This document shows positions 1-64,000 of a stretch of DNA of 64,000 nucleotides, piece after piece. The notes beneath the pieces are model-generated. The model saw nothing but the letters and a program-made list of their open reading frames with translations. It had not been told where the DNA came from and searched no databases. The translations under genes and the position numbers were made by a program. The stretch lies in the NCBI GenBank assembly GCA_039809265.1, contig JBDHUR010000001.1, positions 5,914 through 69,913 of the forward strand, in the 5' to 3' direction. The stretch's first letter is position 1, and each line of letters opens with the position of its first letter. This stretch comes from Minisyncoccia bacterium. Its GTDB lineage: Bacteria > Patescibacteriota > Minisyncoccia > Phycocordibacterales > UBA9973.

Positions 1-669
1 ACTTTTACTCAAAAGCGGTGCTACGGGTATGCCAGTTGGATTTACTGATGTCTGAAATGTCTCCACACAACCACCAGCATCAGTTATTGTTACTGAATTT
101 ACTGGAGTAAATGTCTGAATTGAACCACCTGTAGTAACCAAAATACCATTTTTATACCATTCAGCTGTAAAATCTAAATTAGCAAACTGTGGAAAAAGTT
201 CTATTTCTGCATAAGCAGAACCATCCGCTGTTGGTGTTGGTGTATTTATTGCCATTTTAGAGGCAACACCCGATCCAAAAAAGAATTCTACCGGCACCAA
301 AGTCATATGGCTTTGGAGTGTACCACATCCGTAAGCAACATCAATATTATAAGTACCAGTTAAATCATACGAATCATACCTGCTTACCGAACCTACATTT
401 AATACAACATTACCGTTATAATTCGTAAACTTCGTAAAAATTTGTCCGTCAGGTCTTGTTACCGTAAATGCAGTTGTGCAATTCGGATCAAATCCGCTTG
501 TTTGTAGCATAATTTCAATTGGAACACCAGATGCTACATTGGAAACACAAGCTGTATTGGTGCTTTGACCGTTAACCATGGTTCCAGTAACTGTTACTGT
601 TTGGGCATTGTTCGTAAGCGGGAGCGATAGCGCTACAACCGCCAGCATAGTAATAGCTGTTTTTCTCAT
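1..669 (-). CDS. Secreted protein, N-terminal part only (gene runs off the window start); signal peptide MRKTAITMLAVVALSLPLTNNAQ
   Basis: Manual reverse translation from ATG (cat at 667-669); hydrophobic signal peptide, then Thr/Gly/Asn-rich beta-type sequence; open to position 1. Confidence 0.5.
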   Translation of the reverse strand, partial: MRKTAITMLAVVALSLPLTNNAQTVTVTGTMVNGQSTNTACVSNVASGVPIEIMLQTSGFDPNCTTAFTVTRPDGQIFTKFTNYNGNVVLNVGSVSRYDSYDLTGTYNIDVAYGCGTLQSHMTLVPVEFFFGSGVASKMAINTPTPTADGSAYAEIELFPQFANLDFTAEWYKNGILVTTGGSIQTFTPVNSVTITDAGGCVETFQTSVNPTGIPVAPLLSKS

Positions 670-739
670 TTATATATGTATTTTTTAAGATTTCCAACAG
701 TCTAACCTATTTTTAGGAAAAAGTCAAGTGTATTGAGAT

Positions 740-2437
740 TTAAACTATGTTTTCTATGCGCAAACGAAGTTCCTCTCTGCCTGCAAAATTTGAAAGCTCA
801 AAAGAACCAAAAAGATTTATGGACACACCTTTCTCCAAAACTTTGGTATATGAAGCTCGTGTCTTGAAAAAAGCTATAGCTCGCAAGGGTTTTCCGGAAT
901 TATTCTCAAAGCAAAGCTCCAAATGATTGCCTTCCTTACCAAACTCTTTGGCGCTTTGGATCACGATATTTTCAAAAAGAAATACAGGTTTTGGATTGCC
1001 AGTACCAAAAGGTGCTAGTCTAGCAATATCTCTGTAATTTTTCATATTTACATCATCTATGGTCAGCTTCATATCAAAATATCCTTGTTTTTCAAGGTTT
1101 TCATCACTTTCTTTGCGCAAATCCTTATAGCTGGCAATAAGCTTTTCCTCTAAAAAATGAACTCTTTCGTGGCTTACAGCGAAACCGCCAGCCAGTTCAT
1201 GTCCGCCAAATTCCAAAAATGTTTGATTTTCTATATGAGACATAAGAGAAACTAGGTTTACAGTACCATCTGATCGGCAAGAACCCTTTATAGTCTCCGA
1301 GCCTTCCAAACCCCAGACAAATACTGGCTTTTTATATTCTTCCATAACCCGCGCCGCCACAAGACCAAGTACGCCTACCCGCCACTTTGGATTACCTATA
1401 ACTATAAGCTCTTTTTCTTCTCTTTCTTTTAGTGTTGTGTGGGCTTCACGCATTATTGTCGCGACCAAGGTCTTCCTTTCATCGTTTATTTTAGATAAAT
1501 GTCCTGCCAAAGCGCCAGACTCAGCCGCGTCGCGCGTAGCCAAAAGCTCAAAGGCTCGCATAGGGTTGTCCATGCGCGACGCGGCATTTATCCTTGGTGT
1601 CAGCATAAAGCCTATATCGTCTTCCGATATGGTTCGCTGGTCTACTTTCATCATACGCAGAAGCTTTTGCAGCCCAGGCCTAGGACTTTTCCGCAAAACT
1701 AGCATTCCGTAGTAGGACAAAACTCTGTTTTCTTTCACCAGCGGAACCATGTCAGAGAGTGTTGCCAGTCCAGCCATATCCAGCAGCCACTTCTCCCATC
1801 CGTCTTGTACTTTGTAGTACTGCCTGTATTTTTGTAAAAATGCCTGCACCAAACGGAACACTACTCCTGATCCGCAAAGCATAGTGTCGTTATACTCTAC
1901 CGAAAGTTTTGGGTTGACTATAGCGTAGGCATGGGGCAAATCTTCCTTTGGCAAATGGTGATCTGTGACTATCACATCCATCCCCGCGGCCTGTGCTTCT
2001 GTTACTTCCGCCACATTTGAAGTACCTAGATCTATGGTTATGATAAGTTTTACTCCGTCATCCTTGAATTTTTGAATAGAAGCCATATTTAGTCCATAAC
2101 CTTCGGTATGTCTGTCTGGTATGTAAACGAAAAAATTCTTGAAACCGATTTTTTGGAAAAAGTCGTGTAATATGACCGCCCCAGGAATACCGTCGCAGTC
2201 ATAATCGGCAAAAACTACAATCTTCTCGCCGGATTCTATTGCGTCATATAGGCGAAGCACCGCTTTTTCCATGTCGTGCATACAAAAAGGGTCTGACAAA
2301 TCGCGCTCAAAAGACGGGTTTAGGAAATGTTCTGCCTCTTTGAAAGTATATATGCCTCTACTCTCCAGAAGCTTTGCTAAAATTGGCGAATATGTAGAAA
2401 GTTCGTTCATAACGTGCGAATTTACACATTCTATCAT
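740..2437 (-). CDS. recJ: Single-stranded-DNA-specific exonuclease RecJ (DHH/DHHA1 family)
   Basis: 565 aa; DHH motif 'VIVTDHHLP', 'DYDCDGI' motif, RecJ-like domain order. Confidence 0.85.
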   Translation of the reverse strand: MIECVNSHVMNELSTYSPILAKLLESRGIYTFKEAEHFLNPSFERDLSDPFCMHDMEKAVLRLYDAIESGEKIVVFADYDCDGIPGAVILHDFFQKIGFKNFFVYIPDRHTEGYGLNMASIQKFKDDGVKLIITIDLGTSNVAEVTEAQAAGMDVIVTDHHLPKEDLPHAYAIVNPKLSVEYNDTMLCGSGVVFRLVQAFLQKYRQYYKVQDGWEKWLLDMAGLATLSDMVPLVKENRVLSYYGMLVLRKSPRPGLQKLLRMMKVDQRTISEDDIGFMLTPRINAASRMDNPMRAFELLATRDAAESGALAGHLSKINDERKTLVATIMREAHTTLKEREEKELIVIGNPKWRVGVLGLVAARVMEEYKKPVFVWGLEGSETIKGSCRSDGTVNLVSLMSHIENQTFLEFGGHELAGGFAVSHERVHFLEEKLIASYKDLRKESDENLEKQGYFDMKLTIDDVNMKNYRDIARLAPFGTGNPKPVFLFENIVIQSAKEFGKEGNHLELCFENNSGKPLRAIAFFKTRASYTKVLEKGVSINLFGSFELSNFAGREELRLRIENIV

Positions 2438-2450
2438 ACAATGTATTGGT

Positions 2451-2846
2451 ATGAATAAAACAATTTTTGAGAAAATAATAAACCGCGAAATACCGGCAGC
2501 TATAGCTTACGAGGATGAAAACATGATTGCAATAATGGACATACATCCTGTAGCTTTTGGCCATACGTTGCTTATATCCAAAAAGCCATACCAATGGCTG
2601 CAAGATGTAGACGACCAAGTTCTTTCTGCTATGTTTCTGAAAGTAAAGAGGATGATACCTGCCATGAAAGAAGCCTTTGATGCCGACTATGTGCAAGTTT
2701 CTGTTGTCGGCAAAGATGTGCCTCACTTCCACATACATCTTATGCCCCGCAAGCTTAACGACGCACTTCACGGCTGGCCAACCAAAGAATATTCTTCTGT
2801 TGAAGAAATGCAAAACTATGCGGACAAACTAAAATCTCGCCTTTAG
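2451..2846 (+). CDS. HIT (histidine triad) family hydrolase
   Basis: Internal ATG at 2451 of ORF 2271..2846; 'HFHIHLMPR' histidine-triad motif; the longer ORF would overlap recJ. Confidence 0.8.
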   Translation: MNKTIFEKIINREIPAAIAYEDENMIAIMDIHPVAFGHTLLISKKPYQWLQDVDDQVLSAMFLKVKRMIPAMKEAFDADYVQVSVVGKDVPHFHIHLMPRKLNDALHGWPTKEYSSVEEMQNYADKLKSRL

Positions 2847-2860
2847 GCGAGATCTGTATT

Positions 2861-3985
2861 TTATTTCTTCAGGATTTCAAGCGCCGGTAACGATCCGTCT
2901 GCCAAGAAGTCTATGGTAGCTCCGCCCCCCGTGGAAACAAAGCCGACTTTGTCCATGAGTTTCAGCCTTGAGATTACCTCTACTGTATCCCCGCCGCCTA
3001 CTATACGCACCGCTTTGCTTCTCGCCAGCATTTTTAGCAACGCTTTTGTTGCAGCAATATTTTCTCCTTTGCCAAGCGGGCCGTTCCAGACTATCATTTT
3101 TGCTTTTTTTACATAAGTTTCAAGCAAAGCTAAACTCATATGGCCCATGTCTACTATCGTATCGTCTTTCTTTACTTCGTCGAGCCCGATTTCTCTTTTG
3201 CTGTTTTTATTTTCTACCAGCAAGTCTACCGGCAAGAGCAAGTTTGGCTTCTTTGCTATTTTTTCCAAGCCTTTTACATCTTCGTCTATCAAAGACTTTC
3301 CTATCTCGTATCCTTCTATCCTGAAAAAGTTGTGTGCCAGCGCACCACCGACAAAGACTTGGTCTGCGATTACTATAAAGCGTTTCAGCAGCGGCAGCTT
3401 CGTATCAAACTTTGCTCCGCCTAGGATGAAAAGAAAAGGATGCCGTACTTTTTCATATGCCTTGGAAAGTTCGGAAACTTCCGCCTCGCATTGCAAGCCA
3501 AGCAGGGCGGGCAGAAACTTTGGCACACCAACCAAAGACGCGTGTTTTCTGTGCGAAACAGAAAAAGCTTCGTTCACATACACATCTGCCAAGTTTGCCA
3601 GGGCTTTTGCAAAGTTTTTGTCATTTGCCATTTCACCTTTTTCTCTGCGGACATTTTCCAACAAAAGCGCATCACCATTTTTCATCTTTGCTACTTTTTC
3701 TGTAACACTCGCGCCAATAACTTCTTTTGAAAAATCTATTTTGAACTTCTTGTTTAAATATTTGCGCACAACAGCCAAGCTCTCTTTCCCATCTGTACCC
3801 ATATGCGACACAACTACTATTTTTGCACCTTTTTTCCGCAAATACTCAAGGGTGGGCAGTGTTGCATCTATCCGAAATGTGTCTTTTATTTTTCCATTTG
3901 CATCAACAGGCACGTTGAAATCCGCGCGCACCAAGACACGTTTGCCCTTCCAGCCTTTCATGCTCTTCAATGTCTTATACTTCAT
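2861..3985 (-). CDS. pgk: Phosphoglycerate kinase
   Basis: 374 aa; N-term 'RADFNVPVD' and C-terminal 'GGGD' PGK signatures. Confidence 0.9.
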   Translation of the reverse strand: MKYKTLKSMKGWKGKRVLVRADFNVPVDANGKIKDTFRIDATLPTLEYLRKKGAKIVVVSHMGTDGKESLAVVRKYLNKKFKIDFSKEVIGASVTEKVAKMKNGDALLLENVRREKGEMANDKNFAKALANLADVYVNEAFSVSHRKHASLVGVPKFLPALLGLQCEAEVSELSKAYEKVRHPFLFILGGAKFDTKLPLLKRFIVIADQVFVGGALAHNFFRIEGYEIGKSLIDEDVKGLEKIAKKPNLLLPVDLLVENKNSKREIGLDEVKKDDTIVDMGHMSLALLETYVKKAKMIVWNGPLGKGENIAATKALLKMLARSKAVRIVGGGDTVEVISRLKLMDKVGFVSTGGGATIDFLADGSLPALEILKK

Positions 3986-3987
3986 AT

Positions 3988-4743
3988 CTATTTTATTTTG
4001 TTTGCGATTTGCAAAATCTTTGCAAACTCCTTCGCATTTAAACTTGCTTTGCCGACCAGAAGCCCAGACACATTGCCTTTCTCTAAAATATCTTCTACAT
4101 TTTTCGCATTTACTGAACCACCATATACCACCCTGACTTTTGCAGACTCTTTGCGGTCGTACATATCTGCCAAAACTTTGCGTATATACAAAACAGCTTC
4201 GTGTATTTCCTCAGGCATTACATTCTTCCTGTTCTCACTTGTACTTATAGCCCAGACTGGCTCGTAAGCAATAACTATCTCCTTCAGCCAAGATTTCTGA
4301 ACTCCAGCAAAAGTTTCTCTAATTTGAGCACCAAGAGCATGCCAAAATGTACCTTTTTCATCTCTGGCATCTTCACCCACACATACTACCGGCACTATAT
4401 GCGACTTCCATGCTTGCTTTATCTTTGTGGAGACATCGGCATTTGTCTCGCCTTTTGCCCGCCTCTCAGAGTGTCCAACAATGACATACCGCACACCTAC
4501 ATCGCGAAGCATAAGACCCGTGACTTCCCCTGTATGCGCACCCTCACTTTGCAAAGAAATATCTTGCGCTGAAAGCATGGATTTATATTTTTTCAAACCA
4601 GAAATAAAGATAGACGGAGCAGCAAGCAGCGCTTCCACTGTCCGCATCTTGCTGGAAACATTTCTTGTGCTTTTGAAAAGCGCTTCCACTTGTGCAAATT
4701 TTGCCGGATTTGCTTTCAGATTCCCAATTACAATTTTTTTCAT
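3988..4743 (-). CDS. tpiA: Triosephosphate isomerase
   Basis: Start at MKKIVIGNLKAN; 'VIVGHSERR' and 'AYEPVWAI' TIM motifs; immediately downstream of pgk. Confidence 0.85.
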   Translation of the reverse strand: MKKIVIGNLKANPAKFAQVEALFKSTRNVSSKMRTVEALLAAPSIFISGLKKYKSMLSAQDISLQSEGAHTGEVTGLMLRDVGVRYVIVGHSERRAKGETNADVSTKIKQAWKSHIVPVVCVGEDARDEKGTFWHALGAQIRETFAGVQKSWLKEIVIAYEPVWAISTSENRKNVMPEEIHEAVLYIRKVLADMYDRKESAKVRVVYGGSVNAKNVEDILEKGNVSGLLVGKASLNAKEFAKILQIANKIK

Positions 4744-4759
4744 GCAAATATTATAGCAT

Positions 4760-4796
4760 GCACTAAAAAACACCCGAAAGGGTGTTTTTTAGTGCT
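4760..4796. terminator. Bidirectional rho-independent terminator hairpin between tpiA(-) and membrane protein gene(-)/upstream
   Basis: gcactaaaaaacaccc-gaaa-gggtgttttttagtgc perfect inverted repeat with flanking A/T runs. Confidence 0.6.
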
Positions 4797-4810
4797 AAGT
4801 GCGTTTGAGA

Positions 4811-5503
4811 TTACTCTCGTGTCGCAGACATATCTCCGCGAACTTTCTCTATACCGCGAGCTGCTGCTTCCTTGCCGCCAAGACCAAATGCAAGACCGCC
4901 AGCGATGGCAAGCATTGCAATGATACCAGTGAAAAGAATTTGCATAAACTGTGGAGCTACGCCAAGCTGTGAAAGCGCGATGATAAGCGCAAATATCCAG
5001 ATAGCGTAGTAAGAGATGGAACCAAGCATGCGAGCAGAGTGCACGTTTGCAGCCTTTGCTGAGCCTGTTACCAACTTGCGAACAAAGTCCGCAACCACAG
5101 TAGCCACGATAAGTATAAGCGCAGCCACTATCACCTGAGGCAAGTAGTTAAGCACAACTTCGCGCAGGAACTGTGTTACTTGCGTAAGCTTCAAAAGATC
5201 AAGAGCGGTGATAAGGAAAAGCACAATTATAAACCACTTTACGATCGCACCAATGATCGCTCCAGTAGAGAACTTCCATCCCGCCTTGTTAAACACACGT
5301 TCAAGACCTGCACTTTGGAAAAAGCGGTCAATCTTGATAGCGTTCATCACTTGGCGTATAGCCTTGTCAACAACGGAAGCTATGACCCATCCGATGATGA
5401 AGATGATGATCGCAATGATAAGATTTGGCACGAAGCTTATAAAGCCTACCCACAGTGCCTGAAGAGACGTAGTGAAAACTTCGCCCCATGTTTGTATCAA
5501 CAT
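4811..5503 (-). CDS. Integral membrane protein (multi-TM, conserved-TM-helix type; function unknown)
   Basis: 230 aa, 4-5 hydrophobic helices, no catalytic motif recognised. Confidence 0.5.
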   Translation of the reverse strand: MLIQTWGEVFTTSLQALWVGFISFVPNLIIAIIIFIIGWVIASVVDKAIRQVMNAIKIDRFFQSAGLERVFNKAGWKFSTGAIIGAIVKWFIIVLFLITALDLLKLTQVTQFLREVVLNYLPQVIVAALILIVATVVADFVRKLVTGSAKAANVHSARMLGSISYYAIWIFALIIALSQLGVAPQFMQILFTGIIAMLAIAGGLAFGLGGKEAAARGIEKVRGDMSATRE

Positions 5504-5583
5504 AATACTTATTGAAAACCTTACTAATAAAGACTTTAAAAGTTCGACCTTATAAAGTGCTACAAAAGTAATTATACCAAGTT

Positions 5584-6222
5584 CTAGAATTTCTTTAAGA
5601 GGTATGTGGATAACTGGCCATTGTCTATAACCTTGTCGTATGGAAAGTCAAGTATGTCGCGTACCAGCTTGTCATACATGTTGAGCCTATATATAAAGTC
5701 CTCTGTGGTAAAAACGGCGTATGCAAGCTCTTTACCGATCTCTGCTTCCAGGCTTTTTATCGTCTGCTCTAGGTAACCGCGTTTCAAATTGTCGCCAACC
5801 AGTAAAAAGTCTACTCTGCTTTCTTCATCCTTGCGGAAAACTCCGGATGTGAGCAAGAGCTTCACTTTGCCTGCCGGCTTAAACCTGTCTACCAAGTCTT
5901 CCCTTTTCATAAAGTCTGCATCTATGAGGAAGTTTTTCATTTGCGAAAGGTATTCAAAATTTGGATTTAGCATCCAGCCAGAAACTTTCTTTGCGCGAAC
6001 TTTTTTGGAACGAGAATTTGAGATTTCTTTCATGAAAGACTTGCGTTTGATAAAACCAAAGGATGCAAGGCCTGCTACTTCTTTGCGCGCAGCTGCGCCA
6101 GAGACGCGGCTGCGCGCCGTCACATCCTTGACTTCAAAACCACGGTCCGGATTTAGTAAGAAAAGACGCATGATCCTGACTTTTGCCACTCCGCCAAAAA
6201 GTTTTCCAAGTATCTCTACCAT
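5584..6222 (-). CDS. Hypothetical basic cytoplasmic protein
   Basis: 212 aa intact ORF, Lys/Arg-rich, no recognised motif. Confidence 0.45.
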   Translation of the reverse strand: MVEILGKLFGGVAKVRIMRLFLLNPDRGFEVKDVTARSRVSGAAARKEVAGLASFGFIKRKSFMKEISNSRSKKVRAKKVSGWMLNPNFEYLSQMKNFLIDADFMKREDLVDRFKPAGKVKLLLTSGVFRKDEESRVDFLLVGDNLKRGYLEQTIKSLEAEIGKELAYAVFTTEDFIYRLNMYDKLVRDILDFPYDKVIDNGQLSTYLLKKF

Positions 6223-6254
6223 GGGGGTATTTTAGCATTTTTAGGGAAATAACA

Positions 6255-6292
6255 AAGCCCGCCCGGCTGACGTACGCCAGCCGGGCGGGCTT
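6255..6292 (-). terminator. Hairpin terminator downstream of rplL
   Basis: aagcccgcccggctg-acgtacg-ccagccgggcgggctt GC-rich inverted repeat. Confidence 0.5.
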
Positions 6293-6316
6293 CTTTTCTG
6301 CCTTAGGAAAACAAGC

Positions 6317-6685
6317 TTATTTTAGCTCTACTTTTCCGCCAGCTTCTTCTATTTTCTTCTTTATATCTTCTGCTTCTGCTTTCTTCATACCGTCTTTCAA
6401 AGTAGCCGGAGCGCCATCCACAAGGTCCTTTGCCTCTTTCAAGCCAAGACCTAGAGCCTCTTTAACCACCTTCATAACGCCTATCTTGCTTTCACCTGCG
6501 GACGCAAGCACAACTGTAAAGCTGTCCTTTTCTTCTGCGCCACCCGCCGCAGCACCAGCTGCAGGAGCAGCAGCCACAGCTGCCGCAGAAACACCAAACT
6601 TTTCTTCTATCGCCTTTACTAGGTCATTAAGCTCAAGCACTGAAGCACCTTCAAGCTCTGTCAAAAATGAATCAAATTTTGCCAT
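6317..6685 (-). CDS. rplL: 50S ribosomal protein L7/L12
   Basis: 122 aa; Ala-rich hinge then '[22 protein letters not shown]' C-terminal domain. Confidence 0.9.
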
Positions 6686-6738
6686 AAATAATTTAATTAA
6701 GAATTAATAATCAACAATTTAGAATTGGGAACACAAAG

Positions 6739-7224
6739 CTACTTTGTTTTTGCTACTTCGCCGACTGCAATAGCCAAGCGCTGCATCGGAGATTTGAGTA
6801 AGTATGCAATCTGCGAAAGCAAGACTTCTCTTGGAGGGATGTTTGCTATCTCTAGCATTTTTGTTGCATCCATGTATTTTCCTTCGAAAACTCCGCCGAC
6901 TATGCGCAAACTGTCTTTGTGGTCTTTAGCAAAAGACTGTACCCCGCGTGCAGGAGCCAAAAGGTCCGCCGCGTATGCTATAGCTATCTCGCCATCAAGC
7001 ACAGGCATCTCTCCTTCTATCTTCTTTGCATCCAGAGCTCTTTTTAGCAATGTCTTCTTTGTAACCTTGTAAAGCACATTGTCTTTTTGGAGTTCGCGCC
7101 TCAAAGTGTTGGAGTCCTTCACTGTCAGTCTGTTAAAAGCAACAAAGACTATAGACTCTGCACCCTTCACTGCTTCGCCGAATTCTTTTACCAATTCAAC
7201 TTTCTTTTCTTTTTTAAGTGCCAT
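6739..7224 (-). CDS. rplJ: 50S ribosomal protein L10
   Basis: Start at MALKKEKKVELV (internal to ORF 6739..7383); L10 family, immediately upstream of rplL. Confidence 0.85.
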   Translation of the reverse strand: MALKKEKKVELVKEFGEAVKGAESIVFVAFNRLTVKDSNTLRRELQKDNVLYKVTKKTLLKRALDAKKIEGEMPVLDGEIAIAYAADLLAPARGVQSFAKDHKDSLRIVGGVFEGKYMDATKMLEIANIPPREVLLSQIAYLLKSPMQRLAIAVGEVAKTK

Positions 7225-7383
7225 AACTATGTATGTATGTGTAAAAATAAAATCGACCCAAAGGCCGACAAAAAGATGAAACCGCAAAATACGGTTTTCG
7301 CCTCGTGAGGATTTGTGCGTATCCGCTACCCCATTTCTACAGCCTTGCGGGAATATATTAGCAGAATGAAAGAGCCTTGTCAA
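7225..7383 (-). promoter_or_regulatory. Possible rplJL leader / L10 autoregulatory region
   Basis: Untranslated region in-frame with rplJ ORF extension; established L10(L12)4 leader regulation in other bacteria; not verified structurally. Confidence 0.3.
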
Positions 7384-7596
7384 ACACTATTGCACAGCGT
7401 CCAGCTGGCTTTGCTGAGTTTTACCTGTCGGAGATTTTTCCACTTCACCGCTGACGAAAAGAAGCGCAATGCCAAGCATAATCATGACTATAAACATAGT
7501 GATAACTTTGAAAAAATGCTGGTTGAACATACAAACATCTTACCATAAAACAAAACCGCTTGGCACATGCAAGCGGTTTTGTTAGATTATGCTTTA

Positions 7597-9072
7597 TTAC
7601 TGTATCACATCCCAAGTTATTTCTACACGTCCAGGTTGTCCATCTTCTCCTGAGTAATAAGGTAATTGTCCTATGCAAGGGGCTGGGGTTGTTCCGCCGC
7701 CACCTCCAGTGTTACCGCCACCTCCAGTGTTACCGCCACCTCCAGTAGTCCCTCCACTACTACCACCATCTCCACCATCTCCATCTTCTCCAGGATTATT
7801 ACCCGTAGCCACAATTACAGAAGTAAGTTGCGAGCTCTTTCCATTATTTTTAATAGCTTGTGTATTAGTGTAACCCCCGCCCCCACCACCAATACCGCCT
7901 TTTCCATATATATTTCCACTACCTCCAAGACCTGCCGAACCTCTAGGACCAAAGATAACACAAGAATTAAGTATACTTCCATAAACATTAATCATAGAAC
8001 CAGAACTTCCAGAAAGTCCAGCACTTTGACCTGCAATACCGGCTCCTGCAATACCAGCATTACTACCACTTGTACATGGACTAGAATTTGATATTATCCC
8101 ACCATAAGTGTATGTGTAACATAAATATTTTACCTTGCTATTGGGTTGAGTTGCTATAAAATGTAAATCCCCACCCCTACCACCACCACCACCAGAAACA
8201 CTTTTATTTCCAACACTCGTGCTACCTCCGTCAGCTCCATTTTGACCTAAATAGAAATTAGCATTTCCTCCACCCGCACCAGCCAGAAAGTCTTGTATAA
8301 TTTTTCCACCTGCTCCTGGGCTACCAACAACGATAGAAATTGGACCTGAATTGTTTGGTATAGAAAATTGCTCATATGCGCCACCACCACCGCCGCCGCC
8401 TGAAGGGAAGGAAGTACCATCAGCATACCAAGCACTCCAAGTTTTTATATTACCATTATCAACGTTGGGATATGATGGAGCTGCATAATTTCCACCTCCA
8501 CCTCCAGCACCCCACATCTTAACTACAATATTTTTCGCATTTACAGGTGGAGTAAAATTATTTGGTGAAGAATTTCCAAGCGAACCGGAAGTAACCTGTA
8601 CACCATTTGCTATAGTATATATTTGTGTCTGTGGAGTTGCAGTAGGATCAGGTGGTGTTTGCTGACACAATACAAGTTTACCACTACTATCAGCACAGAC
8701 TTGATTACTTTCACTGTTAGTCAAAGTACTGACGTATGTGTTGCCATTTATTCGTAAATCAGAAGTGATATTTGGCAAACCTGTACCGGTTCCACCAGCA
8801 GCCAAACCTACAAATGTATTACCTAAAAGATAAGAATTTCTCCAAGACATAAATACACCAGAAGATCCCGCCACTGCTAGGCCTCCATACTTTGTTTGGT
8901 TTATAGGGCTGACATTTAGCGGAGCTTGTGGATTACAAGAAGAAGGGTTTGTACAACCAGATGGCGGTGGTGCCCACGAACCAGTAGATTGCGCAGAAAC
9001 AAATAGTGTTCCCGCTCCAACAAGTATTGCTACTGTTAAAACTTTTACTGCTTGGATAAATTCTTTTTTCAT
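7597..9072 (-). CDS. Secreted glycine-rich repeat protein (signal peptide; poly-Gly blocks; C-terminal GGGGNT repeats)
   Basis: 491 aa; N-terminal 'MKKEFIQAVKVLTVAILVGAGTLFVSAQS'; many GGGGG tracts; low complexity. Confidence 0.6.
   Translation of the reverse strand: MKKEFIQAVKVLTVAILVGAGTLFVSAQSTGSWAPPPSGCTNPSSCNPQAPLNVSPINQTKYGGLAVAGSSGVFMSWRNSYLLGNTFVGLAAGGTGTGLPNITSDLRINGNTYVSTLTNSESNQVCADSSGKLVLCQQTPPDPTATPQTQIYTIANGVQVTSGSLGNSSPNNFTPPVNAKNIVVKMWGAGGGGGNYAAPSYPNVDNGNIKTWSAWYADGTSFPSGGGGGGGAYEQFSIPNNSGPISIVVGSPGAGGKIIQDFLAGAGGGNANFYLGQNGADGGSTSVGNKSVSGGGGGRGGDLHFIATQPNSKVKYLCYTYTYGGIISNSSPCTSGSNAGIAGAGIAGQSAGLSGSSGSMINVYGSILNSCVIFGPRGSAGLGGSGNIYGKGGIGGGGGGYTNTQAIKNNGKSSQLTSVIVATGNNPGEDGDGGDGGSSGGTTGGGGNTGGGGNTGGGGGTTPAPCIGQLPYYSGEDGQPGRVEITWDVIQ
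7694..7750. repeat. 18-bp tandem repeat (~2.7 copies) ccgccacctccagtgtta inside the Gly-rich gene
   Basis: Direct reading: two perfect and one diverged unit, encoding GGGGNT x3 on the minus strand. Confidence 0.8.
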
Positions 9073-9114
9073 AATAATGATAATATTACTTGATAAATTT
9101 TTAATAATAATTTA

Positions 9115-9462
9115 CTAACAAGAGAAAAGCTTACCGTTACCATCTGCACAGACTCCTCTTTCGCCTGTGCCAGAAAGACTATTCACATACATATTGCCGT
9201 TTACTCGAAGCTCCGCAGATGGACCGCCCAATGAAGAAGATCCGATATATGTAGAACCCCCAAAAAGATACGATTGTCCGAATGTTACAAACTGACTTGT
9301 ATTTTTTGCCACCTCTAAACCTCCTGCCTTTATTTGTGAGTTTGATCCTGTATTTATAAGTGCAGACTGTGCAGTAGAAAACTGTGCTTGCAGGTATTTT
9401 GCGCCAAAACCGATAAATAATCCGAGTGCAATAAGTATGGTTGTAGATAATGCTTTTTTCAT
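9115..9462 (-). CDS. Small secreted protein, paralog of the N-terminal domain of the Gly-rich protein
   Basis: 115 aa, signal peptide; shared motifs 'LRVNGNMYV...VCADGNGKL' vs 'LRINGNTYV...VCADSSGKL'. Confidence 0.5.
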   Translation of the reverse strand: MKKALSTTILIALGLFIGFGAKYLQAQFSTAQSALINTGSNSQIKAGGLEVAKNTSQFVTFGQSYLFGGSTYIGSSSLGGPSAELRVNGNMYVNSLSGTGERGVCADGNGKLFSC

Positions 9463-9478
9463 AATAATAATTTTACGA

Positions 9479-11239
9479 TTAAAACTCTATAAATATCGGC
9501 TTTTTAGGTCCAGATGGGCCAGGTGGCCATGGAGTATCATCTCCAATAACTTTAACATATACCCTGTCTGTAAGATATCCACCAGAAGTTGTGCCAGATG
9601 TACCTGTAGGACAGTCTATTTGAAATATTGTGTTACCTGTTATGGCGAAAGGTCCTTCTGTGCCGCTCGGATTTCTTGTACCAGACCAAGTGTTATTGGA
9701 AGAATAAACAGTACACATGCTAAATATGTCTGTGGTATTCCATTGTAAATCAACACTTCCTCCACCCAGTGGGAGCTGGATAGCTGTTGTGAATGTATGA
9801 GCACCCACAAAACTACTTGTTCCGGTTTTCTTCCCTTCTAAGTTTAATGCTGGATGTAAATCTTGCGACGCGCGTATTGCAATAACTGTATTTGAAAATA
9901 CATCTATATGGTTATCAGGATCAACACATTTCATCTGATAAGTCGTTGTGCTTGAAACGGACCCAGCGAGTAAATAGAAACTCTTTGGTGTAGAATAGGT
10001 TGTTGTAGGATTTGGTTGAAGAAAAGCACCGTTATCCCAATCTTGTGTTGTTCCAGTACCAGAAACAGCTTCACAACCAACAAGACCGTTTGCTCCGGTA
10101 ATATTTGATTTCCATGCTAATTTTGCATATGTAGAATTATAAGGATATGTTTGAGAAACAGTACCTCCTGATCCACAACTAGGAGAAAGTAGTCCCGTTG
10201 AATCTGTTATACAAAGCTCAAGTGTCTTATCTGTTTGTGGCCAAGAAACAAAAGTATCTGCATGCATAGTGTTGCCATCAGCATCAAAACAATCTACACG
10301 GAAATGGGTGTCTTGATACGGAACAAAGACTGAGCCGACAGTGCGAGTTATGTTTGCTCCGGAAAGAGTAAGCAGGTTTCCCGTCCAGTTTGGTACTGCT
10401 TGTGAAGCACCTGTAATATTGTCTACAGCCATTCCTCCAGCACACGAAGTATAGTTCACTCCCGGGTCAGTAGAATACGTAAGCGACGTATAGTGGCTTG
10501 TACTTGCACCAGTGTTATTCAGATAAAGTGTAAGCGGTACATCTTGTGGATCTTCTGGCTCAGGATCGCCTTCGTACTTCACACCAGACATGTCTATCCA
10601 TCCAGGACCAACGTATTTATCTATACCAAGAGCTGACTCACCCACAGTTCCCACGACATCTGCACTCCAAGCATATCCAGAAAATGGATAGTTAGTAGAG
10701 CCAGCTGGAGATGGAGTAGTGGACATTACCACATTTCTGCTTGTGCCATCAAAGGAAACCCAGCCATCCCAGCCGCCAGAGTTTGTGCCTGTGGCACCAG
10801 CACAGCCTGTCGGAGTTACAGCAGGAGCACAGAACCTTGCCCAGCCTATTATCCTTTGGTTTCCGGGGTTGCCGACTATGCGAGCATTTATTGCTGTAGC
10901 TGTCGGGTCCGTAGTTGGGAAGCCGGATAGTCCGCCAAACTTCAGCCAGCCCACATTGTCCGTACCAGCCACAGAGTCCCGAGGGTTTGCCCAAGCGTAG
11001 CCGTGCAGGAAACCATTACTGTCCACAGTAACTTTGTAGTTTGATCCGGTGCAACCGCTAGCGGTTTTGCAGTTGAAGCTGATAGTGCCAAAGTTCGCCG
11101 AGTACGCACTGCCAGAGAGTTCTGGTATAGCAGCCACAGTTATCTGCGCGTCTGCCACCTTTGTGTATCTTGAAAGACCGATGCCAGAGACAGCAAGCGC
11201 GAGAAGTGCAAATATGATGTATCCTTTCTTGATCTTCAT
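9479..11239 (-). CDS. Large secreted protein of unknown function (Thr/Gly/Ser-rich, likely beta-rich surface protein)
   Basis: 586 aa; signal peptide 'MKIKKGYIIFALLALAVSGIGL'; no enzymatic motif. Confidence 0.6.
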   Translation of the reverse strand: MKIKKGYIIFALLALAVSGIGLSRYTKVADAQITVAAIPELSGSAYSANFGTISFNCKTASGCTGSNYKVTVDSNGFLHGYAWANPRDSVAGTDNVGWLKFGGLSGFPTTDPTATAINARIVGNPGNQRIIGWARFCAPAVTPTGCAGATGTNSGGWDGWVSFDGTSRNVVMSTTPSPAGSTNYPFSGYAWSADVVGTVGESALGIDKYVGPGWIDMSGVKYEGDPEPEDPQDVPLTLYLNNTGASTSHYTSLTYSTDPGVNYTSCAGGMAVDNITGASQAVPNWTGNLLTLSGANITRTVGSVFVPYQDTHFRVDCFDADGNTMHADTFVSWPQTDKTLELCITDSTGLLSPSCGSGGTVSQTYPYNSTYAKLAWKSNITGANGLVGCEAVSGTGTTQDWDNGAFLQPNPTTTYSTPKSFYLLAGSVSSTTTYQMKCVDPDNHIDVFSNTVIAIRASQDLHPALNLEGKKTGTSSFVGAHTFTTAIQLPLGGGSVDLQWNTTDIFSMCTVYSSNNTWSGTRNPSGTEGPFAITGNTIFQIDCPTGTSGTTSGGYLTDRVYVKVIGDDTPWPPGPSGPKKPIFIEF

Positions 11240-11240
11240 T

Positions 11241-11564
11241 TTAACGAGAATTTAACTTATTAAAAATGTCGGTCTTTTGCTCGTCTGTAAGATTGTTGCC
11301 AGACCATTGCTCTTCTTGTGAATGTTGTATCACGGCTTGCTGGTCTGCCTCTGAGTATTCTGGCGCTGGATACATAGCTTCTGCCTGCTCTATGACTTGC
11401 TGCTTTTGCTCGTCTGTAAGTTCTTGGCCGGAGTTTACACCGCGAGAAACTTTCTGATGTTCATATCTGTACCAAAAAACGCCAAGCAAGACCACAAGCA
11501 CCAGCACAAAAAGTGAAATGGCTAGGTTACGTGAAGCATGCGGATGTGAAGGAATAGGTTCCAT
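11241..11564 (-). CDS. Small single-TM protein with repeated 'LTDEQK' motif
   Basis: Start at MEPIPSHP; one hydrophobic helix; Gln/Glu-rich tail with internal repeats. Confidence 0.45.
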   Translation of the reverse strand: MEPIPSHPHASRNLAISLFVLVLVVLLGVFWYRYEHQKVSRGVNSGQELTDEQKQQVIEQAEAMYPAPEYSEADQQAVIQHSQEEQWSGNNLTDEQKTDIFNKLNSR

Positions 11565-11747
11565 ACAAATATATAGTATCATTTCTTTTGGGCAGAGGAA
11601 GAAAAACATTGTGGATAAATGCGCGAGAAAAAGTTTTTGACTTTTCTGCGTTTTTTTGATAGCATAGTGAACATCAAGTCGGTCGCGAACCCGACTTTTT
11701 TTAATAAAATTTAATACTGCCTGCCTACGCAGGAAACAATAAAATAT

Positions 11748-13043
11748 ATGTTAGACCTAAAAACAATGAAATCTGCTCTTGAACAGCTTGAAGAAGAGCG
11801 AAAAATACCAAAAGAAAAGATCATAGAAGCCATAGAACAAGCACTTGCTGCTGCCTACAAGAAAGACTACGGTAAAAAAGGCCAGATAATCCGCGCAAAA
11901 TTTGATACAGATACAGGAAAAACAGACTTCTACCAAGTAAAGATAGTGGTAGACGACACTACTGCACGCATACCTAAAGACGGCGAAAGCGAGGAAGAAA
12001 TGCCAGAGGAGGTAGAGGGAGACGACCGTGTACGCTTCAATCCAGAGCACCATATACTGCTGGAAGATGCGAAGATAATGAAAAAGGACGCCGAAGTAGA
12101 AGACGAAATGATATTCCCTCTTGAAGGCAAAGACGATTACGGCCGCATTGCTGCCCAGACGGCAAAGCAAGTTATCATACAGCGTATCCGCGAAGCAGAA
12201 CGCGGCGCAGTGATAGACGAATACGGCACAAAGGAGGGCGAGATAATAAACGGTATAGTATCAAAAGTAGAGAGAGGCAATATATATGTAGACTTCAACC
12301 GAGCTTCAGGCGTAATACCTTTTGAAGAGCAAATCCCGGGCGAACACTACCGTCGAGGCGACAGAATAAAGGCTTATCTCTACGCAGTAGAGGAATCTCC
12401 TCGTGGAGTAAACTTGCGCCTGTCCCGCAGCCACCCGAAACTTATAGAAAAACTTTTTGCAATGGAAGCACCAGAAATAGCCAGCGGCGTGGTAGAGATA
12501 AGGTCCATAGCTCGCGAAGCTGGTTCCAGAAGCAAAATAGCAGTTGCCACCAACGACGAACACATAGACCCAGTCGGCGCATGTGTGGGACAAAAAGGTG
12601 TCAGAGTAACAACAGTTATGAATGAGTTAAACGGAGAAAAGATAGACATCATACCTTGGTCTGAAGACCCGATGACATTTGTAGCCAACTCTCTGTCCCC
12701 AGCAAAAGCTCTTGATATAGAGATAAACGAAGACGAACGCAAAGCATCTATAGAAGTGGCAGACGACCAGCTTTCCCTAGCTATCGGCAAAGGCGGACAA
12801 AATGTACGACTTGCAGCAAAGCTAACTGGCTGGAGAATAGACATCAAAGGCATAAAGGGAGAAGAAATGGATAGCGATGAAGACATAGCAGACGATGACG
12901 AAGGATTTGTAAAGCTCTCTGACCTGAAAGAAGATGCGGGAGAAAACGTCGCGGACGAAGATAACACGGAAACAGAAGCTATCGCGGACGAGATGATGGC
13001 AAGCGAGCCAGAAGTAGAAGTAACAGAGGAAAAAGAAGAATAA
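11748..13043 (+). CDS. nusA: Transcription termination/antitermination factor NusA
   Basis: 431 aa; N-terminal domain, S1, two KH motifs (GxxG: 'GQKGVRV', 'IGKGGQNVRLA'), acidic C-terminal tail. Confidence 0.85.
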   Translation: MLDLKTMKSALEQLEEERKIPKEKIIEAIEQALAAAYKKDYGKKGQIIRAKFDTDTGKTDFYQVKIVVDDTTARIPKDGESEEEMPEEVEGDDRVRFNPEHHILLEDAKIMKKDAEVEDEMIFPLEGKDDYGRIAAQTAKQVIIQRIREAERGAVIDEYGTKEGEIINGIVSKVERGNIYVDFNRASGVIPFEEQIPGEHYRRGDRIKAYLYAVEESPRGVNLRLSRSHPKLIEKLFAMEAPEIASGVVEIRSIAREAGSRSKIAVATNDEHIDPVGACVGQKGVRVTTVMNELNGEKIDIIPWSEDPMTFVANSLSPAKALDIEINEDERKASIEVADDQLSLAIGKGGQNVRLAAKLTGWRIDIKGIKGEEMDSDEDIADDDEGFVKLSDLKEDAGENVADEDNTETEAIADEMMASEPEVEVTEEKEE

Positions 13044-13052
13044 CAGAGCAGA

Positions 13053-13086
13053 AAAAAACGCCGCTTTTCAGCGGCGTTTTTTTCTG
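13053..13086 (+). terminator. Rho-independent terminator after nusA
   Basis: aaaaaacgccgc-tttt-cagcggcgttttttt. Confidence 0.6.
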
Positions 13087-13099
13087 CTACCATGAAACC

Positions 13100-13687
13100 A
13101 TGGCAAACATAAATCATAAACCTTCAAAGTACATGCTAAACCTTCTGCATGTACTTCCGTCTTTTGCAGATGAAACAAATGCTATTGCGAACACGATAAT
13201 AGAAGTATCTGCCGGCTCAATAAACAAATACGAGCTCATAACAGAGAGCGGGCAACTAAAGCTGGACAGAGTTGGCTACTCTTCTCTTGCCTATCCGTTC
13301 ACATACGGAGCTATACCTCAGACTTGGGACCTAGATGGAGACCCTCTGGATGTAGAGATAGTAAACATCACCGAACCATTGGTTCCAGGGTCTGTGGCAG
13401 AAATACGTATTATAGGTGCAATGAAGTTCGTAGATGGAGGCGAAGTGGACGACAAAATTATTGCTGTTTTGGCTAGCGACAAACGCTCTGACCATATAAA
13501 AGAGTACACAGACCTTGGCGAATACTTCTTAAAGGAAACGAAATACTATTGGGAGAACTACAAAGCCCTGAAAAAGCCTGGCACAGGCGCAGTCGGAGAA
13601 TTCCTCGGCAAAGATGAAGCTGTGAAGATAGTAAAAGAATGCACGGAACGCTACCAGAGTGAATATGCACCAAAGCTAGCGGAATAA
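13100..13687 (+). CDS. ppa: Inorganic pyrophosphatase (family I)
   Basis: 'IIEVSAGSINKYE', 'DGDPLDV' family I PPase motifs; true start may be the ATG at ~13133. Confidence 0.85.
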   Translation: MANINHKPSKYMLNLLHVLPSFADETNAIANTIIEVSAGSINKYELITESGQLKLDRVGYSSLAYPFTYGAIPQTWDLDGDPLDVEIVNITEPLVPGSVAEIRIIGAMKFVDGGEVDDKIIAVLASDKRSDHIKEYTDLGEYFLKETKYYWENYKALKKPGTGAVGEFLGKDEAVKIVKECTERYQSEYAPKLAE

Positions 13688-13783
13688 AAGATGTGGAACT
13701 TGTCAAATGTACCGCCGTCACGGCGGTATTTTGATATGCGTTATATATGATGTGCTTAGATTATAAACTTAATCCAAAATTTT

Positions 13784-14419
13784 ATGAAAAAATATCTTAT
13801 TGTTGTCCTGTGTGCCTTAGCTCTTTCGCCGATAGCTACGTCTGCACATTACAATACAACAGGCGAAAAAAATAAAAATGGGGAAAGCAGATTAAACATT
13901 GGTTTATTTGTAAAGAAAGATGACGACACAAAGAAAGACGACAAGCGTAAAAACAAAGGTGAAGTAAAGACAAACGTAAATGTGAACATGGGCAAGAGGT
14001 TCTTTAATAATTTTAACAACAGTGGCAAGTTTATGGACTGGAAAATCAGATTTGATGCACATAAAAAGTTCGGCATGGCGCTTGAGAACTTTGACAACAT
14101 CATCGCTCGCATAGACACTCGTGTGGCAAAGATGAAGACAGATGGCAAGAACACTGCTACTGCAGACACATTCATAGCAACAGCAAAGACAAACCTTGCT
14201 GACGCGAAAAACTTCCAAGCTCAGATAAAGGCTATAGTAGACGCTCACCCAGCCAACACAGATGTAACAGATGCCGAGAAAACACAGATCAAAGATTTGG
14301 CAACAAAGGAAAAGACTTCCCTAAAAGCAGTTTGGGAAAACTTGGTAAATGCTATGAAAGAGCTGCACAAGATAGATATGGCAGCAAAAACTAGCGCAAC
14401 TACAACAACCACAAATTAG
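13784..14419 (+). CDS. Secreted Lys-rich protein of unknown function
   Basis: 211 aa; signal peptide 'MKKYLIVVLCALALSPIATSA'. Confidence 0.5.
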   Translation: MKKYLIVVLCALALSPIATSAHYNTTGEKNKNGESRLNIGLFVKKDDDTKKDDKRKNKGEVKTNVNVNMGKRFFNNFNNSGKFMDWKIRFDAHKKFGMALENFDNIIARIDTRVAKMKTDGKNTATADTFIATAKTNLADAKNFQAQIKAIVDAHPANTDVTDAEKTQIKDLATKEKTSLKAVWENLVNAMKELHKIDMAAKTSATTTTTN

Positions 14420-14457
14420 TAGTATAATGTACGCATTATAAGTTAGCTGTAAATCAA

Positions 14458-14772
14458 ATGGAAAATGAAGTAAACAATTCTGCAGATGTTTCAAGGCAAG
14501 GTTCTGGTTCTGTTATTGGCTTGGTTATACTTATCATCATATTGGCTTTCGGCGGTGTATACCTGTACAACCGCTCCAAGAACGCTCCTGTGAACGACAC
14601 AACTGTACAAGAAGATATGGTAAACGATGGCACTATGCCGACAGGAGACACAGGTACGAGTGTGGATGCGTCTATGTCTTCCGAGCAGAACATGCAAAGC
14701 TCTGATGACCTGAACAGCATAGACCAAGACTTGAATTCTACAGATGTAAACTCTTTGGATGCAGGACTTTAA
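14458..14772 (+). CDS. Small single-pass membrane protein with acidic/Ser-rich extracellular tail
   Basis: 104 aa; one TM 'VIGLVILIIILAFGGVYLY'. Confidence 0.45.
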   Translation: MENEVNNSADVSRQGSGSVIGLVILIIILAFGGVYLYNRSKNAPVNDTTVQEDMVNDGTMPTGDTGTSVDASMSSEQNMQSSDDLNSIDQDLNSTDVNSLDAGL

Positions 14773-14796
14773 AATGCGTTAGTTAGGAAAAATACA

Positions 14797-14836
14797 CAGC
14801 CCCGCGCGGCTCTGCCGCGCGGGGCTGTGTTGCTGT
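14797..14836. terminator. GC-rich hairpin terminator
   Basis: acacagccccgcgcggc-tctg-ccgcgcggggctgtgt. Confidence 0.6.
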
Positions 14837-14884
14837 CTTTACGATTTTGGATTTTTCGGCATTTTCTGCTAAAGTACTTTTACT

Positions 14885-15925
14885 ATGAAAATAGACATAA
14901 AGAAACTAGAAAAAAGCCAGGTAGAAATAACTGGAGAGATTGGGGCAGAAAAATTCGCTTTGTACCGCCCACAAGCTGTAGAGATAATAGGCAAAGACAT
15001 AGAAGTAGACGGCTTCCGCAAAGGCAAAGCTCCAGCGGAAATCATAGAAAAGAAAATACTCCCTTCTGCAATACTAGAGGAAATGGCCGAGCTTGCCATT
15101 AGCGAAGCATATCCAAAGATATTGAAAGAGAACAAGATAGACGCCATCGGCAGACCGGAAGTACTCATAACAAAGCTTGCTCTGGACAACCCTTTGGGCT
15201 TCAAGATAGTAACCGCTGTCATGCCGGAAGTTAAACTTGGCGACTACAAAAATGCTTGGAAAAAAGTAAAACAAGAAAATGCTGAGCCGGCTACCGACAA
15301 AGAAGTAGAAGATGCGATACTTGAAGTCCGCCATATGCGCGCACACAACGAACTTCATAAAAATGATAAACCGGGCGAGCACACTCCGCACGACCCAATA
15401 AAAGACGAAGACTTGCCAGAGCTGACAGACGAATATGTACAAAGCTTTGGCCCATTTAAAACGGTAGACGAATTTCGGGCAAAGATGAAAGAAAATCTTA
15501 CTTTAGAAAAAGCCGACAGAGCAAAAAGCAAATCTCGCGCAGAACTTGTAGAGGAACTTTTGAAAGATGCCGAGCTTGATGTACCGCAAGTCATCATTGA
15601 CTCTGAGATAGATAAAACTATATTCAAAGTGAAAACTGATGTAGAACAAGCTGGCATAAAATACGAGGACTACCTAAAACAAATAAACAAAAAGGATGAG
15701 GAAATCCGCACAGAAATCGCTCCTGATGCTGAAAAACGAGCAAAGCTAGAAATAGTTTTGCAAGCTATTGCAGAAAAGGAAAACCTAAAGCCAGATGAGA
15801 AAGCAGTAGAAGAGCAAGTCTCACATCTGCTAGAACACTACAAAGGCGCAGACCCAATTCGTACCAAAGTTTACATAGAGACGATAATGAAAAACGAGCT
15901 GGTCTTCAACTTCTTGGAGAAGTAA
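14885..15925 (+). CDS. tig: Trigger factor, short form lacking the FKBP/PPIase domain
   Basis: 346 aa; N-terminal ribosome-binding signature 'VDGFRKGKAP'; upstream of clpP as in tig-clpP operons; too short for a PPIase domain. Confidence 0.75.
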   Translation: MKIDIKKLEKSQVEITGEIGAEKFALYRPQAVEIIGKDIEVDGFRKGKAPAEIIEKKILPSAILEEMAELAISEAYPKILKENKIDAIGRPEVLITKLALDNPLGFKIVTAVMPEVKLGDYKNAWKKVKQENAEPATDKEVEDAILEVRHMRAHNELHKNDKPGEHTPHDPIKDEDLPELTDEYVQSFGPFKTVDEFRAKMKENLTLEKADRAKSKSRAELVEELLKDAELDVPQVIIDSEIDKTIFKVKTDVEQAGIKYEDYLKQINKKDEEIRTEIAPDAEKRAKLEIVLQAIAEKENLKPDEKAVEEQVSHLLEHYKGADPIRTKVYIETIMKNELVFNFLEK

Positions 15926-16000
15926 AACGGCAAACAAAAAACAGCCAGACAACATCTGGCTGTTTTTAAATTCAAACCAACTGAAATACACTTAAAAAAT

Positions 16001-16399
16001 TCAATAATAATTCCCTCCGCCTGTTGTGTTGCGTTTTTCTTCTACGACAACATTGTTGCTTATGTTATTACCACCGGATTTCCAGTAAACATCGTCCACA
16101 TAGTTACCATTGTTGTGGTACCTGTTTCGTGTTGGTCTTCTTGGTGCCTGTACACATCTTTGCTGTTCGCATGGACGTCTTACTGTGCGATAGCACCCAT
16201 TGCTAAAATACGTATAAGTAGTGTAACAAGCTGGAGCTGGTGTGTAGTACACTACTGGCTGTGGCAGTGGTGCGCAATATGTTACCGGAGTAACAACACC
16301 AAACGAAACTCCCGCGGAAAAGGAAACTTGTCCTTTTGTCTGTCTTGTAGAAACCACAATCCCTGTGATTAACGCGAAAATAATAACCAATTTCTTCAT
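16001..16399 (-). CDS. Small secreted Cys/Tyr/Pro-rich protein
   Basis: 132 aa; signal peptide 'MKKLVIIFALITGIVVS'. Confidence 0.45.
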   Translation of the reverse strand: MKKLVIIFALITGIVVSTRQTKGQVSFSAGVSFGVVTPVTYCAPLPQPVVYYTPAPACYTTYTYFSNGCYRTVRRPCEQQRCVQAPRRPTRNRYHNNGNYVDDVYWKSGGNNISNNVVVEEKRNTTGGGNYY

Positions 16400-16530
16400 T
16401 TTTATTGTGTTTTAATTTTTAACCATTATATCAGCTTGCACAATAAAAGTCAAGCACTAACAACACCATATTTTCCATGCTATACTATAGATCCAAACCT
16501 TTATAAACCTTATCAAATATACAAATTTTT

Positions 16531-17115
16531 ATGCTAATACCCACAGTTATAGAAAAATCACAATTCGGCGAAAGAGCTTATGACATATACTCTCGCCTTT
16601 TGAACGAACGCATAGTATTCCTAGGTGGGCCGATAGATGACAACATGGCAAACATAATCATAGCCCAGCTATTACACCTAGAACACGAAGACCCGAAGAA
16701 AGACATCATGCTTTACATAAACTCTCCAGGTGGATCTGTTACTTCGGCTATGGCAATATATGACACCATGCAACACATAAAGCCCGATATTCAGACTATA
16801 TGCGTAGGAATAGCAGCATCAGCAGCGGCAGTACTTCTCTCTTCCGGCACAAAAGGCAAACGTTTTGCTCTGCCAAATGCTGAGGTCATGATCCACCAAG
16901 TTATGGGCGGAGCAGAAGGACAAGCTTCAGATATTGAAATAGTCGCAAAGCATATATTAAAGACAAAAGAAAAACTGAACAAACTGCTTGCAAAAAATAC
17001 CGGCAAAACTTCCGAACAAGTAGAAAAAGATTCCGATAGAGACTATTACATGAGCTCTGATGAAGCTAAAAAATACGGACTAATAGATGAAATCCTGAAT
17101 AACAAGAAAAAATAG
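16531..17115 (+). CDS. clpP: ATP-dependent Clp protease proteolytic subunit
   Basis: 194 aa; '[18 protein letters not shown]', catalytic Ser/His/Asp context. Confidence 0.9.
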
Positions 17116-17120
17116 TAAAT

Positions 17121-17148
17121 AAAAAAACCGGAGAATACTCCGGTTTTT
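17121..17148. terminator. Bidirectional terminator between clpP(+) and small membrane gene(-)
   Basis: aaaaaaaccggagaatactccggttttt. Confidence 0.6.
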
Positions 17149-17161
17149 AAAAGCATAAATC

Positions 17162-17401
17162 TTAATGCCCCCTACCTTTTCCGTTTCCTTTCAACATTAT
17201 CTTAAAACCCAGCCACACAAGGAAGATAGTTATGATAAGGTTACGAATCTGAATACAAAGATCTATAAATCTATTCCAACCATCACGCAGGCTGTCTGGA
17301 TTAAAAGTAGCCCACAAAAAAAAGAATAATACAGTAACAACAGCCAGTGTTCCTACAAACCATTTATGGTTGTGCATAAATAATTGAAAGAAATTCCTCA
17401 T
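17162..17401 (-). CDS. Small two-TM membrane protein
   Basis: 79 aa, two hydrophobic helices. Confidence 0.4.
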   Translation of the reverse strand: MRNFFQLFMHNHKWFVGTLAVVTVLFFFLWATFNPDSLRDGWNRFIDLCIQIRNLIITIFLVWLGFKIMLKGNGKGRGH

Positions 17402-17654
17402 ATATTTTATTGTTTAAGTTTCTGTTCACATGATAGCATATTTTATATATATTGTCAAGCATTCCATTATAGAAGTTTCTCTGTTATTATAAAGTTGTCA
17501 GATTTTATTATTTTAGTTTGGTTTGACCGAAAGATTCACCCGACACATAGACTTCTGTATGACTTCCCTTCCCATCAAAATCTTGTTTACACTATTCTCC
17601 AGAGAAATGTCTTCATAAAGACGGTATTTTCTTTCGTTCAAACCGCAAAGTTTT

Positions 17655-19181
17655 ATGAATTTATTATTACTTTTGTGCATAGCCGGAGCTCTCGCCGTAG
17701 GTGTGGGTGTCGGGTACTATATGCGCATCATCATCTCGCAAGGCAAGCGCGGTTCAATGGAGCTTGAAATAAAGCAGATGATGATAGGCGCCAAAGAAGA
17801 AGCTCAGAGAATCTTGGATGAATCCAAGAAAAAGTCCGACGAGCGTGTAGAAGAGCTGAAAGAAGAGGAAAAGAAAAAAGAGCAAGAATATAAAAAGACC
17901 GAGGAACGCCTCATAAAAAAAGAGGAGCTTTTGGATGCTCGCCAAGTAGAAATAGACAAGGAAGTGGAAAATATAAAGCTGAAAGTAGAGGAAGTAAAAA
18001 AAGCCCGCGACAAAGTCGGCGCGATGGAAGAAGAAAAAATGAAAGAGCTTGAAAAAGTCTCAAGACTTTCTGAAGCAGATGCTCGCGCTCTTTTGAACGC
18101 AAGCATTGAGAACAAATATGAAGAAGATTTGCTGGTGCGCATCCAAAAGCTGGAGAACTCCGGCAAGGAAAAGCTGGAGAACCGCGCAAAGGAAATCCTT
18201 GCCACATCCATACAACGCCTAGCATCTTCTACTGCCAGCGATATGATGTCTACAAGTGTTACCATCCCTTCAGACGATATCAAAGGAAAAATTATCGGAA
18301 AAGAAGGACGCAATATTCGCGCTTTTGAAAAATCGGCCGGTGTGGAGCTTATCGTAGACGACACTCCAGGAACTATCATCATTTCATCTTTTGATCCTGT
18401 ACGCAGACAGATAGCACGGGTAGCGCTGGAAAACTTGATACTAGATGGTCGTATACAGCCAGCAAAGATAGAAGAGATAGTGGAAAAAGCAAAGGATGAC
18501 ATAAACAAAATTATAAAAGAAAAAGGCGAGCAGGCGGTATATGAAGCAGGTATCTTCAACTTTGATCCGAGACTTATTGCCATCTTGGGCAGACTATACT
18601 TCCGCACAAGCTACGGACAAAACGTCTTGCAACACTCCCTGGAAATGGCACATATTGCTGGCATGATAGCTGAAGAGCTTGGGGCAGATGTGTACGTGGC
18701 CAAGGCCGGCGCACTGGTACACGACATAGGCAAAGCGCTAGACCATGAAGTGCAAGGTACGCACATAGACATAGGCATACGCATCTTGCAAAAGTTTGGC
18801 GCAGATGAACGCGTGATCACAGCTATGAAGTCCCACCATGACGACTGTCCGCATGAAACGATAGAAGCTGTGATTGTGCAAACAGCGGACTACATATCTG
18901 GAGGCCGCCCTGGAGCAAGGAGCGACAGCGTAGAAAACTATTTGAAACGACTGCAAGACCTTGAAGCGCTCGTAAATAACTTTGATGGTGTAGAGAAATC
19001 TTATGCATTGTCAGCAGGAAGAGAAATACGCATCTTTGTTACCCCAGACAAAGTGTCCGACATTGAGGCCAAGAACATGGCAAGAGATATAGCACAAAAG
19101 ATAGAACAGGAGTTGAAATATCCGGGGGAAATAAAAGTAACTATGATCCGCGAAACCAGGATAATAGACTACGCAAGATAA
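17655..19181 (+). CDS. rny: Ribonuclease Y
   Basis: 508 aa; N-terminal TM, coiled-coil, KH domain 'GKIIGKEGRNIR', HD domain 'HSLEMAHIAG...VHDIGK'. Confidence 0.85.
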   Translation: MNLLLLLCIAGALAVGVGVGYYMRIIISQGKRGSMELEIKQMMIGAKEEAQRILDESKKKSDERVEELKEEEKKKEQEYKKTEERLIKKEELLDARQVEIDKEVENIKLKVEEVKKARDKVGAMEEEKMKELEKVSRLSEADARALLNASIENKYEEDLLVRIQKLENSGKEKLENRAKEILATSIQRLASSTASDMMSTSVTIPSDDIKGKIIGKEGRNIRAFEKSAGVELIVDDTPGTIIISSFDPVRRQIARVALENLILDGRIQPAKIEEIVEKAKDDINKIIKEKGEQAVYEAGIFNFDPRLIAILGRLYFRTSYGQNVLQHSLEMAHIAGMIAEELGADVYVAKAGALVHDIGKALDHEVQGTHIDIGIRILQKFGADERVITAMKSHHDDCPHETIEAVIVQTADYISGGRPGARSDSVENYLKRLQDLEALVNNFDGVEKSYALSAGREIRIFVTPDKVSDIEAKNMARDIAQKIEQELKYPGEIKVTMIRETRIIDYAR

Positions 19182-19190
19182 GACAAAACC

Positions 19191-19233
19191 TAAAAAGAAG
19201 CGCAGATGTGTGAAACACATCTGCGCTTCTTTT
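19191..19233. terminator. Bidirectional terminator between rny(+) and SIMPL gene(-)
   Basis: aaaaagaagcgcagatgtgtgaaacacatctgcgcttcttttt. Confidence 0.65.
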
Positions 19234-19248
19234 TAATTGAATATTTTT

Positions 19249-20007
19249 CTATCTCAACCTAAACTGTGCTTTGACTGTAACCATTACATCTTTAGAGACA
19301 GTAGAAGTATCGTACGATCCGTAGTCTTCTACATCTACAGAGTCTGGGGCTAGAAGCTGCACAACACCAGAAGATGCGCCGACAAGCTTTGAAACGTTGT
19401 TCCTGCCTGAACCTTTTGCTATAACGTCCGCACGAGCTTTTGCATCTTCTATTGCTTTACCAAGCAGCGTTACACGCAAAGACGCCAGCTTCTCTTGAGA
19501 ATACAAAAACTGCGGTGCTTGCATTTGCACAAAGATTCCTTTGTCTGCAAACAAACTAGCTTTGTCTGAAATATTTTTTATCTTTGCAATATCAGAAGAA
19601 GAGACAGAGAAAGATTGGTTTAGCACCGTCCTTTCTGTGCCCTGTATCCTGTTTCCATTTTGGTCGTAGTCAGAAATTTCATAAGAAGATACAGGGTCTA
19701 TGGTAAGCTCTTCGTCAGACACACCCAAACTTTTCAAAATAGTTACAATAGCATCTTTGTCTGTATTTATCTGCTTGTACCCAGAAGCTAAAGCCCCACT
19801 GACAACCCTGCGCTCGAAAGTACCGCGCACCTTGCCGACATCGGACTCCACGCGCTCTTTGGCAGAGCCGGTCACATTTACAGTCTGCTCTCCCGCTCGC
19901 AAAGAACGCACAGCAGAGCCTACAAAAATAAACGCAAGCACAAATGCAATACCAAGAACTAAAGCGGGTATCACATATGGCCTGTTAAAAAATGAATAGT
20001 TGTTCAT
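19249..20007 (-). CDS. SIMPL-domain (DUF541) membrane-anchored periplasmic protein
   Basis: Start at MNNYSFF; N-terminal TM; SIMPL-like pattern; start site uncertain. Confidence 0.65.
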   Translation of the reverse strand: MNNYSFFNRPYVIPALVLGIAFVLAFIFVGSAVRSLRAGEQTVNVTGSAKERVESDVGKVRGTFERRVVSGALASGYKQINTDKDAIVTILKSLGVSDEELTIDPVSSYEISDYDQNGNRIQGTERTVLNQSFSVSSSDIAKIKNISDKASLFADKGIFVQMQAPQFLYSQEKLASLRVTLLGKAIEDAKARADVIAKGSGRNNVSKLVGASSGVVQLLAPDSVDVEDYGSYDTSTVSKDVMVTVKAQFRLR

Positions 20008-20088
20008 ACATAGAGTATAACACACTATGAAGCAACTCTGTGACATACAAAGAAAAAGCCCCGCCGATAATACGGCTGGGCTTTTTGA

Positions 20089-21303
20089 CTATAAGTCATA
20101 AAGAATACCTTCATAACCTTTACTATATTGCTGTGCTATTTCAACAGCCTTCTTTTCATTTGGAAAATCTCCGTACTGACCAAAGACAACCGCATGTTTA
20201 TACTCCACATTATTTAATTGTGTTTTTGTAATATAGTAAAATATCGGATCATTATCAGCTGATTTTTCGTGCTCGGACAAGTATCTCTCAAGTTCCCCAA
20301 CTTCTAAAAGAGAACCATGTTTTTTAAGAATCCTCTCATAGACTTCTATCCAAATAGGCAAAACAGATTCTTTTGAATGCTGCCGCAAATCTTCTCCATT
20401 TTTCATGCTTATAGTAAATGCGTTGGCCGTTGCTGCTGTATAAAGTTTCCAGTGCGGCAATTCTTCGTGAACACGAAGAAGCATTTCTTTTATATCATCC
20501 GGCATCTTAGGAAATAAAACGCTTATCTTCCCATTTGATATTGACAAACCACTGTCTTCCGGAGCCTTAATGAGATATTGCGAAATTATCTTATAGAACA
20601 AATTATCATCAATATAGCTTTTTACCAGGTCGCCAAAGGTCTCACTCGGCGGCTTTGTAATACTACGATGACGATATTTCCCTATAGCAAAAGAATCAAT
20701 TGAATACGGCATGGAGAATTTATAACTGAATCCCGCTCCCTCCGACAGCCGCACAAGAACATGAAAATCATCCACACTTCTTCCGTAGTCCAATATTTTT
20801 CCTTTAACTATTTCATTATGACATCCAATAAAACTAAGACTTATGGACATGTCTGGTGTAATAATGCAACTTTTTGGATTACCATCTTTGTAAAATACAA
20901 CATACGGACAGAAAGATATGGCCCCAAGAAGCTTGGCGAACGGCAAATGAAGATAGTTATAATCAAACATTTGAGTACCATTTTCATCCAGAGATTCAAA
21001 GCGTACCAGATTACATTGATCTAAAATATCAAAAAATATATCGGCAGGTAAAACTGCCATCGGAATAATATTAACCCTTTTCAACTCTTTCAAAAGATTC
21101 TCCTTTGCAACAATATAATCTCTTATGAAAGATTTTTGCCTATTTAATATGATTTCTGTTATCTGGTTTGGCTTAACCTCAAGCTTATGACCACCAATTG
21201 AATATTGTGTATCTGTAGACTCCAAGGATAAATCAGTTTTGTTTTGCAAGCTGGCAAAAGCATTATTGGGTGCTTGATCCAATATTTCTAATAGTTTTTT
21301 CAT
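20089..21303 (-). CDS. Hypothetical cytoplasmic protein (404 aa), no recognisable domain
   Basis: Long intact ORF with typical codon usage; no signal peptide. Confidence 0.5.
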   Translation of the reverse strand: MKKLLEILDQAPNNAFASLQNKTDLSLESTDTQYSIGGHKLEVKPNQITEIILNRQKSFIRDYIVAKENLLKELKRVNIIPMAVLPADIFFDILDQCNLVRFESLDENGTQMFDYNYLHLPFAKLLGAISFCPYVVFYKDGNPKSCIITPDMSISLSFIGCHNEIVKGKILDYGRSVDDFHVLVRLSEGAGFSYKFSMPYSIDSFAIGKYRHRSITKPPSETFGDLVKSYIDDNLFYKIISQYLIKAPEDSGLSISNGKISVLFPKMPDDIKEMLLRVHEELPHWKLYTAATANAFTISMKNGEDLRQHSKESVLPIWIEVYERILKKHGSLLEVGELERYLSEHEKSADNDPIFYYITKTQLNNVEYKHAVVFGQYGDFPNEKKAVEIAQQYSKGYEGILYDL

Positions 21304-21483
21304 TTTTTATAGAATTTTTTCTAAAAACTAACATTTTACGCAATTTTTGTCAAACTTTTGACTGCTATTGCGCTTCATTTTCAGGACGGTATAATGGGGG
21401 CATAGGTTTTAAAGGCTTTTGGATAAGCCAATAGCCTTGCGGTCGAATGTTTTTATTGGCAATTTTATCCCATAAAATAAGTT

Positions 21484-21756
21484 ATGAACAAACAAGACTT
21501 GATAGAATGGGTTCACGGCAAGATCGGTGGCACAAAAGTGCAGGCTGAAGAAGTCGTATCCGGCATAGTTGACTCCATCGTTGATACTTTGAAAAAAGGA
21601 GACGAGGTGTCTATAGCGGGGCTTGGCATCTTTTCTGTAAAGCAACGCGCCGCAAGGATGGCTCGCAACCCAAAAACTGGTGAGCAAGTAAAGGTTGCAG
21701 CTACAAAAGTTCCAAAATTCCGCGCCGCAAAGGCACTCAAGGACGCAGTAAAATAA
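21484..21756 (+). CDS. hup: DNA-binding protein HU
   Basis: 90 aa; 'GLGIFSVKQRAARMARNPKTGE' HU/IHF arm signature. Confidence 0.85.
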   Translation: MNKQDLIEWVHGKIGGTKVQAEEVVSGIVDSIVDTLKKGDEVSIAGLGIFSVKQRAARMARNPKTGEQVKVAATKVPKFRAAKALKDAVK

Positions 21757-21770
21757 AGCGTCACCCACTT

Positions 21771-21801
21771 ACACAAAACCCGCCATTGGCGGGTTTTGTG
21801 T
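21771..21801. terminator. Bidirectional terminator between hup(+) and ZIP gene(-)
   Basis: acacaaaacccgcc-attg-gcgggttttgtgt. Confidence 0.65.
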
Positions 21802-22530
21802 TTATGAATGAATCGCAGAAGTCACCAGGAGAATAAATACAACTCCCAATACTGTCATAGCTACAGTTTTCCAAGACGAATGTTTTGAATGAGCCTCTGG
21901 CAAAATATCTGACACACCTATGTATAGCAAGAATCCTGCGAAGAATCCTAGATATATAAGTAGCGCTTTCTCTGGTAATGTAAAAAGTAAAGTGGATAAT
22001 CCACCCAAAACAGGAGCAATAGCGTCTACATAAAGAAATTGCCTCGCTCTTTTTTCTGTATTCTTGTGACGCAACATCAAAGAAACGGTATTCAGTCCGT
22101 CTGAGAAGTCGTGAGCGATCACTGCCAAAGCTACCAGCACACCGACAGCAGTATCTACTTGAAAACCAAGTCCGATACCAATTCCATCCAAAAATGAATG
22201 GCCAGCAAGAGCAAGTGCTTGAAACTTTCCTACAATTGGATGCGAATGCTCCTTGTACTCGTCTTCATGTGAATGATGTATCAAGAGCATCTTTTCCGCA
22301 ATATGAAAAAGCAAAAAAGCACCCACAAGAGCAAGCATGGGATATATAGGATCAAGCCCTGTCTTCCCCGTCAGCTCCACAATTTCAGGAAAAATATCAA
22401 AAGCTATAACAGCCAAGATAACTCCTGCAGTAAAGCCCAGTACCAAGTGAAGTTTATTTTTATACTTCAGCCCAACCAGCCCGCCAGCAAAAGTAGAAAA
22501 GAATGTCAAAAAAATAAAAAGTAGCGCCAT
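21802..22530 (-). CDS. ZIP-family divalent metal (Zn) transporter
   Basis: 242 aa; His-rich loop 'HHSHEDEYKEHSH', 'HDFSDGL' ZIP signature, ~8 TM. Confidence 0.8.
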   Translation of the reverse strand: MALLFIFLTFFSTFAGGLVGLKYKNKLHLVLGFTAGVILAVIAFDIFPEIVELTGKTGLDPIYPMLALVGAFLLFHIAEKMLLIHHSHEDEYKEHSHPIVGKFQALALAGHSFLDGIGIGLGFQVDTAVGVLVALAVIAHDFSDGLNTVSLMLRHKNTEKRARQFLYVDAIAPVLGGLSTLLFTLPEKALLIYLGFFAGFLLYIGVSDILPEAHSKHSSWKTVAMTVLGVVFILLVTSAIHS

Positions 22531-22632
22531 GTGTACGCCATTCTATCAAAACAAAAATGCTTTGCAAGTATTTTAAAGAAAAACAGCCTACACATATATG
22601 CAGGCTGAGAATTCCAACAATGAAAAAAATAA

Positions 22633-22935
22633 TTACATTTTGAACAACAAAATCCTTAAGTCAAGATTGTGTGTTTGGGTTACACTTAATATAAGTGCAA
22701 AAAACAACACACCTGCTAATGACAATAAAATGCCCATAATCTTGAAAGAAAGCTCGCGGGACTTCAACAAAATAAATATACCGAGAGTAAGGAATACTAA
22801 AGAAATACAGGTTACGATCTTTGTTTGAGAAGAAATATTGTCCATGTCTCCACCGTGTATATAAGCAAGACGAAACAATAACAAAGTAAGCACCAGAGCA
22901 ATTATGCCCATAGTTATAGCAATAACATTTTTCAT
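22633..22935 (-). CDS. Small multi-TM membrane protein
   Basis: 100 aa, three hydrophobic segments. Confidence 0.4.
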   Translation of the reverse strand: MKNVIAITMGIIALVLTLLLFRLAYIHGGDMDNISSQTKIVTCISLVFLTLGIFILLKSRELSFKIMGILLSLAGVLFFALILSVTQTHNLDLRILLFKM

Positions 22936-23007
22936 TTTTATTAATTTTTTAAGTCAAACACAATTATATCTAGATAGATGATATAATATTTTCACTTAAA
23001 CGTCAAG

Positions 23008-23078
23008 TGCGAGTAGGGGGAATCGAACCCCCGTCCCCTGCTTGGAAGGCAGGTATTCTACCACTAAACCATACTCGC
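23008..23078 (-). tRNA. tRNA-Gly (anticodon UCC), CCA not encoded
   Basis: Manual cloverleaf: acceptor gcgagta/tactcgc, anticodon stem cctgc/gcagg, loop cttccaa, T-arm ggggg-ttcgatt-ccccc. Confidence 0.75.
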
Positions 23079-23090
23079 AAAACGATCTCT

Positions 23091-23165
23091 TGGTCGGGGT
23101 GCCGAGAATCGAACTCGGCCCTCTTGTTCCCAAAACAAGTATACTACCGATATACTACACCCCGA
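23091..23165 (-). tRNA. tRNA-Pro (anticodon UGG), CCA encoded
   Basis: Acceptor cggggtg/caccccg + a + cca; anticodon stem cttgt/acaag, loop tttggga; T-loop ttcgatt. Confidence 0.8.
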
Positions 23166-23279
23166 CAAAAAGATCGTTAAGGCTTCTCTATATTATCATA
23201 TTTTAGCTTTTAGACAATAAAAAAGGCCTGCCTCATGTATGAAAAACCGGCAGACCTTCACTCTAAGAGAAAATAAAAT

Positions 23280-24002
23280 TTAACTCATAGCATCATAGTA
23301 TTCACATATATGCCTAGTGGCGAAATACCGTTTGCGTACACCTTGAACGATGACCTCTTTCAGCTTCTTGTCTATATCCCATTTATTCTCGTCATTGAAC
23401 CAAAGCATGTGCGTTACTTCCCTTTTTAGACAAAGAAAAAATTTGTTGCTATCTTTCGGTCGAACATTCTTTGAGATAAAAATAGAATACTTCTTAAGCT
23501 TAACGCTGTCATCGTCTATGTGCATAGAGTACAGCTTTATCGGCTTGCGGCCTTGCTCTTCCCAATAAGGCATGGAAACAGTAAATGGATGATGCGATGA
23601 GAGCAAAGACTTCACCTCATAATTATTTGGCACAGCAATATCGCTTACAAAGTAGTACCCTCGGCCGTCTCGCAAGAAATAATACTTTGAAAAATTCCTT
23701 GAGTTTTCATTCACTAAGCTGAAAATAATGTTTAGCTTCTTATCCTTCGGCATCTCATAATAATGTTTGTACTTGTTGAGGATGCCACCGTAGCTGGATT
23801 TCTCCAAGTTTAGCAGTATCTTTGCGGGAGCTTTAGAGATAAGGACTTTGTTTTTCATGTAAAGTTCCGGGTGAATGGACTGCGGTATCTCTATACAAGT
23901 AGAAGGAACAGTACTTGTTGTGTCTGGTTCTACCAGCGACAAGTTTTGGTAAGGATTTGACAGGTCATTTATGCTGACGAGGCAAGCTTGAATTTGTATC
24001 AT
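23280..24002 (-). CDS. Hypothetical protein (240 aa)
   Basis: Intact ORF between tRNA genes; Lys/Tyr-rich; no recognised motif. Confidence 0.5.
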   Translation of the reverse strand: MIQIQACLVSINDLSNPYQNLSLVEPDTTSTVPSTCIEIPQSIHPELYMKNKVLISKAPAKILLNLEKSSYGGILNKYKHYYEMPKDKKLNIIFSLVNENSRNFSKYYFLRDGRGYYFVSDIAVPNNYEVKSLLSSHHPFTVSMPYWEEQGRKPIKLYSMHIDDDSVKLKKYSIFISKNVRPKDSNKFFLCLKREVTHMLWFNDENKWDIDKKLKEVIVQGVRKRYFATRHICEYYDAMS

Positions 24003-24059
24003 AATTATGTGGTTTTTTAGAATTATTCACTCAAAGTATATAACTTTTATAGCTTAAAG

Positions 24060-24500
24060 TCAATATGTTATATTTGGGATCAATTTTACCCTAGCGGTAC
24101 GAGTAGGTATATGGATATACACACAATACAAATCTGCTTGCCACTCCCCCTCTATGGCTTTTTGGATTAAGTACGTTTGTATTGTCCTTAAGAACTTACG
24201 GACTTTTATTGAGTGCATATTTTCCTCTGGACGAAAATATGTCTGTTTTGATTTTTCCGTAAATTCAACGCTGCTACCACCCGTTTCATATGAAACGGGT
24301 GGTAGCGTTACACATGAAACAGCTTTAACTTCTATAAAATATATCTTTCTGTCTTTTGAAGCGACAATATCAATCTCACCCCATTTCTTTGTATAGTTAC
24401 GCTCTATAACCTTGAAACCTTTTGAAATAAGATATTTGCAAGCAATATCCTCGCCTAGTTCCCCTATTCTTTGAGTTTTTGATGTAAATACCTTTGGCAT
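24060..24500 (-). CDS. yraN: YraN/UPF0102-family (PD-(D/E)xK-type) endonuclease-like protein carrying an in-frame palindromic insertion
   Basis: 146 aa; 'GEDIACKYLISKGFKVIERNY...GEIDIVA...IYFIEVKA' matches UPF0102; ~25-aa loop insertion coincides with the 34-bp palindrome. Confidence 0.65.
   Translation of the reverse strand: MPKVFTSKTQRIGELGEDIACKYLISKGFKVIERNYTKKWGEIDIVASKDRKIYFIEVKAVSCVTLPPVSYETGGSSVEFTEKSKQTYFRPEENMHSIKVRKFLRTIQTYLIQKAIEGEWQADLYCVYIHIPTRTARVKLIPNITY
24273..24306. repeat. 34-bp perfect palindrome gctaccacccgtttcat|atgaaacgggtggtagc inside the yraN-like coding sequence
   Basis: Read directly; 17-bp arms with zero mismatches; core gtttcatatgaaac. Confidence 0.85.
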
Positions 24501-24518
24501 ATTATTTAAATATTACCT

Positions 24519-24547
24519 GTTTCATATGAAACTGTTTCACGTGAAAC
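24519..24547. promoter_or_regulatory. Two adjacent palindromic sites (gtttcatatgaaac and tgtttcacgtgaaaca) in the yraN-like promoter: candidate operator
   Basis: 14- and 16-bp perfect palindromes, centres 15 bp apart, 19-47 bp upstream of the minus-strand start codon; same core as the intragenic palindrome. Confidence 0.4.
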
Positions 24548-24812
24548 AATTTGTATATAAAAACTGTTAATTTTAAGTGTCCTAGAGATATATTCTGAAA
24601 AATGCTTATTTTGTAAGGGTATTTTAGTTTTAGACTTTTATAAACATTTCTTAAAAGTCATTTTGTAAAGGAAATTATGTGTCTTTTATGCACAAAGTAC
24701 ACAGAGTTATCCACAGTTTGTTGGTAAATATGGGTAAAAATGTGGATTAAAGGACACTTGCATATGCAAAGTTTTAATAGAATGCTGTCACAAGCTGTAC
24801 AAAAGGTCGTTG

Positions 24813-24883
24813 TGCGGCTAGGGAGAATCGAACTCCCGTCTCATCCTTGGCAAGGACGTGTTCTACCACTAAACCATAGCCGC
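24813..24883 (-). tRNA. tRNA-Gly (anticodon GCC), CCA not encoded
   Basis: Acceptor gcggcta/tagccgc; anticodon stem cgtcc/ggatg, loop ttgccaa; T-arm gggag-ttcgatt-ctccc. Confidence 0.75.
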
Positions 24884-24994
24884 AAAAATACAACAGCTGA
24901 ATTGTACTATTTTTCTAAAATAAACGCAATTATTTCTTGTTATATTTACACAATTTGATAAATAACATATAATTAAACACATTAAAAAATAATC

Positions 24995-25066
24995 GCACCC
25001 GTGGTGAAATGGATATCATACCGGTCTTCGGAACCGTTGTTGGGGGTTCGAATCCCTCCGGGTGCA
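24995..25066 (+). tRNA. tRNA-Arg (anticodon UCG), CCA not encoded
   Basis: Acceptor gcacccg/cgggtgc; D-stem gtga/tcat; anticodon loop cttcgga (U33, anticodon tcg); T-arm ggggg-ttcgaat-ccctc; 72 nt. Confidence 0.6.
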
Positions 25067-25081
25067 CAAAACTTTGGCTTT

Positions 25082-26587
25082 ATGAGCCACGACATAACAA
25101 AACCAATAAATAATAAACTTATACCCAGAGAAGTGCTCGGGGTAGTGGAGACGCTAGAGAAAGCGGGATTTGAAGCGTACTTGATCGGCGGATGCGTACG
25201 AGATCTTATTCTAGGCAGCACACCAAAGGACTGGGACGTAACAACCAACGCTGTCCCTGAGCAGATAGTTTCTTTGTTTTCAAAGACAGTTTACGAAAAT
25301 GACTTTGGGACAGTGGCCGTTATAGACGAATCATTGGACGTTAACCCAAAATTAAAGGCCATAGAAGTAACGCCTTATAGAACAGAAGGGAAATATAGTG
25401 ATTTTCGTCATCCAGATAAAGTATCTTTTAGTAAAGACATAAAGGACGACCTGCAAAGACGAGACTTCACGGTCAATGCGCTAGCCTACAACCCATCTAA
25501 AGGACATTTATTGGACTTATACGACGGTATAAAGGACATAAAAGACAGAAGGCTACGAACTGTGGGGGAAGCCTCTTTGCGCTTCACAGAGGACGCTTTA
25601 CGCATGATGCGTGCTATTCGCTTCTCCTGCCAGCTTGGCTTCACCATATCTTCCGAAACCATAGTAGGCATAACAGAAAATGCACCCCTCTTGAAGAATA
25701 TCTCCATGGAACGTATCCGGGACGAATTTATAAAAATAATAAATTCACCAGAACCTATGGTTGGGGTGGGAATGCTTGCCAAACTTGAACTTTTGCATTA
25801 CTTCGTGCCAGAGCTTGAAGAGGGTATAGGCTGCGAACAAAAAGGTGAGCACATATACGACGTTTTTGAACACATGCTTCACGCGCTAGAACATGCAAAG
25901 GAAAAAGGCTGGGATTTTGACATACGTTTGGCTGCGCTCTTGCACGACATAGGCAAGCCACGCACCAGACGCTGGGACGGCACAAAAGCAGGCGGAAGAG
26001 GGAAGTACACTTTCTATGGACACGAAGTAGTCGGAGCACGAATGGTAAAAAAAATATTAGAACGCTTACGCTTACCAAAAGATATTTCAGAGAAAGTAGA
26101 GAAACTTGTGCGATACCACATGTTTTTCTCTGATACAGAGACCATTACTTTGTCTGCTGTACGCCGTACCATAGTAAATGTCGGAAGGGAAAATATCTGG
26201 GAACTTATGAAGGTTCGTGAATGCGATAGAGCAGGGATGAGAAAGCCGGAAGCCCCATACCGCCTTCGTAAATACCACGCTATGATAGAGGAGGCTTTGC
26301 GGGCACCAACTTCTGTAGCAATGCTAAAGATAAAAGGAGAAACGCTGAAAGAGCTTGGCATAGAGCCAGGGCCAAGAATGGGCTTCATCCTGCACGCTTT
26401 GCTTGAAGAGTGTCTGGAAGATGATGCGAAAAATGGAATAGCATATTTGGAATCCCGTGCACTTGAACTAAATACTTTGCCAGATGCAGACTTGCGCAAA
26501 CTCGGCGAGAAGGGGAAGGAGAAGAAAGAGGAAGTAAACGAATCAGAGATAACCAAACTACACGAGAGACATAAGGTTAGAAAATAA
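25082..26587 (+). CDS. cca: CCA-adding tRNA nucleotidyltransferase with C-terminal HD domain
   Basis: Start at MSHDITKP (ORF-track start lies inside the tRNA); 'GGCVRDLILG...DWDVTT' pol-beta head, 'RRDFTVNALA', HD motif 'LLHDIGK'. Confidence 0.8.
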   Translation: MSHDITKPINNKLIPREVLGVVETLEKAGFEAYLIGGCVRDLILGSTPKDWDVTTNAVPEQIVSLFSKTVYENDFGTVAVIDESLDVNPKLKAIEVTPYRTEGKYSDFRHPDKVSFSKDIKDDLQRRDFTVNALAYNPSKGHLLDLYDGIKDIKDRRLRTVGEASLRFTEDALRMMRAIRFSCQLGFTISSETIVGITENAPLLKNISMERIRDEFIKIINSPEPMVGVGMLAKLELLHYFVPELEEGIGCEQKGEHIYDVFEHMLHALEHAKEKGWDFDIRLAALLHDIGKPRTRRWDGTKAGGRGKYTFYGHEVVGARMVKKILERLRLPKDISEKVEKLVRYHMFFSDTETITLSAVRRTIVNVGRENIWELMKVRECDRAGMRKPEAPYRLRKYHAMIEEALRAPTSVAMLKIKGETLKELGIEPGPRMGFILHALLEECLEDDAKNGIAYLESRALELNTLPDADLRKLGEKGKEKKEEVNESEITKLHERHKVRK

Positions 26588-26590
26588 AAA

Positions 26591-26857
26591 ATGAAAACAA
26601 TACATAAATCATTCACACAAAAAGTACTAGAGGTGGTTCGGAAAATTCCGAAAGGAGAAGTACTGAGCTATGCAGATGTGGCGCGGCGAGCGGGTTCTCC
26701 GCGAGCCGCGCGGGCCGTTGGAAGCATAATGAAAGCAAACTTTCGTCCTGACGTGCCATGCCATAGAGTTATAAAAAGTGATGGAACACTTGGAAACTAT
26801 AATCGCGGAGCGAAAAAGAAATTTGCATTATTAAAAGCAGAAGGATATATAAAATAA
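26591..26857 (+). CDS. Minimal methylated-DNA-protein-cysteine methyltransferase (MGMT C-terminal domain only)
   Basis: 88 aa; active-site 'PCHRV' motif retained, plus 'YADVA...G..RAVG' helix-turn-helix. Confidence 0.7.
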   Translation: MKTIHKSFTQKVLEVVRKIPKGEVLSYADVARRAGSPRAARAVGSIMKANFRPDVPCHRVIKSDGTLGNYNRGAKKKFALLKAEGYIK

Positions 26858-26888
26858 AACTCCCTGCACGCTAGCTTGCAGGGAGTTG
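26857..26888. terminator. Bidirectional terminator hairpin
   Basis: aactccctgca-cgctagc-ttgcagggagtt. Confidence 0.6.
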
Positions 26889-26898
26889 ATTTTTCGCC

Positions 26899-28230
26899 TT
26901 AATTCTTGGCGAATTTTTTAGAAAGTGTTTTACTTTTATCTTCTATAAGAAGTGTATAAACTCCGGGTAGCAGGTCACTCACATTCAAACTATTTACTGC
27001 AACAGACTTCTTAATAAAAGAACCCTTTGCATCATAAACAGTAAGAGAAGCCTTGTCGGAAATACCTGACACATACAATACATCTGTGGTCGGATTCGGA
27101 TATACCAACACTTGGGGCAGAGCGTTTTGTAATTGCGTAAGACTTGTAGTAGAAGACAAAGACAGGAGCAGATTTATCCCAGACTGAGCAGGGAAATAGT
27201 TTGCTATTGGGCAAGCAATATCTTGCTTGCCGTCACCATTGTAGTCCGCGATGCAAAGCGAATGCACCGGCAAGACAAATGAGTACTGAGAAGCGAACAA
27301 AGTCCCATTACCAGACTTATCTGCAATAGTTATACCGCTGTTACTGACAAATACAAACTCTTTTGTGCCGTCTGCATCCAAATCTACTACGGAAATATCG
27401 TTTGCATCGTAAGCAGTGGATGGTAAGGGACTTATGTTGGGAGTAGTATTTTGTCCCAAACTGAACTCGTACAAACTTCCAGATGAAGCAGCATACAACT
27501 TGCCATCACTCACAGTGTAAGACGCTATATTGCCGAGTGAGTAAGCGGTTAAAACATTACCAGCAAAATCTTGCTCTATGATACCGCTTGGCGTCCGCGC
27601 AAATATCTGACTACCATAGAACACAAAGTCGTCTCGCCATTCGGGTGTCACTATCTCTGTGATCGTAAACCCAGCGGCAGAAGGCTCTGCCAGAGAATAC
27701 GATGGTGTATAGATTGGGAGTTGAAAATGAGAGATTAAGATCTTCCCAGTTGCTTCATCTATAGCAAAGTTTTCTGTAGTACGGTTTGCATGGTAAGTAT
27801 TTACTTGCCCAAAAGTTCCATTTGGATTTTGGTAAGAAATACCTATAGAGTCATACAAGTTCAGCACCACATCCTGCAGGCCATCTCCATCGTAATCATG
27901 AAGACCTATGTCGTGGGTTACGCTATTGTACAGCTGGCTCTGAGGAGAAGGTACATATGAATACGATCCCGAAAGAGAGAAGCCGCCTTGGCCATCTCCG
28001 AGTAAAACATTGAAACGAAAATCCGTTGCAAAGTTTATTAGACCCGAGTAGCTGTTGTTGAACACGATGTCCATACGGCCATCGGCATTTATATCTTTAG
28101 CTATCATACCCTCGGGGCGTGTGCCGGAAGATATAAACGTGGTGCCATAAGTCTGCGCAAATGCTTTTGCAAAGAATACAGTGCAAAGATAAAGCGCAAT
28201 AAATAGCAGGAGAAATACTTTCTTTTTCAT
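26899..28230 (-). CDS. Secreted FG-GAP/VCBS-repeat protein with T9SS-type C-terminal sorting domain-like tail
   Basis: 443 aa; signal peptide; repeats 'DINADGRMDIV','HDYDGDGLQDVV','VDLDADGTKEFVF','ADYNGDGKQDIA'; C-term 'VYPNPTTDVLYV...LTVYDAKG...LLPGVYTLLIEDKSKT'. Confidence 0.6.
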   Translation of the reverse strand: MKKKVFLLLFIALYLCTVFFAKAFAQTYGTTFISSGTRPEGMIAKDINADGRMDIVFNNSYSGLINFATDFRFNVLLGDGQGGFSLSGSYSYVPSPQSQLYNSVTHDIGLHDYDGDGLQDVVLNLYDSIGISYQNPNGTFGQVNTYHANRTTENFAIDEATGKILISHFQLPIYTPSYSLAEPSAAGFTITEIVTPEWRDDFVFYGSQIFARTPSGIIEQDFAGNVLTAYSLGNIASYTVSDGKLYAASSGSLYEFSLGQNTTPNISPLPSTAYDANDISVVDLDADGTKEFVFVSNSGITIADKSGNGTLFASQYSFVLPVHSLCIADYNGDGKQDIACPIANYFPAQSGINLLLSLSSTTSLTQLQNALPQVLVYPNPTTDVLYVSGISDKASLTVYDAKGSFIKKSVAVNSLNVSDLLPGVYTLLIEDKSKTLSKKFAKN

Positions 28231-28422
28231 AATTATATGTTTTTGAATTTACTTTTTCCTTGTCATTGTATCAGGAAAAAGTCATTTTGTCAAGGTAAAA
28301 ATGGGGAAAACCAGAGAAGGTTACAGGCGCAGAGAACCACCAACTGCACCTGTGAAAAACAACCAGCCATGAAAAGTCTTGTATTTAAAATAAAGATTTA
28401 ACTTGTACGAAGAGTAACAGCA

Positions 28423-29196
28423 CTAAAGGTCAAAGTCAAGCAAAATAGGGCAGTGATCGCTGCCATAGTAATCTGCGAGTGTTTTGAATTTTTCTACATT
28501 TTTTACAAAAGCAGAATTTACAAAAAAGTAATCTATCCGCCAGCCCACATTTCTGTCGCGAGCCTTAGTCTTTTGATCCCAATAAGTGTATACATCTTTC
28601 GTATTTGGGTACATGTGGCGAAAAACATCTACATACCCATGCGCCACAACTTCGTCGAGCCACGCTCTTTCTTCAGGTAAAAATCCAGTATTCTCTTCAT
28701 TTTCTTTTGGTCTGGCAAGATCTAGAGAAGTGTGTGCAGTATTTACATCTCCACAAAAAATTATATTTTTCTTTTGCTTTTTCAAATTGTCTATAAAAGA
28801 TAAAAATGCATCATAGAAGCGCAGTTTGTAATCCAGCCTGTGCGGCCCTCCACCGCCATTCGGGAAATAGCAATTCAAGAGAACAAAGTTATCATAATGT
28901 GCAACAAGCGTGCGACCTTCATCGTCAAATTCTTTTATGCCTATGCCGTATTCCACCTTCTCCGGCTCATACTTGGAATATATCGCTACGCCGCTATAGC
29001 CCTTTTTTACCACAGAAGAAGAAAAGTATGCGTAGTAATTTTTATAGTGTGCAACATTTTCCGGCAGCTGCTCTTTGTCAGCCTTTGTCTCTTGCAAGCA
29101 AAGTATGTCTGGTTTGTATTTACTGAAAATTGGTTCAAAATTGCCTTGCTTTGCTGTCGCCCGCAAGCCATTGGTATTCCAAGAAATTATCCTCAT
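28423..29196 (-). CDS. xth: Exodeoxyribonuclease III (AP endonuclease)
   Basis: Start at MRIISWNTNGLR; 'LCLQETK', C-terminal 'SDHCPILLDFDL' EEP-family motifs. Confidence 0.85.
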   Translation of the reverse strand: MRIISWNTNGLRATAKQGNFEPIFSKYKPDILCLQETKADKEQLPENVAHYKNYYAYFSSSVVKKGYSGVAIYSKYEPEKVEYGIGIKEFDDEGRTLVAHYDNFVLLNCYFPNGGGGPHRLDYKLRFYDAFLSFIDNLKKQKKNIIFCGDVNTAHTSLDLARPKENEENTGFLPEERAWLDEVVAHGYVDVFRHMYPNTKDVYTYWDQKTKARDRNVGWRIDYFFVNSAFVKNVEKFKTLADYYGSDHCPILLDFDL

Positions 29197-29312
29197 ACCA
29201 TGCCATTTTATCATACATCTGGGTTGCATATAAAATGTTTTTAGATATAATACAAAGTCCAGTTCTTAAATAATAAAAAAATCAACAAAAACAACAAAAA
29301 AAAAGTAAAATT

Positions 29313-30044
29313 ATGAGTTTAACAAATCTTCAAATCATTGCTCACAGTACTATACTGATGGGTGGACTGCTGTCTACGGTAGTTGCAACAAAAAACTTGA
29401 TAAAAATAAAACAACCACCAAAACGAATGCTGTACTACCTAGTACCATTTGCCATCTATCTGTTGGGACTTTGGTTGGTGCCAAACCATCACATAGACAA
29501 TAATGAACGTGCAAATGGATTTATCATAACTACGGCAATTATAATCACGCTCGGAGTTATATCTGTATTCTTAATACTCCTCCGCAAACAAACAGAAGAA
29601 AACTGGAGAAGGATTATTTACCGCGAAGTCATAATACAAAAATGGCTTATAGGTTTTCTTGTTTTGTACTGCTTGTGCGGAGCAATACAGCTCTACAGAT
29701 TTTATGGAACACCAAATTGGATAATGGTCACCCTACAAATCGCGGTTCAATTTTTCTTTGGCATAGCAGTAGAAGGAGAATTTACTACCTACAAAAAATT
29801 ACTTGAAGAAAAATCAAATTTCAGAATCATAAAAGTAGAAAAGAATATCTTAAAATGGCTTGTTATCTCTGTTATTCTGAGTTCAATAGTTACATTTGGA
29901 TTTCTCCAAGCTCATGGTATAAAAAATTTACAAGGTATAGTAACAACATTCCTTACTGCTACTGGTTTTGGACTTTTAATAATACTTTTCATATCTGTAG
30001 TACTCTTTAATCACAAAAATAAAAAAGGAATAATATCTAAATAA
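29313..30044 (+). CDS. Polytopic membrane protein (6-7 TM), unknown function
   Basis: 243 aa, hydrophobic helices throughout. Confidence 0.45.
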   Translation: MSLTNLQIIAHSTILMGGLLSTVVATKNLIKIKQPPKRMLYYLVPFAIYLLGLWLVPNHHIDNNERANGFIITTAIIITLGVISVFLILLRKQTEENWRRIIYREVIIQKWLIGFLVLYCLCGAIQLYRFYGTPNWIMVTLQIAVQFFFGIAVEGEFTTYKKLLEEKSNFRIIKVEKNILKWLVISVILSSIVTFGFLQAHGIKNLQGIVTTFLTATGFGLLIILFISVVLFNHKNKKGIISK

Positions 30045-30099
30045 AAAAGAAGCGCCATACTGACAAAAAGTTTGTATGGCGTTTATATTTGTTTTCATT

Positions 30100-31095
30100 T
30101 TATTTCCTTTTACCATGAAACCTTTTATGTATTTCTCGCAAATGACTATCTGTTACATGTGTATAGACTTGAGTCGTGGAGATATTCGCATGTCCTAACA
30201 TCATTTGCACACTACGTATATCTGCTCCATTGCTCAATAAGTCTGTGGCAAAACTATGACGTATGACGTGTGGTGTAACTTTTTTTGTAATGCCTGCAAT
30301 AGTTGCATAATTCTTTACTATTCTCTCTATCGAGCGACGGGTTAGAGGCGGGAGGTCTAGTGTTTCTTCTTTGCCTTTCTTTTTAGTTTTCTGTGCGCTT
30401 TTATTTTCTGTTTCTTTTTCCTTTTTATTTTTTTCTTTGCGCATCTCTATACCGACCTGCACAAAAAGAGCTTCGGACATATCTTTTCTCGCATTCATAT
30501 ATGCTCGCACCGCCCGTCTAGCATCCTCAGAAAGAAAGACTACCCGTACCTTGCCGCCCTTTCCACGGATAGGAAAATCATCTAAAGACAAATCGAGGTC
30601 GCTTGTCAAAGAACAAAGTTCTGATACACGAAGCCCAGTGGAGAACAGAAGCTCAAGGATAGCTTTATCTCGCAAACTTTTAAGATCATTGCCCTTCGGT
30701 GCAGAAAGCAAACGCGAAAGCTCGGATGGAGAGATAAGATCAAGCGAACGCTCGGTTACTTTTGCCAGCTCTATTTTGTCTTTTTGTAAACTTTTTATAT
30801 CCATTTTTGCCAGAAATTTCAGAAATACCCGCAAGGCTATCATGTAGTAGTTTTGAGTTTTTTTGGAGAGAGTTTTGCCTGTGGCGCGATTGTTGCCGGT
30901 AGACTGGCGATTGAGCCACAAGCGAAAATCCCTCACTGAAGCGTCTGTTATATCCGAAGGGTCTTTTATTTTTGCGAAATTGAAATATCTGTCCAAATAG
31001 TGATCATAATTTTCTACCGTGCGGATACTGGAACCTTTTTCAATCTCCAGATATTCCAGAAATTGGCGTTTCAGATCAAGAATATTGTGCGACAT
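30100..31095 (-). CDS. Tyrosine site-specific recombinase, XerC/XerD family, with Lys-rich insertion
   Basis: 331 aa; 'GLRVSELCSLT', 'HVIRHSFAT', 'LGHANISTTQVYTHV' catalytic R-H-R-Y context; ~35-aa KEKNKKEKETENK insertion. Confidence 0.75.
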   Translation of the reverse strand: MSHNILDLKRQFLEYLEIEKGSSIRTVENYDHYLDRYFNFAKIKDPSDITDASVRDFRLWLNRQSTGNNRATGKTLSKKTQNYYMIALRVFLKFLAKMDIKSLQKDKIELAKVTERSLDLISPSELSRLLSAPKGNDLKSLRDKAILELLFSTGLRVSELCSLTSDLDLSLDDFPIRGKGGKVRVVFLSEDARRAVRAYMNARKDMSEALFVQVGIEMRKEKNKKEKETENKSAQKTKKKGKEETLDLPPLTRRSIERIVKNYATIAGITKKVTPHVIRHSFATDLLSNGADIRSVQMMLGHANISTTQVYTHVTDSHLREIHKRFHGKRK

Positions 31096-31149
31096 GGGTA
31101 CAGTATAGCACTACTTGCACAATTTCCAAGAATATGCTATTATACGCCC

Positions 31150-31413
31150 ATGCTTACGACAAAGAAAAAACAAGCAGTTATCAAGAAGTCCCGAGTGCAC
31201 GACAAAGACACTGGCTCTTCCCAAGTCCAGATAGGCATCTTGACTGAGCGTATAGAGGAGCTTGCAAAGCACCTAAAGACTCACAAGAAGGATAACCACT
31301 CCCGCCGAGGACTTATAAAGATGGTTGCTGACAGACGAACTCATCTGAAATATCTTGAACGCAAGGACAAGAATGCTCACGCGGAAGTCGTCAAAAAGAT
31401 CAAACTTGGCTAA
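31150..31413 (+). CDS. rpsO: 30S ribosomal protein S15
   Basis: Start at MLTTKKKQAV (internal to ORF 31000..31413); 'GSSQVQIGILTERIEELAKHLKTHKKDNHSRRGLIKMV'. Confidence 0.9.
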   Translation: MLTTKKKQAVIKKSRVHDKDTGSSQVQIGILTERIEELAKHLKTHKKDNHSRRGLIKMVADRRTHLKYLERKDKNAHAEVVKKIKLG

Positions 31414-31418
31414 AACAT

Positions 31419-31443
31419 AAACCCGCCATTTGAGCGGGTTTTG
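31419..31443 (+). terminator. Rho-independent terminator after rpsO
   Basis: aaacccgc-catttga-gcgggtttt. Confidence 0.6.
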
Positions 31444-31531
31444 TGTTAGAATTCAAACAGCATAATAATGAATGAAGTAAAAATAAAAAAAATATATTTC
31501 ATGCGTAGTTTTAATAATTTTAATAGTAAAT

Positions 31532-32038
31532 ATGAGCATAATAAAGCATAAAGAACAGCGGGTGGGTATTTTTATAGATACACAAAACCTTTACCACACC
31601 GCAAAGAATTTATACAAAAGAAAGGTAAATTTTGGGCAAATATTAAAAGACGCCCTGGCTGGAAGAAAGCTAGTACGCGCTATAGCGTACGTCATAACAA
31701 GCGAAGCGGGAGACGAAAAGAATTTCTTTGAAGCTCTGACCAAGATGGGCATAGAAACAAAGACGAAAGACCTGCAAGTTTTCTCCAGCGGCGCCAAAAA
31801 AGCCGACTGGGATGTGGGACTCGCGGTAGACGCTGTCAAGATGGCTCTACGGCTAGACACGGTGATAATAGTTTCCGGAGACGGAGACTTTGTACCGCTT
31901 GTGGAATATCTGCAAACCATGACACAAGTAGAAGTAATATCTTTTGGGCAATCAACTTCTCAAAAATTGAAAGAAACAGCAGACGACTTCATGGATCTTT
32001 CCGTAAACCCAAGGAAATATCTGATAGGTATGCGATAA
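31532..32038 (+). CDS. NYN-domain (LabA/DUF88-like) putative RNA nuclease
   Basis: 168 aa; 'VGIFIDTQNLY', 'DVGLAVDAV', 'IIVSGDGDFVPLV' NYN/PIN-like acidic motifs. Confidence 0.7.
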   Translation: MSIIKHKEQRVGIFIDTQNLYHTAKNLYKRKVNFGQILKDALAGRKLVRAIAYVITSEAGDEKNFFEALTKMGIETKTKDLQVFSSGAKKADWDVGLAVDAVKMALRLDTVIIVSGDGDFVPLVEYLQTMTQVEVISFGQSTSQKLKETADDFMDLSVNPRKYLIGMR

Positions 32039-32148
32039 AAAAATAGATTTTTACTGTAAAATATTTTGTAGCTATTTTGTTTTAATAAATAACTTGATAT
32101 TATTTAACTGTGTATGAGAGTATTATTATTATTTTAACAAGAATATTT

Positions 32149-32511
32149 ATGCAAAATAAATCTAGGTATATGTTCATATTAGCAGTCGTTGTAGTTTTTA
32201 TTATAGGAATAATAATTGGCAATAAATTGCTTCCCTCAAATATAAAGTCACAGGGTGCAAGAGCACTAGACTCACAAAAAGATACCGGGGTACCGACAAG
32301 AGCAGAGCAGGGAACACTGGAATATGCTGGCAACAACAACGGAACACAAAACAAACAAAAAGTCACCTGCACGAAGGGCCTTGTGAGTGTAACAATAGAA
32401 TTTGAAACACCCCCAGCTCACACACCAGGGACATACACAGGAACATATTCATCTACAGGGGGATTACTCGGAAGTGGCGCAATGACATGTACATGGAGTG
32501 AAGTCTACTAG
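32149..32511 (+). CDS. Small secreted/anchored protein
   Basis: Start at MQNKSRYM; N-terminal hydrophobic segment 'MFILAVVVVFIIGIIIG'; Thr/Gly-rich. Confidence 0.4.
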   Translation: MQNKSRYMFILAVVVVFIIGIIIGNKLLPSNIKSQGARALDSQKDTGVPTRAEQGTLEYAGNNNGTQNKQKVTCTKGLVSVTIEFETPPAHTPGTYTGTYSSTGGLLGSGAMTCTWSEVY

Positions 32512-32530
32512 ATAGAAAAAATTATTATCG

Positions 32531-32563
32531 TGTAAAACACCCGCAAAATTGCGGGTGTTTTAC
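32531..32563 (+). terminator. Rho-independent terminator
   Basis: gtaaaacacccgc-aaaatt-gcgggtgttttac. Confidence 0.6.
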
Positions 32564-32570
32564 AATCTAC

Positions 32571-33089
32571 TTGACAATAATAAATTATTATGATACGATT
32601 CAAAAAACATTAAAAATAAACAAGATGAAACATTCTCTTTTAATTATCTCACTAAGTATTCACGTTGTGGCAATACTTATCGGAAGTCAAATCATATATA
32701 ATTTAATCAAAGAATTATATATAGGACTGCTCCTAGGTATGCGTTTTGAAAACAATGACACAGTAACAACACAAGTTGTGTTACGCGGTGTTCTTTTTTT
32801 CACCACATATTTATTCTACATAATGGCATATTATTTTTTACTGAGAAAAATCCCGCTGACATTTCCTAAAAAAAGTTTGTATATTGGAATATTTTTATAT
32901 ATAGCAATTGGTATGTTATTAGTAAAATTAATAACCTTTACAACTATTAGCGTGACTACATACAACACCAGCCTTAGTATTTGGGACTTTCTTGTAATAT
33001 ATTCCCTGTTTTTTGTTTCCCTTATTATAGTTGTAATACATGGACTAAAAATGAGAAATTATATTCTACTGAAGAAGAAACGCGAATAA
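32571..33089 (+). CDS. Polytopic membrane protein, unknown function
   Basis: 172 aa, 5 hydrophobic helices. Confidence 0.45.
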   Translation: MTIINYYDTIQKTLKINKMKHSLLIISLSIHVVAILIGSQIIYNLIKELYIGLLLGMRFENNDTVTTQVVLRGVLFFTTYLFYIMAYYFLLRKIPLTFPKKSLYIGIFLYIAIGMLLVKLITFTTISVTTYNTSLSIWDFLVIYSLFFVSLIIVVIHGLKMRNYILLKKKRE

Positions 33090-33158
33090 AAACAAAAATA
33101 AAATTAAACAAAAATCCCCCTAATATGATTAGAGGGATTTTATTTTAATAGTTTCACT

Positions 33159-35381
33159 TTGGCGGTTTTTCGTGATAAAGTGGAGGCTATGAAACAAAAA
33201 GAATACTCTTTAGAAATTGAGGGCAAGAAAATAACAGCTGTATTTTCAGACCTGGCAGACCAGGCCAACGGCTCCGTCATACTAAAGTGCGAAGACACTG
33301 TGGTCATGGCAACAGCAGTCATATCTAAAAGCGCAGAAAAAAGTCTTGGATTTTTCAATCTGACTGTGGAGTATCTGGAAAAATATTATGCTGCTGGACT
33401 GATACTTGGCGGGCAATACAACAAACGCGAAGGCAGACCTTCAGACGAAGCTATACTTTCCTCGCGTATCATAGACCGAACTATACGCCCGCTTTTTGAT
33501 AAACACATAAAGAATGCTGTTCAGGTCATCGTCACTGTTTTATCCGTGGGACAAGCGGACCCTGGAGTGCTCGGCATAAATGCAGCGTCTTTGGCATTAG
33601 CAACTTCAGATATACCTTGGGGTGGACCAGTCGGTGCAGTACATATAGGCAAAGTGAAAGGGACAAATGAGATAAGGTACGACGAGTACGTTCCCCACAA
33701 TGGCGAACCGGTTTACGACCTTGACCTGACCGTTTGCGGAAAAGAAGGCAAGATTATGATGATAGAGGCTATGACGTTTGAAATGAATGAGGAAGAGGTA
33801 GGTCAAGCTTTTGACAAAGCGAACGAACACATAGCACAGATAGAAAATTGGCAAAAACAAATCGCCAGTGAGATAGGCAAGAAAAAATTAGAATTCCCGA
33901 AACCACAAACTCCGGAAGAGATAAAAACAGAGTTTATAAACACTATAGGCCACGAACTCATGGACGGGCTTTTTATGAAAGGCAAGTTTGAAGGCACGCT
34001 TTCTAAAAACAACATCACAGACTTTGAGCTAAAATGGAAGGAAAAGGCAGAAGAAATGTATCCGCCATCTGCCGACTACAAGGCCAACAAAGCAAACGAG
34101 GAACTGCGCAATATAGCCCACGACTACTTCCACCACGAGCTGGACAGAGTACTGCACGAAGGCGCCCTAAAAGAAGGCCACCGCGCGGACGGCAGAGCAA
34201 TGAACGAAGTCCGCGCCTTGTATGCAAAAGCAGGCGGATTTTCTCCTGTACTTCACGGCACAGGCATATTTTACCGCGGAGAAACACATGTCCTTTCTGC
34301 GCTGACTTTGGGCGGACCAGCAGATATGTATGTGTTGGATGGGATGGAAGTGCGAGGAGAAAAAAGGTTTATGCATCACTACAACTTTCCGCCGTACTCT
34401 GCCGGAGAAACTGGCCGTGTGGGCGGACTAAATAGACGCGAAATGGGGCATGGCATGCTGGCAGAAAAAGCTCTTGTGCCGGTACTTCCTTCAAAGATGG
34501 ATTTCCCTTATACCATTCGGCTAGTTTCTGAATCTATGGCATCCAATGGTTCCACTTCACAAGCTTCCATCTGCGCATCATCGCTTGCGCTTATGGACGG
34601 CGGAGTACCTATCAAGTCTCCTGTTGCCGGCATTGCTATGGGTGCAATGATAGACGAAGTAAATCATACAGACTATAAAATATTGACAGACATCCAAGGC
34701 CCAGAAGACCACCATGGAGACATGGACTTCAAGGTCGCAGGCACAAGAAGCGGGATAACTGCTATGCAGCTGGATATAAAAGTCGGCGGTATAGCGCCAG
34801 CAATTTTGAAAGAGGCACTGGTACAGGCAAAAGATGCTAGGCTTAAAATACTAGACACTATAGAAGCCGAAATACAGAAACCGAGAACAGATATCTCATC
34901 AAAAGCACCAAAAATATTGATAATGAAAATAAAGACAGAACAGATAGGACTTGTGATAGGCTCTGGAGGCAAAACCGTAAATGGGATAAAAGACAAAACC
35001 GGAGCAGAGATTACCATAGAAGACGACGGCACAGTATACATTACCGGCAAAAACGGCAGTGCCGAAGAAGCCAAGAAGATAGTGGAAGCACTGACAAAAG
35101 AGTGGAAAGTAGGTGACATTGCCGAAGGGCTTGTGGTGAAAATCCTGGAGATCGGCGCAGTAGTCGCACTTTCAGAATATTCGGACGGACTTGTCCACAT
35201 ATCTGAGATAGCACCATTTCGCGTGCAGAAAGTTACAGATGTGCTGAAAGAAGGACAGAGAATACCGGTAAAAGTTGTCGCCGTAGACAACGAACGTGGG
35301 CGCATAAGTCTCTCCATAAAAGAAGCGGACAAAAACTTTATAAAAAATCCGTACCAGCAAATACCAGCAACACAAGCATAG
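33159..35381 (+). CDS. pnp: Polyribonucleotide nucleotidyltransferase (PNPase)
   Basis: 740 aa; two RNase PH domains, KH 'GLVIGSGGKTVNGI', C-terminal S1 domain; alternative start at ~33189. Confidence 0.9.
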   Translation: MAVFRDKVEAMKQKEYSLEIEGKKITAVFSDLADQANGSVILKCEDTVVMATAVISKSAEKSLGFFNLTVEYLEKYYAAGLILGGQYNKREGRPSDEAILSSRIIDRTIRPLFDKHIKNAVQVIVTVLSVGQADPGVLGINAASLALATSDIPWGGPVGAVHIGKVKGTNEIRYDEYVPHNGEPVYDLDLTVCGKEGKIMMIEAMTFEMNEEEVGQAFDKANEHIAQIENWQKQIASEIGKKKLEFPKPQTPEEIKTEFINTIGHELMDGLFMKGKFEGTLSKNNITDFELKWKEKAEEMYPPSADYKANKANEELRNIAHDYFHHELDRVLHEGALKEGHRADGRAMNEVRALYAKAGGFSPVLHGTGIFYRGETHVLSALTLGGPADMYVLDGMEVRGEKRFMHHYNFPPYSAGETGRVGGLNRREMGHGMLAEKALVPVLPSKMDFPYTIRLVSESMASNGSTSQASICASSLALMDGGVPIKSPVAGIAMGAMIDEVNHTDYKILTDIQGPEDHHGDMDFKVAGTRSGITAMQLDIKVGGIAPAILKEALVQAKDARLKILDTIEAEIQKPRTDISSKAPKILIMKIKTEQIGLVIGSGGKTVNGIKDKTGAEITIEDDGTVYITGKNGSAEEAKKIVEALTKEWKVGDIAEGLVVKILEIGAVVALSEYSDGLVHISEIAPFRVQKVTDVLKEGQRIPVKVVAVDNERGRISLSIKEADKNFIKNPYQQIPATQA

Positions 35382-35392
35382 AAACTTTCTCG

Positions 35393-35424
35393 CAAAAAAT
35401 CGCCGACTTTTCTGGCGATTTTTT
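35393..35424 (+). terminator. Rho-independent terminator after pnp
   Basis: aaaaaatcgccga-cttttc-tggcgatttttt. Confidence 0.55.
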
Positions 35425-35440
35425 GCTATAATACAAAAAC

Positions 35441-36343
35441 ATGGATCCAAATGAAACTCAAAAAAGCACCGAGAAAATAAACTCACAGCCTGTTGTGCTG
35501 CGCACGTTTTCTTCTGACTTGGCAGATGCGATAAAAAGTGGGGAAGCTTCTATGGTAAAGATAGCCATGGCGGAACAAAAGAAAAAAGAAGCCGAGTATG
35601 AAAACTTTTCTCCTCAGTCCAAGAAAAACAAGTTCTTTATTATGGGCAGTTCGGTGCTAGTAGCGCTTGGCATCATAGGCATAGGGTTTTACTTTTTGTA
35701 CGGCAGAAGCCAGCCAGAGCAGGTAGTGAACACAACACCTCAATTCCAGTCTTTGATATACGCAAACCAAAATAAAGGTTACGACCTAACAGACCTAGAG
35801 CGCAACCAGGTGCAAAACATAATCCAAAATGAGATAAAAAATGCTTCCGTAGGCAACAACGAGATATTGAACATGTATTTCATAACTAAAGACAACGTAA
35901 ACGCAACAAAGCTAAACAGCCAGCAATTCTTCACTGCTATAGGAGCAAGTATTCCAGGGAGAGCAGCGCGCACTTTGGCAAACGACTTCATGCTCGGTAT
36001 ACACAAGGGAACTGTTTCAGACAAAAACACTCCTTTTATCTTGTTAAACACTACCGACTACGACAGTATGTATGCGGGCATGCTGGAATGGGAACCAAAA
36101 ATGATGGACGACTTTTTTATAATGTTTAACATATCTGTAGCAGGAGACAAGAACTACTTACTGACAAAGAGTTTCCAAGACGGGACATTTAGAAACATAG
36201 ATATCCGAACACTGCTAGACAAAGACGGCAACACCGTCATCATGTACGGTTTCATAAACCCGCGTACGGTTATCATAACAGCAAGCCAAGAAACATTTGC
36301 CGAGGTGATGAACCGCTACAATGCCAGCCGTCTGGAGAGGTAG
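35441..36343 (+). CDS. Membrane-anchored protein (cytoplasmic N-tail, single TM, extracytoplasmic domain), unknown function
   Basis: 300 aa; TM 'FIMGSSVLVALGIIGIGFYFLY'. Confidence 0.5.
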   Translation: MDPNETQKSTEKINSQPVVLRTFSSDLADAIKSGEASMVKIAMAEQKKKEAEYENFSPQSKKNKFFIMGSSVLVALGIIGIGFYFLYGRSQPEQVVNTTPQFQSLIYANQNKGYDLTDLERNQVQNIIQNEIKNASVGNNEILNMYFITKDNVNATKLNSQQFFTAIGASIPGRAARTLANDFMLGIHKGTVSDKNTPFILLNTTDYDSMYAGMLEWEPKMMDDFFIMFNISVAGDKNYLLTKSFQDGTFRNIDIRTLLDKDGNTVIMYGFINPRTVIITASQETFAEVMNRYNASRLER

Positions 36344-36378
36344 CTTGCCATTTGTGTCTCGGATGCTATGATAAAGCT

Positions 36379-36732
36379 ATGAAAACAGATGTATACAAAG
36401 AAAAATTGTTGGAAGAAAAAGGCATACTAGAAGAAGAACTCCGTGGCTTGGGCAGAGTGGTAAACACTGAAACAGGCGACTGGGAAGCGGTGCCAGAGGA
36501 AAGTCTGCCTGAAGCGGACGAGAATGACCTTGCAGACAAAGCTGAAAACTATGAAGAAAGAACAGCTATGCTAAATACGCTTGAAGCAAGGCTTGTAGAT
36601 GTAAACTTGGCACTCCAGAAAATATCCGACGGCAACTACGGCAAATGCGAAGTCTCCGGCGAGATGATAGAAGAAGACCGGCTCATGGCAAACCCAGCTG
36701 CGCGGACATGCAAAGCTCACATGAATTCTTAA
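36379..36732 (+). CDS. DksA/TraR-family protein with degenerate (C-x2-S-x17-C-x2-H) zinc finger
   Basis: Start at MKTDVYKEKLLEE; coiled-coil then 'GKCEVSGEMIEEDRLMANPAARTCKAH'. Confidence 0.65.
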   Translation: MKTDVYKEKLLEEKGILEEELRGLGRVVNTETGDWEAVPEESLPEADENDLADKAENYEERTAMLNTLEARLVDVNLALQKISDGNYGKCEVSGEMIEEDRLMANPAARTCKAHMNS

Positions 36733-36756
36733 TACTAATTTTCTAAATTAAATAAA

Positions 36757-38310
36757 ATGTCCTTTGGCAGAGTATATAGTGCTCAGACCAACGCCCTGAA
36801 AGGAGCGATAGTCACCATAGAAGCAGACATTACTAAAAACTCGCTTCATGCTTTTACAGTTGTCGGCTTGCCGGACAAAGCAGTGGACGAATCCAAAGAT
36901 CGCGTTTCCGGCGCATTGAAAAATTCCGGTTTCACTTCTCCGAAAAGCCAAAACCAGAAAATAGTTGTCTCTCTTTCGCCAGCAGACCTAAAAAAGGAAG
37001 GCCCGTACTTTGACCTTGCCATTGCACTCGGCTATTTGCTTTCGCTTGGCGATATAGATTTTGATCCGGAAGGGAAACTTTTCTTGGGTGAGCTTTCATT
37101 AAACGGCGAAGTCAAAAGCATAAAAGGGACACTGCCATTGGTACGCGAAGCCCGTGCAAAAGGTTTCAACGAAATATTCGTACCGAGAGAAAATGCCGAA
37201 GAAGCAGCTCTGATAGACGGCGTAGAGATTTATGCTGTCTCAAACTTGAAAGAAATCATTGAGCATTTGGACAAAAGCAAAAAAGGTGCGGATAAAACAG
37301 AGAGGGTTTTGCTTTCCCCAGTGCCAGCTACAAATATAGAATATGCGGAGCAAGAAAACATTGTGGATTTTTCTGACATCCGCGGACAAGAAGGCGCGAA
37401 ACGCGGACTAGAGATAGCAGCCGCAGGCGGACACAACATAGTCATGTCTGGCCCTCCGGGCACCGGCAAGACCATGCTTGCAAAAGCTTTCTCTGGCATA
37501 CTGCCACGGCTGACACTAGAAGAAGTACTAGAGTCTACAGGCATATATTCTGTAGCAGGAGCAACAGGCGGCAATCTTGTCACCGCTGCGCCGTTTCGCT
37601 CGCCGCACCACACAGCGTCTTATGTTTCCATGATCGGCGGCGGAACATTCCCAAAACCAGGAGAGGTAACACTGGCGCACCACGGAGTACTTTTCCTAGA
37701 CGAATTTCCGGAATTCGAAAAAAGAGTGATAGAAAGTTTGCGCCAACCACTGGAAGACAAGATAGTCACAGTCTCCCGCGCAAAAGGCTCGGTAACATTT
37801 CCATCCAAGTTTATACTCGTAGCAGCCATGAACCCTTGTCCATGTGGCAACAGAGGCGCCTTATATAAAGAATGCATTTGTAGAGCAAATGACCTTGCCA
37901 GATACCAACGCAAAATATCTGGCCCGATAATAGACCGCGTGGACATTTGGACAAATGTAGGCGAAGTAGAATATGAAAAACTTTCTACAGACGAACGCGA
38001 AGGAGAAACTTCCGAACAAATAAAAAAGCGCGTAGCCAAAGCTCGTGCACTACAAAGTAAACGCTTCCGCCAGCATCCGCGCGGCATAACAACAAATACA
38101 GAAATGAATACCCGCGACCTTACCAGATACGTTCCTCTTTCCGAAGAAACAAAGAAACTTTTGAATACGACAGCAGAAAAACTTGGACTTTCTGCCCGAG
38201 CGTACCATCGCATCATAAAGCTTGCTCGCACCATTGCCGACCTGGCGGACAGCGAACAAGTAGAAACCTCGCACATCTTGGAAGCTCTGCAATACAGGCC
38301 AAAATCCTGA
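36757..38310 (+). CDS. YifB/ComM-family Mg-chelatase-like AAA+ ATPase
   Basis: 517 aa; Lon-like N domain, Walker A 'GPPGTGKT', 'VLFLDEFPEF' Walker B, C-terminal ChlI/ComM domain. Confidence 0.85.
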   Translation: MSFGRVYSAQTNALKGAIVTIEADITKNSLHAFTVVGLPDKAVDESKDRVSGALKNSGFTSPKSQNQKIVVSLSPADLKKEGPYFDLAIALGYLLSLGDIDFDPEGKLFLGELSLNGEVKSIKGTLPLVREARAKGFNEIFVPRENAEEAALIDGVEIYAVSNLKEIIEHLDKSKKGADKTERVLLSPVPATNIEYAEQENIVDFSDIRGQEGAKRGLEIAAAGGHNIVMSGPPGTGKTMLAKAFSGILPRLTLEEVLESTGIYSVAGATGGNLVTAAPFRSPHHTASYVSMIGGGTFPKPGEVTLAHHGVLFLDEFPEFEKRVIESLRQPLEDKIVTVSRAKGSVTFPSKFILVAAMNPCPCGNRGALYKECICRANDLARYQRKISGPIIDRVDIWTNVGEVEYEKLSTDEREGETSEQIKKRVAKARALQSKRFRQHPRGITTNTEMNTRDLTRYVPLSEETKKLLNTTAEKLGLSARAYHRIIKLARTIADLADSEQVETSHILEALQYRPKS

Positions 38311-38344
38311 GAGACAATAATAATGTAAAGTGGGCAGAAAAATC

Positions 38345-39556
38345 TTATCTCTCCCACACGCCTTTTGTTGCGCCTGGGTTTTTCGCGCCGCGAACTTCAA
38401 AGTGGACATGCGGGCCGGTGGAGCGTCCGGTGGAGCCGACATATCCTATCACTTCTCCCTGGGCTACAGTTGCACCAACTTCGGCTGCTACCCGAGACAT
38501 GTGTGCATACAAAGTCTGTGTGCCGTTTGCGTGCTTTATCACTACATATTTGCCATACCCTCCGTTGTATCCGTCTCCGTCTGCAATGTAAACAGTGCCG
38601 GCAGCAGAAGCCACGATCGGTGTACCGATAGGTGCGGCAAGGTCTATAGCATATTTGTCGTGCAAACCTTGTGACTTCACTCCGCCAACTATAGGGCGGA
38701 TGTAGTACCCGCTTGTTTCTGGCAAGCTAGACTGAGTAGAAGTAGAAACCGCCAGAGATTTTGCCTTGTTGGCAGCGGGCTTAGCTTCAGGCTTTTTCTC
38801 TACAACTGGCGCTGGCACAGAACCGTTGGGCACAATGACAGTAGAGCCGACCTCTAGTACAGTGCCTTCTGTTATGCCGTTGAAAGAAGCAATGTCTGAA
38901 ATATCTGCACCGTATTTTGCGGCAATTTTTTTCAAAGTATCAGACTTTGTTATGGTGTGCTCCACGCCGGACACCGGAAGTATGGTCAGCACTGTGCCTT
39001 CGGATATAGCTTGCCCCGCAACAAGGTCGTTCGCCCAGCGTATAGTGTTCGTGCTTACACCAAACATTTTTGCAATAGAAGAAATGGTGTCGCCAGACTT
39101 CACGACATATAGGCTTATCTGGTCTGTATCCGGATTTACAGCTACATCTGCCACGGTAATAGAAGGACCAGTTTCCGGCACAAGCGCAAGGCCGTCCTCA
39201 GAAACTCCGTCTGTAGCATCTACGTCAGACTGGTCTACTGCGGCAGATGCTTCCAGCAAAGCTATGGTCTGAGAATTTGGCAGATTTTTCGCCGACACAC
39301 CTTCAGCTTCAGCCTTTTCGCCTATTATTGCAGACAAAAAGCTGGCTTGAGAGACCATTGGAGGGAAGACGAGGGCAATACCGGCAAGCAACAAGAAAGA
39401 CGCTTGGAGATATACACCCTTGTAAAATAAAGCTTTTTTCGTCTGTTGCCCATTTGAACCTACTCGTTCGGGACCGTCAGAGTCTTGTGTGTTGTTGAAA
39501 TTCACGATTTTTAAAGGATTTTCTGCCGATTTCCGTAAAAAACCTATATTTTGCAA
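38345..39556 (-). CDS. LysM-domain M23 (lysostaphin-like) peptidoglycan endopeptidase
   Basis: 403 aa; signal anchor; two LysM repeats ('YVVKSGDTISSIAKMFGV', 'HTITKSDTLKKIAAKYGA'); M23 'HMSRVAAEVG...GSTGRSTGPHVHFEV'. Confidence 0.8.
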   Translation of the reverse strand: MQNIGFLRKSAENPLKIVNFNNTQDSDGPERVGSNGQQTKKALFYKGVYLQASFLLLAGIALVFPPMVSQASFLSAIIGEKAEAEGVSAKNLPNSQTIALLEASAAVDQSDVDATDGVSEDGLALVPETGPSITVADVAVNPDTDQISLYVVKSGDTISSIAKMFGVSTNTIRWANDLVAGQAISEGTVLTILPVSGVEHTITKSDTLKKIAAKYGADISDIASFNGITEGTVLEVGSTVIVPNGSVPAPVVEKKPEAKPAANKAKSLAVSTSTQSSLPETSGYYIRPIVGGVKSQGLHDKYAIDLAAPIGTPIVASAAGTVYIADGDGYNGGYGKYVVIKHANGTQTLYAHMSRVAAEVGATVAQGEVIGYVGSTGRSTGPHVHFEVRGAKNPGATKGVWER

Positions 39557-39687
39557 GGTTTTCCAGAAATATCTATCATTTCAAGCGGTACATTAAATGG
39601 TAGCAGATGAGAAATGTAAGTCAACCAAACTGTGGATAACTCAACAATTGGCGAATTTGTCAAAAAATCGTATAATTTACAGAAGAT

Positions 39688-41625
39688 ATGGCTGTAAACC
39701 CAGAAAAATTTGATTCGTATCACAAATACAAAAAAGCAAAAGACAAATCCGAGTCGATGGAACTGGACGAAAAAATAAAAAAACCTTTCAATAAAATGAT
39801 TAAGGTTCTATGGCAAGATGCGGTGGAAAGCAAGCATATTGACCCTACTAAGATAACTAAAGAACACAAAATGAACCCAGAAAATACATGGCGAAGACTG
39901 ACAAAAAACGACAAATTTGTATTTGCTGGCGCGCCAGCAGAGATTATAAATTTGAACAAAACAAAGGGTGAAGTTAGGCTAAAAACTCGCATCGGGGAAA
40001 AGACTTATAAAAAGAGAGATTTCATAGAGTTACTAAGGGGTGAGGAAATTCAAACTCAAGCCGAAAACCTGGAGACAAACAAGAAAACAACTGAAAAGAT
40101 TGCCCAATATATAAAATTCAACGGCATAGACAGAGTAGTTGTTCATGGTGAGCCTAGATACACAGAGAACCCAGACACCGGAGAAGGAGAACCCGTAAAG
40201 AGTGCTGAGCTGGACTTTGACACAGAAGTTGCTCTTTATTTCTTGAACTACAATCAAGACTTTACTTCAAGCGACACTGTATACAATACTGGGGCAAGCA
40301 CGGAGTTTGTCATGAAAGGCGAAAAATCATCTTTTACAAATTCTGAGATGGCTAAAAACGGCAAGGAAAGAAAAACACCGCTTAAAAAAGGCGCTCTTGT
40401 TTTACACATTGATACCGGTGAAAACAACCTTTCCATAGAAAAAGCCGGACAAGCAGTTGCGGCTTACGCAGACCATCACAAAGAGATCGACAATATAAGG
40501 ACATCTGCCGCTGAAATGGTCTTCAACATAATGACGGAAGCAGAAGCATATAAACCAGAGCCGTGGATGAGGCAGGTTGTGAGATTTGTAAATGAAGTAG
40601 ACAATCTATCATATGCGGACAAGAAAAATTTTACTCCTGGATATTTCCAAGAAATATGGCCAAAGACGCTATATGCGCTTCACAAATTCCTGCCGTACAA
40701 ACAAGTTATAAACTGGATAAGAGAGGGCCGAAACCCGGAAAATCCCTTCACCGAAACAGAACTTGATACTCTAACCGTAGAAACCAACGCAACAATAAAA
40801 AACAAAGAAACGGGTAAATACGAAAAGAAGCAGATACCATTGCGCGAGCTTGTAAATGTACGTGGCAAGCATGCTTTTGATTCCATGAAATATTTGAACG
40901 CTGCCACAAGGAACATGGGTGCCCAACACATAAAACAAGAAAGCAAAGAACTTGGTAGGGTTGCATTTGCAACTATGGACAGTGAAGTGGACATAAGAGG
41001 CAACAAAATATCTGGAACGTATCTCAAAGAAGGATACTTGGCGGCAAAAGCCAAAGGGTATGATACTTACGTATCATACAGCCAGAGCAACGACAGATTT
41101 TTCATAAACTCGACAAACAAGGACTTGCGTCCAATAATAAAAGAGGTAAAGAAAATTGTACCGAACGCAAAGCTGATACGAGGGGTTATGATACTGCCGG
41201 GAAAAGATGGCAACGGTGGCAAACTCACAAAAGAAAAGCTTTTAGAAATCTGCGGCCTGATGGATAAAGACACAATGTTATATAAGTATGACCCAAAACC
41301 TAAAATCTTGAGTCCTAAAGCGCAAGCATTTCAAAAAGAGAAGGAGAGAACAAGCCTCGAGAGAGAGATTGCGGACTTGGAAAAAAGAATAAAAGAGAAA
41401 ATGAAGAATATAAAAATTCTGCAGGAAGGCTTGGAGATAAACAAAGCTTATAACGAGGTCCTGGATGAAGAAATAAAAGAAATAGATACAAACAAGCGGG
41501 AAAAAGCGCGCGTTGAAGAAAATGAGGCGATAAAAGAAACTTTGTCCAGAGCTAGGAAGTTACTAAACACAAAAGGAGTAAAGCCAGACGAAGCGCTTAC
41601 CATAAGACCAAGGGAGGAAAAATAA
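39688..41625 (+). CDS. Hypothetical cytoplasmic protein (645 aa) with Lys/Glu-rich coiled-coil C-terminus
   Basis: Intact ORF; no signal peptide; no recognised catalytic motif. Confidence 0.5.
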   Translation: MAVNPEKFDSYHKYKKAKDKSESMELDEKIKKPFNKMIKVLWQDAVESKHIDPTKITKEHKMNPENTWRRLTKNDKFVFAGAPAEIINLNKTKGEVRLKTRIGEKTYKKRDFIELLRGEEIQTQAENLETNKKTTEKIAQYIKFNGIDRVVVHGEPRYTENPDTGEGEPVKSAELDFDTEVALYFLNYNQDFTSSDTVYNTGASTEFVMKGEKSSFTNSEMAKNGKERKTPLKKGALVLHIDTGENNLSIEKAGQAVAAYADHHKEIDNIRTSAAEMVFNIMTEAEAYKPEPWMRQVVRFVNEVDNLSYADKKNFTPGYFQEIWPKTLYALHKFLPYKQVINWIREGRNPENPFTETELDTLTVETNATIKNKETGKYEKKQIPLRELVNVRGKHAFDSMKYLNAATRNMGAQHIKQESKELGRVAFATMDSEVDIRGNKISGTYLKEGYLAAKAKGYDTYVSYSQSNDRFFINSTNKDLRPIIKEVKKIVPNAKLIRGVMILPGKDGNGGKLTKEKLLEICGLMDKDTMLYKYDPKPKILSPKAQAFQKEKERTSLEREIADLEKRIKEKMKNIKILQEGLEINKAYNEVLDEEIKEIDTNKREKARVEENEAIKETLSRARKLLNTKGVKPDEALTIRPREEK

Positions 41626-41666
41626 TCAACACCTTATTTTGCAGATTTTAAGTATAATACAATTAT

Positions 41667-44600
41667 ATGTCATCACCTGAAAACGAGAAAAACATTATAC
41701 AGAAATCATTAAACAAAACCAGTGAGCAGCTCGATACGGAAAAGAAAGAGCTGGAAAAACTGGCCAGGGAACTTGAAGAAAAGAAAAAATTGTTTGAGAA
41801 AAATCACGGATTATTCTCTCAAGAAGAATTCGACAAATTTGTTGATAGTGGTGAAGTTTCCCAGGAAAAACTTGAGCTTCTAGCAGATAAGATAAAAAAC
41901 CGTGAATCGCTTAGCGACTTTGAAAAAGCCATACACGCCGGCGAATACACTGGGGCTGAAATAGCACAGATAATCCAGCATAAATACCCTTCGCCCGAAC
42001 AAAAGAAGAATCTCAAAAAGAAAACACGCGAGAATACCAAGAAGCTGGCAGAAGAAGAGGGAGGGGCGCAGAAGGAACAGGCAGAAAAAAACGGCAAAAA
42101 AGTACAAGAAGACGAGAATAAGAAAGAATCTGAAAAAAAGAACAAGGGAAACAAAGACAGAGAGCTTACCGAGCAAAAAGAGAAAAACGACATAGCGCAA
42201 GAATTCCGCAAAAGCTTTGGCTTTGATCCGAATGAAAACTTGGAAAGCTTTAAGGATTTGGAGCCTGGGGCACAACGCTTGGCATACAAGAGCTTACAAA
42301 ATGTGCAGGCAAGCATGGTACCAAAACTTGCAGAAGAAATATATGAGACCAAGCAAAAAAGTTTCTTAAACTATTTCCGCAAAAGCGCTTTAATAGAAGG
42401 CAACAAAAAGGAAGCTGCCGAACAGTTGTCAAAGGCTGGATACAGCAAATATGAAAAATATCTGAAGCAGATAGTTGGCGGAATAAAGAACACGGGACTT
42501 GAAGGCGTAGCAGACGGCGCCGTCGGCATCCGCATGGAGTACGCGCACGGATTGGAAAATCTGACAGAAGAAGAGAAAAAGGAGCTTGTTTACTTCAACA
42601 GAGCTGCGACAAAGTTTGGAGACATTCCTCGCGAATGGGCATTTGACGATGCAAACAAAGTAGAGAAATTTCTCGCCGGCGAATTTTCTTCCAGAAACAA
42701 CAAGCAAATGTACCAAGAAGCAAAGGAAGCTTACGAAAGAGAAAAGGAAGGCTTGGCCAAAATAGTTTTAGAAAAATTTGGCGGAGATGAAGAACGCGCT
42801 ACAAACTACTTGCGGATGATAGATGCAAACGTGGAGTTCAGCCAGCGTGTTGCCAGCGACCCAAATGCAATGGCAGCACTTGGTGCACTAAGTGCACAAG
42901 GCAATGCAATCAGCAAAAAGTCAGCCATGAGTGCTGCTTCATTTGGAATTGGCTACCTCATGCGTGGCGGAGCAGCCACAGCTGGACTTGCGAACTACGC
43001 AGGACTTGCGGTTGCCCCAGTGCTTGGAGCTTTGCGCGGGTTGTACAAAGGCAGACAGAATATACGTGAAGCAGAGAGGAATGTCCGCACAGGTGAAGAG
43101 TTGAAAGAATCCCAAAAAACAAAGTTTAACACTTTGACCGGCAAGGCAAAAGAGGAAGCTCTAAAAAGAGAGCTGGTGGAAAAAATGCGCGCGACATACA
43201 GGAAAACAGAGGAAACAAAAACTTCAGCAAAAGGCAAAGAGATGCAAGTGGGTCTCCGTCAAAAGCTGGAGAATGCTTTGGACTCGCTGGAGTCAGCCCA
43301 AGGACAGCTAGAAAAAATAGATGCAGAAATAGCAAATGAAAAAGATGCTGTAAGGCTAAATGAGCTACATTTAAACCGCGAGAAAGTAGCTTCTGTGGTA
43401 GAAATGCGCCAGACATTTGTGAACAACCGCTTGGTGCAAGTGCAAAAGCTTCTGGACAGTGGCGACCTAGACTTCGGCATGAAGAGCGAGCGCTTTGCCA
43501 ACGAATACGCCATGCGCGATGTGCTAAACAAAGCCTACGCTGTGGCAATATCCGCACCGCTTGGAGAGAACAATAAAAATTTGAATGCCTTTTATAAAAA
43601 GTTTAATGTATTTTTTGCCGAGCAGCTGGAAGCTGAGCAGGGTATAGCAGCTAGAAAAACAGAAAATGTAAAAGCTGTAAAAGACGCGATGATCCGCCAT
43701 GCTGTAGTAAAAGGTGCTGTGATGAGTTTCATCTTTGCCGGACTTGGCTTTGAAGTACGAGACTTGTACAACAACTCTGAACTTCACAACAAAGTTTCTG
43801 AATTCTTTGGCAGATGGAAAGCGGACAACCTTGAGGCAAACTCTGCGCCAATAAAAGCTGAAGTTGGCGCGGATGATGAAGCCACAGAAAAAGTCCGCGA
43901 GATGGGCAAGAGGTGGGTAGACCTAGACCAATACAAACCAAAGTCACCACTTTCGCATGGAGACATATCAAAAGGTGTAACTGTTGGGCACGAACACTTG
44001 GAACAAGCAACAGAGAAAATAGAAAACATCCGCGGTATCAGCCAAGACTTTGCAGTGACTTTGGGCAAGAACGGCGTGCCAGCCCAACTTGAACGCGTCT
44101 TCCATGAAATATCTTTGGATCACATGGAAGTGCCAAACAATGCCCTGAACGAAGAAGTCGGCGCCAAAAGCCTGAACATGGCAGCAAACCTTGTGCGTTT
44201 GTCTGAGGGACACAACGTACTCGGCGCAAGCACCGAATCTTTCAAAAACTCTTTCTCTTACGACAAAGGGATCGGTACTTTGAAGATAATAAACCACGAA
44301 AAATTCAACAACCTTTTGGATGTACTAAAAACACACTCTGACAAGCTTTGGGACAACGGCACTTTGCAAAAAGGCGCAGCAGGCGAACTTTCAAATATAA
44401 AAACAGAAACTTGGCTCAAGATAGCCCACGCAGACGACCTAGACAAAGCACTTGGGGGAGATGGGCAGGAAGTTGTGACAGGAATACACGGCCACGATGA
44501 AATAACAGAGAAAGATATTACTGATTTCCATAAAAGTGCGATAGTAGAAAAAACTCGTGCCCTGAGAGAAAAACTTGCCGGCAAGCTGGCAGAACATGTA

Positions 44601-45284
44601 GACAAAGCAGCAGATGTTACAACAAACACAAAGACAGAATTTGGCATAGATCCAGATACTAGACAGCAAAGCTGGTGGGATGGCAACGAGGTCAGCAGCA
44701 CATCTGCAACAGAAGACACAATAAATACAGCACCGAGCCAAGATTTGGGTATAGACCCTGACTCCAAACAACAAAGCTGGTATGGCGGAAATGAAGAAAC
44801 CCAAACTCCAAGCGTACCCGCAGAAAGTCCAAAGATAGAAGAAGTTACGGGAGGCAATAGCAGACACGAGGTGATACCAGAAAAAACAAATACTGCAGAA
44901 GAATATAGTAACGAAGTAGCGGAGAAAGCAGTAAAGATACCTGTGGAAACACAAAACCACAGTATACTTTCAAATATCACAGGCAAGGAAGACCTGAGCG
45001 ATAGCCGTTTGTGGCAGCGAGCACATGACATGCCTGTAGCAGATATATTCAAACAAACAGAAACATATATACGAGATGAGGCAAGTGACCGTTCCTACAA
45101 GAAACTTTGGGCATACACGCAGATGCTAAACAGATCAAGCGGGGTTTCTATTTTGAAGAATGAAACCTTGGAAGACTATTTGTCACGCGCCGGAAAAGTT
45201 TTCACGGAAAGAAACCCTGGCAAGTCCCTAGACTACGTCTACGAACTTTCGCAGAAATACTTGATAGAAGTGGAAACAAAGTAG
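41667..45284 (+). CDS. Giant (1205 aa) charged coiled-coil protein with two hydrophobic segments and internal tandem repeat
   Basis: Intact ORF; K/E-rich; hydrophobic 'AASFGIGYLMRGGAATAGLANYAGLAVAPVLGAL' and 'AVVKGAVMSFIFAGLGF'; repeats 'GIDPDTRQQSWWDGNE'/'GIDPDSKQQSWYGGNE'. Confidence 0.55.
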   Translation: MSSPENEKNIIQKSLNKTSEQLDTEKKELEKLARELEEKKKLFEKNHGLFSQEEFDKFVDSGEVSQEKLELLADKIKNRESLSDFEKAIHAGEYTGAEIAQIIQHKYPSPEQKKNLKKKTRENTKKLAEEEGGAQKEQAEKNGKKVQEDENKKESEKKNKGNKDRELTEQKEKNDIAQEFRKSFGFDPNENLESFKDLEPGAQRLAYKSLQNVQASMVPKLAEEIYETKQKSFLNYFRKSALIEGNKKEAAEQLSKAGYSKYEKYLKQIVGGIKNTGLEGVADGAVGIRMEYAHGLENLTEEEKKELVYFNRAATKFGDIPREWAFDDANKVEKFLAGEFSSRNNKQMYQEAKEAYEREKEGLAKIVLEKFGGDEERATNYLRMIDANVEFSQRVASDPNAMAALGALSAQGNAISKKSAMSAASFGIGYLMRGGAATAGLANYAGLAVAPVLGALRGLYKGRQNIREAERNVRTGEELKESQKTKFNTLTGKAKEEALKRELVEKMRATYRKTEETKTSAKGKEMQVGLRQKLENALDSLESAQGQLEKIDAEIANEKDAVRLNELHLNREKVASVVEMRQTFVNNRLVQVQKLLDSGDLDFGMKSERFANEYAMRDVLNKAYAVAISAPLGENNKNLNAFYKKFNVFFAEQLEAEQGIAARKTENVKAVKDAMIRHAVVKGAVMSFIFAGLGFEVRDLYNNSELHNKVSEFFGRWKADNLEANSAPIKAEVGADDEATEKVREMGKRWVDLDQYKPKSPLSHGDISKGVTVGHEHLEQATEKIENIRGISQDFAVTLGKNGVPAQLERVFHEISLDHMEVPNNALNEEVGAKSLNMAANLVRLSEGHNVLGASTESFKNSFSYDKGIGTLKIINHEKFNNLLDVLKTHSDKLWDNGTLQKGAAGELSNIKTETWLKIAHADDLDKALGGDGQEVVTGIHGHDEITEKDITDFHKSAIVEKTRALREKLAGKLAEHVDKAADVTTNTKTEFGIDPDTRQQSWWDGNEVSSTSATEDTINTAPSQDLGIDPDSKQQSWYGGNEETQTPSVPAESPKIEEVTGGNSRHEVIPEKTNTAEEYSNEVAEKAVKIPVETQNHSILSNITGKEDLSDSRLWQRAHDMPVADIFKQTETYIRDEASDRSYKKLWAYTQMLNRSSGVSILKNETLEDYLSRAGKVFTERNPGKSLDYVYELSQKYLIEVETK

Positions 45285-45355
45285 TTAATAAGAAAACCAG
45301 AGCAAAGAAAAAATTCCCCAACAATAGCTGGGGAATTTAATTTTAAAAGAACATT

Positions 45356-46390
45356 TCAATACATACCTTTGGCAAGGGAGTCAGCTCTGGTTAAATGCAA
45401 CCTTGGCACATAAGTACCATTTGGTATATCAACCACAACTTCGCTCGTGTTAACCACATGCAACACGTCTCCGGTCTCACCAAAAGTAACATTTGTCTTG
45501 AAGTTGTTCTTGTCCGCAAGTTGCTCTTTGGCATTTGCGACAGGTTTCAAGATGATGCCTCTAATACTTCTATCGGCATCATTTTCAATGACATCCAGAC
45601 CTACTTCTACAAGCTTCGCTTCCGCTTTCCTTTTCCCATTTCCTTTGCCTGGGGCAGGTTTTGGTTTCAGTGTATCTTCTGCCGCAGGGCAGGGCGCAGG
45701 CAAGAATACTGTGTCAGACTTTGTCTCCAATGACTTCGGGATATATTCCTTGAAATCTTTCACAAAGTAGTTGCCGCAATGGTCGGGCTGATCAGAAACA
45801 ACCAGCTCTACCTGCTTGTCTTCGTGTTCATACATCTTGTTGATGTTCTCCCATAAAGCAGTACCGTTATAATCTTCGGCTATTGCAAGCAAAGAAGTGT
45901 CCTTGCTTATTTCGCCATCGTTTAAACGGAAAGCTTTCACACTTCTCTTTTCTACTATAGAAGTAGCAAGTACGAAATGTAAGTCAACAGGCGCAACTTT
46001 AGTATAAACCTTACAAGGTTTCACAGTATTACAGCCAACAGGCTCACAACCTTGAAACTTGTAAAGAAGTAAAAAAAAGAATAGAGCCAAAAGTAACCAA
46101 AGATACCAAGGTAAGGAAGTTTTCTTGTTATGAAACTCTATCTCCTTGCGACTGTAAACTTCTTGGTTTTGTTGTACTGAGTGAGTCACCGCAGACTGAT
46201 TTGCCATTATATCATCCAGTTTTTTGTGAAGCTCTTTGTTGTCTTCCTGCTGTTTAGAAAACACGTTTTTCATGTTTTCACAGCATTCTTTGATCAGATT
46301 CAGCAATTCTTCAAGCTTTGACAGAACTGCGCGCTGCGATGCAGCAGTTTTTCTGGTTTTTTGGGCACCACCCTTTGTTGTATCACTCAT
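45356..46390 (-). CDS. Single-pass membrane protein with N-terminal coiled-coil and Cys-containing extracellular domain
   Basis: 344 aa; TM 'LPWYLWLLLALFFFLLLY'. Confidence 0.5.
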   Translation of the reverse strand: MSDTTKGGAQKTRKTAASQRAVLSKLEELLNLIKECCENMKNVFSKQQEDNKELHKKLDDIMANQSAVTHSVQQNQEVYSRKEIEFHNKKTSLPWYLWLLLALFFFLLLYKFQGCEPVGCNTVKPCKVYTKVAPVDLHFVLATSIVEKRSVKAFRLNDGEISKDTSLLAIAEDYNGTALWENINKMYEHEDKQVELVVSDQPDHCGNYFVKDFKEYIPKSLETKSDTVFLPAPCPAAEDTLKPKPAPGKGNGKRKAEAKLVEVGLDVIENDADRSIRGIILKPVANAKEQLADKNNFKTNVTFGETGDVLHVVNTSEVVVDIPNGTYVPRLHLTRADSLAKGMY

Positions 46391-46497
46391 TTTTTATTAT
46401 TTTGTAATAGTTTTTGTTCCCCTATATCCTATCATATTATATGGTTTTTGTCAATATGCTGGAAGTTTAGAAAAAGAAGAAATATAAGGCTAAATTT

Positions 46498-48444
46498 ATG
46501 CTATTATACAAACACATGACGGCAGGAATGCACTTAAAAAGCTTAAACAAAGCTCAGCTGGAAGCGGCACTTCACAAAGACGGGCCGCTTCTTATCGTGG
46601 CAGGTGCGGGTGCGGGCAAGACGAAGACAATAACAGAGAGGATAGTAGAGCTGGTGCATTCTGGGGTAGACGGCAGCAACATATTGGCCGTAACATTTAC
46701 AAACAAAGCTGCGAAAGAAATGCGCGAACGTGTTTGGGGTGCAGTACAAGCAGAAGGGCTGGGAGGCGGTTTACCGCTTGTTTCCACGTTCCACTCTCTG
46801 GGAGTAAAAATTTTGAAAGAAAATGCGCGGCATGTCGGCACGATAAAACATTTTGCAATACTAGACGAAGACGATGCAAAGGCTCTTATAAAGCAAGCCA
46901 TAGTTTCCATTGGCCTTGACCCAAAGCAATTTGAGCCGCGCAAATTCAAGCACATCATATCCAAAGCAAAAAACGATTTTCTTTCTGTATCTGAATACGA
47001 AGACCGCGCAGTAACAAATGTAGACAAGATGACTGCCCGCGTCTGGCATCTGTACGAAAGCTTAAAACGCAAAGAAAATGCTTTTGACTTTGACGATCTG
47101 CTTTTAGAAACTGTGCGTCTCTTGAAAAACAATCCAGAAATACTTGAAATGTATCAGGAAAGATGGAAATACATCCACATAGACGAATATCAAGATACCA
47201 ACGAGGTGCAATTCCGTCTTGCGGAATTGCTGGCAAAAAAGTACAGGAATATCTGTGTAGTTGGAGACGGAGACCAAAACATATACGGCTGGCGCGGAGC
47301 AAATGTTAAAAACATTTTGAATTTTGAAAGAGACTATCCTGATGCAAAAGTTGTACTGCTTGAAGAGAACTACCGCTCCACAGGCACGATCCTGGAAGCT
47401 GCAAATGAAGTGATAAAGAAAAACATCTTGCGCAAAGACAAAAACTTGTTTACTTCGCGCGGCAGCGGAGAAAAGATAACTCTGACAGAATGCTTTGATG
47501 AAAACGGGGAAGCAAGATACATAGCAGAGAAAATATACAGTCTGCTCTCGCGAGGCGAAGACCCAAGCGAAGTTGCCGTGCTTTACCGCGCCAACTTCCA
47601 GTCTCGTGTACTAGAAGAGGCATTGCTTATGAAAAATGTGCCGTACCAGGTCCTGGGAGTAAAGTTTTTTGAGAGAAAAGAAATAAGAGATACCTTGGCG
47701 TACTTGCGTGCAGCACTAAACAGGGAAAGCCTGAGCGATATAAAGCGCATCATAAACTTCCCAAAGCGCGGCATAGGCAAAGCAACTATTGCCAAACTTT
47801 TCTCTGCAGGTCTTGCAGACTTGCCAAATGCTATGCAAAAGAAGATAACTTCTTTTTACAATGTTTTAGATACCATAAAAGACTATGCAGGGAGCCACAC
47901 TCCGTCTGAAACCATCATTTACCTTATCAAAGCCTCTGGCATAGAAACAGAGCTTGGCCACAGCAACGAAGAAGATAAAGAAAGATTGGAAAACATAAAA
48001 GAGCTTGCCACTCTTGCCTTGAAGTACGACGCGTTGCCCGAGCAGGAAGGCTTGGAAAAACTGCTAGAAGACGCGGCGCTTGCCTCTGACCAAGATTCGC
48101 TGGATCACAAAGAAGACAAAAAGGGTGTACGGCTGATGACAGTACACGCATCTAAGGGTCTGGAATTCAAATATGTTTTTATTTCCGGCATGGAACAAGA
48201 TCTTTTCCCGCACCAAAGGAATGCTGGCTCGGCAAAGGAAGAAGCGGAGGAAGAGCGAAGACTTTTTTATGTAGCCATAACCCGCGCAAAAGAAAAACTT
48301 TTTCTCTCATACGCATCTATCCGCACAATATTCGGCTCGCGGCAGATAAATGCGCCGTCTGAATTCCTTTACGACGTACCTGAAAATCTGGTAGAAAGGG
48401 AATACGCGCACATGGGCAGAGAACGAAGTGTATATATAGACTAA
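46498..48444 (+). CDS. UvrD/PcrA-family ATP-dependent DNA helicase
   Basis: 648 aa; Walker A 'AGAGAGKTKT', 'DEYQDTN' motif II, later helicase motifs; start may be an internal ATG (~46516/46528). Confidence 0.85.
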   Translation: MLLYKHMTAGMHLKSLNKAQLEAALHKDGPLLIVAGAGAGKTKTITERIVELVHSGVDGSNILAVTFTNKAAKEMRERVWGAVQAEGLGGGLPLVSTFHSLGVKILKENARHVGTIKHFAILDEDDAKALIKQAIVSIGLDPKQFEPRKFKHIISKAKNDFLSVSEYEDRAVTNVDKMTARVWHLYESLKRKENAFDFDDLLLETVRLLKNNPEILEMYQERWKYIHIDEYQDTNEVQFRLAELLAKKYRNICVVGDGDQNIYGWRGANVKNILNFERDYPDAKVVLLEENYRSTGTILEAANEVIKKNILRKDKNLFTSRGSGEKITLTECFDENGEARYIAEKIYSLLSRGEDPSEVAVLYRANFQSRVLEEALLMKNVPYQVLGVKFFERKEIRDTLAYLRAALNRESLSDIKRIINFPKRGIGKATIAKLFSAGLADLPNAMQKKITSFYNVLDTIKDYAGSHTPSETIIYLIKASGIETELGHSNEEDKERLENIKELATLALKYDALPEQEGLEKLLEDAALASDQDSLDHKEDKKGVRLMTVHASKGLEFKYVFISGMEQDLFPHQRNAGSAKEEAEEERRLFYVAITRAKEKLFLSYASIRTIFGSRQINAPSEFLYDVPENLVEREYAHMGRERSVYID

Positions 48445-49245
48445 ATGAAACACGCAGCAAAAAAATCTTTGGGGCAAAATTTCCTGAAATCCAAAAAGGC
48501 ACTTTCGGACATGGTAAATGCGGGCAAAGTAAGCAAGGGTGACACAGTACTAGAAATCGGCCCAGGCAAAGGCGCTCTTACAGAAGTGCTGCTCCAACAT
48601 GCAGGCAAAGTAGTAGCTATAGAAAAAGACAAAAGACTAATCCCTTTGCTTGAAGAAAAGTTTGCAGGAGAAATTACAAATGGGAGACTTGAACTTATCT
48701 ATGGAGATATTTTAGAAGAGAGAATTGAGCTACCAAAAAATTACAAACTCATTGCCAACATTCCTTACTACATCACAGGGGCATTGTTTCGCATGTTTCT
48801 GGAAGCAGAGAACAAGCCGAACACCATAGTTTTCCTAGTGCAAAAAGAAGTTGCCGAGCGAGCAGTAGCCAAAGACGGTAAAGAAAGTTTGTTGTCTCTT
48901 TCCATAAAAGCATACGGCACCCCAAAATACATAAGTAAGGTTTCTAAGCAATATTTTTCTCCAGTGCCAAAAGTAGATTCTGCTATTGTTGCCGTATATG
49001 ATATTTCCAGCGACAATTTCAAAAAGGCTGGAGTATCTGAAAAACAATTTTTCCGTGTTATAAAAACCGGCTTTGCCGCTAAACGTAAAGTGCTTGCAAA
49101 AAACCTTTCAGAAATAGCTCCAAAAGATGTGGTGCATAAAGCTTGCGCGGACTTTGGACTAGACGCCAAAGTCCGCGCCGAAGACCTGCCTATGCCTGCA
49201 TGGCTTGCTCTAACAAAAGCCCTCTCATCATATATCCACAGCTAA
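48445..49245 (+). CDS. rsmA: 16S rRNA (adenine1518/1519-N6)-dimethyltransferase KsgA/RsmA
   Basis: 266 aa; 'LGQNFL', 'VLEIGPGKGALT', 'ANIPYYIT' motifs. Confidence 0.85.
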   Translation: MKHAAKKSLGQNFLKSKKALSDMVNAGKVSKGDTVLEIGPGKGALTEVLLQHAGKVVAIEKDKRLIPLLEEKFAGEITNGRLELIYGDILEERIELPKNYKLIANIPYYITGALFRMFLEAENKPNTIVFLVQKEVAERAVAKDGKESLLSLSIKAYGTPKYISKVSKQYFSPVPKVDSAIVAVYDISSDNFKKAGVSEKQFFRVIKTGFAAKRKVLAKNLSEIAPKDVVHKACADFGLDAKVRAEDLPMPAWLALTKALSSYIHS

Positions 49246-49252
49246 GACGCTC

Positions 49253-49654
49253 TTGATTTATGAAATGGAGTATACTATAGGCATGCGAAGGCTTTTATTT
49301 GTATTATTTTTCTTTGTTTTAGTATTTACTACTATCATCGGTCAAGCAATGGCCGCTGGGGCATCTCTTGGCATCCCGATCGGCGGGCTTATAACGACTA
49401 CTAATGTACCACCCAATGTTATCTGCTCAACGGGTATAGGGCCGATAACTATCAAGGTTGCTGGTAAAGGTAGCACTAGCCCATACCTAGCCACCTTTGC
49501 AGGGAATAGAACACCGCAAAATCAAGCCTCATCTGGCCGTTGGTTCCTTGGTCTTTACCAGCCTGGGTTAGGTTGCGTCCAAGAAAATGGCCCTGAGTCT
49601 CATCCATACCCCACACTAAATTGGATAATATATGGGGTTTCTGGAATGAAATAA
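49253..49654 (+). CDS. Small secreted protein
   Basis: 133 aa; signal peptide 'LLFVLFFFVLVFTTIIGQAMA'. Confidence 0.45.
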   Translation: MIYEMEYTIGMRRLLFVLFFFVLVFTTIIGQAMAAGASLGIPIGGLITTTNVPPNVICSTGIGPITIKVAGKGSTSPYLATFAGNRTPQNQASSGRWFLGLYQPGLGCVQENGPESHPYPTLNWIIYGVSGMK

Positions 49655-49656
49655 AC

Positions 49657-50595
49657 ATGCATTCATATTTGCCCAGTAAAAAATTCGTGCAGACATTCCT
49701 TATTCTTGCAGCTGTTTTTATAATCGGCTACTTTTTGTACCACATAGTTTTCAAAAAAGACGGCAAGATACCTTTCATTTCCGGTAATAAAGATTCTTCG
49801 GCTAAACTGGAGACCAAAGAAATAGTACTGCAAGACTTGATGGAAAAGGACACGGACGGAGATGGTATAAAAGACTGGGAGGAAGCACTCTGGGGCACAG
49901 ACCCAGAAAAATCAGACACGGACGGAGATGGTATTTCCGATTTTGACTATATAGAAAAGCGCCGCGAGGAAGTGCGCCAAGCTTCAGGCACTCCCGACCA
50001 AGAACTCTCAGATACCAATGCTACAGACGTTTTTACCAAGGAATTCTTTGCTGCGATAGTGGCGCTGCAACAGTCCGGCCAGCTGAACAGCCAAACACTT
50101 GCCGACCTTTCCAAACAACTTGCGGGTAACATTGGCCAGCAAAAGAGCTTGCCAGACATTTATAGCATCACGGATATAAAAATTGTATCTAACCCATCGC
50201 GAGCAGATATGCAAATATACGGCCAAGCAGTACAAGCCATGAGCAGCTCGTATTTTGCTAAAGGCATAGGCACAGAGCTGGATGTAACTTCAAATGCGCT
50301 AAGCACTGAAGACCCTGCTGAATATGCCAAGATTGCCAGCATTGCAAATGCTTATGCCGACTTTGCTGGAAAACTTGTCGCGCTCCAAACACCCGAAGAT
50401 ATAAGCGTGGATGTATTGAACCTTGCCAATAACATGCAGAAGTCCGCCAAAGCTTTGCAAAATATTTCCGCCATTCCAACCAATGAGCTGATAGGCATCA
50501 TCGGCATAAGCCAGTACAGCACATATAGCGACGACATGGTTAACTCGTTCACAAGTTTATCTAACTACTTGCAAAATAATGGTATACTGCAATAA
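49657..50595 (+). CDS. Membrane-anchored protein with thrombospondin-type-3-like Ca-binding repeats
   Basis: Start at MHSYLPSKK; TM 'FLILAAVFIIGYFLY'; repeats 'DTDGDGIKDWEE','DTDGDGISDFD'. Confidence 0.5.
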   Translation: MHSYLPSKKFVQTFLILAAVFIIGYFLYHIVFKKDGKIPFISGNKDSSAKLETKEIVLQDLMEKDTDGDGIKDWEEALWGTDPEKSDTDGDGISDFDYIEKRREEVRQASGTPDQELSDTNATDVFTKEFFAAIVALQQSGQLNSQTLADLSKQLAGNIGQQKSLPDIYSITDIKIVSNPSRADMQIYGQAVQAMSSSYFAKGIGTELDVTSNALSTEDPAEYAKIASIANAYADFAGKLVALQTPEDISVDVLNLANNMQKSAKALQNISAIPTNELIGIIGISQYSTYSDDMVNSFTSLSNYLQNNGILQ

Positions 50596-50598
50596 GTA

Positions 50599-53325
50599 AT
50601 GCAAAGATACAAAAGAAAATTACATACTGCGCTATCTCTTGTACTAGGAATATCTGTCTTTGCGCAAAGCTTTATTGCAATCATAACACCACAGACAGCA
50701 TACGCGCAAAATGCTAGTGCGAGCGCCTTTGCTGGACTAGGTTCCATCGCCGGAGCAGGAGTTGGCTGTCTTTTGGGTAATGCTTTCTCAGGAACCGGAC
50801 TCTTTAGCTCTGCTGACGGAAACACAACTGCGGGAATGGAAGTACCTACTGGAGACAAGGGGACTAGAGGAAATACTAGCGCACAGAAACAAAAAGAAAA
50901 CTGCCTAGACGCCATAGCTTATGCTGCAGCAAAAGCTTTACTGAAAAAATTTACTCAAGCTACTATAGTCTGGATAAACAGCGGTTTTAAAGGCGAGCCT
51001 CTGTATATAAAAAATCCTGAGTCATTTTTTAAAAGCATAGCGAACGAACAACTGGGTGGAATTATTTCCACATTAAGCAATACAGACAAGGTTCCATTTG
51101 GTAAAGACTTAGCAAGAAGCATTATCCTCTCCACGCAAGCAACTTTTGCAAAAAAGATTGAATACAATTTAAATAAAATAATAAGTCCAGATAGGGTGTA
51201 TCGTTTTCAAGCAGACTTTTCTGCTGGAGGCTGGGACGGCTGGTTAGGAGCGACCCAATTCCCACAAAACAATACTATCGGGGCACACATCGTAACCGCA
51301 GACGAGGTTACATATAAACTCTCTGGTACAGCTAAAGCGCCCGCCGAATATTTACAAGATGAATTAAGTCAAGGTATGGGATTTCTTGGACTAAAGAAGT
51401 GCGTTCAAACTTCAGATGGAAAAACAGCTGCCGACTATAATTACGAAGAATCAACAAATGAATCAATAGAAGACATAGATCCAAAAAAAATCACATGTAC
51501 TCGTTGGGAAACAATTACCCCTGGAACAGCTATTGCAAACCAAATGAACCTAACATTAGGCACATCTCAGCGACAACTAGAACTTGCAGATGAGCTAAAT
51601 GAAAGTATTGCTGGGGTATTTGATGCTCTTTTTAGTCAACTTTTAAACAAAGGTCTAGCCTCTTTGGGCAACAGCTCTTCTTCTAGTGGATATAATGTGG
51701 GTATCTATGGTGGTTATGGAAACAACTCTAATAACTCTAGCCTAAATAGTAACGGTAACCCATACGGGGTAGAGGATCCAGACCAATGGTATAACCAAAA
51801 CCCTACATTTAATATTTGGCATGACCTACAGACTATTATAGACGTTCAGCAAAAAGTCTACGATGATCTTCAAAAAGAAAATTCTGCATTACAAAATCTT
51901 ACAACTGCAATATATGAACTAGACTTTTGTGTGCCTGGACCAAACCCACTATGGTACGATAACGCGCAACAAACAGTAAACGATTTCTTTGGAGATATCC
52001 CTCAAAAGGCTGATGATCTTGGAGATAAGTTACGAAAAGCAAATAAATGGTTTGACCCAGGGGGTATGGTTATGGCTTCTACAGGCTGGGCAAACGAACT
52101 AGGTTTAAACCCACCAGGGTCAAACGGCTGGTCTCAACAAAGAATACAAGAACTGTATGCAAAATTCCTAAAGCAAGCCATAAACTTCTCTGGCGAAGAT
52201 GACGAAACAATGACCTCAGAACATATATCTTCTTTGGGTAGCATTGTGCTTGAACAATATGCTTCAAAAATAAGCTCAAAATACGGCGTATCTGGCTTAC
52301 ACCAAGCTGGAGAATATATGCCGACAGTGGCAGCAAGCTTGCCAAAGCTATACAACAACATACCTAGATACTTAAACCAAATTGACACCAACAACACAAA
52401 GATGGATGACTTTGAAGGTATTATCCGCCAACTTCAATCTATAAGCGTTGCGGTTAAAGATATCCCAGAGGACCCAGACAACCAAACAAGTGCCGACAAA
52501 ACCGCAATAACTACATATCTAAGAATTATAGGTAGCATGGCACAATATATGGCAAGCGAAAGTGTTATACAAACACTGGAAGACGAACTATTTGCTATAA
52601 ATGGCATATACGACATGGTGGCAAATGGAAATAATAGCTTGATAAATCAATGCAAGACAGAACTACGCACAACAAGTCCGACTGGAATAGACTCTTCTAA
52701 TATAAAAGGTTTACGTTTTGCTTACCCTACAGACTTGTTGCCACAGTCTATACAAGATGCATACACAGGCAACCTTGGTGGATATATGACACATCAAATG
52801 TACAAATTCGGTACTTCATATCTTCCGGGAACTTTCTACAAGAGCAATGTAAAGCAGACTAGCTGGCAGTGGCCTTCCCTAGACTCATTAACACACCAGT
52901 ATGATATGAGATCATATTTTACACCAAGCTTTTCTCAAAAATCTGCATTATACGATCAACGAGCGGGTAAATATAACCCAGATATTCCAGGACTATGGGC
53001 ATGGTGCACGGCAGAAGGATTCCAATACACAACAGTAGTAAATAATGCAGTTCAAGCAACAAATCTTGGAATACAATTAGGGCAATCGTACACATTTACG
53101 ATACCAGCGCCGTCCAATAATTCAGGCTTTGGAACAACTCCAGCTCTTTGTAATCCTAGTTTACCTGACAACAATGGTACGGTGATAAAAAACGACCCTA
53201 ATATTAGTGACTTTACATTAAATAGAGCGCTAGACTTTATAGATGTTACAAGTTCTGGTTTGCAAGTTAATAGACCGGACCAAACTAACCTTGCTGGATT
53301 CGAATCATTCCTTGGAATTTATTGA
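50599..53325 (+). CDS. Large (908 aa) secreted protein, first gene of the T4SS-like block
   Basis: Signal peptide 'LSLVLGISVFAQSFIAIITPQTAYAQNASA'; Asn/Gly/Ser-rich; no enzymatic motif. Confidence 0.55.
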   Translation: MQRYKRKLHTALSLVLGISVFAQSFIAIITPQTAYAQNASASAFAGLGSIAGAGVGCLLGNAFSGTGLFSSADGNTTAGMEVPTGDKGTRGNTSAQKQKENCLDAIAYAAAKALLKKFTQATIVWINSGFKGEPLYIKNPESFFKSIANEQLGGIISTLSNTDKVPFGKDLARSIILSTQATFAKKIEYNLNKIISPDRVYRFQADFSAGGWDGWLGATQFPQNNTIGAHIVTADEVTYKLSGTAKAPAEYLQDELSQGMGFLGLKKCVQTSDGKTAADYNYEESTNESIEDIDPKKITCTRWETITPGTAIANQMNLTLGTSQRQLELADELNESIAGVFDALFSQLLNKGLASLGNSSSSSGYNVGIYGGYGNNSNNSSLNSNGNPYGVEDPDQWYNQNPTFNIWHDLQTIIDVQQKVYDDLQKENSALQNLTTAIYELDFCVPGPNPLWYDNAQQTVNDFFGDIPQKADDLGDKLRKANKWFDPGGMVMASTGWANELGLNPPGSNGWSQQRIQELYAKFLKQAINFSGEDDETMTSEHISSLGSIVLEQYASKISSKYGVSGLHQAGEYMPTVAASLPKLYNNIPRYLNQIDTNNTKMDDFEGIIRQLQSISVAVKDIPEDPDNQTSADKTAITTYLRIIGSMAQYMASESVIQTLEDELFAINGIYDMVANGNNSLINQCKTELRTTSPTGIDSSNIKGLRFAYPTDLLPQSIQDAYTGNLGGYMTHQMYKFGTSYLPGTFYKSNVKQTSWQWPSLDSLTHQYDMRSYFTPSFSQKSALYDQRAGKYNPDIPGLWAWCTAEGFQYTTVVNNAVQATNLGIQLGQSYTFTIPAPSNNSGFGTTPALCNPSLPDNNGTVIKNDPNISDFTLNRALDFIDVTSSGLQVNRPDQTNLAGFESFLGIY

Positions 53326-53459
53326 GCCTTGTGAGAATAAAAATATATAAATGACCTAGGTTTTCCACCTCATAGACGAGTGAAGTATGGAAAGTAGTGT
53401 TATAATTGAAACGTATTTCTTGCTTTGATAGGCAGTTTCTGTGTACACGAAATATTTTC

Positions 53460-56400
53460 ATGTTTAAGAAAATCGTACTAATAGCTACAATATTTGGCAT
53501 CTTCGGCGGCTTATTTACACCAGCGTTTTCTGTGAAAGCGTGGGCAGAGGCTGACTTACAAAAAATAACTATTTCTATTAGTGTTAATACCATACAAGAA
53601 GATAAATCTAATGGTAAATACTCAGCAATCATACCTGTAGTTATTAAATCAAATTTTAAAGAATTTGGAGATCACACTATCCATCTAGATATCTACAGCG
53701 CAGCTCCAGGAGGAAAAGCTGAGAAGAAGGTCAGTAAAGAATTCACTCCTCATATAGACAAACCGAAAGATGAGTTTATAGAACAAACATTTCTAACACA
53801 GACAGATGCGGTTTTAGAAAAAGGTTATGGCTATTCGGCTATTGCTTTCATTTCATTACCACAACTAGCTGGGCAGACTACTCCTGGACAATGGATTATT
53901 GGACCGAACGGTATTCCCGTTGTCTCCTTTCCACCCAAGACAACAAATACTTATACTCCACCAATATCCAACACCTCAATTTTTACAATAAAAACCGACG
54001 GCTCTACAAGCATTGCGAATGAAGATAGTAGTGGTACACAAAATACAGCACAAAACGTAACCTCAAACGAACCTTCTGCTCTTCCAGAATGTAATATTCT
54101 TTACTCCAGCACATGGCCTGGTTGTATTGCTCGAGTTATATATTATATTTTTTTTATACCAACATCTTTTGTGTTTGGACTCAGTGGTCAGTTTTTAGAC
54201 TGGGGAACAAGTTTCACTATAGACTCAAATTCATACAAAGGCAGTGCAGCTACTTTCATTGAATCTGGATGGAAAATAACACGTGATATTGCAAACATAC
54301 TATTCATATTCATACTCCTCTGGGTTGGCATAGGCACAATACTAGGCTCACACAGTGTAGATGCAAAGAAGACAATAGGTATGGTGATAATTATAGCTCT
54401 CCTGTTAAATTTCAGCTTGTTTTTTGCCAGAGTAATAATAGACGCATCTAATATTCTGGCTGGGGTTTTTTATAATCAAATAGACGTGCAAGATGAAGGA
54501 TCCAACAACCAATGGGTATTCAGTGATAAAAATGTAAAAAATATTTCCACGGCTATAGTTAGTAAATTTAACCCACAAAAGCTTTTTGCTCAAGCTGGAA
54601 CACTTAAGATAAACACCGGCACAGGTGTAAAGGATGGATCAACAGATGGTGGAACGAATGGTGAACCAGCCCCCGGACAATTCATAATAATCACACTCAT
54701 AATGTCTGTTATAAACTGTATAGGTATTTGGGTATTTTTCTCTGTTGGCTTCCTATTTCTTTCTCGTGTAGCAGGACTTTGGCTTGCTATGATATTTGCA
54801 CCATTGGCATTCATATCATACATACTTCCTTCTAGTTCTGCGGGAGCGCTGGGAGACATGCATCATAGTAAGTGGTGGGGCAACCTTGTTCGCTTGGCAA
54901 TGATGGTGCCAATGTTTATGTTCTTTATGTATCTCATACTCATGTTCATGAATACAAACTTCATAGCAAATGCAATGGGAGACAAAACCACAACACTTGC
55001 GATACTTGGAGTAGTAATACCGTTGCTCATCATTGTAGTACTTCTACAAAGAGCAAGGAAAATAGTGGTAGACTGGTCTGGAGAACTTGGTAAAATGGCA
55101 GCACAGGCAGGCACAGCTGTGGCTGGATTTAGTGTGGGCGCACTGACAGGCGGAGCAGCGATGCTTGGCCGTGGTACTATTGGCAGACTCGCCAACAAAG
55201 CTGCGAGCAGTGAAGAGTTAAAAGATAGAGCAGCAAAAGGAGACAGGATGGCAAAAATGCAACTAAAAAGCGCAGAATTTCTATCAAAATCAAGTTTTGA
55301 TGCTCGCAACACAACGGTTGGAAATAAAGTTTCTCAAGCAACAGGCATGAACCTGAATAAGGGTTTATCTTTTGCCGGTCTGAATACCAAATCCACAGAA
55401 GGTGGCTGGGTAGGACTACAGGCAAAAAAGGCAGAAAAGGAAGCAAGTAGATGGAAAGACAGTTATGACCACCACGCTTATGAACAAGAAGAAGAAAAAG
55501 TAAACGCCGAAAAAGAAAAGCAATCAAAAAACAAAGATATAAAAGAAGATATACAAAACAAAATACGTGTGGAGAAAGCAGCCATAACAACAATGGCAGA
55601 TGGATCTCAAGAAAAAAAGGACGCACAGCGACGTGTTCAAAAACTAACAGAAAGCTTATCTATAGTTGATACAAACATTAGAGCATATGAGAAAGGTGGT
55701 AAAACATATGCCATAAACTCAAACGGAGAATATGTAGATAAAAACGGTAAAGTTGTGACAGACAAGAAAGACGCACACATGGAAGAGTCTTTGGGTATAC
55801 AAAAGATGGAGAAAAACAAAGAGCGCTTAAAAACAGCGAGACAAAAAAACCACGAATCTGTTTTGCGTCGAAAATCTGGTAAACGATATCTGGATGACGA
55901 AAGAGATGAATTGGGTAATATAAAGAAATTTGGTGAAGAAATAACCCCTGGTTTGGAAAAGAAACTGAGAAAAGAAAAAGACGAAAAAAATAAAGAAAAA
56001 AATGAAGCCCTGCAACACAGGCTTGATATAGGAAAAGATATAAATGATGTAAATCAAAAAATGAAAGAAGCGGCAAAAAAAGTAAGCGAGGCACAAAAAA
56101 AGGGAGATAAAGCACTTATAAAATCTACAAGCGACGCACTTAAAGGTTTAGTAGAACAAAGAAAGCAGCTAGAAAAATCTCAAAATGATGCAAAAGAAAA
56201 ATCTGACACCTTAGTAAAAGAATTTAATAAGGTTTCCAACAAGCTTGGTAAAGTAGAAGTAGCTAATCTTAAAACAAACTATAACGGTGTAAGGCAAGTA
56301 CTAAGAGAACTTGGCGAAGGTGCGGCTAGGGGCGCAGCAGTAGGTGCAGCAGTAGGGACTGCTATTCCTGGAGCAGGCACGTTTGCTGGAGCTGGAGTAG

Positions 56401-56594
56401 GAGCAGTCATGGGTGGACTTAGACAAGTACTTGAATACAGTGGTACCACGAACAGAAGTATTGCAAATGGACACATTCCACACTACCATGGTAGTGGCTC
56501 AACATACAGAGAGCCTAGCGGTGGTGGACAAGACACACCATCGGCATCTTCACACAGTGGAGGAGGTGGAGGAGGGGATCATTCACACCACTAA
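53460..56594 (+). CDS. VirB6/TrbL-like polytopic membrane protein with N-terminal secreted domain and long Lys/Glu coiled-coil C-terminal tail
   Basis: Start at MFKKIVLIATIFG; signal peptide, ~230-aa extracytoplasmic domain, 6-7 TM helices between aa ~245 and 560, ~500-aa hydrophilic tail ending Gly/His-rich. Confidence 0.55.
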   Translation: MFKKIVLIATIFGIFGGLFTPAFSVKAWAEADLQKITISISVNTIQEDKSNGKYSAIIPVVIKSNFKEFGDHTIHLDIYSAAPGGKAEKKVSKEFTPHIDKPKDEFIEQTFLTQTDAVLEKGYGYSAIAFISLPQLAGQTTPGQWIIGPNGIPVVSFPPKTTNTYTPPISNTSIFTIKTDGSTSIANEDSSGTQNTAQNVTSNEPSALPECNILYSSTWPGCIARVIYYIFFIPTSFVFGLSGQFLDWGTSFTIDSNSYKGSAATFIESGWKITRDIANILFIFILLWVGIGTILGSHSVDAKKTIGMVIIIALLLNFSLFFARVIIDASNILAGVFYNQIDVQDEGSNNQWVFSDKNVKNISTAIVSKFNPQKLFAQAGTLKINTGTGVKDGSTDGGTNGEPAPGQFIIITLIMSVINCIGIWVFFSVGFLFLSRVAGLWLAMIFAPLAFISYILPSSSAGALGDMHHSKWWGNLVRLAMMVPMFMFFMYLILMFMNTNFIANAMGDKTTTLAILGVVIPLLIIVVLLQRARKIVVDWSGELGKMAAQAGTAVAGFSVGALTGGAAMLGRGTIGRLANKAASSEELKDRAAKGDRMAKMQLKSAEFLSKSSFDARNTTVGNKVSQATGMNLNKGLSFAGLNTKSTEGGWVGLQAKKAEKEASRWKDSYDHHAYEQEEEKVNAEKEKQSKNKDIKEDIQNKIRVEKAAITTMADGSQEKKDAQRRVQKLTESLSIVDTNIRAYEKGGKTYAINSNGEYVDKNGKVVTDKKDAHMEESLGIQKMEKNKERLKTARQKNHESVLRRKSGKRYLDDERDELGNIKKFGEEITPGLEKKLRKEKDEKNKEKNEALQHRLDIGKDINDVNQKMKEAAKKVSEAQKKGDKALIKSTSDALKGLVEQRKQLEKSQNDAKEKSDTLVKEFNKVSNKLGKVEVANLKTNYNGVRQVLRELGEGAARGAAVGAAVGTAIPGAGTFAGAGVGAVMGGLRQVLEYSGTTNRSIANGHIPHYHGSGSTYREPSGGGQDTPSASSHSGGGGGGDHSHH

Positions 56595-56636
56595 TTCAAC
56601 ACTTGAAAAATGAAAAGTAGGGTATACTAAGAACAT

Positions 56637-57476
56637 ATGGACAATCAAGAAATTATTCAAAAAATACAAGACCTATATGCTAGCGTTCCTGGTGCGCTAC
56701 AAAAAGCTATAGTTTCTTCAGATTATCAAAACAAAATTGTAGATATAGGCAAAAACAACAAACTAACAGTTGCACAGCTTGGGGACTTGGAACTTGTCAC
56801 AACATTTGTCATGCTCGGAGCAACTTCACCTAATAATTATAAAAGTGAGATTGCCGAAAAGCTTGGAATACAGGACGAAGCCGTAGTGAATAAAATAGTG
56901 GATGATGTAAACACACAAATATTTTCTACTATTCGTAATGAGCTAAAGGAAATAAATACACCAATAGAAGAAGAGGATGATGATAGCGAGACTTTTTGGC
57001 ATCACAGCGAGGAAGAGATGGATGCTGCCGGGTTTCAAGCAAACAACACGGCTGAAACAAACACCACATCCATACAGACTGTAAGCGCTAAAGACCAAGC
57101 GGAGCTAGAGAAATCTGGAATAGAGATAGAGAAAACACGCCCAACTTCCGAGGAATATGTGAAGGCAACAGTACTACCAAACTCTGGACTACCAGCATCT
57201 GGACTTCAGACACGCGAAAATATCCTAAATGGCATAGAGCACCCTACGGAAAGCAAGCCTTCATTTATAGACAAGCAATTCTCTGGTGTTTATACCATGC
57301 CAACAAAAGAGACAACATATACACCAAAACCTGTGGCGCCTGCGCAGACAGGCGCCACAGGTAAAGCAGCTGGCCCCGCTCCAATACCTGCACCAAAAGC
57401 GCCATCGACAGACTTGCCAACAAATACAGCAGGCGAGCCACCAGCAAAAATTGATCCTTATAGGGAAATAATATAA
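56637..57476 (+). CDS. Hypothetical acidic, Pro-rich cytoplasmic protein within the T4SS-like block
   Basis: 279 aa, no TM. Confidence 0.45.
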   Translation: MDNQEIIQKIQDLYASVPGALQKAIVSSDYQNKIVDIGKNNKLTVAQLGDLELVTTFVMLGATSPNNYKSEIAEKLGIQDEAVVNKIVDDVNTQIFSTIRNELKEINTPIEEEDDDSETFWHHSEEEMDAAGFQANNTAETNTTSIQTVSAKDQAELEKSGIEIEKTRPTSEEYVKATVLPNSGLPASGLQTRENILNGIEHPTESKPSFIDKQFSGVYTMPTKETTYTPKPVAPAQTGATGKAAGPAPIPAPKAPSTDLPTNTAGEPPAKIDPYREII

Positions 57477-57493
57477 TAGCTGAAAGCTGCCTT

Positions 57494-57910
57494 ATGCAAT
57501 TCAAAGTCCCACAATTTATAGATGTTGAAGACAAAATTTTTGGACCTTTTACGTTCCGACAATTTTTGTATCTGGCTGGAGGAGCGGGGATATGCTTTTT
57601 ACTTTACAAAACTCTGCCCCTCGTTGTAGCTATAATTATAATGTTGCCGGTCATAGCTCTTTCTCTTGCTTTGACTTTCTATAGAGTAAACGAAAAACCT
57701 TTCATATATATACTTGAGGCATATATAGGCTACCTTGGCAAAAACAAGCTGTACGTTTGGAAAAAAGCTCCGCCGGAAAAGAAAAGCACAGACAAGACAG
57801 ACGCTGCACAGAAACCGGCAGCAGAGAGTTACGTGCCAAAGCTTTCTGAAAGCAAGCTAAAAGACATATCTTGGAGTTTGGATGTGCTGGATGTAAATAA
57901 AGGCAATTAA
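57494..57910 (+). CDS. Small two-TM protein, VirB3/PrgI-like
   Basis: 138 aa; 'FTFRQFLYLAGGAGICFLLY' resembles the VirB3 'L(T)RP..FLGVP' region; lies upstream of virB4 as in most T4SS loci. Confidence 0.45.
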   Translation: MQFKVPQFIDVEDKIFGPFTFRQFLYLAGGAGICFLLYKTLPLVVAIIIMLPVIALSLALTFYRVNEKPFIYILEAYIGYLGKNKLYVWKKAPPEKKSTDKTDAAQKPAAESYVPKLSESKLKDISWSLDVLDVNKGN

Positions 57911-57939
57911 CAATTAAAAAACAAAATTGGTGATACAAT

Positions 57940-58605
57940 GTGCCATATATGGCTTTGAATGCTAGAGCAACTCAAGATTTTGTACCGATACAAGAGGTCA
58001 GAGACGGCGTCATAATACTAAAAGACGGCGGGGTACGAGCTGTTTTGCTTGCTTCTTCTATAAACCTCTCTCTCAAGTCCGCGGATGAACAGCAGGCTAC
58101 CCTTTTACAGTTTCAGACTTTTTTGAACTCGTTAGACTTTTCTACACAAATATCTGTCCAGTCCCGAAGGCTAGACATACGTCCATACTTAAACTTGCTG
58201 GAAAACAGGATGAAAGAACAGCTTGAGCCGTTGCTTAAAATACAAACAAGGGAGTACATAGAGTTTATAAGGTCTTTTACAGATAGTGTAAATATAATGA
58301 CAAAAAGCTTTTTCATAACCGTACCGTACACCCAACCTGCACTTTCTGCCGGCGGAGCAGTTAGCGGACTGAAGAATTTGATCCCTGGGCAAAAAAGCCA
58401 GCCGGATAAAAAAAGCACTGAGCAGCTGGACTTTGAAGAGAAAAGGAGTCAACTGGACCAGCGCATAGGGGTAATACAGCAGGGTTTGTCTCGTGTAGGT
58501 ATCCGCACAGTGGAGCTTGGGACAGAAGAGATAGTGGAGCTATTTTACAAAATTTTCAACCCAGGAGAAGTTACACAATCTATAAAACTAGATACGCAAA
58601 GCTAA
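57940..58605 (+). CDS. VirB4/TrbE N-terminal domain encoded as a separate ORF
   Basis: 221 aa; 'VRDGVIILKDGGVRAVLLASSINLSLKSADEQQ' matches the VirB4 N-terminal 'LEDGSIMSIARIDGVAFELEE' region; 'FFITVPY' matches VirB4 'LTLVVYP'. Confidence 0.6.
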   Translation: MPYMALNARATQDFVPIQEVRDGVIILKDGGVRAVLLASSINLSLKSADEQQATLLQFQTFLNSLDFSTQISVQSRRLDIRPYLNLLENRMKEQLEPLLKIQTREYIEFIRSFTDSVNIMTKSFFITVPYTQPALSAGGAVSGLKNLIPGQKSQPDKKSTEQLDFEEKRSQLDQRIGVIQQGLSRVGIRTVELGTEEIVELFYKIFNPGEVTQSIKLDTQS

Positions 58606-58609
58606 CAAC

Positions 58610-60445
58610 ATGGCAATTTTAGACTTCTTAAAAAAGAAAACAGACGCTGGAAATAATAAAAGGGCGGTTTTGCCTGTTTTACCTACAGAAATATACGAAG
58701 CGGCAACATTAGAGTTCAAAGATATTATAGCGCCTTCGGCGCTAAAGATAGAGCCGAAGGCGCTAAACCTTGGAGACAAAATGGCACGCACTTTCTTTGT
58801 CATATCTTATCCAAGGTATTTGTCAGACAACTGGTTCTCTCCGATCATAAATTTGGACAAGATATTTGATGTATCCATCTTCATACACCCCATAGAAACA
58901 GCCAAAATTTTGCGAGACTTCCAGAAAAAGGTAGCGGAAGTGCAAAGCCAGATAAGCATCCGCGAAAGCAAAGGTCTGGTGCGAGACCCGATGCTGGACA
59001 CTGCATACCAAGACCTAGAATCTTTGCGAGACAACCTACAGCAAGCGCAAGAGAAGATATTTGATGTTGGGCTTTATATTACAGTTTACGGCAATAACGA
59101 AAACGACTTGTTCAAGATAGAAAACGAGATAAAGTCTATATTGGAATCAAAGCTGGTATACTTGAAACCTGCCCTTTTCCAGCAAGAGGAAGGCTTTGAC
59201 TCTGTGATACCCATAGGCAATGACATACTGAACGTGCACCAAAAACTAAACTCCGAACCGCTTTCATCCATCTTCCCATTTGTTTCTTTCGACCTAACTT
59301 CCGACAAAGGAATACTTTACGGGGTGAATAGGCACAACTCTTCACTTGTTATATTTGACAGATTTTCTCTTGAAAACTACAACTCTATCATCTTTGCAAA
59401 GTCAGGCTCTGGAAAATCTTATGCTACGAAGCTGGAAATACTTCGTACACTCATGTTTGACACAGAAGTTATTGTCATAGACCCGGAAAGAGAGTATGAG
59501 TATTTAGCTGAAGCAGTGGGTGGAAGATACTTCAACATATCACTGTCTTCGCAACATCACATAAACCCTTTTGACTTGCCGGTGCCGCGAGAAGACGAAA
59601 CCCCGGCAGATGTGCTTCGTTCTAATGTCATAAACCTCGTTGGCCTATTCCGTATCATGCTTGGCGGATTGACCCCAGAAGAAGACTCTATAGTAGACAG
59701 AGCAATAACAGAAACTTACGCAATCAAAGACATAACTGCAGACTCCGACTTCTCCAACATTGAACCGCCGCTTTTGACAGACTTTGAGATGGTGCTTGCT
59801 GGCATGGATGGATCAGAGTCTCTGATACAACGCCTAACCAAGTTCACTAGAGGCTCTTGGTCTACATTTCTAAACCAGCCATCAAACGTAGACATAAATA
59901 AAAAATTCGTAGTGTTCTCCGTGAGAGACATGGAAGATGAGCTGAAGCCGGTAGCAATGTACATAGTCACGCACTTTATCTGGAACGCCGTGAGAAAGAC
60001 ACTGAAAAAACGCCTCTTAGTGGTGGATGAAGCTTGGTGGATGATGAAGTCAGACGACACAGCCTCTTTCCTTTACTCTATAGCCAAGCGAGGCAGAAAG
60101 TACTACTTGGGACTTTGCACCATAACCCAAGACGTGGGAGACTTCATGCGCAGTCCATACGGCGTACCCATCGTTACAAACAGCTCCCTACAACTCCTAT
60201 TGAAACAGTCTCCGTCTTCTATAGACCTGCTGCAAAAAACCTTTAATCTTACAGACGAAGAAAAATATCTGCTACTGGAATCCAATGTCGGGGAAGGGAT
60301 ATTCTTTGCCGGACTAAAGCATGTTGCTATAAAGATAATATCTTCATATACAGAAGACCAAATAATAACTTCCGACCCATCGCAGGTGTTAGCAATAAAG
60401 AAATCAAAGGATGAACTAGAAGCAGCGGAACGCGGTGTAAAGTAA
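58610..60445 (+). CDS. VirB4/TraC/CagE-family T4SS ATPase (middle plus C-terminal ATPase domain)
   Basis: 611 aa; 'FFVISYPRYLSDNWFSPII' (VirB4 'IYSFREYP' region), Walker A 'AKSGSGKS', Walker B 'LLVVDEAWWMM', downstream 'LGLCTITQD' motif. Confidence 0.8.
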   Translation: MAILDFLKKKTDAGNNKRAVLPVLPTEIYEAATLEFKDIIAPSALKIEPKALNLGDKMARTFFVISYPRYLSDNWFSPIINLDKIFDVSIFIHPIETAKILRDFQKKVAEVQSQISIRESKGLVRDPMLDTAYQDLESLRDNLQQAQEKIFDVGLYITVYGNNENDLFKIENEIKSILESKLVYLKPALFQQEEGFDSVIPIGNDILNVHQKLNSEPLSSIFPFVSFDLTSDKGILYGVNRHNSSLVIFDRFSLENYNSIIFAKSGSGKSYATKLEILRTLMFDTEVIVIDPEREYEYLAEAVGGRYFNISLSSQHHINPFDLPVPREDETPADVLRSNVINLVGLFRIMLGGLTPEEDSIVDRAITETYAIKDITADSDFSNIEPPLLTDFEMVLAGMDGSESLIQRLTKFTRGSWSTFLNQPSNVDINKKFVVFSVRDMEDELKPVAMYIVTHFIWNAVRKTLKKRLLVVDEAWWMMKSDDTASFLYSIAKRGRKYYLGLCTITQDVGDFMRSPYGVPIVTNSSLQLLLKQSPSSIDLLQKTFNLTDEEKYLLLESNVGEGIFFAGLKHVAIKIISSYTEDQIITSDPSQVLAIKKSKDELEAAERGVK

Positions 60446-60491
60446 CAGTTTTCCCTCGTTTTTTTGCTCAAAGTATTTTATACTTAGATAG

Positions 60492-61529
60492 ATGAAGATA
60501 AGCATATTTGCAAACTCGTTTAGAAAGTTTGCCTTAAAAGCGGTGTTGGCTTTTGCTTTTTTGTCTATACTTATTTCACCAGCCAACGCTTTGGCTCAAT
60601 CTTTGCTTGATTCTTCTTTTACTGCCAACGATGTATCGGTGGAACTTTCACCGGAAATACCGGCACCGAACCAGACTTTGACGATATCTTTAACAAGCTA
60701 CACGGTAGACCTAGATAAAGCGCGAATGACTTGGACACAAGACGGCAAGATAAAAAACAGTGGGACCGGCATAAAAGAGTTCAGTGTGCAAGTGGGTGAC
60801 GTGGGCTCAACAACAACCATAGATGTATCTATAGTTATAAATGGATTGAATAGATTTGACAAAAGGATAGTTGTCAGCCCCTCAGAAGTAGACATGTTGT
60901 GGGAAGCGGTAGACTCTTATGTTCCACCGTTCTATGAAGGAAAAGCACTGCCTTCATCCGAAGCTGTAATAAAAGTTGTGGCAATACCCAACAACAAGAC
61001 AAACAATACCGACATTCAAACCGGCAACTTTGTTTACAATTGGAAAAAGAACTTTGCAGCAGACCAAAGCGCATCTGGCTTTAGTAAAAATAGCTACGTT
61101 TTCAAGGCAAGCTACCTGAATGCAGAAGAAACAATATCTGCAAATGCAGCCTCAGTATCTGGCAACAGTGGCGGGGAAGGAAGCGTAACCATAGTGACAG
61201 GTAAACCTAAAATAATATTCTATGAAGACGCAGCAGGCATCGGCCCTGTATATGCCAGTGCCTTGAACCAAGGCTATAGACTGACCAACAACGAAGCCAC
61301 GGTCGTAGCCGTGCCGTATTTCTTCTCTGTGAGCAATCCTGCCGCCAAAGACTTGCTTTACAGATGGAGCATAAACAACAACAACATAGACACGCCTTCA
61401 CCGGCAAATACACTTGTCATAAAAAGCGCCGGGGAAACAGGACAAGCAAAAGTTGGCTTGCACTTGGAGTCCGCAAGTAAACTTTTCCAATCCATAGACC
61501 AGACATTTTTTGTAGACATAATAAAGTAA
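60492..61529 (+). CDS. Secreted protein (345 aa) in the T4SS-like block
   Basis: Signal peptide 'ALKAVLAFAFLSILISPANALA'; beta-rich composition. Confidence 0.5.
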   Translation: MKISIFANSFRKFALKAVLAFAFLSILISPANALAQSLLDSSFTANDVSVELSPEIPAPNQTLTISLTSYTVDLDKARMTWTQDGKIKNSGTGIKEFSVQVGDVGSTTTIDVSIVINGLNRFDKRIVVSPSEVDMLWEAVDSYVPPFYEGKALPSSEAVIKVVAIPNNKTNNTDIQTGNFVYNWKKNFAADQSASGFSKNSYVFKASYLNAEETISANAASVSGNSGGEGSVTIVTGKPKIIFYEDAAGIGPVYASALNQGYRLTNNEATVVAVPYFFSVSNPAAKDLLYRWSINNNNIDTPSPANTLVIKSAGETGQAKVGLHLESASKLFQSIDQTFFVDIIK

Positions 61530-61535
61530 AGCAGT

Positions 61536-63365
61536 ATGACTTTCAAAAAGATAATGAAAAATAAGGCGATGATAGCAATGAGGATTTTTATTGTTGCATT
61601 CATCGCATCCTTGCCATTTATCTCTCGTGCAGTATCTGGAACAGAAATGCAGACCAACGAACTGACAGACACTTCTGTACTAATAACCGGACGCATATTA
61701 AACCCAGACAACCAAAGCGTAAAAATAGGCACAGTAGAGCAAAACAACCCGCAAGCTTCATATGTATATACCAACCCGTTTACCTTGCTGGATGATGCCA
61801 GTGTGCCGCCAATAGAGGGTAGGACAGGAAATACTACAGGGTATGGGAACACAAGTGTGGGGGAAAGAACTGGTAAAAACAATACTACAGGATATGGTAA
61901 TACAAGCGTGGGAGAAAAAGGTGTTTACAATAACACTTCAGCTTATGGAAACACTGGTGTTGGAGAAAAAGGCTCCGCATACAACAGTGTGGTGTACCAA
62001 ACCATCTCTGGCCTTGCACCAAATACTACATACTGCTCTGTGGTAGTAGATGCCAGCGATCCTTCCAATACACCTATATATGGCAGTGAGATATGCTACA
62101 CCACACTTGCAACAGGCGCTTCATATAAAAATGGGGAACTGACAAGTGTGGTATTAGACACACAGTCAATGACAGATACTAGTGCAACGATAAAGTTTAT
62201 GGTAAATCCAGACGGAAAAGCACTCGGACTTAGCCTAAAATATGGCGTTGGCAAAAAGGACTTTACAGACAGCGACTATACCAAAGACATAGGGGAATTC
62301 TTCCGCACTGCGACGACCACTTCCAACAGCCTGCCTGCAACAGCAGAGATCAAAAATCTAGAGAAAGATACAACTTACTATTATGAAGTTTACAACACAG
62401 ACACAAAAGAAGTTTACCACGACAACTTATTCACAACAGCTGCTTCTGCCGGCACAGTTATAAACCAAAACAGCAGTAATACCACAACAACAACTACATG
62501 CGTACCAGGGGAGTACTGCTTGCTTGCTCCGCTTCCGGGACTTTCAAAGATAAATGTACAAACGACAGGTATAGGCGGATACCTTGCAATAATATTCAAG
62601 ATAGGTATAGGCCTTGCTGGAGTATTGGCTGTGGTGATGCTGGTAGTTGGAGGCATACAGTACATGTCTACAGATGCGTTTTCTGAAAAAGCAGATGGCA
62701 AGTCTAGAATGATGAATGCAATCATTGGGCTTCTGCTTGTCCTTGGTGCATGGGTTATACTAAATACACTAAATCCAAATTTGCTCATATTCAATCTGGA
62801 TTTACAGAAGGTTTCTATAACAGTTGACCCTTCTCTCATAGATAGTGATGAAGCAGAGACACAACCACCAACTGGTGCTAACTACACATCATATCCATAT
62901 AAAAATCGAGACAAAATAGACGATGTTTTTCCAACACCTAAAACATCTGATATGCTTGGCACACTCAAAACTTTAAATGTCGATGTAAGTGGTTCAAACA
63001 GTTCAAAACCCATCTGTGATACAGTTGGACAAACAGGCTGCACAGCATTGGCTGGCATACCTTCAAAGGTTACTGTTGGGCTGCAAAAAATTAGGACAAA
63101 GTGTCCTAATTGTGAACTTACAATAACTGGCGGAACAGAATTTTGGCTTCATAAATCACATGGTCCTGGAAAAGATAAGATTGACTTAAGAAACAACTCC
63201 CGGGCCTCAAACTTTGTAAAATATGTGACTAGCGGTAAAAAAATAGGGCAGATAACTGGGTGGGGTGTACTGTATGTTACAGATGGAATAGAGTTTGTTG
63301 ATGAGGGAAATCATTACCATGTCTGGGGTTGGAATAATGACCATGCTTCAAGTTATAATAAATAA
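61536..63365 (+). CDS. Composite surface protein: signal peptide, GYGNTSVGE repeats, FN3-like modules, VirB2/TrbC-like double-TM hairpin, C-terminal LAS-metallopeptidase-like domain
   Basis: 609 aa; 'GGYLAIIFKIGIGLAGVLAVVMLVVGGIQYM...GKSRMMNAIIGLLLVLGAWVIL' hydrophobic hairpin; 'HKSHGPGKDKIDL' and 'EGNHYHV' resemble H-x(n)-D / H-x-H zinc motifs. Confidence 0.5.
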   Translation: MTFKKIMKNKAMIAMRIFIVAFIASLPFISRAVSGTEMQTNELTDTSVLITGRILNPDNQSVKIGTVEQNNPQASYVYTNPFTLLDDASVPPIEGRTGNTTGYGNTSVGERTGKNNTTGYGNTSVGEKGVYNNTSAYGNTGVGEKGSAYNSVVYQTISGLAPNTTYCSVVVDASDPSNTPIYGSEICYTTLATGASYKNGELTSVVLDTQSMTDTSATIKFMVNPDGKALGLSLKYGVGKKDFTDSDYTKDIGEFFRTATTTSNSLPATAEIKNLEKDTTYYYEVYNTDTKEVYHDNLFTTAASAGTVINQNSSNTTTTTTCVPGEYCLLAPLPGLSKINVQTTGIGGYLAIIFKIGIGLAGVLAVVMLVVGGIQYMSTDAFSEKADGKSRMMNAIIGLLLVLGAWVILNTLNPNLLIFNLDLQKVSITVDPSLIDSDEAETQPPTGANYTSYPYKNRDKIDDVFPTPKTSDMLGTLKTLNVDVSGSNSSKPICDTVGQTGCTALAGIPSKVTVGLQKIRTKCPNCELTITGGTEFWLHKSHGPGKDKIDLRNNSRASNFVKYVTSGKKIGQITGWGVLYVTDGIEFVDEGNHYHVWGWNNDHASSYNK

Positions 63366-63368
63366 CAG

Positions 63369-64000
63369 ATGAAAAAAGCAATTAAGACATTTCTAATAAT
63401 AGTACTGGTCGGGGCAGCGGTGTTTGGCGGCTTGTGGTACTTGAAGAGCAGAAATGGAGCAGTAAACGAGAACGGCACTACGAACGGAGGAGGTATAACA
63501 CTTCGCGACTTTTTCCCATTTGGATCAGATACTAAAGTTACGGACGAAGAGCCTCTTACTCCGTCAACAGAAACAAAAGATGAGGAACCAGCGGCATCTG
63601 TCGCAAAAGAACAAAACCTTGTACAGATATCCGGTAACCCTGTAGCGGGGTTTGGTTTCGCCATGGTAAATGTAGCACCAGACGGAAATGCTGTGGCAAA
63701 AGAATATGTGACAGTAAAAGCTGGTATTACTTTCACCAAAGATTTGGCTCGCGACAGCAAAGATAACCAAGTGAAGGAACTACAAAAACTTTTCAACCAG
63801 TGTGAAGAACTTCAGCTAGCAGTCTCTGGTGTCGGCTCAGTAGGGAAAGAGACTACGAGCTTTGATGAAAAGACAGAAAATTCTCTGAAGATTTTCCAAA
63901 CAATGTTTAGAAACATAGACCCTGCAACAAACGCTCCACTTGATCCTTCAGGCAAGGTAGATGCACAAACTAGAGCGAAACTGAATACTCCTTTTGACTG
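63369..64000 (+). CDS. Membrane-anchored protein with PG_binding_1-like peptidoglycan-binding domain (gene runs off the window end)
   Basis: N-terminal TM 'FLIIVLVGAAVFGGLWYL'; 'FDEKTENSLKIFQTMFRNIDPATNAPLDPSGKVDAQTRAKL' matches the PG-binding pattern. Confidence 0.5.
   Translation, partial: MKKAIKTFLIIVLVGAAVFGGLWYLKSRNGAVNENGTTNGGGITLRDFFPFGSDTKVTDEEPLTPSTETKDEEPAASVAKEQNLVQISGNPVAGFGFAMVNVAPDGNAVAKEYVTVKAGITFTKDLARDSKDNQVKELQKLFNQCEELQLAVSGVGSVGKETTSFDEKTENSLKIFQTMFRNIDPATNAPLDPSGKVDAQTRAKLNTPFD

Follow-up and report, generated by a model that had tools for sequence, protein, structure and literature searches.

Chromosomal type IV secretion systems (T4SS) of the Patescibacteria (CPR), which are ultrasmall and depend on hosts, stem from the conjugation machinery of monoderm bacteria (MPF-FATA), and they have already been published, by Wang et al. 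(2023, Cell; PMC10633639), by Quinonero-Coronel et al. (2025; PMC12102498), and in a 2025 FEMS review (PMC12857230). Quinonero-Coronel et al. found the Patescibacteria VirB4 clade nested within MPF-FATA. The systems of this clade have TrsD, PrgI, VirB6, and PF18895 pilins and no relaxase, and in Paceibacteria they lie near KsgA and dnaA. The same study recognized TrsD in 2,272 CPR proteins and reported VirD4 homologues distant from virB4 in many CPR genomes. In a Saccharibacterium, Southlakia epibionticum ML1, Wang et al. showed that a homologous locus by dnaA (SEML1_0006-0019) is essential for epibiotic growth. Gram-positive MPF-FATA systems (pCF10 PrgH-I-J-K-L; pGO1 TrsC-D-E; CTn2 CD1110) reside on plasmids or ICEs that also have a relaxase, T4CP, and oriT; they have no VirB2-type pilins, and their hydrolases are of the SLT/CHAP kind. 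The Mycoplasma T4SS (pilin-like Mbov_0395, VirB4 Mbov_0397) is also encoded on mobile ICEs.

We analyzed a stretch of 64,000 nucleotides, referred to here as the window, from a Paceibacteria-class CPR bacterium. We put the probability that its T4SS-like gene cluster is an ordinary member of the chromosomal T4SS described across the Patescibacteria at roughly 90%. The window contains no new system, and an initial annotation made from the letters alone overstated the novelty of one already described for the whole phylum. Its suggestion of a role beyond classical conjugation agrees with the published view. Only one feature of the locus is undescribed: its pilin carries a probable wall-cutting domain as a fusion.

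A colinear cluster beside replication-origin genes

Nine plus-strand ORFs, 0 to 80 nucleotides apart, fill the window from position 50599 to 64000 (Table 1). The initial annotation had rightly described them as codirectional and tightly spaced, but it counted ten. Housekeeping genes flank the cluster. Its GC content (0.39 to 0.43) is the same as that of the remainder of the window, which also holds genes for PNPase, RNase Y, and ComM.

The expected synteny was found, as all cluster genes are identically ordered in up to 80 Patescibacteria species, far beyond chance. Most of the ~80 loci are colinear in the order UvrD-KsgA-...-VirB6-PrgI-TrsD-VirB4-...-pilin-g9, followed by yidC/rnpA/dnaA/dnaN. 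One colinear order in ~80 species indicates vertical inheritance beside replication-origin genes and not a mobile element.

Table 1. Features of the T4SS locus and the recombinase in the same window
Feature	Position	Strand	Size or part of protein	Basis or remark
Tyrosine recombinase, XerC/D-like	30100-31095	-		20 kb upstream of cluster; sole recombinase
u4, acidic exported protein with bacterial TSP3 (Ca-binding) repeat	49621..50595	+	324 aa	Pfam TSP3_bac 1e-6
g1, secreted lineage-specific protein	50599..53325	+	908 aa	Signal peptide read from sequence
g2, extended VirB6/TrbL-like polytopic protein	53406..56594	+	1062 aa	TM segments, homologue TrbL matches, structure model
g3, acidic soluble protein	56637..57476	+	279 aa	pI 4.5
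g4, PrgI/VirB3 family	57494..57910	+	138 aa, 2 TM segments	Pfam PF12666
g5, TrsD-like	57940..58605	+	221 aa	NCBIfam VirB4/TrsD profiles; probable start 57949 (218 aa)
g6, VirB4 ATPase (remaining N-terminal domain and P-loop domain)	58610..60445	+	611 aa	NCBIfam, Pfam, PDB matches
g6 Walker A, AKSGSGKS	59396-59419	+	aa 263
g6 Walker B, DEAW	60026-60037	+	aa 473
g7, secreted beta-rich protein	60492..61529	+	345 aa	Signal peptide
g8, composite pilin	61536..63365	+	609 aa	PF18895 T4SS_pilin
g8 FN3-like domain		+	aa 206-294	
g8 VirB2-like two-helix hairpin	62550-62792	+	aa 339-419
g8 LAS-metallopeptidase-like domain	62973..63362	+	~aa 480-609
g9, N-terminal membrane anchor, PG_binding_1-like module, conserved C-terminal TolB-like beta-propeller-type domain	63366..64000	+		Cut by window end

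A VirB4 ATPase with a separate TrsD-like protein

The initial annotation had called a VirB4 ATPase spread over two ORFs. The call was correct for g6, which has both Walker motifs of a VirB4-family ATPase and matched NCBIfam NF045971 (conju_CD1110) over profile positions 182 to 733 of 752 (7.8e-113; 378 bits, cutoff 325). Its best PDB match was VirB4 4AG5 (3.3e-41), followed by TrwK (4e-6), and its top Pfam match was P-loop_TraG (5.5e-26). It also matched NF045975 (VirB4_plasma) at 1.7e-78, under the equivalog cutoff. There were at least ~600 pattern matches to this VirB4, at least 585 of them confirmed by tblastn in Patescibacteria genomes. These nearest relatives, all from Patescibacteria and 77 to 87% identical, together with synteny indicate that g6 belongs to the monophyletic, vertically inherited CPR VirB4 clade. 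Such identities, seen in 80 Patescibacteria species, contradict the initial statement that every component is highly diverged. Median identity was 81.6% for VirB4 and 65.0% for DnaA, and VirB4 was higher in 48 of 48 loci, a comparison biased because the loci were picked by VirB4 similarity.

The upstream protein, g5, matched positions 101 to 220 of NF045975 (5.1e-9, under the equivalog cutoff), positions 2 to 119 of the CD1110 VirB4 profile (1.6e-5), and TrsD NF041427 (3.1e-6). Its precomputed Pfam annotation is PF26593 (TraC-like). Judged from its sequence, g5 is the free-standing counterpart of the N-terminal region of VirB4. In 75 loci the two are separate; their relative frame takes all three values (30, 23, and 22 loci) and their spacers vary, which rules out a frameshift as the cause of the split. 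Therefore, the two ORFs of the initial annotation do belong to VirB4 and TrsD, but as a conserved arrangement and not a disruption. This two-ORF TrsD and VirB4 arrangement is ancient. Across species, g5 is 63% and g6 82% identical, level with or above DnaA.

PrgI and VirB6-like membrane partners

The two-TM protein g4 had been read as VirB3/PrgI-like, and it matched Pfam PF12666 (PrgI) above the cutoff (4.5e-11; 43.6 bits, cutoff 27). A small membrane partner of this type is therefore present by virB4, one gene upstream of g5/g6. It was found in 75 of 80 loci, with a median identity of 53%.

Translation of g2 probably begins at the ATG at 53460, which yields 1044 aa, a length also called in a near-identical locus (L081). 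The protein has a signal peptide, an ectodomain, a core of ~7 TM segments (aa 220 to 620), a long Lys/Glu-rich coiled-coil tail, and a Gly-zipper. In a Pfam profile search, g2 itself did not match TrbL. However, eight of 45 g2 homologues matched PF04610 TrbL (best, 1.5e-6), and one matched TrbL_4. An AF2 model of the core had a pLDDT of 81.6, and its top six Foldseek PDB matches were all R388 TrwI/VirB6 (E values of 9e-3 to 0.2; probabilities of 1.00 to 0.89), with low TM-scores of 0.23 to 0.43. By transitivity through its homologues and the model, g2 is probably a VirB6/TrbL channel protein, which agrees indirectly with the initial call.

Sequence and profile searches of the cluster proteins did not find a VirB8-like bitopic NTF2-fold protein, and profile searches gave no match to VirB9 or VirB10. 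A cryptic VirB8 homologue among g1, g3, g7, g9, and u4 is possible.

A pilin with a LAS-metallopeptidase-like domain

The VirB2-like hairpin of the initial annotation was borne out. g8 matched PF18895 T4SS_pilin (9.9e-9; 35.6 bits, cutoff 26.6) and Pur_ac_phosph_N (1.3e-5), and its hairpin matched NF045849 (Mbov_0395 pilin-like) at 1.3e-6, under the equivalog cutoff. Therefore, both a TrsD and a PF18895 VirB2-like pilin are associated with virB4, as in the Patescibacteria-clade T4SS. From its N terminus, g8 consists of a signal peptide, three 17-aa TGYGNTSVGE-type repeats, the FN3-like domain, the hairpin, and the LAS-metallopeptidase-like domain. Among 70 loci with a g8 match, the hairpin is the only part kept in all, and the C-terminal domain is found in ~11. 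The LAS-type domain family comprises 628 clusters, nearly always after a T4SS pilin.

In this domain, C494, C502, C523, H539, H542, D550, H593, and H595 are invariant, and a GGTE-W motif and E590 are nearly so. All 41 sequences share H542-x7-D550 and H593-x-H595. These residues resemble the canonical LAS Zn-ligand motif, H-x(3-6)-D plus a distal His (H-x-H), with a spacing one residue longer, and the domain fits the LAS fold. The His...Asp...His-x-His pattern is shared with the LAS metallopeptidases MepA, VanX, VanY/LdcB, and the Hedgehog N-domain. The g8 domain differs from these in having no sequence-level match to them, in its H-x7-D spacing, in an extra invariant H539 and two Cys pairs, and in its fusion to a membrane pilin hairpin. 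It is a putative peptidoglycan peptidase that probably cuts the cell wall.

Exported and accessory proteins

Four cluster proteins are lineage-specific envelope proteins. g1 has a conserved core (~aa 100 to 440) and a variable C-terminal half; tblastn matches in 46 loci invariably lie between u4 and g2. It had no match in Pfam, NCBIfam, or the PDB. g3, which lies between g2 and g4 in the 33 loci where it was detected, has a conserved N-terminal 100 aa and a variable Pro/Ala-rich tail, with no family match in Pfam or NCBIfam. g7 is conserved over its full length in 78 of 80 loci, always directly 3' of virB4. It had no PDB sequence match, and some orthologues weakly matched the Ig-type families BiPBP_C, Ig_3, and PKD (best, 1e-3); g7 probably consists of tandem Ig-like domains.

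g9 is present in 68 loci as the final gene ahead of jag-yidC-rnpA and dnaA-dnaN, and it is 535 aa long in L081. The PG-binding domain that had been annotated in it scored below the cutoff in the window protein (PG_binding_1, 7e-4; 20.2 bits, cutoff 23), but six of 31 orthologues do match (best, 5.4e-11). An orthologue profile also matched TolB 7MX5 (2.7e-4). u4, whose pI is 4.4 and whose N-terminal part has a hydrophobic segment, lies directly 5' of g1 in 36 related loci, just outside the gene set of the initial annotation. It may be an accessory component, but synteny by itself cannot establish this, as KsgA and UvrD are just as syntenic.

Comparison with the closest known systems

The locus is essentially the same as the Paceibacteria arrangement of the Patescibacteria-clade T4SS (PMC12102498). 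Both have VirB4 with TrsD, PrgI/VirB3, a VirB6 (probable here), and a PF18895 pilin, both lack a relaxase and T4CP nearby, and both are chromosomal, near KsgA, rnpA, dnaA, and dnaN. However, one gene encodes the pilin here, not an array. That study does not describe the LAS-like domain on the pilin, nor does it list the conserved exported proteins g1, g7, g9, and u4 among the fixed parts of the Paceibacteria locus.

The S. epibionticum ML1 locus (PMC10633639) shares the order of VirB6-like protein, PrgI, small protein, VirB4 (612 aa), large exported proteins, and wall hydrolase. It also has PF18895 pilins, has no relaxase or T4CP, and lies beside dnaA, dnaN, and recF. Pilins come as a six-gene array in the saccharibacterial locus, which also encodes two VirB6-like proteins, an NTF2-like protein resembling VirB8, and a lysozyme/glucosaminidase as a separate protein, whereas our locus has one pilin with its own LAS-type domain, no recognizable VirB8-like protein, and the PG-binding/TolB-like g9.

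With the Gram-positive MPF-FATA systems, the locus shares the order VirB6 (PrgH; VirB6-like here), VirB3 (PrgI), VirB4 (PrgJ), and wall hydrolase. pGO1 likewise has TrsD as a separate protein encoded ahead of VirB4, and g6 scores over the cutoff of the CD1110 family. In contrast to those systems, this one is chromosomal, fixed, and relaxase-less and has a pilin and a LAS-type domain. The likeness to the Mycoplasma ICE T4SS is that the g8 hairpin, g5, and g6 match NF045849/NF045975 below equivalog cutoffs.

Direction of transport and alternative origins

One alternative concerns only the direction of transport and does not conflict with the identity that we favor. The machine might carry macromolecules of the host, nucleic acids or others, into an auxotrophic epibiont, like ComB of H. 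pylori or archaeal Ced. The absence of a relaxase and T4CP nearby suits this idea. The T4SS has been proposed as a candidate nucleotide-acquisition route because comEC is dispensable and the T4SS is essential (PMC11665869), and host-RNA feeding has been reported with tubular structures that are possibly T4SS pili (bioRxiv 10.64898/2026.06.21.733656). PNPase, RNase Y, and ComM are also encoded in the window, by co-location only. g6 weakly and partially matched CedB (1.2e-8) and CedD (4.7e-5). However, these are partial P-loop matches and are far under the cutoffs (CedB, 34 bits, cutoff 700; CedD, 22 bits, cutoff 600), and CedA, ComB7-10, and a DNA-binding component were not found in the cluster. 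Also, no CPR T4SS has been tied to import by experiment. We consider import possible but rather unlikely.

A conjugative element of the classical kind, either an ICE or an integrated plasmid, with its relaxase and coupling protein beyond the window, is very improbable. The fit of VirB4 to the CD1110 conjugative-transposon family, the VirD4-like genes elsewhere in many CPR genomes (PMC12102498), and a tyrosine recombinase in the window, where the initial annotation had seen no integrase, all speak for it. However, the recombinase is XerC/D-like and 20 kb distant. Instead of variable presence, foreign composition, and a border integrase, we found the same KsgA-to-yidC/dnaA site in ~80 species, uniform composition, and housekeeping neighbors. 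As initially noted, no relaxase, coupling protein (VirD4/TcpA), or VirB11 was found in any ORF scanned. The scan, which for the relaxase and coupling protein began at position 740 of the window, reached 9.4 kb beyond the window and thus took in DNA past 64 kb; no relaxase lay between -50 kb and +9 kb. Relaxases are present in merely 103 of 3,035 CPR genomes. A chromosomal, origin-near site with no relaxase or T4CP nearby is what the Patescibacteria-clade T4SS has.

A decaying remnant, in which a frameshift had broken VirB4 into ORFs of 221 and 611 aa and left the machine dead, might be suspected, since g5 and g6 are 4 nucleotides apart and jointly span one VirB4 profile. However, the conservation data refute it: the split occurs in 75 species in all three relative frames with varied spacers, both proteins are as conserved as DnaA or more so, and TrsD is a recognized separate protein in pGO1-type systems and CPR genomes (PMC12102498). 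Likewise refuted is an ATPase of the FtsK/HerA or VirD4 clade, and hence no T4SS at all, because matches to DUF87 (HerA central domain; 5.7e-8) and AAA_10 are outdone by P-loop_TraG, NCBIfam gives VirB4 families alone (one above its trusted cutoff), PDB matches are to VirB4 and TrwK alone, and PrgI, TrsD, pilin, and VirB6-like genes adjoin it.

Proposed mechanism and significance

For the chromosomal Patescibacteria T4SS that we favor, we offer a tentative mechanism, which as a whole has somewhat less than an even chance of being right. Hexamers of VirB4/TrsD would dock onto PrgI and VirB6 at the cytoplasmic membrane and drive the building of a conduit based on pilin, or of a short pilus. The FN3-like and LAS-type metallopeptidase ectodomains of the pilin, together with g9 and its PG-binding/TolB-like parts, would open or grip the wall, either the bacterium's own or the host's, and secreted g1, g7, and u4 might form or tip the extracellular part. 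The outcome would be contact-dependent exchange of macromolecules with the host cell that carries the epibiont, by effector export or import of host material. Conjugative DNA transfer would not be part of this role.

A more specific proposal, which we think improbable, is that the Paceibacteria T4SS pilin is an enzyme carrier. Its VirB2-type hairpin, fused to a previously unmodelled LAS-type metallopeptidase, would place wall cutting on the conduit itself, so that a relaxase-less machine encoded near the origin could breach host or own peptidoglycan to move macromolecules. If true, this pilin-hydrolase architecture would be undescribed for any T4SS.

Few machines are known to be indispensable to the epibiotic life of this very large radiation, most of it uncultured, and the Patescibacteria T4SS is one of them. 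This locus is a clean Paceibacteria example, fixed beside replication-origin genes. Its conserved, unannotated exported proteins and its LAS-like-fused pilin offer starting points for structural and genetic studies of the way CPR bacteria tap their hosts.

A nine-gene cluster with a VirB4 ATPase in two ORFs

We counted nine plus-strand ORFs, g1 to g9, between window positions 50599 and 64000, rather than the ten of the initial annotation. Its description of a co-directional, tightly spaced array held (spacing, 0 to 80 nt). The array starts upstream of g1, with UvrD, KsgA, a 133-aa ORF, and u4, an exported TSP3-repeat protein (see the table). Signal peptides in g1 and g7 agree with both having been called secreted, and the pI of g3 fits an acidic protein. 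A promoter scan was uninformative, with fewer promoter-like sites than expected from shuffling, and a terminator scan found no convincing plus-strand terminator within the cluster. The variable tail of g3 and the 5' end of virB4 contain palindromic sequences.

Features of the window and of locus L081, a near-identical locus that extends past the window end, with median amino acid identity to the window proteins across 48 loci holding all markers
Feature	Position (strand)	Product (aa)	Description	Median identity (%)
FG-GAP protein	26899-28230 (-)	443	FG-GAP repeats; Por_Secre_tail (1e-10)	
Tyrosine recombinase	30100-31095 (-)		Phage_integrase (1.1e-40); N-terminal SAM-like domain	
DksA/TraR type	36352-36732		zinc-finger protein	
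ComM/YifB	36757-38310		Mg-chelatase-like	
Wall hydrolase	38345-39556		LysM plus Peptidase_M23	
Coiled-coil protein	39688-41625 (+)	645	highly charged, coiled-coil-rich	
Coiled-coil protein	41667-45284 (+)	1205	same; short mid-protein Gly/Ala-rich hydrophobic stretch	
UvrD	46498 (+)			
KsgA	48445 (+)			
u4	49621-50595 (+)	324	exported, TSP3 repeats	
g1	(+)	908	signal peptide	29
g2	53406-56594 (+), likely ATG at 53460	1062 from 53406	~7 TM segments; long Lys/Glu-rich tail	32
g3	(+)	279	pI 4.5	
Repeat in g3 tail	57329-57362		perfect 14-bp inverted repeat, 6-nt loop	
g4 (PrgI)	(+)	138	two TM segments	53.5
g5	(+)	221		63.5
g6 (VirB4)	58610-60445 (+)	611	AKSGSGKS at aa 263; DEAW at aa 473	81.6
virB4 5' palindromes	58728-58765		two adjacent, 17 nt each, GC-rich	
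g7	(+)	345	signal peptide	35
g8	(+)	609		~39
Repeats in g8	61830-61982		three tandem 51-nt repeats	
g9	(+), runs off window end	535 in L081		~39
YidC	past window end			52.1
DnaA	L081 15634-16983			65.0
DnaN	past window end			54.6

The g6 protein matched P-loop_TraG in Pfam (5.5e-26) and, in NCBIfam, NF045971, the CD1110 family of VirB4-like conjugal transfer ATPases (7.8e-113; 378 bits against a trusted cutoff of 325), over profile positions 182 to 733 of 752. Against PDB sequences it matched only R388 TrwK/VirB4 and 4AG5, the C-terminal domain of a VirB4 (3.3e-41). With P-loop_TraG as the best Pfam match and VirB4 matches in NCBIfam and PDB, we rejected the reading of g6 as an FtsK/HerA ATPase. 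By these matches, g6 is a VirB4, as originally called.

The g5 protein matched the same CD1110 profile at positions 2 to 119 (1.6e-5), a mycoplasma VirB4 profile at positions 101 to 220 (5.1e-9), and TrsD (3.1e-6), and newer Pfam annotation makes it TraC-like; a profile search against PDB sequences gave nothing meaningful. These alignments identify g5 as the N-terminal part absent from g6, and the proposal of a VirB4 in two ORFs stands. A frameshifted VirB4 was considered and rejected: in 75 related species the g5 and g6 counterparts are likewise two ORFs, and each of the three relative frames occurs among them. Judged by that conservation, the split is not damage.

Other machine components

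The assignment of g4 to VirB3/PrgI is borne out by PF12666 (43.6 bits; cutoff, 27) and its two TM segments. The g2 protein had no direct family match, and a full-length-family profile gave only coiled-coil noise against PDB sequences. However, among 45 homologues of its TM core, 8 matched Pfam TrbL and one matched TrbL_4. When the core was modeled with AF2 (pLDDT, 81.6), the top six Foldseek matches of the model were all TrwI/VirB6 chains from the R388 T4SS (probability 0.89 to 1.00, with low TM-scores); all others were at 0.28 or below. Homologues and model together suggest that g2 is probably VirB6-like, so the VirB6/TrbL-like call survives by this route rather than by a direct match.

The peptidoglycan-binding domain ascribed to g9 fell below threshold in g9 itself (PG_binding_1, 20.2 bits against 23, in the complete L081 protein) but was found in orthologues (up to 5.4e-11). 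A conserved C-terminal domain of g9 weakly resembles a TolB propeller (2.7e-4). Profile searches found no family match for g1, g3, or g7, and those of g1 and g7 against PDB sequences gave nothing meaningful; g7 orthologues had weak Ig-type matches only.

The pilin g8 carries a LAS-like C-terminal domain

The VirB2-like hairpin reported in g8 is a T4SS_pilin (PF18895, 35.6 bits; cutoff, 26.6), and g8 also matches the Mbov_0395 pilin-like family. A g8 profile search against PDB sequences gave nothing meaningful. We sought additional pilin genes across the window and found none; a weak candidate at 36568-36627 was rejected because it belongs to the DksA/TraR-type protein. Only the hairpin is conserved in all related loci, and the N-terminal FN3-like region and C-terminal domain vary. 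The tandem repeats in g8 encode TGYGNTSVGE-type units of the N-terminal ectodomain and may give rise to differences in length.

The C-terminal domain (about aa 480 to 609) has no Pfam model, yet it defines a family. A word-index homologue search with it returned no matches. Searched exhaustively with HMMER, the family came to 628 representative clusters (E<=1e-3), in all of which the domain is C-terminal. Among 41 sampled members, 30 had T4SS_pilin and 4 had TrbC. Eight residues are invariant (C494, C502, C523, H539, H542, D550, H593, and H595), and GGTE-W and E590 are nearly so.

The AF2 model of this domain was confident (pLDDT, 89.1; pTM, 0.85), and fold searches with it had a mixed outcome. 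Foldseek gave no significant match, with ShhN and MepA among the top ones. Fold-search scores were 5.8 and 5.7 for ShhN, 5.1 for MepA, 5.0 for Hedgehog, 4.7 for VanX, 4.0 for LdcB, 3.9 for VanXY, 3.7 for Zn DD-peptidase, 3.6 for VanYB, and 3.5 for LysB4. Therefore, the LAS-peptidase-like call is supported at the fold level. The candidate ligand pattern, H-x7-D ... H-x-H, is non-canonical but plausible. We found no mention of a pilin-peptidase fusion in the CPR (Patescibacteria) T4SS paper (PMC12102498), and the fusion and the domain family may be new.

The cluster is fixed beside replication-origin genes

The window is ordinary chromosome, with genes for RecJ, PGK, TIM, L10, NusA, PPase, trigger factor, ClpP, RNase Y, four tRNAs, CCA enzyme, PNPase, ComM, a LysM-M23 peptidase, UvrD, and KsgA. 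The DksA/TraR-type, ComM/YifB, and wall hydrolase genes lie 11 to 14 kb upstream of the cluster, and the two coiled-coil proteins, without Pfam match, are encoded directly ahead of the UvrD-KsgA-T4SS array. The Por_Secre_tail of the FG-GAP protein is a C-terminal sorting domain of the type IX secretion system. A monoderm CPR genome should lack that system, and the domain is unexpected there.

Relatives of g6 number in the thousands, and the best (84 to 100% identical) carry the names Paceibacterota, Nomurabacteria, or Parcubacteria. When one genome per species was scanned, g6 matched at least about 600 stretches, at least 585 of which encode confirmed relatives; the 80 best among the matches listed were all from Patescibacteria MAGs. 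When every window protein was compared with these 80 loci by tblastn, UvrD, KsgA, u4, g1, g2, (g3), and g4 to g8 were colinear, confirming that the cluster is conserved together. DNA past the window end was read from L081 (11834-18322), fetched via its identical g8 protein: next to g9 lie jag, yidC, and rnpA (minus strand), with dnaA and dnaN beyond them, an order kept in more than 50 loci. This places the presumed replication origin about 4 kb past the window end.

Cluster GC content equals that of the remaining window. Given this, the colinear order, and the origin-side continuation, the cluster is vertically inherited at a fixed position and is not a mobile element. As the initial annotation had noted, no relaxase, T4CP (VirD4), or VirB11 domain was present in any ORF scanned. 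An integrative and conjugative element was therefore rejected, given the fixed position, uniform GC, and lack of relaxase and T4CP in those ORFs. The statement that no integrase is visible was contradicted by the tyrosine recombinase, which is probably a housekeeping XerC/D.

VirB4 identity exceeded DnaA identity in 48 of 48 loci, a difference that may be partly selection bias because the loci were selected by VirB4 similarity, which favors VirB4. The view that every component is highly diverged applies relative to classical T4SSs but not within the lineage, as the VirB4 median indicates.

Relation to the published system and proposed role

The feature is real, its T4SS interpretation is essentially right, and this kind of system has been described. 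Quinonero-Coronel et al. 2025 (PMC12102498) found VirB4 in 2,417 of 3,035 CPR genomes, nearly all in one clade nested in MPF-FATA, near TrsD, PrgI/VirB3, VirB6, and PF18895 pilins. Relaxases were almost absent, T4CPs were seldom adjacent, and Paceibacteria neighbors were KsgA, RnpA, DnaA, and DnaN. In Southlakia epibionticum, epibiotic growth requires the homologous locus, SEML1_0006-0019, which adjoins dnaA and runs VirB6-like, PrgI, small protein, VirB4, large proteins, and lysozyme (Wang et al. 2023, PMC10633639). Thus, the initial finding was a correct rediscovery. Reviews (PMC11665869 and PMC12857230) list effector delivery or nutrient/nucleic-acid acquisition as proposed functions only, and a preprint (bioRxiv 10.64898/2026.06.21.733656) describes structures that may be T4SS pili where an RNA-feeding CPR strain meets its host.

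What we observed at this locus is a parts list at a fixed chromosomal position without nearby conjugation-specific genes. In T4SSs, VirB4 docks on VirB3 and VirB6, and pilin extraction is VirB4 dependent. By analogy, g5 and g6 would power assembly of a g8-based conduit via g2 and g4, peptidoglycan would be handled by the LAS-like domain and g9, and g1, g7, and u4 would be extracellular parts. The interest of the locus lies in the pilin-LAS fusion and in the role of the system, whose most likely purpose would be contact-dependent exchange with a host cell, in one direction or the other.

Follow-up and report, generated by a model that had tools for sequence, protein, structure and literature searches.

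Type IV secretion systems (T4SSs) of Patescibacteria have been described as comprising VirB4, TrsD, PrgI, VirB6 and VirB2-like genes (PMC12102498), and the VirB6 homologs reported for them (Quinonero-Coronel et al. 2025, PMC12102498), which share phylum and locus type with the protein analysed here, are mostly encoded near virB4. That survey counted 480 VirB6 homologs against 2,272 TrsD proteins and left their domain architecture undescribed; virB6 is reportedly essential in Ca. Southlakia epibionticum (PMC12102498). Work on R388, Dot/Icm and PrgH–PrgF has led to a model with a central VirB6 pentamer nucleating the assembly of VirB2 pilin (and VirB5) (PMC12857230; bioRxiv 10.64898/2025.12.18.695078). 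Extended-VirB6 proteins are defined by a VirB6-type hydrophobic core plus at least one large central or C-proximal hydrophilic domain; TcpH of pCW3, ConG, Orf15, F TraG and rickettsial RvhB6 combine at least five hydrophobic helices with large hydrophilic extensions and reach 700–900+ aa (PMC12857230). Here we analysed a 64,000-nucleotide stretch of DNA from a Minisyncoccia bacterium (the window) and propose that the product of one of its genes is probably the polytopic membrane protein equivalent to VirB6 in a chromosomal, vertically inherited, Gram-positive-type (MPF_FATA-like) T4SS of this Paceibacteria/Nomurabacteria-like patescibacterium.

The gene runs on the + strand from an ATG at window position 53460 to a stop codon at 56594 and encodes 1044 aa. 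An in-frame TTG at 53406, which would add 18 residues, was rejected and the ATG was taken as the start, because all ten full-length members of the 90% cluster other than its representative are called at 1044 aa and the N-terminal family consensus MKK... agrees with the ATG. Scanning the gene's surroundings for promoters and terminators gave no signal above the shuffled expectation. The encoded protein begins with a stretch resembling a signal peptide, continues through a predicted Ig-like beta-sandwich and seven hydrophobic helices, and has a 513-aa Lys/Glu-rich helical tail that passes into an Ala/Gly segment and a terminal GGGGGGDHSHH (Table 1). With an N-terminal domain of about 190 aa and this tail, it falls within the definition of extended VirB6.

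Table 1. Features of the VirB6-like gene, its product and its neighbours, in window positions (residue numbers refer to the encoded protein)
Feature	Position	Strand	Basis
Conserved 324-aa TSP3-repeat protein, function not assigned	49621-50595		Locus comparison
Conserved upstream secreted-looking 908-aa protein, no family match	50599..53325	+	In 55/80 loci
Extended VirB6-like T4SS subunit (probable), complete ORF, 1044 aa + stop	53460..56594	+	ORF reading; identical public gene calls
Signal-peptide-like N-terminus, residues 1-29 (MFKK, hydrophobic stretch, AWA/E with the slash marking the putative cleavage point)	53460..53546	+	Inspection, hydropathy
Predicted Ig-like beta-sandwich, residues 36-185	53565..54014	+	AF2 strands, pLDDT about 55-84
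Ser/Thr/Asn linker with two invariant cysteines (C211, C222), residues 186-222	54015..54125	+	Invariant columns, alignments A1 and A4
VirB6-like hydrophobic helical core, residues 223-531; seven hydrophobic segments and a loop of about 75 aa at 328-405	54126..55052	+	
Positively charged juxtamembrane module, residues 532-660	55053..55439	+	Conservation across family
Lys/Glu-rich helical, coiled-coil-like tail, residues 661-952	55440..56315	+	AF2; heptads
Ala/Gly-rich glycine-zipper-like segment, residues 953-989	56316..56426	+	Pfam PF13436, sub-threshold
Low-complexity Gly/His C-terminus, residues 990-1044, ending GGGGGGDHSHH	56427..56591	+	Sequence
Conserved 279-aa neighbour, Pro/Ala-rich C-terminus, no TM segment	56637..57476	+	No Pfam or NCBIfam match
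PrgI/VirB3-like, 138 aa, 2 TM	57494..57910	+	Pfam PF12666, 43.6 bits
TrsD-like, 221 aa, stand-alone VirB4 N-terminal-like module	57940..58605	+	NCBIfam TrsD and VirB4 N-terminal; PMC12102498
VirB4 ATPase, CD1110 (Gram-positive) type	58610..60445	+	NCBIfam NF045971, 378 bits; Pfam P-loop_TraG
Conserved 345-aa neighbour, function not assigned	60492-61529		Locus comparison
609-aa protein with embedded VirB2-like T4SS pilin domain, residues 353-412	61536..63365	+	PF18895, 35.6 bits; NCBIfam pilin-like

The protein belongs to a family of 12,701 representatives at 50% identity with a median length of about 900 aa; at least one member carries the NCBI annotation 'type IV secretion system protein'. 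Its three-part layout is repeated in 119 database homologs and in 71 complete ORFs, each from the genome of a different species, with median sizes of about 200 aa for the N-terminal domain, 320 aa for the core and 300–550 aa for the tail. The sequence-only reading that preceded this analysis had called the architecture unusual; it is real and conserved, but it lies within the recognised extended-VirB6 class (PMC12857230) and is unusual solely in comparison with MPF_FATA-type systems, where VirB6 normally has about 300 aa. Patescibacterial T4SSs (PMC12102498) and the extended-VirB6 class (PMC12857230) are already known. The family itself seems not to have been named, and its juxtamembrane module, confidently folded helical tail and C-terminal histidine, found in 54% of members, seem not to have been described before.

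Gene context places the protein in a T4SS. Between 53460 and 63365, the window holds the VirB6-like gene together with PrgI/VirB3, TrsD, a Gram-positive-type VirB4 and a VirB2-like pilin, matching the published description (PMC12102498), and the order UvrD–KsgA–...–VirB6-like–PrgI–TrsD–VirB4–...–pilin is repeated in 80 species genomes. PrgI lies 3′ of the VirB6-like gene in 69 of the 80 loci, the 279-aa neighbour intervening in 35; the TrsD-like, VirB4 and pilin-domain genes occur in 63, 61 and 39 loci, respectively, and most loci without PrgI/VirB4 end shortly 3′ of the VirB6-like gene. Housekeeping UvrD and KsgA genes flank the T4SS block in the window and in 29–33 of the 80 genomes. This gene order mirrors prgH-prgI-prgJ of pCF10, in which PrgH, the MPF_FATA VirB6-like protein, occupies the same position directly 5′ of PrgI and a CD1110-type VirB4, and the T4SSs of PrgH and of our protein are of the same class according to PMC12102498. 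Unlike our protein, PrgH has only 266 aa, carries neither an N-terminal domain nor a tail, and shows no detectable profile similarity to it. None of the other block genes examined could be VirB6, because none exceeds two hydrophobic segments; the 908-aa upstream protein, for example, has an N-terminal hydrophobic segment and matches nothing in Pfam or NCBIfam.

Structure comparison also points to VirB6. The AF2 model of residues 196–665 (pLDDT 82.4, pTM 0.73) resembles solved VirB6-family structures (TrwI, DotA) in its core fold, and in two different structure-comparison methods, applied independently to about 350,000 and 48,000 chains, the top rank went to T4SS chains of the VirB6 family, with 220–300 residues aligned. 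The first four PDB ranks in Foldseek were all R388 TrwI/VirB6 chains (probability 0.85–0.93, about 300 columns, 15–18% identity), with E values of 0.08–0.18, none reaching 1e-3, and low TM-scores of 0.24–0.37. TrwI, the best Foldseek match, and A. tumefaciens VirB6 (PF04610) likewise have a hydrophobic all-helical core and a Gly-rich segment after the last hydrophobic helix, and are encoded next to VirB3 and VirB4, as our protein is. Our protein differs from TrwI in being three times as long (1044 versus 342 aa), in its additional signal peptide, Ig-like N-terminal domain and 513-aa tail, in having no Pfam TrbL match and in belonging to a monoderm system without VirB5 or VirB7–11. DotA, the VirB6-like protochannel subunit of Legionella Dot/Icm (PDB 9ngy), is 9% identical to our protein; its extra domains are periplasmic and partnered with IcmX in a diderm, effector-translocating system, unlike those described here.

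The N-terminal region appears to be directed outwards. By inspection and hydropathy, residues 1–29 resemble a cleavable signal peptide, as the sequence-only reading had predicted, and a similar N-terminus is present in 56 of the 71 orthologous ORFs. The extracytoplasmic-looking region that follows had been put at about 230 aa; its character stands, but its length is about 190 aa (residues 30 to about 215). The domain is net negative in charge, and residues 36–185 are poorly conserved, with 15% identity across the family. Foldseek matched it to Ig-like domains of GH2 enzymes, ApaG and a CBM (probability ≤0.99, E 0.04–0.2), and homology to these was rejected since the matches are generic and their E values, from a full-length search, non-significant. 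The invariant C211 and C222, placed just ahead of the first hydrophobic helix, probably form an extracytoplasmic disulfide.

Kyte–Doolittle analysis of the core revealed seven hydrophobic segments (223–243, 277–297, 307–327, 406–433, 437–457, 479–499 and 511–531), which are conserved family-wide and each modelled by AF2 as a long helix. This agrees with an earlier count of six or seven packed transmembrane (TM) helices; hydropathy gives at least five hydrophobic helices, and the number that span the membrane is uncertain (5, 6 or 7). Segment 223–243 is weakly hydrophobic (family mean KD 1.22), residues 405–445 form a single continuous 41-residue helix in AF2 where hydropathy sees two segments, and the short loops L2 (298–306, with invariant K303) and L4 (434–436, with invariant R436) are positively charged, which speaks against a simple 7-TM reading. 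Family-averaged loop charges, together with a basic cluster beyond the last hydrophobic helix, fit an N-out/C-in orientation. A 5-TM model satisfies every loop charge and leaves the C-terminus inside, as does a 7-TM model; a 6-TM model scores lower and is the only one that places the C-terminus outside. A. tumefaciens VirB6 is N-out/C-in with a large outward loop, and our protein likely shares this arrangement.

The core is followed by a juxtamembrane module that comprises the basic cluster QRARK, a Gly-rich segment and the motifs SFD.R.T..G and GG. This module carries a net charge of +10, its glycines are nearly invariant, and its mean identity of 36% across the family nearly equals core conservation; the conserved unit of the protein spans residues 206–660, about 455 aa. 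The whole of residues 532–1044 makes up the 513-aa tail and bears out the Lys/Glu-rich coiled coil of about 500 aa recognised in the sequence-only reading: positions 561–940 contain 17% Lys and 10% Glu, and the tail has 65 heptad-like windows against 12 ± 10 (maximum 47) in 200 shuffles. AF2 predicts helices of 40–78 residues at pLDDT 80–90 across most of the tail, the long helices lying at 672–711, 717–745, 780–806, 831–881 and 884–961 with a small beta tip at 747–777. In the distal tail, identity across the family drops to 14%, with length and charge conserved. Searches of PDB sequences with phmmer and a family profile matched the Lys/Glu tail only, through low-complexity hits (Mediator 15, TolA, SMC and others) that we discarded as compositional.

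The Ala/Gly-rich segment and Gly/His tract noted earlier were both found, at residues 953–989 and at the very C-terminus (...SGGGGGGDHSHH). PF13436 matches the Ala/Gly segment at 17.4 bits (E 0.0038), below its cutoff of 27, and matched 1 of 48 relatives; the segment has low AF2 confidence and is present in part of the family. A C-terminal histidine ends 64 of the 119 database homologs and 38 of the 71 ORFs, histidine accounts for 7.6% of residues among the last 30 aa compared with 0.97% overall, and many members without it have a Lys-rich 'DDKK' C-terminus. A tail predicted to be confidently helical distinguishes our protein from the extended-VirB6 proteins, whose extensions are termed 'unstructured', as do the conserved juxtamembrane module, the conserved C-terminal histidine and the secreted N-terminal Ig-like domain, an additional element. 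The extended-VirB6 proteins compared come from MPF_FA and other systems, and ours belongs to a FATA-like rather than an FA-type one; TcpH, which escapes Pfam TrbL as our protein does, shows no tail similarity to our protein.

The sequence-only reading had called the tail cytoplasmic, which the family-averaged loop charges favour and which we regard as likely, although the 6-TM reading puts it outside. F-plasmid TraG is an extended VirB6 with a periplasmic C-terminal domain, and by this precedent the Lys/Glu coiled coil and Gly/His tip of a VirB6-like protein might be extracellular and serve host contact or mating-pair stabilisation. The ambiguous helix count and the positive L2 and L4 loops would allow this, and divergence is as rapid in the distal tail as in the outward N-terminal domain; we nevertheless consider an extracellular tail unlikely, as the two better-scoring topologies put the C-terminus inside, the last hydrophobic helix leads directly into the conserved basic cluster and the +10 module, 73% of family members have a net positive tail and, on inspection of our protein, cysteines and cell-wall anchoring motifs are absent from it. 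If the tail is cytoplasmic, the juxtamembrane module and tail might together form an adaptor that replaces T4CP/VirB8/VirB10 docking and coupling, its basic/His-rich C-terminus mimicking a T4SS substrate signal or binding metal and thereby tethering or gating the VirB4/TrsD motor of a secretion system that patescibacterial epibionts would require for life on their hosts, a proposal to which we give little credence. T4CP, VirB8 and VirB10 are unrecognisable in the conserved block, and an earlier suggestion that the tail is a scaffold replacing missing inner-membrane parts is speculation; the four conserved neighbours (324, 908, 279 and 345 aa) could equally fill such roles.

The VirB6/TrbL assignment made in the sequence-only reading is supported through fold and gene context, without a direct sequence match. 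Even at E ≤ 10, neither the protein, its core alone nor a majority-rule family consensus matched a TrbL/VirB6 model in Pfam (PF04610, TrbL; PF19478, TrbL_2; PF19590, TrbL_3) or NCBIfam, and a literature search for PF19590 returned nothing. Profile comparison by hhalign, run without secondary-structure scoring and against low-diversity reference alignments, gave P/E 0.012 over 130 columns for the family against the TrwI profile, 0.07–0.08 after trimming to the core, and P 0.15 against the PrgH profile; TcpH, as a single sequence and likewise without secondary-structure scoring, gave 0.023 in a marginal 54-column alignment. Whether set against TcpH, the TrwI profile or PrgH (as one sequence or as a profile), the family profile scored weakly or not at all, and neither changes of alignment mode nor core trimming helped. 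Such failures, the E values of the Foldseek matches and a conserved module that exceeds orthodox VirB6 in size would fit a lineage-specific polytopic protein that merely co-occurs with T4SS genes (which might, for example, be the counterpart of a different inner-membrane component, tether the surface proteins whose genes lie upstream, or form a channel for uptake) and resembles TrwI and DotA only as long helical bundles resemble one another. Known Gram-positive VirB6 proteins are equally elusive in Pfam, with no match for TcpH and 29 bits for PrgH compared with 170.7 bits for TrwI. Several family members independently match TrbL or TrbL_3 weakly: the best, P0105, which is related to our protein at E 2.6e-61, matches Pfam TrbL at E 1.1e-5 and 25.7 bits, just under the cutoff of 25.9, P0106 does so at E 1.3e-4 and 22.2 bits, and P0019, P0036 and P0062 have weak precomputed TrbL_3 matches. 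The residues that hhalign aligns (399–544 on TrwI 138–272) are in register with the Pfam match of P0105. Other membrane-protein families are essentially unmatched, with one isolated Nucleos_tra2_C match (E 0.0035) among family members, and Pfam, NCBIfam and PDB searches of the protein itself returned no unrelated transporter family. Together with the first ranks taken by VirB6-family chains in both structure comparisons, the prgH position directly 5′ of PrgI–VirB4 and the scarcity of hydrophobic segments in the other block genes examined, these matches make a non-VirB6 protein quite improbable.

Fusion of VirB6 to a PspA/Vipp1 (ESCRT-III)-like membrane-remodelling module is very improbable, and homology was not accepted, since the Foldseek matches of the tail to 6zvs_A and 6zvr_DB (probability 1.00, target-normalised TM-scores 0.61–0.69, 127–173 columns) have non-significant E values of 0.37–0.42 in a full-length search and 14% identity, PspA_IM30 is unmatched in Pfam searches of our protein and 48 relatives, and long helical hairpins match each other generically, the tail sequence being unconserved.

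For the VirB6-equivalent subunit that we favour, analogy with TrwI, DotA and PrgH suggests an oligomeric, probably pentameric helical core (residues about 216–540) that would occupy the middle of the membrane complex, over a PrgI/VirB3–TrsD–VirB4 ATPase module, where it may act as a platform or protochannel for assembly of the VirB2-like pilins encoded 3′ of it. The signal peptide and fast-evolving Ig-like domain would be directed outwards, and the tail of 300–550 aa, most likely cytoplasmic, could touch the ATPases or substrates.

In the one patescibacterium amenable to genetics, epibiotic growth reportedly requires the T4SS (cited in PMC12102498 and PMC12857230). The finding refines an already described system and leaves current understanding in place. 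The role of the extra domains of extended-VirB6 proteins is an acknowledged question, for which the predicted folded tail and conserved terminal histidine offer mutable handles. The published survey recovered VirB6 from no more than a fraction of the Patescibacteria that carry a T4SS and attributed this to sequence divergence (PMC12102498). The present family, with at least 12,700 representatives at 50% identity, largely missed by Pfam TrbL models, compared with the 480 homologs of that survey, and with its place at the prgH position of a strictly conserved block, probably accounts for many of these 'missing' VirB6 subunits and could be the starting point for a profile of its own.

The VirB6-like open reading frame (ORF) is intact, with 1044 codons and a stop, and its product has the parts that a sequence-only reading had described. 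The N terminus is signal-peptide-like by inspection (MFKK, a hydrophobic run and AWA|E), as claimed, and is followed by an outward-looking region of ~190 aa, slightly smaller than the ~230-aa extracytoplasmic domain proposed, in which AlphaFold2 (AF2) placed a beta-sandwich at residues 36–185. Where a block of 6–7 transmembrane (TM) helices had been expected, we found seven hydrophobic segments, all between residues 223 and 531. The tail of 513 residues agrees with the proposed ~500-aa Lys/Glu-rich coiled coil: positions 561–940 contain 17% Lys and 10% Glu, heptad-like windows number 65 (12 ± 10, maximum 47, in shuffles) and AF2 helices are 40–78 residues long (pLDDT 80–90). The predicted Ala/Gly-rich segment (residues 953–989, a sub-threshold glycine-zipper match) and Gly/His end, SGGGGGGDHSHH, are both present. 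An in-frame TTG at 53406, upstream of the ATG, was rejected as the start, as 10 of 10 full-length 90%-identity cluster members, the representative aside, are called at 1044 aa and the ATG fits the family N-terminal consensus (MKK plus a hydrophobic stretch). In a Foldseek search with the full-length model, bacterial ESCRT-III proteins (Vipp1/PspA; 6zvs, 6zvr) matched the tail helices at residues ~672–961 (probability 1.00, E ~0.4), probably a generic helical-hairpin resemblance.

This three-part architecture is a family trait. A phmmer search of the full library with the core retrieved 12,701 cluster representatives (50% identity) at E ≤ 1e-3, of which 1,607 also passed E ≤ 1e-30; the matches usually begin at residue 100–350 in proteins of 800–1200 aa. 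Across 119 homologs, the N-terminal domain and core have median lengths of ~200 and ~320 aa, and the tails span 300–550 aa with ~30% charged residues; the median length of 71 complete ORFs from distinct species is 904 aa. From the regional identities to the target, the conserved unit is therefore ~455 aa long (residues 206–660); it includes two invariant cysteines ahead of the first helix, an invariant Arg436, an SFD.R.T..G motif and the Gly-rich stretch past the last helix. The family C terminus is enriched in Gly and His (window 56427–56591 in the target; relatives P0002–P0120 and loci L003–L082), with, unexpectedly, a C-terminal His in 54% of members (64 of the 119 homologs, 38 of the 71 species ORFs) and a His content of 7.6% in the last 30 residues versus 0.97% overall. 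An A.H.I.M..K.D.G.K.H-like motif often precedes this end, and a second group of relatives has a Lys-rich DDKK end.

Regions of the VirB6-like target protein and features of the window
Feature	Position	Strand	Measure
Target ORF	53460–56594	+	
Target, N-terminal domain	residues 30–205		mean identity to target 15%
Target, hydrophobic core	residues 223–531		mean identity to target 43%
Target, juxtamembrane module	residues 532–660		mean identity to target 36%
Target, distal tail helices	residues 661–940		mean identity to target 14%
908-aa and 324-aa proteins, secreted-looking	upstream, 50599–53325 and 49621–50595		
KsgA, UvrD	upstream, next after these (46498–53325 including the two proteins)		
279-aa protein, function unassigned	first downstream	same as target	
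PrgI/VirB3 protein	second downstream	same as target	Pfam 43.6 bits
TrsD-like protein, 221 aa, stand-alone VirB4 N-terminal-like module	third downstream, 57940–58605	same as target	
VirB4 ATPase, CD1110-type, 611 aa	fourth downstream, 58610–60445	same as target	NCBIfam 378 bits
345-aa protein, secreted-looking	fifth downstream	same as target	
609-aa protein with VirB2-like T4SS_pilin domain	sixth downstream, 61536–63365	same as target	
Inverted repeat	57329–57362		perfect, 15 bp
442-aa protein	26899–28230	−	
645-aa ORF	39688–41625	+	
1205-aa ORF	41667–45284	+	

The target locus is the Patescibacteria T4SS locus of Quinonero-Coronel et al. 2025 (PMC12102498). With conserved neighbours named by length in aa, the gene order in 80 fetched loci is UvrD-KsgA-324-908-[target]-279-PrgI-TrsD-VirB4-345-pilin; PrgI occurs in 69 and VirB4 in 61 of them, and most loci without either stop shortly downstream of the VirB6-like gene. 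The T4SS block has a fixed chromosomal place beside UvrD and KsgA in 29–33 of the 80 species genomes. PNPase, NusA, RNase Y, trigger factor, the CCA-adding enzyme and tRNAs are encoded in the rest of the window, and these housekeeping genes mark the DNA as chromosomal rather than plasmid. Scanning one genome per species revealed target relatives in at least 406 genomes, with Paceibacteria, Nomurabacteria, Moranbacteria, Wolfebacteria and 'Patescibacteria group' MAGs as named sources.

VirB4 is split over two adjacent genes, TrsD-like and ATPase, as in 61–63 of the 80 related loci, which fits the published abundance of TrsD in Patescibacteria. The 609-aa protein, far larger than ordinary VirB2 pilins, carries its pilin domain at residues 353–412 with two TM segments, together with an N-terminal signal, an FN3/purple-acid-phosphatase-N-like domain and a ~190-aa Cys-containing C-terminal domain. 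The 324-aa protein has a bacterial TSP3 repeat; it and the 908-aa protein lack a family assignment. The inverted repeat (10 G–C pairs, 4-nt loop) lies within the Pro/Ala-rich C-terminal coding part of the 279-aa gene and was flagged on the minus strand by a terminator-like scan. In one relative, L084, the block is broken at 5336–7923 and 11568–11819 by toxin–antitoxin-, abortive-infection- and mobile-element-like genes (DUF6922/AbiEii, NTP_transf_2, ORF6N and, between the 226-aa neighbour and PrgI, a GIY-YIG gene). Elsewhere in the window, FG-GAP repeats occur together with a Por_Secre_tail domain (type IX secretion C-terminal sorting) in the 442-aa protein, which is odd in a presumed monoderm patescibacterium. 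Pfam matched neither of two adjacent large ORFs of 645 and 1205 aa, and the 1205-aa ORF coincides with strongly positive AT skew.

TrbL/VirB6 models gave no matches for the target, its core or the family consensus. Pfam TrbL matched only 2 of 48 relatives scanned (best score 25.7 bits, just under the 25.9-bit cutoff, E 1.1e-5), and three further relatives had weak precomputed TrbL_3 matches. Using hhalign, the family aligned to the TrwI profile with P 0.012 over 130 columns (0.07–0.08 with core-only trimming), in the same register as the Pfam hit in the relative P0105, and to the PrgH profile with P 0.15. Tested against curated sequence thresholds, the protein does not formally qualify for the VirB6 family; accepted Gram-positive VirB6 proteins are equally hard to detect (TcpH, no Pfam match; PrgH, 29 bits). 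Structure and context provide stronger evidence. An AF2 core model built from a 120-sequence alignment (pLDDT 82, pTM 0.73) ranked four TrwI/VirB6 chains at the top among ~350,000 PDB chains (Foldseek probability 0.85–0.93 over ~300 columns, E only 0.08–0.18), the target sits where prgH does with respect to PrgI and VirB4, and none of the other block genes examined has more than two hydrophobic segments. The proposed VirB6/TrbL likeness is thus upheld by fold rank and position, without reaching the sequence threshold, and the target is very probably the VirB6 equivalent.

Family-averaged charges identified acidic core loops (244–276, 328–405 and 500–510), basic loops (298–306 with invariant K303, 434–436 with invariant R436, and 458–478) and a basic stretch past the last hydrophobic helix. 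All loops fit an arrangement in which 223–243 (mean hydropathy only 1.22) does not span the membrane and 405–445, drawn by AF2 as a single long helix, counts once, giving five spans, N-out/C-in, with a large outward loop. This is the experimentally determined topology of Agrobacterium tumefaciens VirB6. A plain seven-TM reading also places the C terminus inside, and a six-TM reading outside. Because the loop-charge fits favour C-in, the tail (+12) and juxtamembrane module (+10) are positive and the N-terminal domain (−5) is negative, the tail is likely cytoplasmic.

Patescibacteria T4SSs, with VirB6 homologs near virB4, have been published; a 2025 survey recovered 480 VirB6 homologs versus 2,272 TrsD (PMC12102498). 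'Extended-VirB6' is a named class combining a hydrophobic core with large hydrophilic domains of no known function (PMC12857230). Whereas VirB6 in FATA-like systems is usually ~300 aa, the target family, in such a system, has the extended layout. We found no description of this specific layout in a FATA-like system, of the family's size (set against the survey's VirB6 count), or of the conserved juxtamembrane module, confidently folded tail and conserved terminal His.

The tail had been suggested as a scaffold; the four conserved neighbours (324, 908, 279 and 345) could instead fill the missing inner-membrane roles. By analogy to R388 TrwI, Dot/Icm DotA and pCF10 PrgH–PrgF (PMC12857230; bioRxiv 10.64898/2025.12.18.695078), the most likely picture beyond fold and context is that the core would oligomerise, probably as a pentamer, and take the central place in the membrane complex, over the PrgI/TrsD/VirB4 module. 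There it may form a platform or protochannel serving the VirB2-like pilins of the downstream gene. The predicted Ig-like N-terminal domain would decorate the outer face, and the conserved juxtamembrane module and helical tail would extend into the cytoplasm, potentially in contact with ATPases or cargo.

Follow-up and report, generated by a model that had tools for sequence, protein, structure and literature searches.

The 64,000-nucleotide window analyzed here, from a Minisyncoccia bacterium, very probably (we would put it at about 0.88) encodes a genuine, functional two-gene VirB4 belonging to the chromosomal T4SS of a Patescibacteria genome of the Paceibacteria/Nomurabacteria type. The smaller chain would be the N-terminal module of VirB4, and the larger chain the remaining part of the N-terminal domain together with the ATPase domain. 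As a gene arrangement, the two-gene layout is real, functional and already known; it is ordinary, being the usual state in these ultra-small bacteria and having been described in 2025.

Layout of the virB4 locus

The first gene (57949..58605, + strand), TrsD-like or 'TraC-like', encodes a 218-aa protein, which is the first ~215 residues of VirB4 made as a chain of its own. Its TAA stop codon at 58603-58605 is followed by a 4-nt spacer, caac (58606..58609, + strand), read from the sequence itself, and then by the ATG at 58610 that opens the gene for the 611-aa VirB4 ATPase chain (58610..60445, + strand), whose product carries the C-terminal P-loop ATPase domain. The two ORFs are thus adjacent, 4 nt apart and in different frames (57940 mod 3 = 1, 58610 mod 3 = 2), just as the sequence-only reading had described them. 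A TAG at 58589-58591 closes the ORF2 frame, limiting the stretch in which both frames are open to the 14 nt of 58592-58605. The small ORF had been given as 221 aa, which is correct for the maximal ORF (57940..58605, with a GTG start at 57940) but not for the gene; the conserved start is the ATG at 57949, with MALNA.ATQ found in every relative aligned, and the gene is therefore 218 aa long. A protein of exactly this sequence is present in public collections (84 blocks of the index). A VirB4 family member is typically one polypeptide of ~750-830 aa; this locus instead has two genes, of 218 and 611 aa, that start and stop separately. No Shine-Dalgarno motif was found in the spacer (58606-58609), a terminator scan found no + strand terminator between the two genes, and promoter and terminator scans around the pair gave no signal exceeding the shuffled expectation.

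Directly 5' to the pair, at 57494..57910 (+ strand), lies a separate gene for a 138-aa PrgI, a VirB3-like small membrane protein (Pfam PF12666, E 4.5e-11, 43.6 bits against a cut-off of 27). A PrgI gene also precedes the pair in independent assemblies, in the fused relative described below and on Bacillota plasmids. On the 3' side, a 609-aa protein encoded at 61536..63365 (+ strand) contains a T4SS pilin-like segment (Pfam PF18895 T4SS_pilin, 9.9e-9; NCBIfam Mbov_0395 pilin-like, 1.3e-6, which is under that model's cut-off) and is included as context only. The VirB4 pair is accordingly situated within a T4SS cluster, between the VirB3-like gene and the pilin-like gene. The order PrgI (VirB3), N-terminal module, ATPase core remains colinear with that of an ordinary virB3-virB4 pair. 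Housekeeping genes and tRNA genes lie around the locus, as expected of a chromosome.

Two complementary parts of VirB4

The motifs named in the sequence-only reading are present. ORF1 has the DG-rich RDGVIILKDGG and, at position 121, FFITVPY; ORF2 has YPRY (67), Walker A GSGKS (266) and Walker B VVDEA (471), the two Walker motifs being intact. ORF2 scored 378.2 bits against NCBIfam conju_CD1110 (NF045971; cut-off 325), aligning to positions 182-733 of the 752 in the model, and matched Pfam P-loop_TraG at 5.5e-26. It fell under the cut-offs of the TIGR00929 and TraC-F-type models, as is expected for a monoderm-type VirB4. Among PDB entries, ORF2 matched the VirB4 C-terminal domain 4ag5 (3.3e-41) and TrwK (4e-6). 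ORF1 matched positions 2-119 of the same CD1110 model, so that a complete VirB4 N-terminal domain is obtained only from the two chains jointly.

The same division is seen against single-chain proteins. PrgJ of pCF10, TrwK of R388 and a family of ~790-aa proteins from a Colwellbacteria-like lineage, represented by P0352 (797 aa), are colinear with ORF1 followed by ORF2, whereas in the window the chain is interrupted after about residue 215, within the N-terminal domain. ORF2 residues 37-568 align to PrgJ 225-772, and residues 37-601 to P0352 231-796; ORF1 aligns to P0352 1-212. The assignment of ORF1 to the VirB4 N-terminal region and of ORF2 to the remainder was thus borne out by CD1110, PrgJ and P0352, and the small product does align to the VirB4 N-domain, both in the N-terminal positions of family models and in P0352. 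The 218-aa protein is thus the first ~215 residues of VirB4, separately encoded.

In a fold search, the best PDB matches of the ORF1 structure model were TrwK/VirB4, and when the ORF1 profile was searched by sequence against PDB chains nothing meaningful came up (best E 0.67); homology of ORF1 to solved VirB4 structures is visible by fold only. An hhalign comparison of ORF1 profiles with the single PrgJ sequence gave no signal; it is the NCBIfam family models and the fused Patescibacteria relatives that tie ORF1 to fused VirB4. PF26593 ('TraC-like') is among the precomputed matches of the exact 218-aa protein, of every listed homologue and, at their N-terminus, of the fused forms; the Pfam search of ORF1 run here returned no family.

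ORF1 also matched the TrsD/TraD model NF041427, at 27.1 bits (E 3.1e-6), well short of the curated cut-off of 200 bits that pSK41 TrsD itself passes with 227.6 bits. With hhalign, the ORF1 family profile aligned to pSK41 TrsD over 174 columns (12-207 against 33-217 of 227; E 1.8e-5, probability 78%), and a low-diversity profile gave E 0.018. By these scores ORF1 is a remote homologue of TrsD and not a member of the family by the NCBIfam threshold. The resemblance of KSFFITVPY in ORF1 to RTFFVISYPRY in ORF2 raised the idea of an internal duplication, which was rejected: profile-profile comparison found no similarity between the ORF1 and ORF2 profiles (E 0.26). The two ORFs are complementary halves rather than paralogues.

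In the fused lineage both parts occur colinearly in one protein, and 118 of the 120 best relatives of P0352 are fused, at 775-807 aa. TIGR00929 VirB4_CagE covers residues 17-750 of P0352 in a single stretch, and both Pfam TraC_F_IV (169-394) and CD1110 (173-762) cross the break point. The AF2 model of P0352 superposes on full-length TrwK/VirB4 (E 1e-26, TM 0.63); it was built from fused homologues only, and a joint MAFFT alignment of the halves with the fused protein misplaced the short sequences and was discarded. It is because the fused lineage spans the junction that the break, after about residue 215, can be placed inside the N-terminal domain. Single-ORF orthologues, which had been proposed as grounds for refuting a genuine split, do exist in these ~790-aa ORFs, but they belong to a different lineage and are only 38% (ORF1) and 56% (ORF2) identical to the window genes; they are therefore a fused sister state and not an intact version of the window gene. 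Two apparent splits within the fused lineage, P0410 and P0506 (600 aa), were considered as recurrent recent fission and rejected as artefacts, because a 100-N scaffold gap lies inside the N-terminal part at both loci.

Conservation of the split and alternative explanations

Four independent assemblies, each from a different sample, share the junction DNA letter for letter, spacer included, and contain the exact 218-aa protein. More than 8000 homologues were listed for each ORF. The best 120 for ORF1 are all 211-235 aa long, and the best 120 for ORF2 are 604-684 aa long with 84-95% identity. Orthologous loci were compared for the same split, as had been suggested, by counting the loci that hold both genes in related Patescibacteria genomes: in 79 of 79 the genes are separate, each with its own stop and start, with an in-frame ATG in 78 (L023 lacks one). 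Four of these pairs overlap by 4 nt (ATGA), 54 have spacers of 1-15 nt, 16 of 16-160 nt and four of 451-510 nt. The second gene is found in all three frames relative to the first (44/22/12), and in two loci (L042 and L064) an unrelated four-helix-bundle gene lies between the parts. Among the homologues listed, no close relative (>90% identity) with one continuous ORF was seen, and all relatives with 59-86% ORF1 identity are split, which rules out a break private to one genome. The pairing of the two genes is far beyond chance, and the split is the norm in this Patescibacteria clade. Of the three alternatives in the sequence-only reading, separate-gene conservation thus supports the genuine two-subunit VirB4, in which the two chains would associate.

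An explanation that shares the gene structure but not the function is that the small protein, though descended from the VirB4 N-terminus, now acts independently as an accessory factor (an assembly chaperone, say, a regulator or an adaptor between PrgI and other components) and is not docked permanently and stoichiometrically on VirB4. ORF1 is the faster-evolving of the two (60-86% identity among the homologues listed, against 84-95% for ORF2), some ORF1 relatives have extra C-terminal extensions (300-443 aa), and the pair tolerates long spacers and inserted genes. TrsD homologues of Gracilibacteria do not adjoin virB4 (PMC12102498), and TrsD has no assigned function in the literature. However, the segment absent from ORF2 is exactly what ORF1 supplies, that segment is covalently part of VirB4 in the fused lineage, where single family models cross the junction, and the break falls within one domain rather than between domains. 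We therefore regard an accessory role as distinctly unlikely.

Production of one full-length VirB4 by a programmed +1 ribosomal frameshift or stop-codon bypass would fit the +1 frame of ORF2 relative to ORF1 and the tiny gap. No slippery or RF2-type motif of the kind found in prfB or dnaX is present in 58592-58605, however, and ORF2 has a conserved ATG and N-terminus of its own in the related loci. Because the relatives vary in frame, in spacing (up to 510 nt) and in inserted genes, a recoding signal common to them is impossible, and recoding at this locus is highly improbable.

The two remaining alternatives of the sequence-only reading have hardly any probability left. A sequencing or assembly error, such as a one-base indel near 58592-58609 breaking a single VirB4 gene, would account for the 14-nt jointly open stretch, the 4-nt gap and the single-ORF relatives in another lineage, but it is refuted by the shared junction DNA of the four assemblies and the two-gene state of all 79 relatives with their very different spacers and frames, and opposed as well by the 84 index blocks holding the exact 218-aa protein, the conserved N-terminus that ORF2 has of its own and the low identity of the fused relatives. 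A frameshift usually shows itself as adjacent ORFs in differing frames, but a decaying VirB4 pseudogene is refuted by the same junction and locus evidence, and is at odds with the strong purifying selection on both parts across thousands of clusters (identities of 60-86% for ORF1 and 84-95% for ORF2, with lengths unchanged), the intact Walker A and B motifs, the clade-wide split and the essential TrsD homologue of a cultivated relative (PMC12102498).

Known systems and implications

The window locus is an instance of the Patescibacteria T4SS described by Quinonero-Coronel et al. 2025 (PMC12102498), with no substantive difference. It has the component set of the systems in that survey and in Ca. 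Southlakia epibionticum ML1 (Wang et al. 2023, PMC10633639), namely PrgI/VirB3, a TrsD homologue adjoining virB4, VirB4 and VirB2-like pilins. TrsD is the commonest T4SS component in Patescibacteria, is remotely homologous to the VirB4 N-terminus and adjoins virB4 in 1,664 of 2,272 cases; the homologue in ML1 is listed as essential (PMC12102498). In the literature the Patescibacteria T4SS is chromosomal and probably not conjugative. Fused lineages go unmentioned in the main text of PMC12102498, as does a break falling within the N-terminal domain; these are only a small addition to the published picture. Guglielmini 2014 makes no reference to TrsD in its main text, so the TrsD/VirB4 homology is credited here to PMC12102498.

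The same split occurs in TrsD-TrsE of the staphylococcal plasmids pGO1/pSK41 (MPF_FATA, pGO1 subclass). In pSK41 a ~220-aa TrsD follows a VirB3-like gene and precedes a VirB4/DUF87 ATPase shortened to ~670 aa, the same order as in the window, the placement of TrsD/TraD genes being that of a ~200-230-aa gene 3' to a VirB3-like gene and directly 5' to VirB4. Alignment of pSK41 TrsD with ORF1 is nearly full-length yet very remote, and the staphylococcal system is plasmid-borne and conjugative, whereas the window genes have a chromosomal setting. Plasmids of Pontibacillus, C. perfringens and Geobacillus carry the same split. TraD-TraE of pIP501 was likened to it through the NCBIfam family name 'TrsD/TraD' alone; the 'TraD' in the pELF plasmid paper is a VirD4-like protein and irrelevant to this family. 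VirB3-VirB4 fusion proteins of some conjugative systems represent the opposite event. In such fusions the VirB3, VirB4-N and VirB4-C modules keep one fixed order and are joined or separated at varying points, and the published survey found none in Patescibacteria (PMC12102498). To call a split VirB4 unusual was therefore an overstatement, since this clade and the pGO1/pSK41-type plasmids have it as their standard form and it has been published as TrsD + VirB4 (PMC12102498). As a lineage marker it is modestly useful, in that within Patescibacteria the split and the fused form each go with particular lineages.

VirB4 N-terminal domains are membrane-embedded, join protomers and contact VirB3 and VirB8 (PMC12857230). 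In the two-gene VirB4, the genes would be co-transcribed and translationally coupled over the 4-nt gap, and the chains may dock non-covalently to rebuild a complete N-terminal domain. The small chain would then supply part of the contacts made by the R388 VirB4 N-terminal domain, with the membrane, VirB3, VirB8 and in dimerisation, and the putative complex would act like an ordinary VirB4, a hexameric motor at the base of the channel.

The two-gene locus leaves current understanding unchanged. For annotation, a ~215-aa 'hypothetical protein' 5' to virB4 is to be read as a TrsD-like VirB4 N-terminal module and not as a frameshift remnant, in thousands of Patescibacteria genomes and several Bacillota plasmids, and the 611-aa ATPase warrants no flag as truncated. 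In a cultivated relative epibiotic growth requires the T4SS; to study that machine structurally or biochemically, both chains would have to be co-expressed, probably with PrgI, and the fused Colwellbacteria-type protein offers a natural, ready-made single-chain construct. It is a rather doubtful proposition that the split is more than a neutral variant of gene structure and that a separate VirB3-binding N-module differs from the ATPase ring in stoichiometry or timing. If it did, only the inner VirB4 ring might, for instance, be capped and membrane-anchored, or assembly of the growth-essential T4SS might be regulated, and the split systems of Paceibacteria/Nomurabacteria and pGO1-type plasmids would be mechanistically different machines from the fused, Colwellbacteria-type ones.

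The gene pair and its relation to VirB4

ORF1, the TrsD-like small gene, is present on the forward strand as the 221-aa maximal open reading frame of the sequence-only reading (57940-58605, GTG start), but the conserved start is the ATG at 57949, the equivalent of which opens the gene in all relatives (MALNA.ATQ), giving a product of 218 aa, the form held in public collections. Its TAA stop codon (58603-58605) is followed by four bases, caac, and then by the ATG of ORF2, the VirB4-type ATPase gene (58610-60445, forward strand, 611 aa), in the +1 frame; both the 4-nt gap and the change of frame had been described correctly. The ORF2 frame is shut by a TAG at 58589-58591, and the two frames are thus jointly open over 14 nt only. 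The motifs claimed for each gene were all located: the DG-rich RDGVIILKDGG and FFITVPY in ORF1, and YPRY, Walker A GSGKS (266) and Walker B VVDEA (471) in ORF2. There is no terminator between ORF1 and ORF2, and the 4-nt gap, which has no Shine-Dalgarno motif, suggests that their translation is coupled.

The products were compared with NCBIfam models whose source sequences are full-length VirB4 proteins. ORF1 matched the VirB4_plasma model at N-terminal positions 101-220 of 894 (E 5e-9) and conju_CD1110 at 2-119 of 752 (E 1.6e-5); ORF2 scored 378 bits (cut-off 325) at positions 182-733 of the latter. By these model positions, ORF1 aligns to the VirB4 N-domain and ORF2 to the remainder, as had been proposed. 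Residues 37-568 of ORF2 align with 225-772 of PrgJ (pCF10), which indicates that the initial ~220 residues of a single-chain VirB4 have no counterpart in ORF2. No similarity was found between the ORF1 and ORF2 profiles when these were compared with each other, so the two are complementary halves rather than paralogues.

Conservation as two genes

ORF1 and ORF2 are conserved under purifying selection, in the order PrgI (the VirB3-like small membrane protein, 57494-57910, forward strand), N-module, ATPase core. Among 5.8 billion protein clusters searched, each gene had more than 8000 homologues; the best 120 for ORF1 were all 211-235 aa, and the best 120 for ORF2 were 604-684 aa at 84-95% identity, with no protein of ~830 aa among them. 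When each species was scanned through one genome, at least 438 ORF1 relatives were recorded, and the best 80 loci were all in Patescibacteria MAGs. Wherever both genes were present (79/79 loci), the ORF1 homologue had its own stop and the ORF2 homologue its own start and conserved N-terminus, with an in-frame ATG in 78 of them (the exception is locus L023). The same split was thus found in related genomes, and the description of it as unusual is wrong for this clade. As a separate observation, the ORF2 identity range is unusually high for Patescibacteria, whereas the ORF1 N-module diverges faster (66-86%).

Of the three explanations first offered, a genuine two-subunit VirB4 is the right one, in the form of two distinct genes that complement each other to make up one VirB4. 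Programmed recoding that would join ORF1 and ORF2 was also considered. No recoding signal is visible in 58592-58605, and the second gene of the relatives lies in all three relative frames (+1 in 44 loci, +2 in 22 and 0 in 12), with spacers of -4 nt (an ATGA overlap; four loci), 1-15 nt (54), 16-160 nt (16) and 451-510 nt (four). Since spacers and frames vary in this way, and L042 and L064 have another gene in between, no recoding signal common to these junctions is possible, and this candidate was rejected. A frameshifted pseudogene is refuted by the abundant homologues of both genes, at steady length among the best 120, and by the two-gene state of the related loci. That state also refutes a sequencing or assembly error, as do contigs that were assembled independently, each from a different sample (four in all), and that encode the exact 218-aa protein and, after 4 nt, the 611-aa gene, with 101 nt around the junction identical in all.

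Neighbouring genes and variant loci

The large neighbours in the T4SS cluster (908-, 1062-, 279- and 345-aa proteins; 50599-57476 and 60492-61529) had no significant family match and recur in independent assemblies; the C-terminus of the 1062-aa protein is rich in Gly and finishes with a Gly/His tail. In several genomes a -10-like box (TATACT, TACAAT or TATAAT) was seen ~8-10 nt 5' of the TrsD-like ATG (57925-57948 here; also at ORF1 homologues in loci L001, L004, L006, L011 and L014), and another lies upstream of the 279-aa gene (56612-56636). No Shine-Dalgarno motifs were seen, and a generic promoter scan did not flag the sites. These features may point to mRNAs with a very short leader or none.

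The TrsD-like/virB4 pair tolerates insertions. A TIGR02436 four-helix-bundle gene lies between the two at L042:5634-6084 and L064:5637-6100 (E 1.7e-21 and 1.4e-34); L057 carries a disrupted one, and the 510-nt spacer of L069 is unrelated sequence. At L079:5644-9441 (Minisyncoccia MAG JBAQUS010000011.1) the VirB4 core gene encodes 1266 aa and is interrupted, just upstream of the P-loop domain (Pfam match from residue 911), by an intein (Pfam Intein_splicing 296-928) that carries a LAGLIDADG homing-endonuclease domain (Pfam LAGLIDADG_3 578-660). Five ORF1 homologues (P0296, P0323, P0350, P0351 and P0362; 390-443 aa) have a C-terminal extension past the TrsD-like region, and the two scanned, P0296 and P0350, had no Pfam match. 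MAGs with this Paceibacteria/Nomurabacteria-type locus are often titled 'uncultured Candidatus Saccharibacteria bacterium' (L001, L004, L006 and many others), and the L030 record is titled Gammaproteobacteria; these titles seem to be wrong labels given automatically to Patescibacteria bins.

TrsD, fused relatives and a possible role of the small chain

The arrangement is not new: the split was published as TrsD + VirB4. Quinonero-Coronel et al. 2025 (PMC12102498) found TrsD to be the T4SS component met most often in Patescibacteria and remotely homologous to the N-terminus of VirB4. [quoted passage not shown] Southlakia epibionticum ML1 is essential. The T4SS itself is essential for epibiotic growth (Wang et al. 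2023, PMC10633639). ORF1 matched NCBIfam TrsD/TraD (NF041427) at E 3e-6 and 27 bits, below the cut-off of 200, and a diverse profile of the ORF1 family was aligned with pSK41 TrsD across 174 columns (positions 12-207 with 33-217 of 227, E 1.8e-5). The pSK41 operon resembles the window in having a small VirB3-like gene, trsD (227 aa) and a 672-aa DUF87 ATPase in order, and large Clostridium perfringens and Geobacillus plasmids are annotated with the same layout, PrgI first, an ORF1 homologue next and a ~620-640-aa VirB4-like ATPase last. In a Pontibacillus plasmid the homologue likewise adjoins a VirB4-like ATPase, but the small upstream gene is annotated only as hypothetical. A 2025 FEMS review (PMC12857230) places pIP501 traC (VirB3-like) 'immediately adjacent' to traE (VirB4); the related operon of pSK41 (L084:25492-28602) has trsD between the VirB3-like and ATPase genes. 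The TrsD/TraD gene can be overlooked in descriptions of such systems.

Our increment over this work is small: a fused sister lineage, and a break placed inside the N-terminal domain. An exhaustive ORF1 search of 1.84 billion cluster representatives gave 2128 related clusters; among the best 150, 149 were short and one was P0352, a 797-aa single-chain Patescibacteria VirB4. Its residues 1-212 align with ORF1 1-208 (38% identity, 2e-45) and 231-796 with ORF2 37-601 (56% identity), and its N-terminus also matches NF041427 (8.5e-8). In a MAG, its gene comes after a PrgI gene in the neighbourhood of dnaA/dnaN/rnpA. Among the best 120 relatives of P0352, 118 are fused as well (775-807 aa), under the names Candidatus Colwellbacteria, Parcubacteria or Patescibacteria; the other two, at 600 aa, look split only because of 100-N scaffold gaps. 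The main text of PMC12102498 makes no mention of fused trsD-virB4 genes in Patescibacteria. Canonical TIGR00929 VirB4_CagE covers P0352 residues 17-750 in one stretch, and TraC_F_IV (Pfam, 169-394) and CD1110 (173-762) span the point where the window genes part; the break therefore falls inside the VirB4 N-terminal domain and not at a domain border.

In R388 the VirB4 N-terminal domains are membrane-embedded, join one protomer to another, and touch both VirB3 and VirB8 (PMC12857230). From these contacts we infer that the 218-aa protein most likely binds, without a covalent link, to the N-terminal part of the 611-aa protein; so docked, it would make the domain whole and tie the ATPase ring to membrane-located PrgI.
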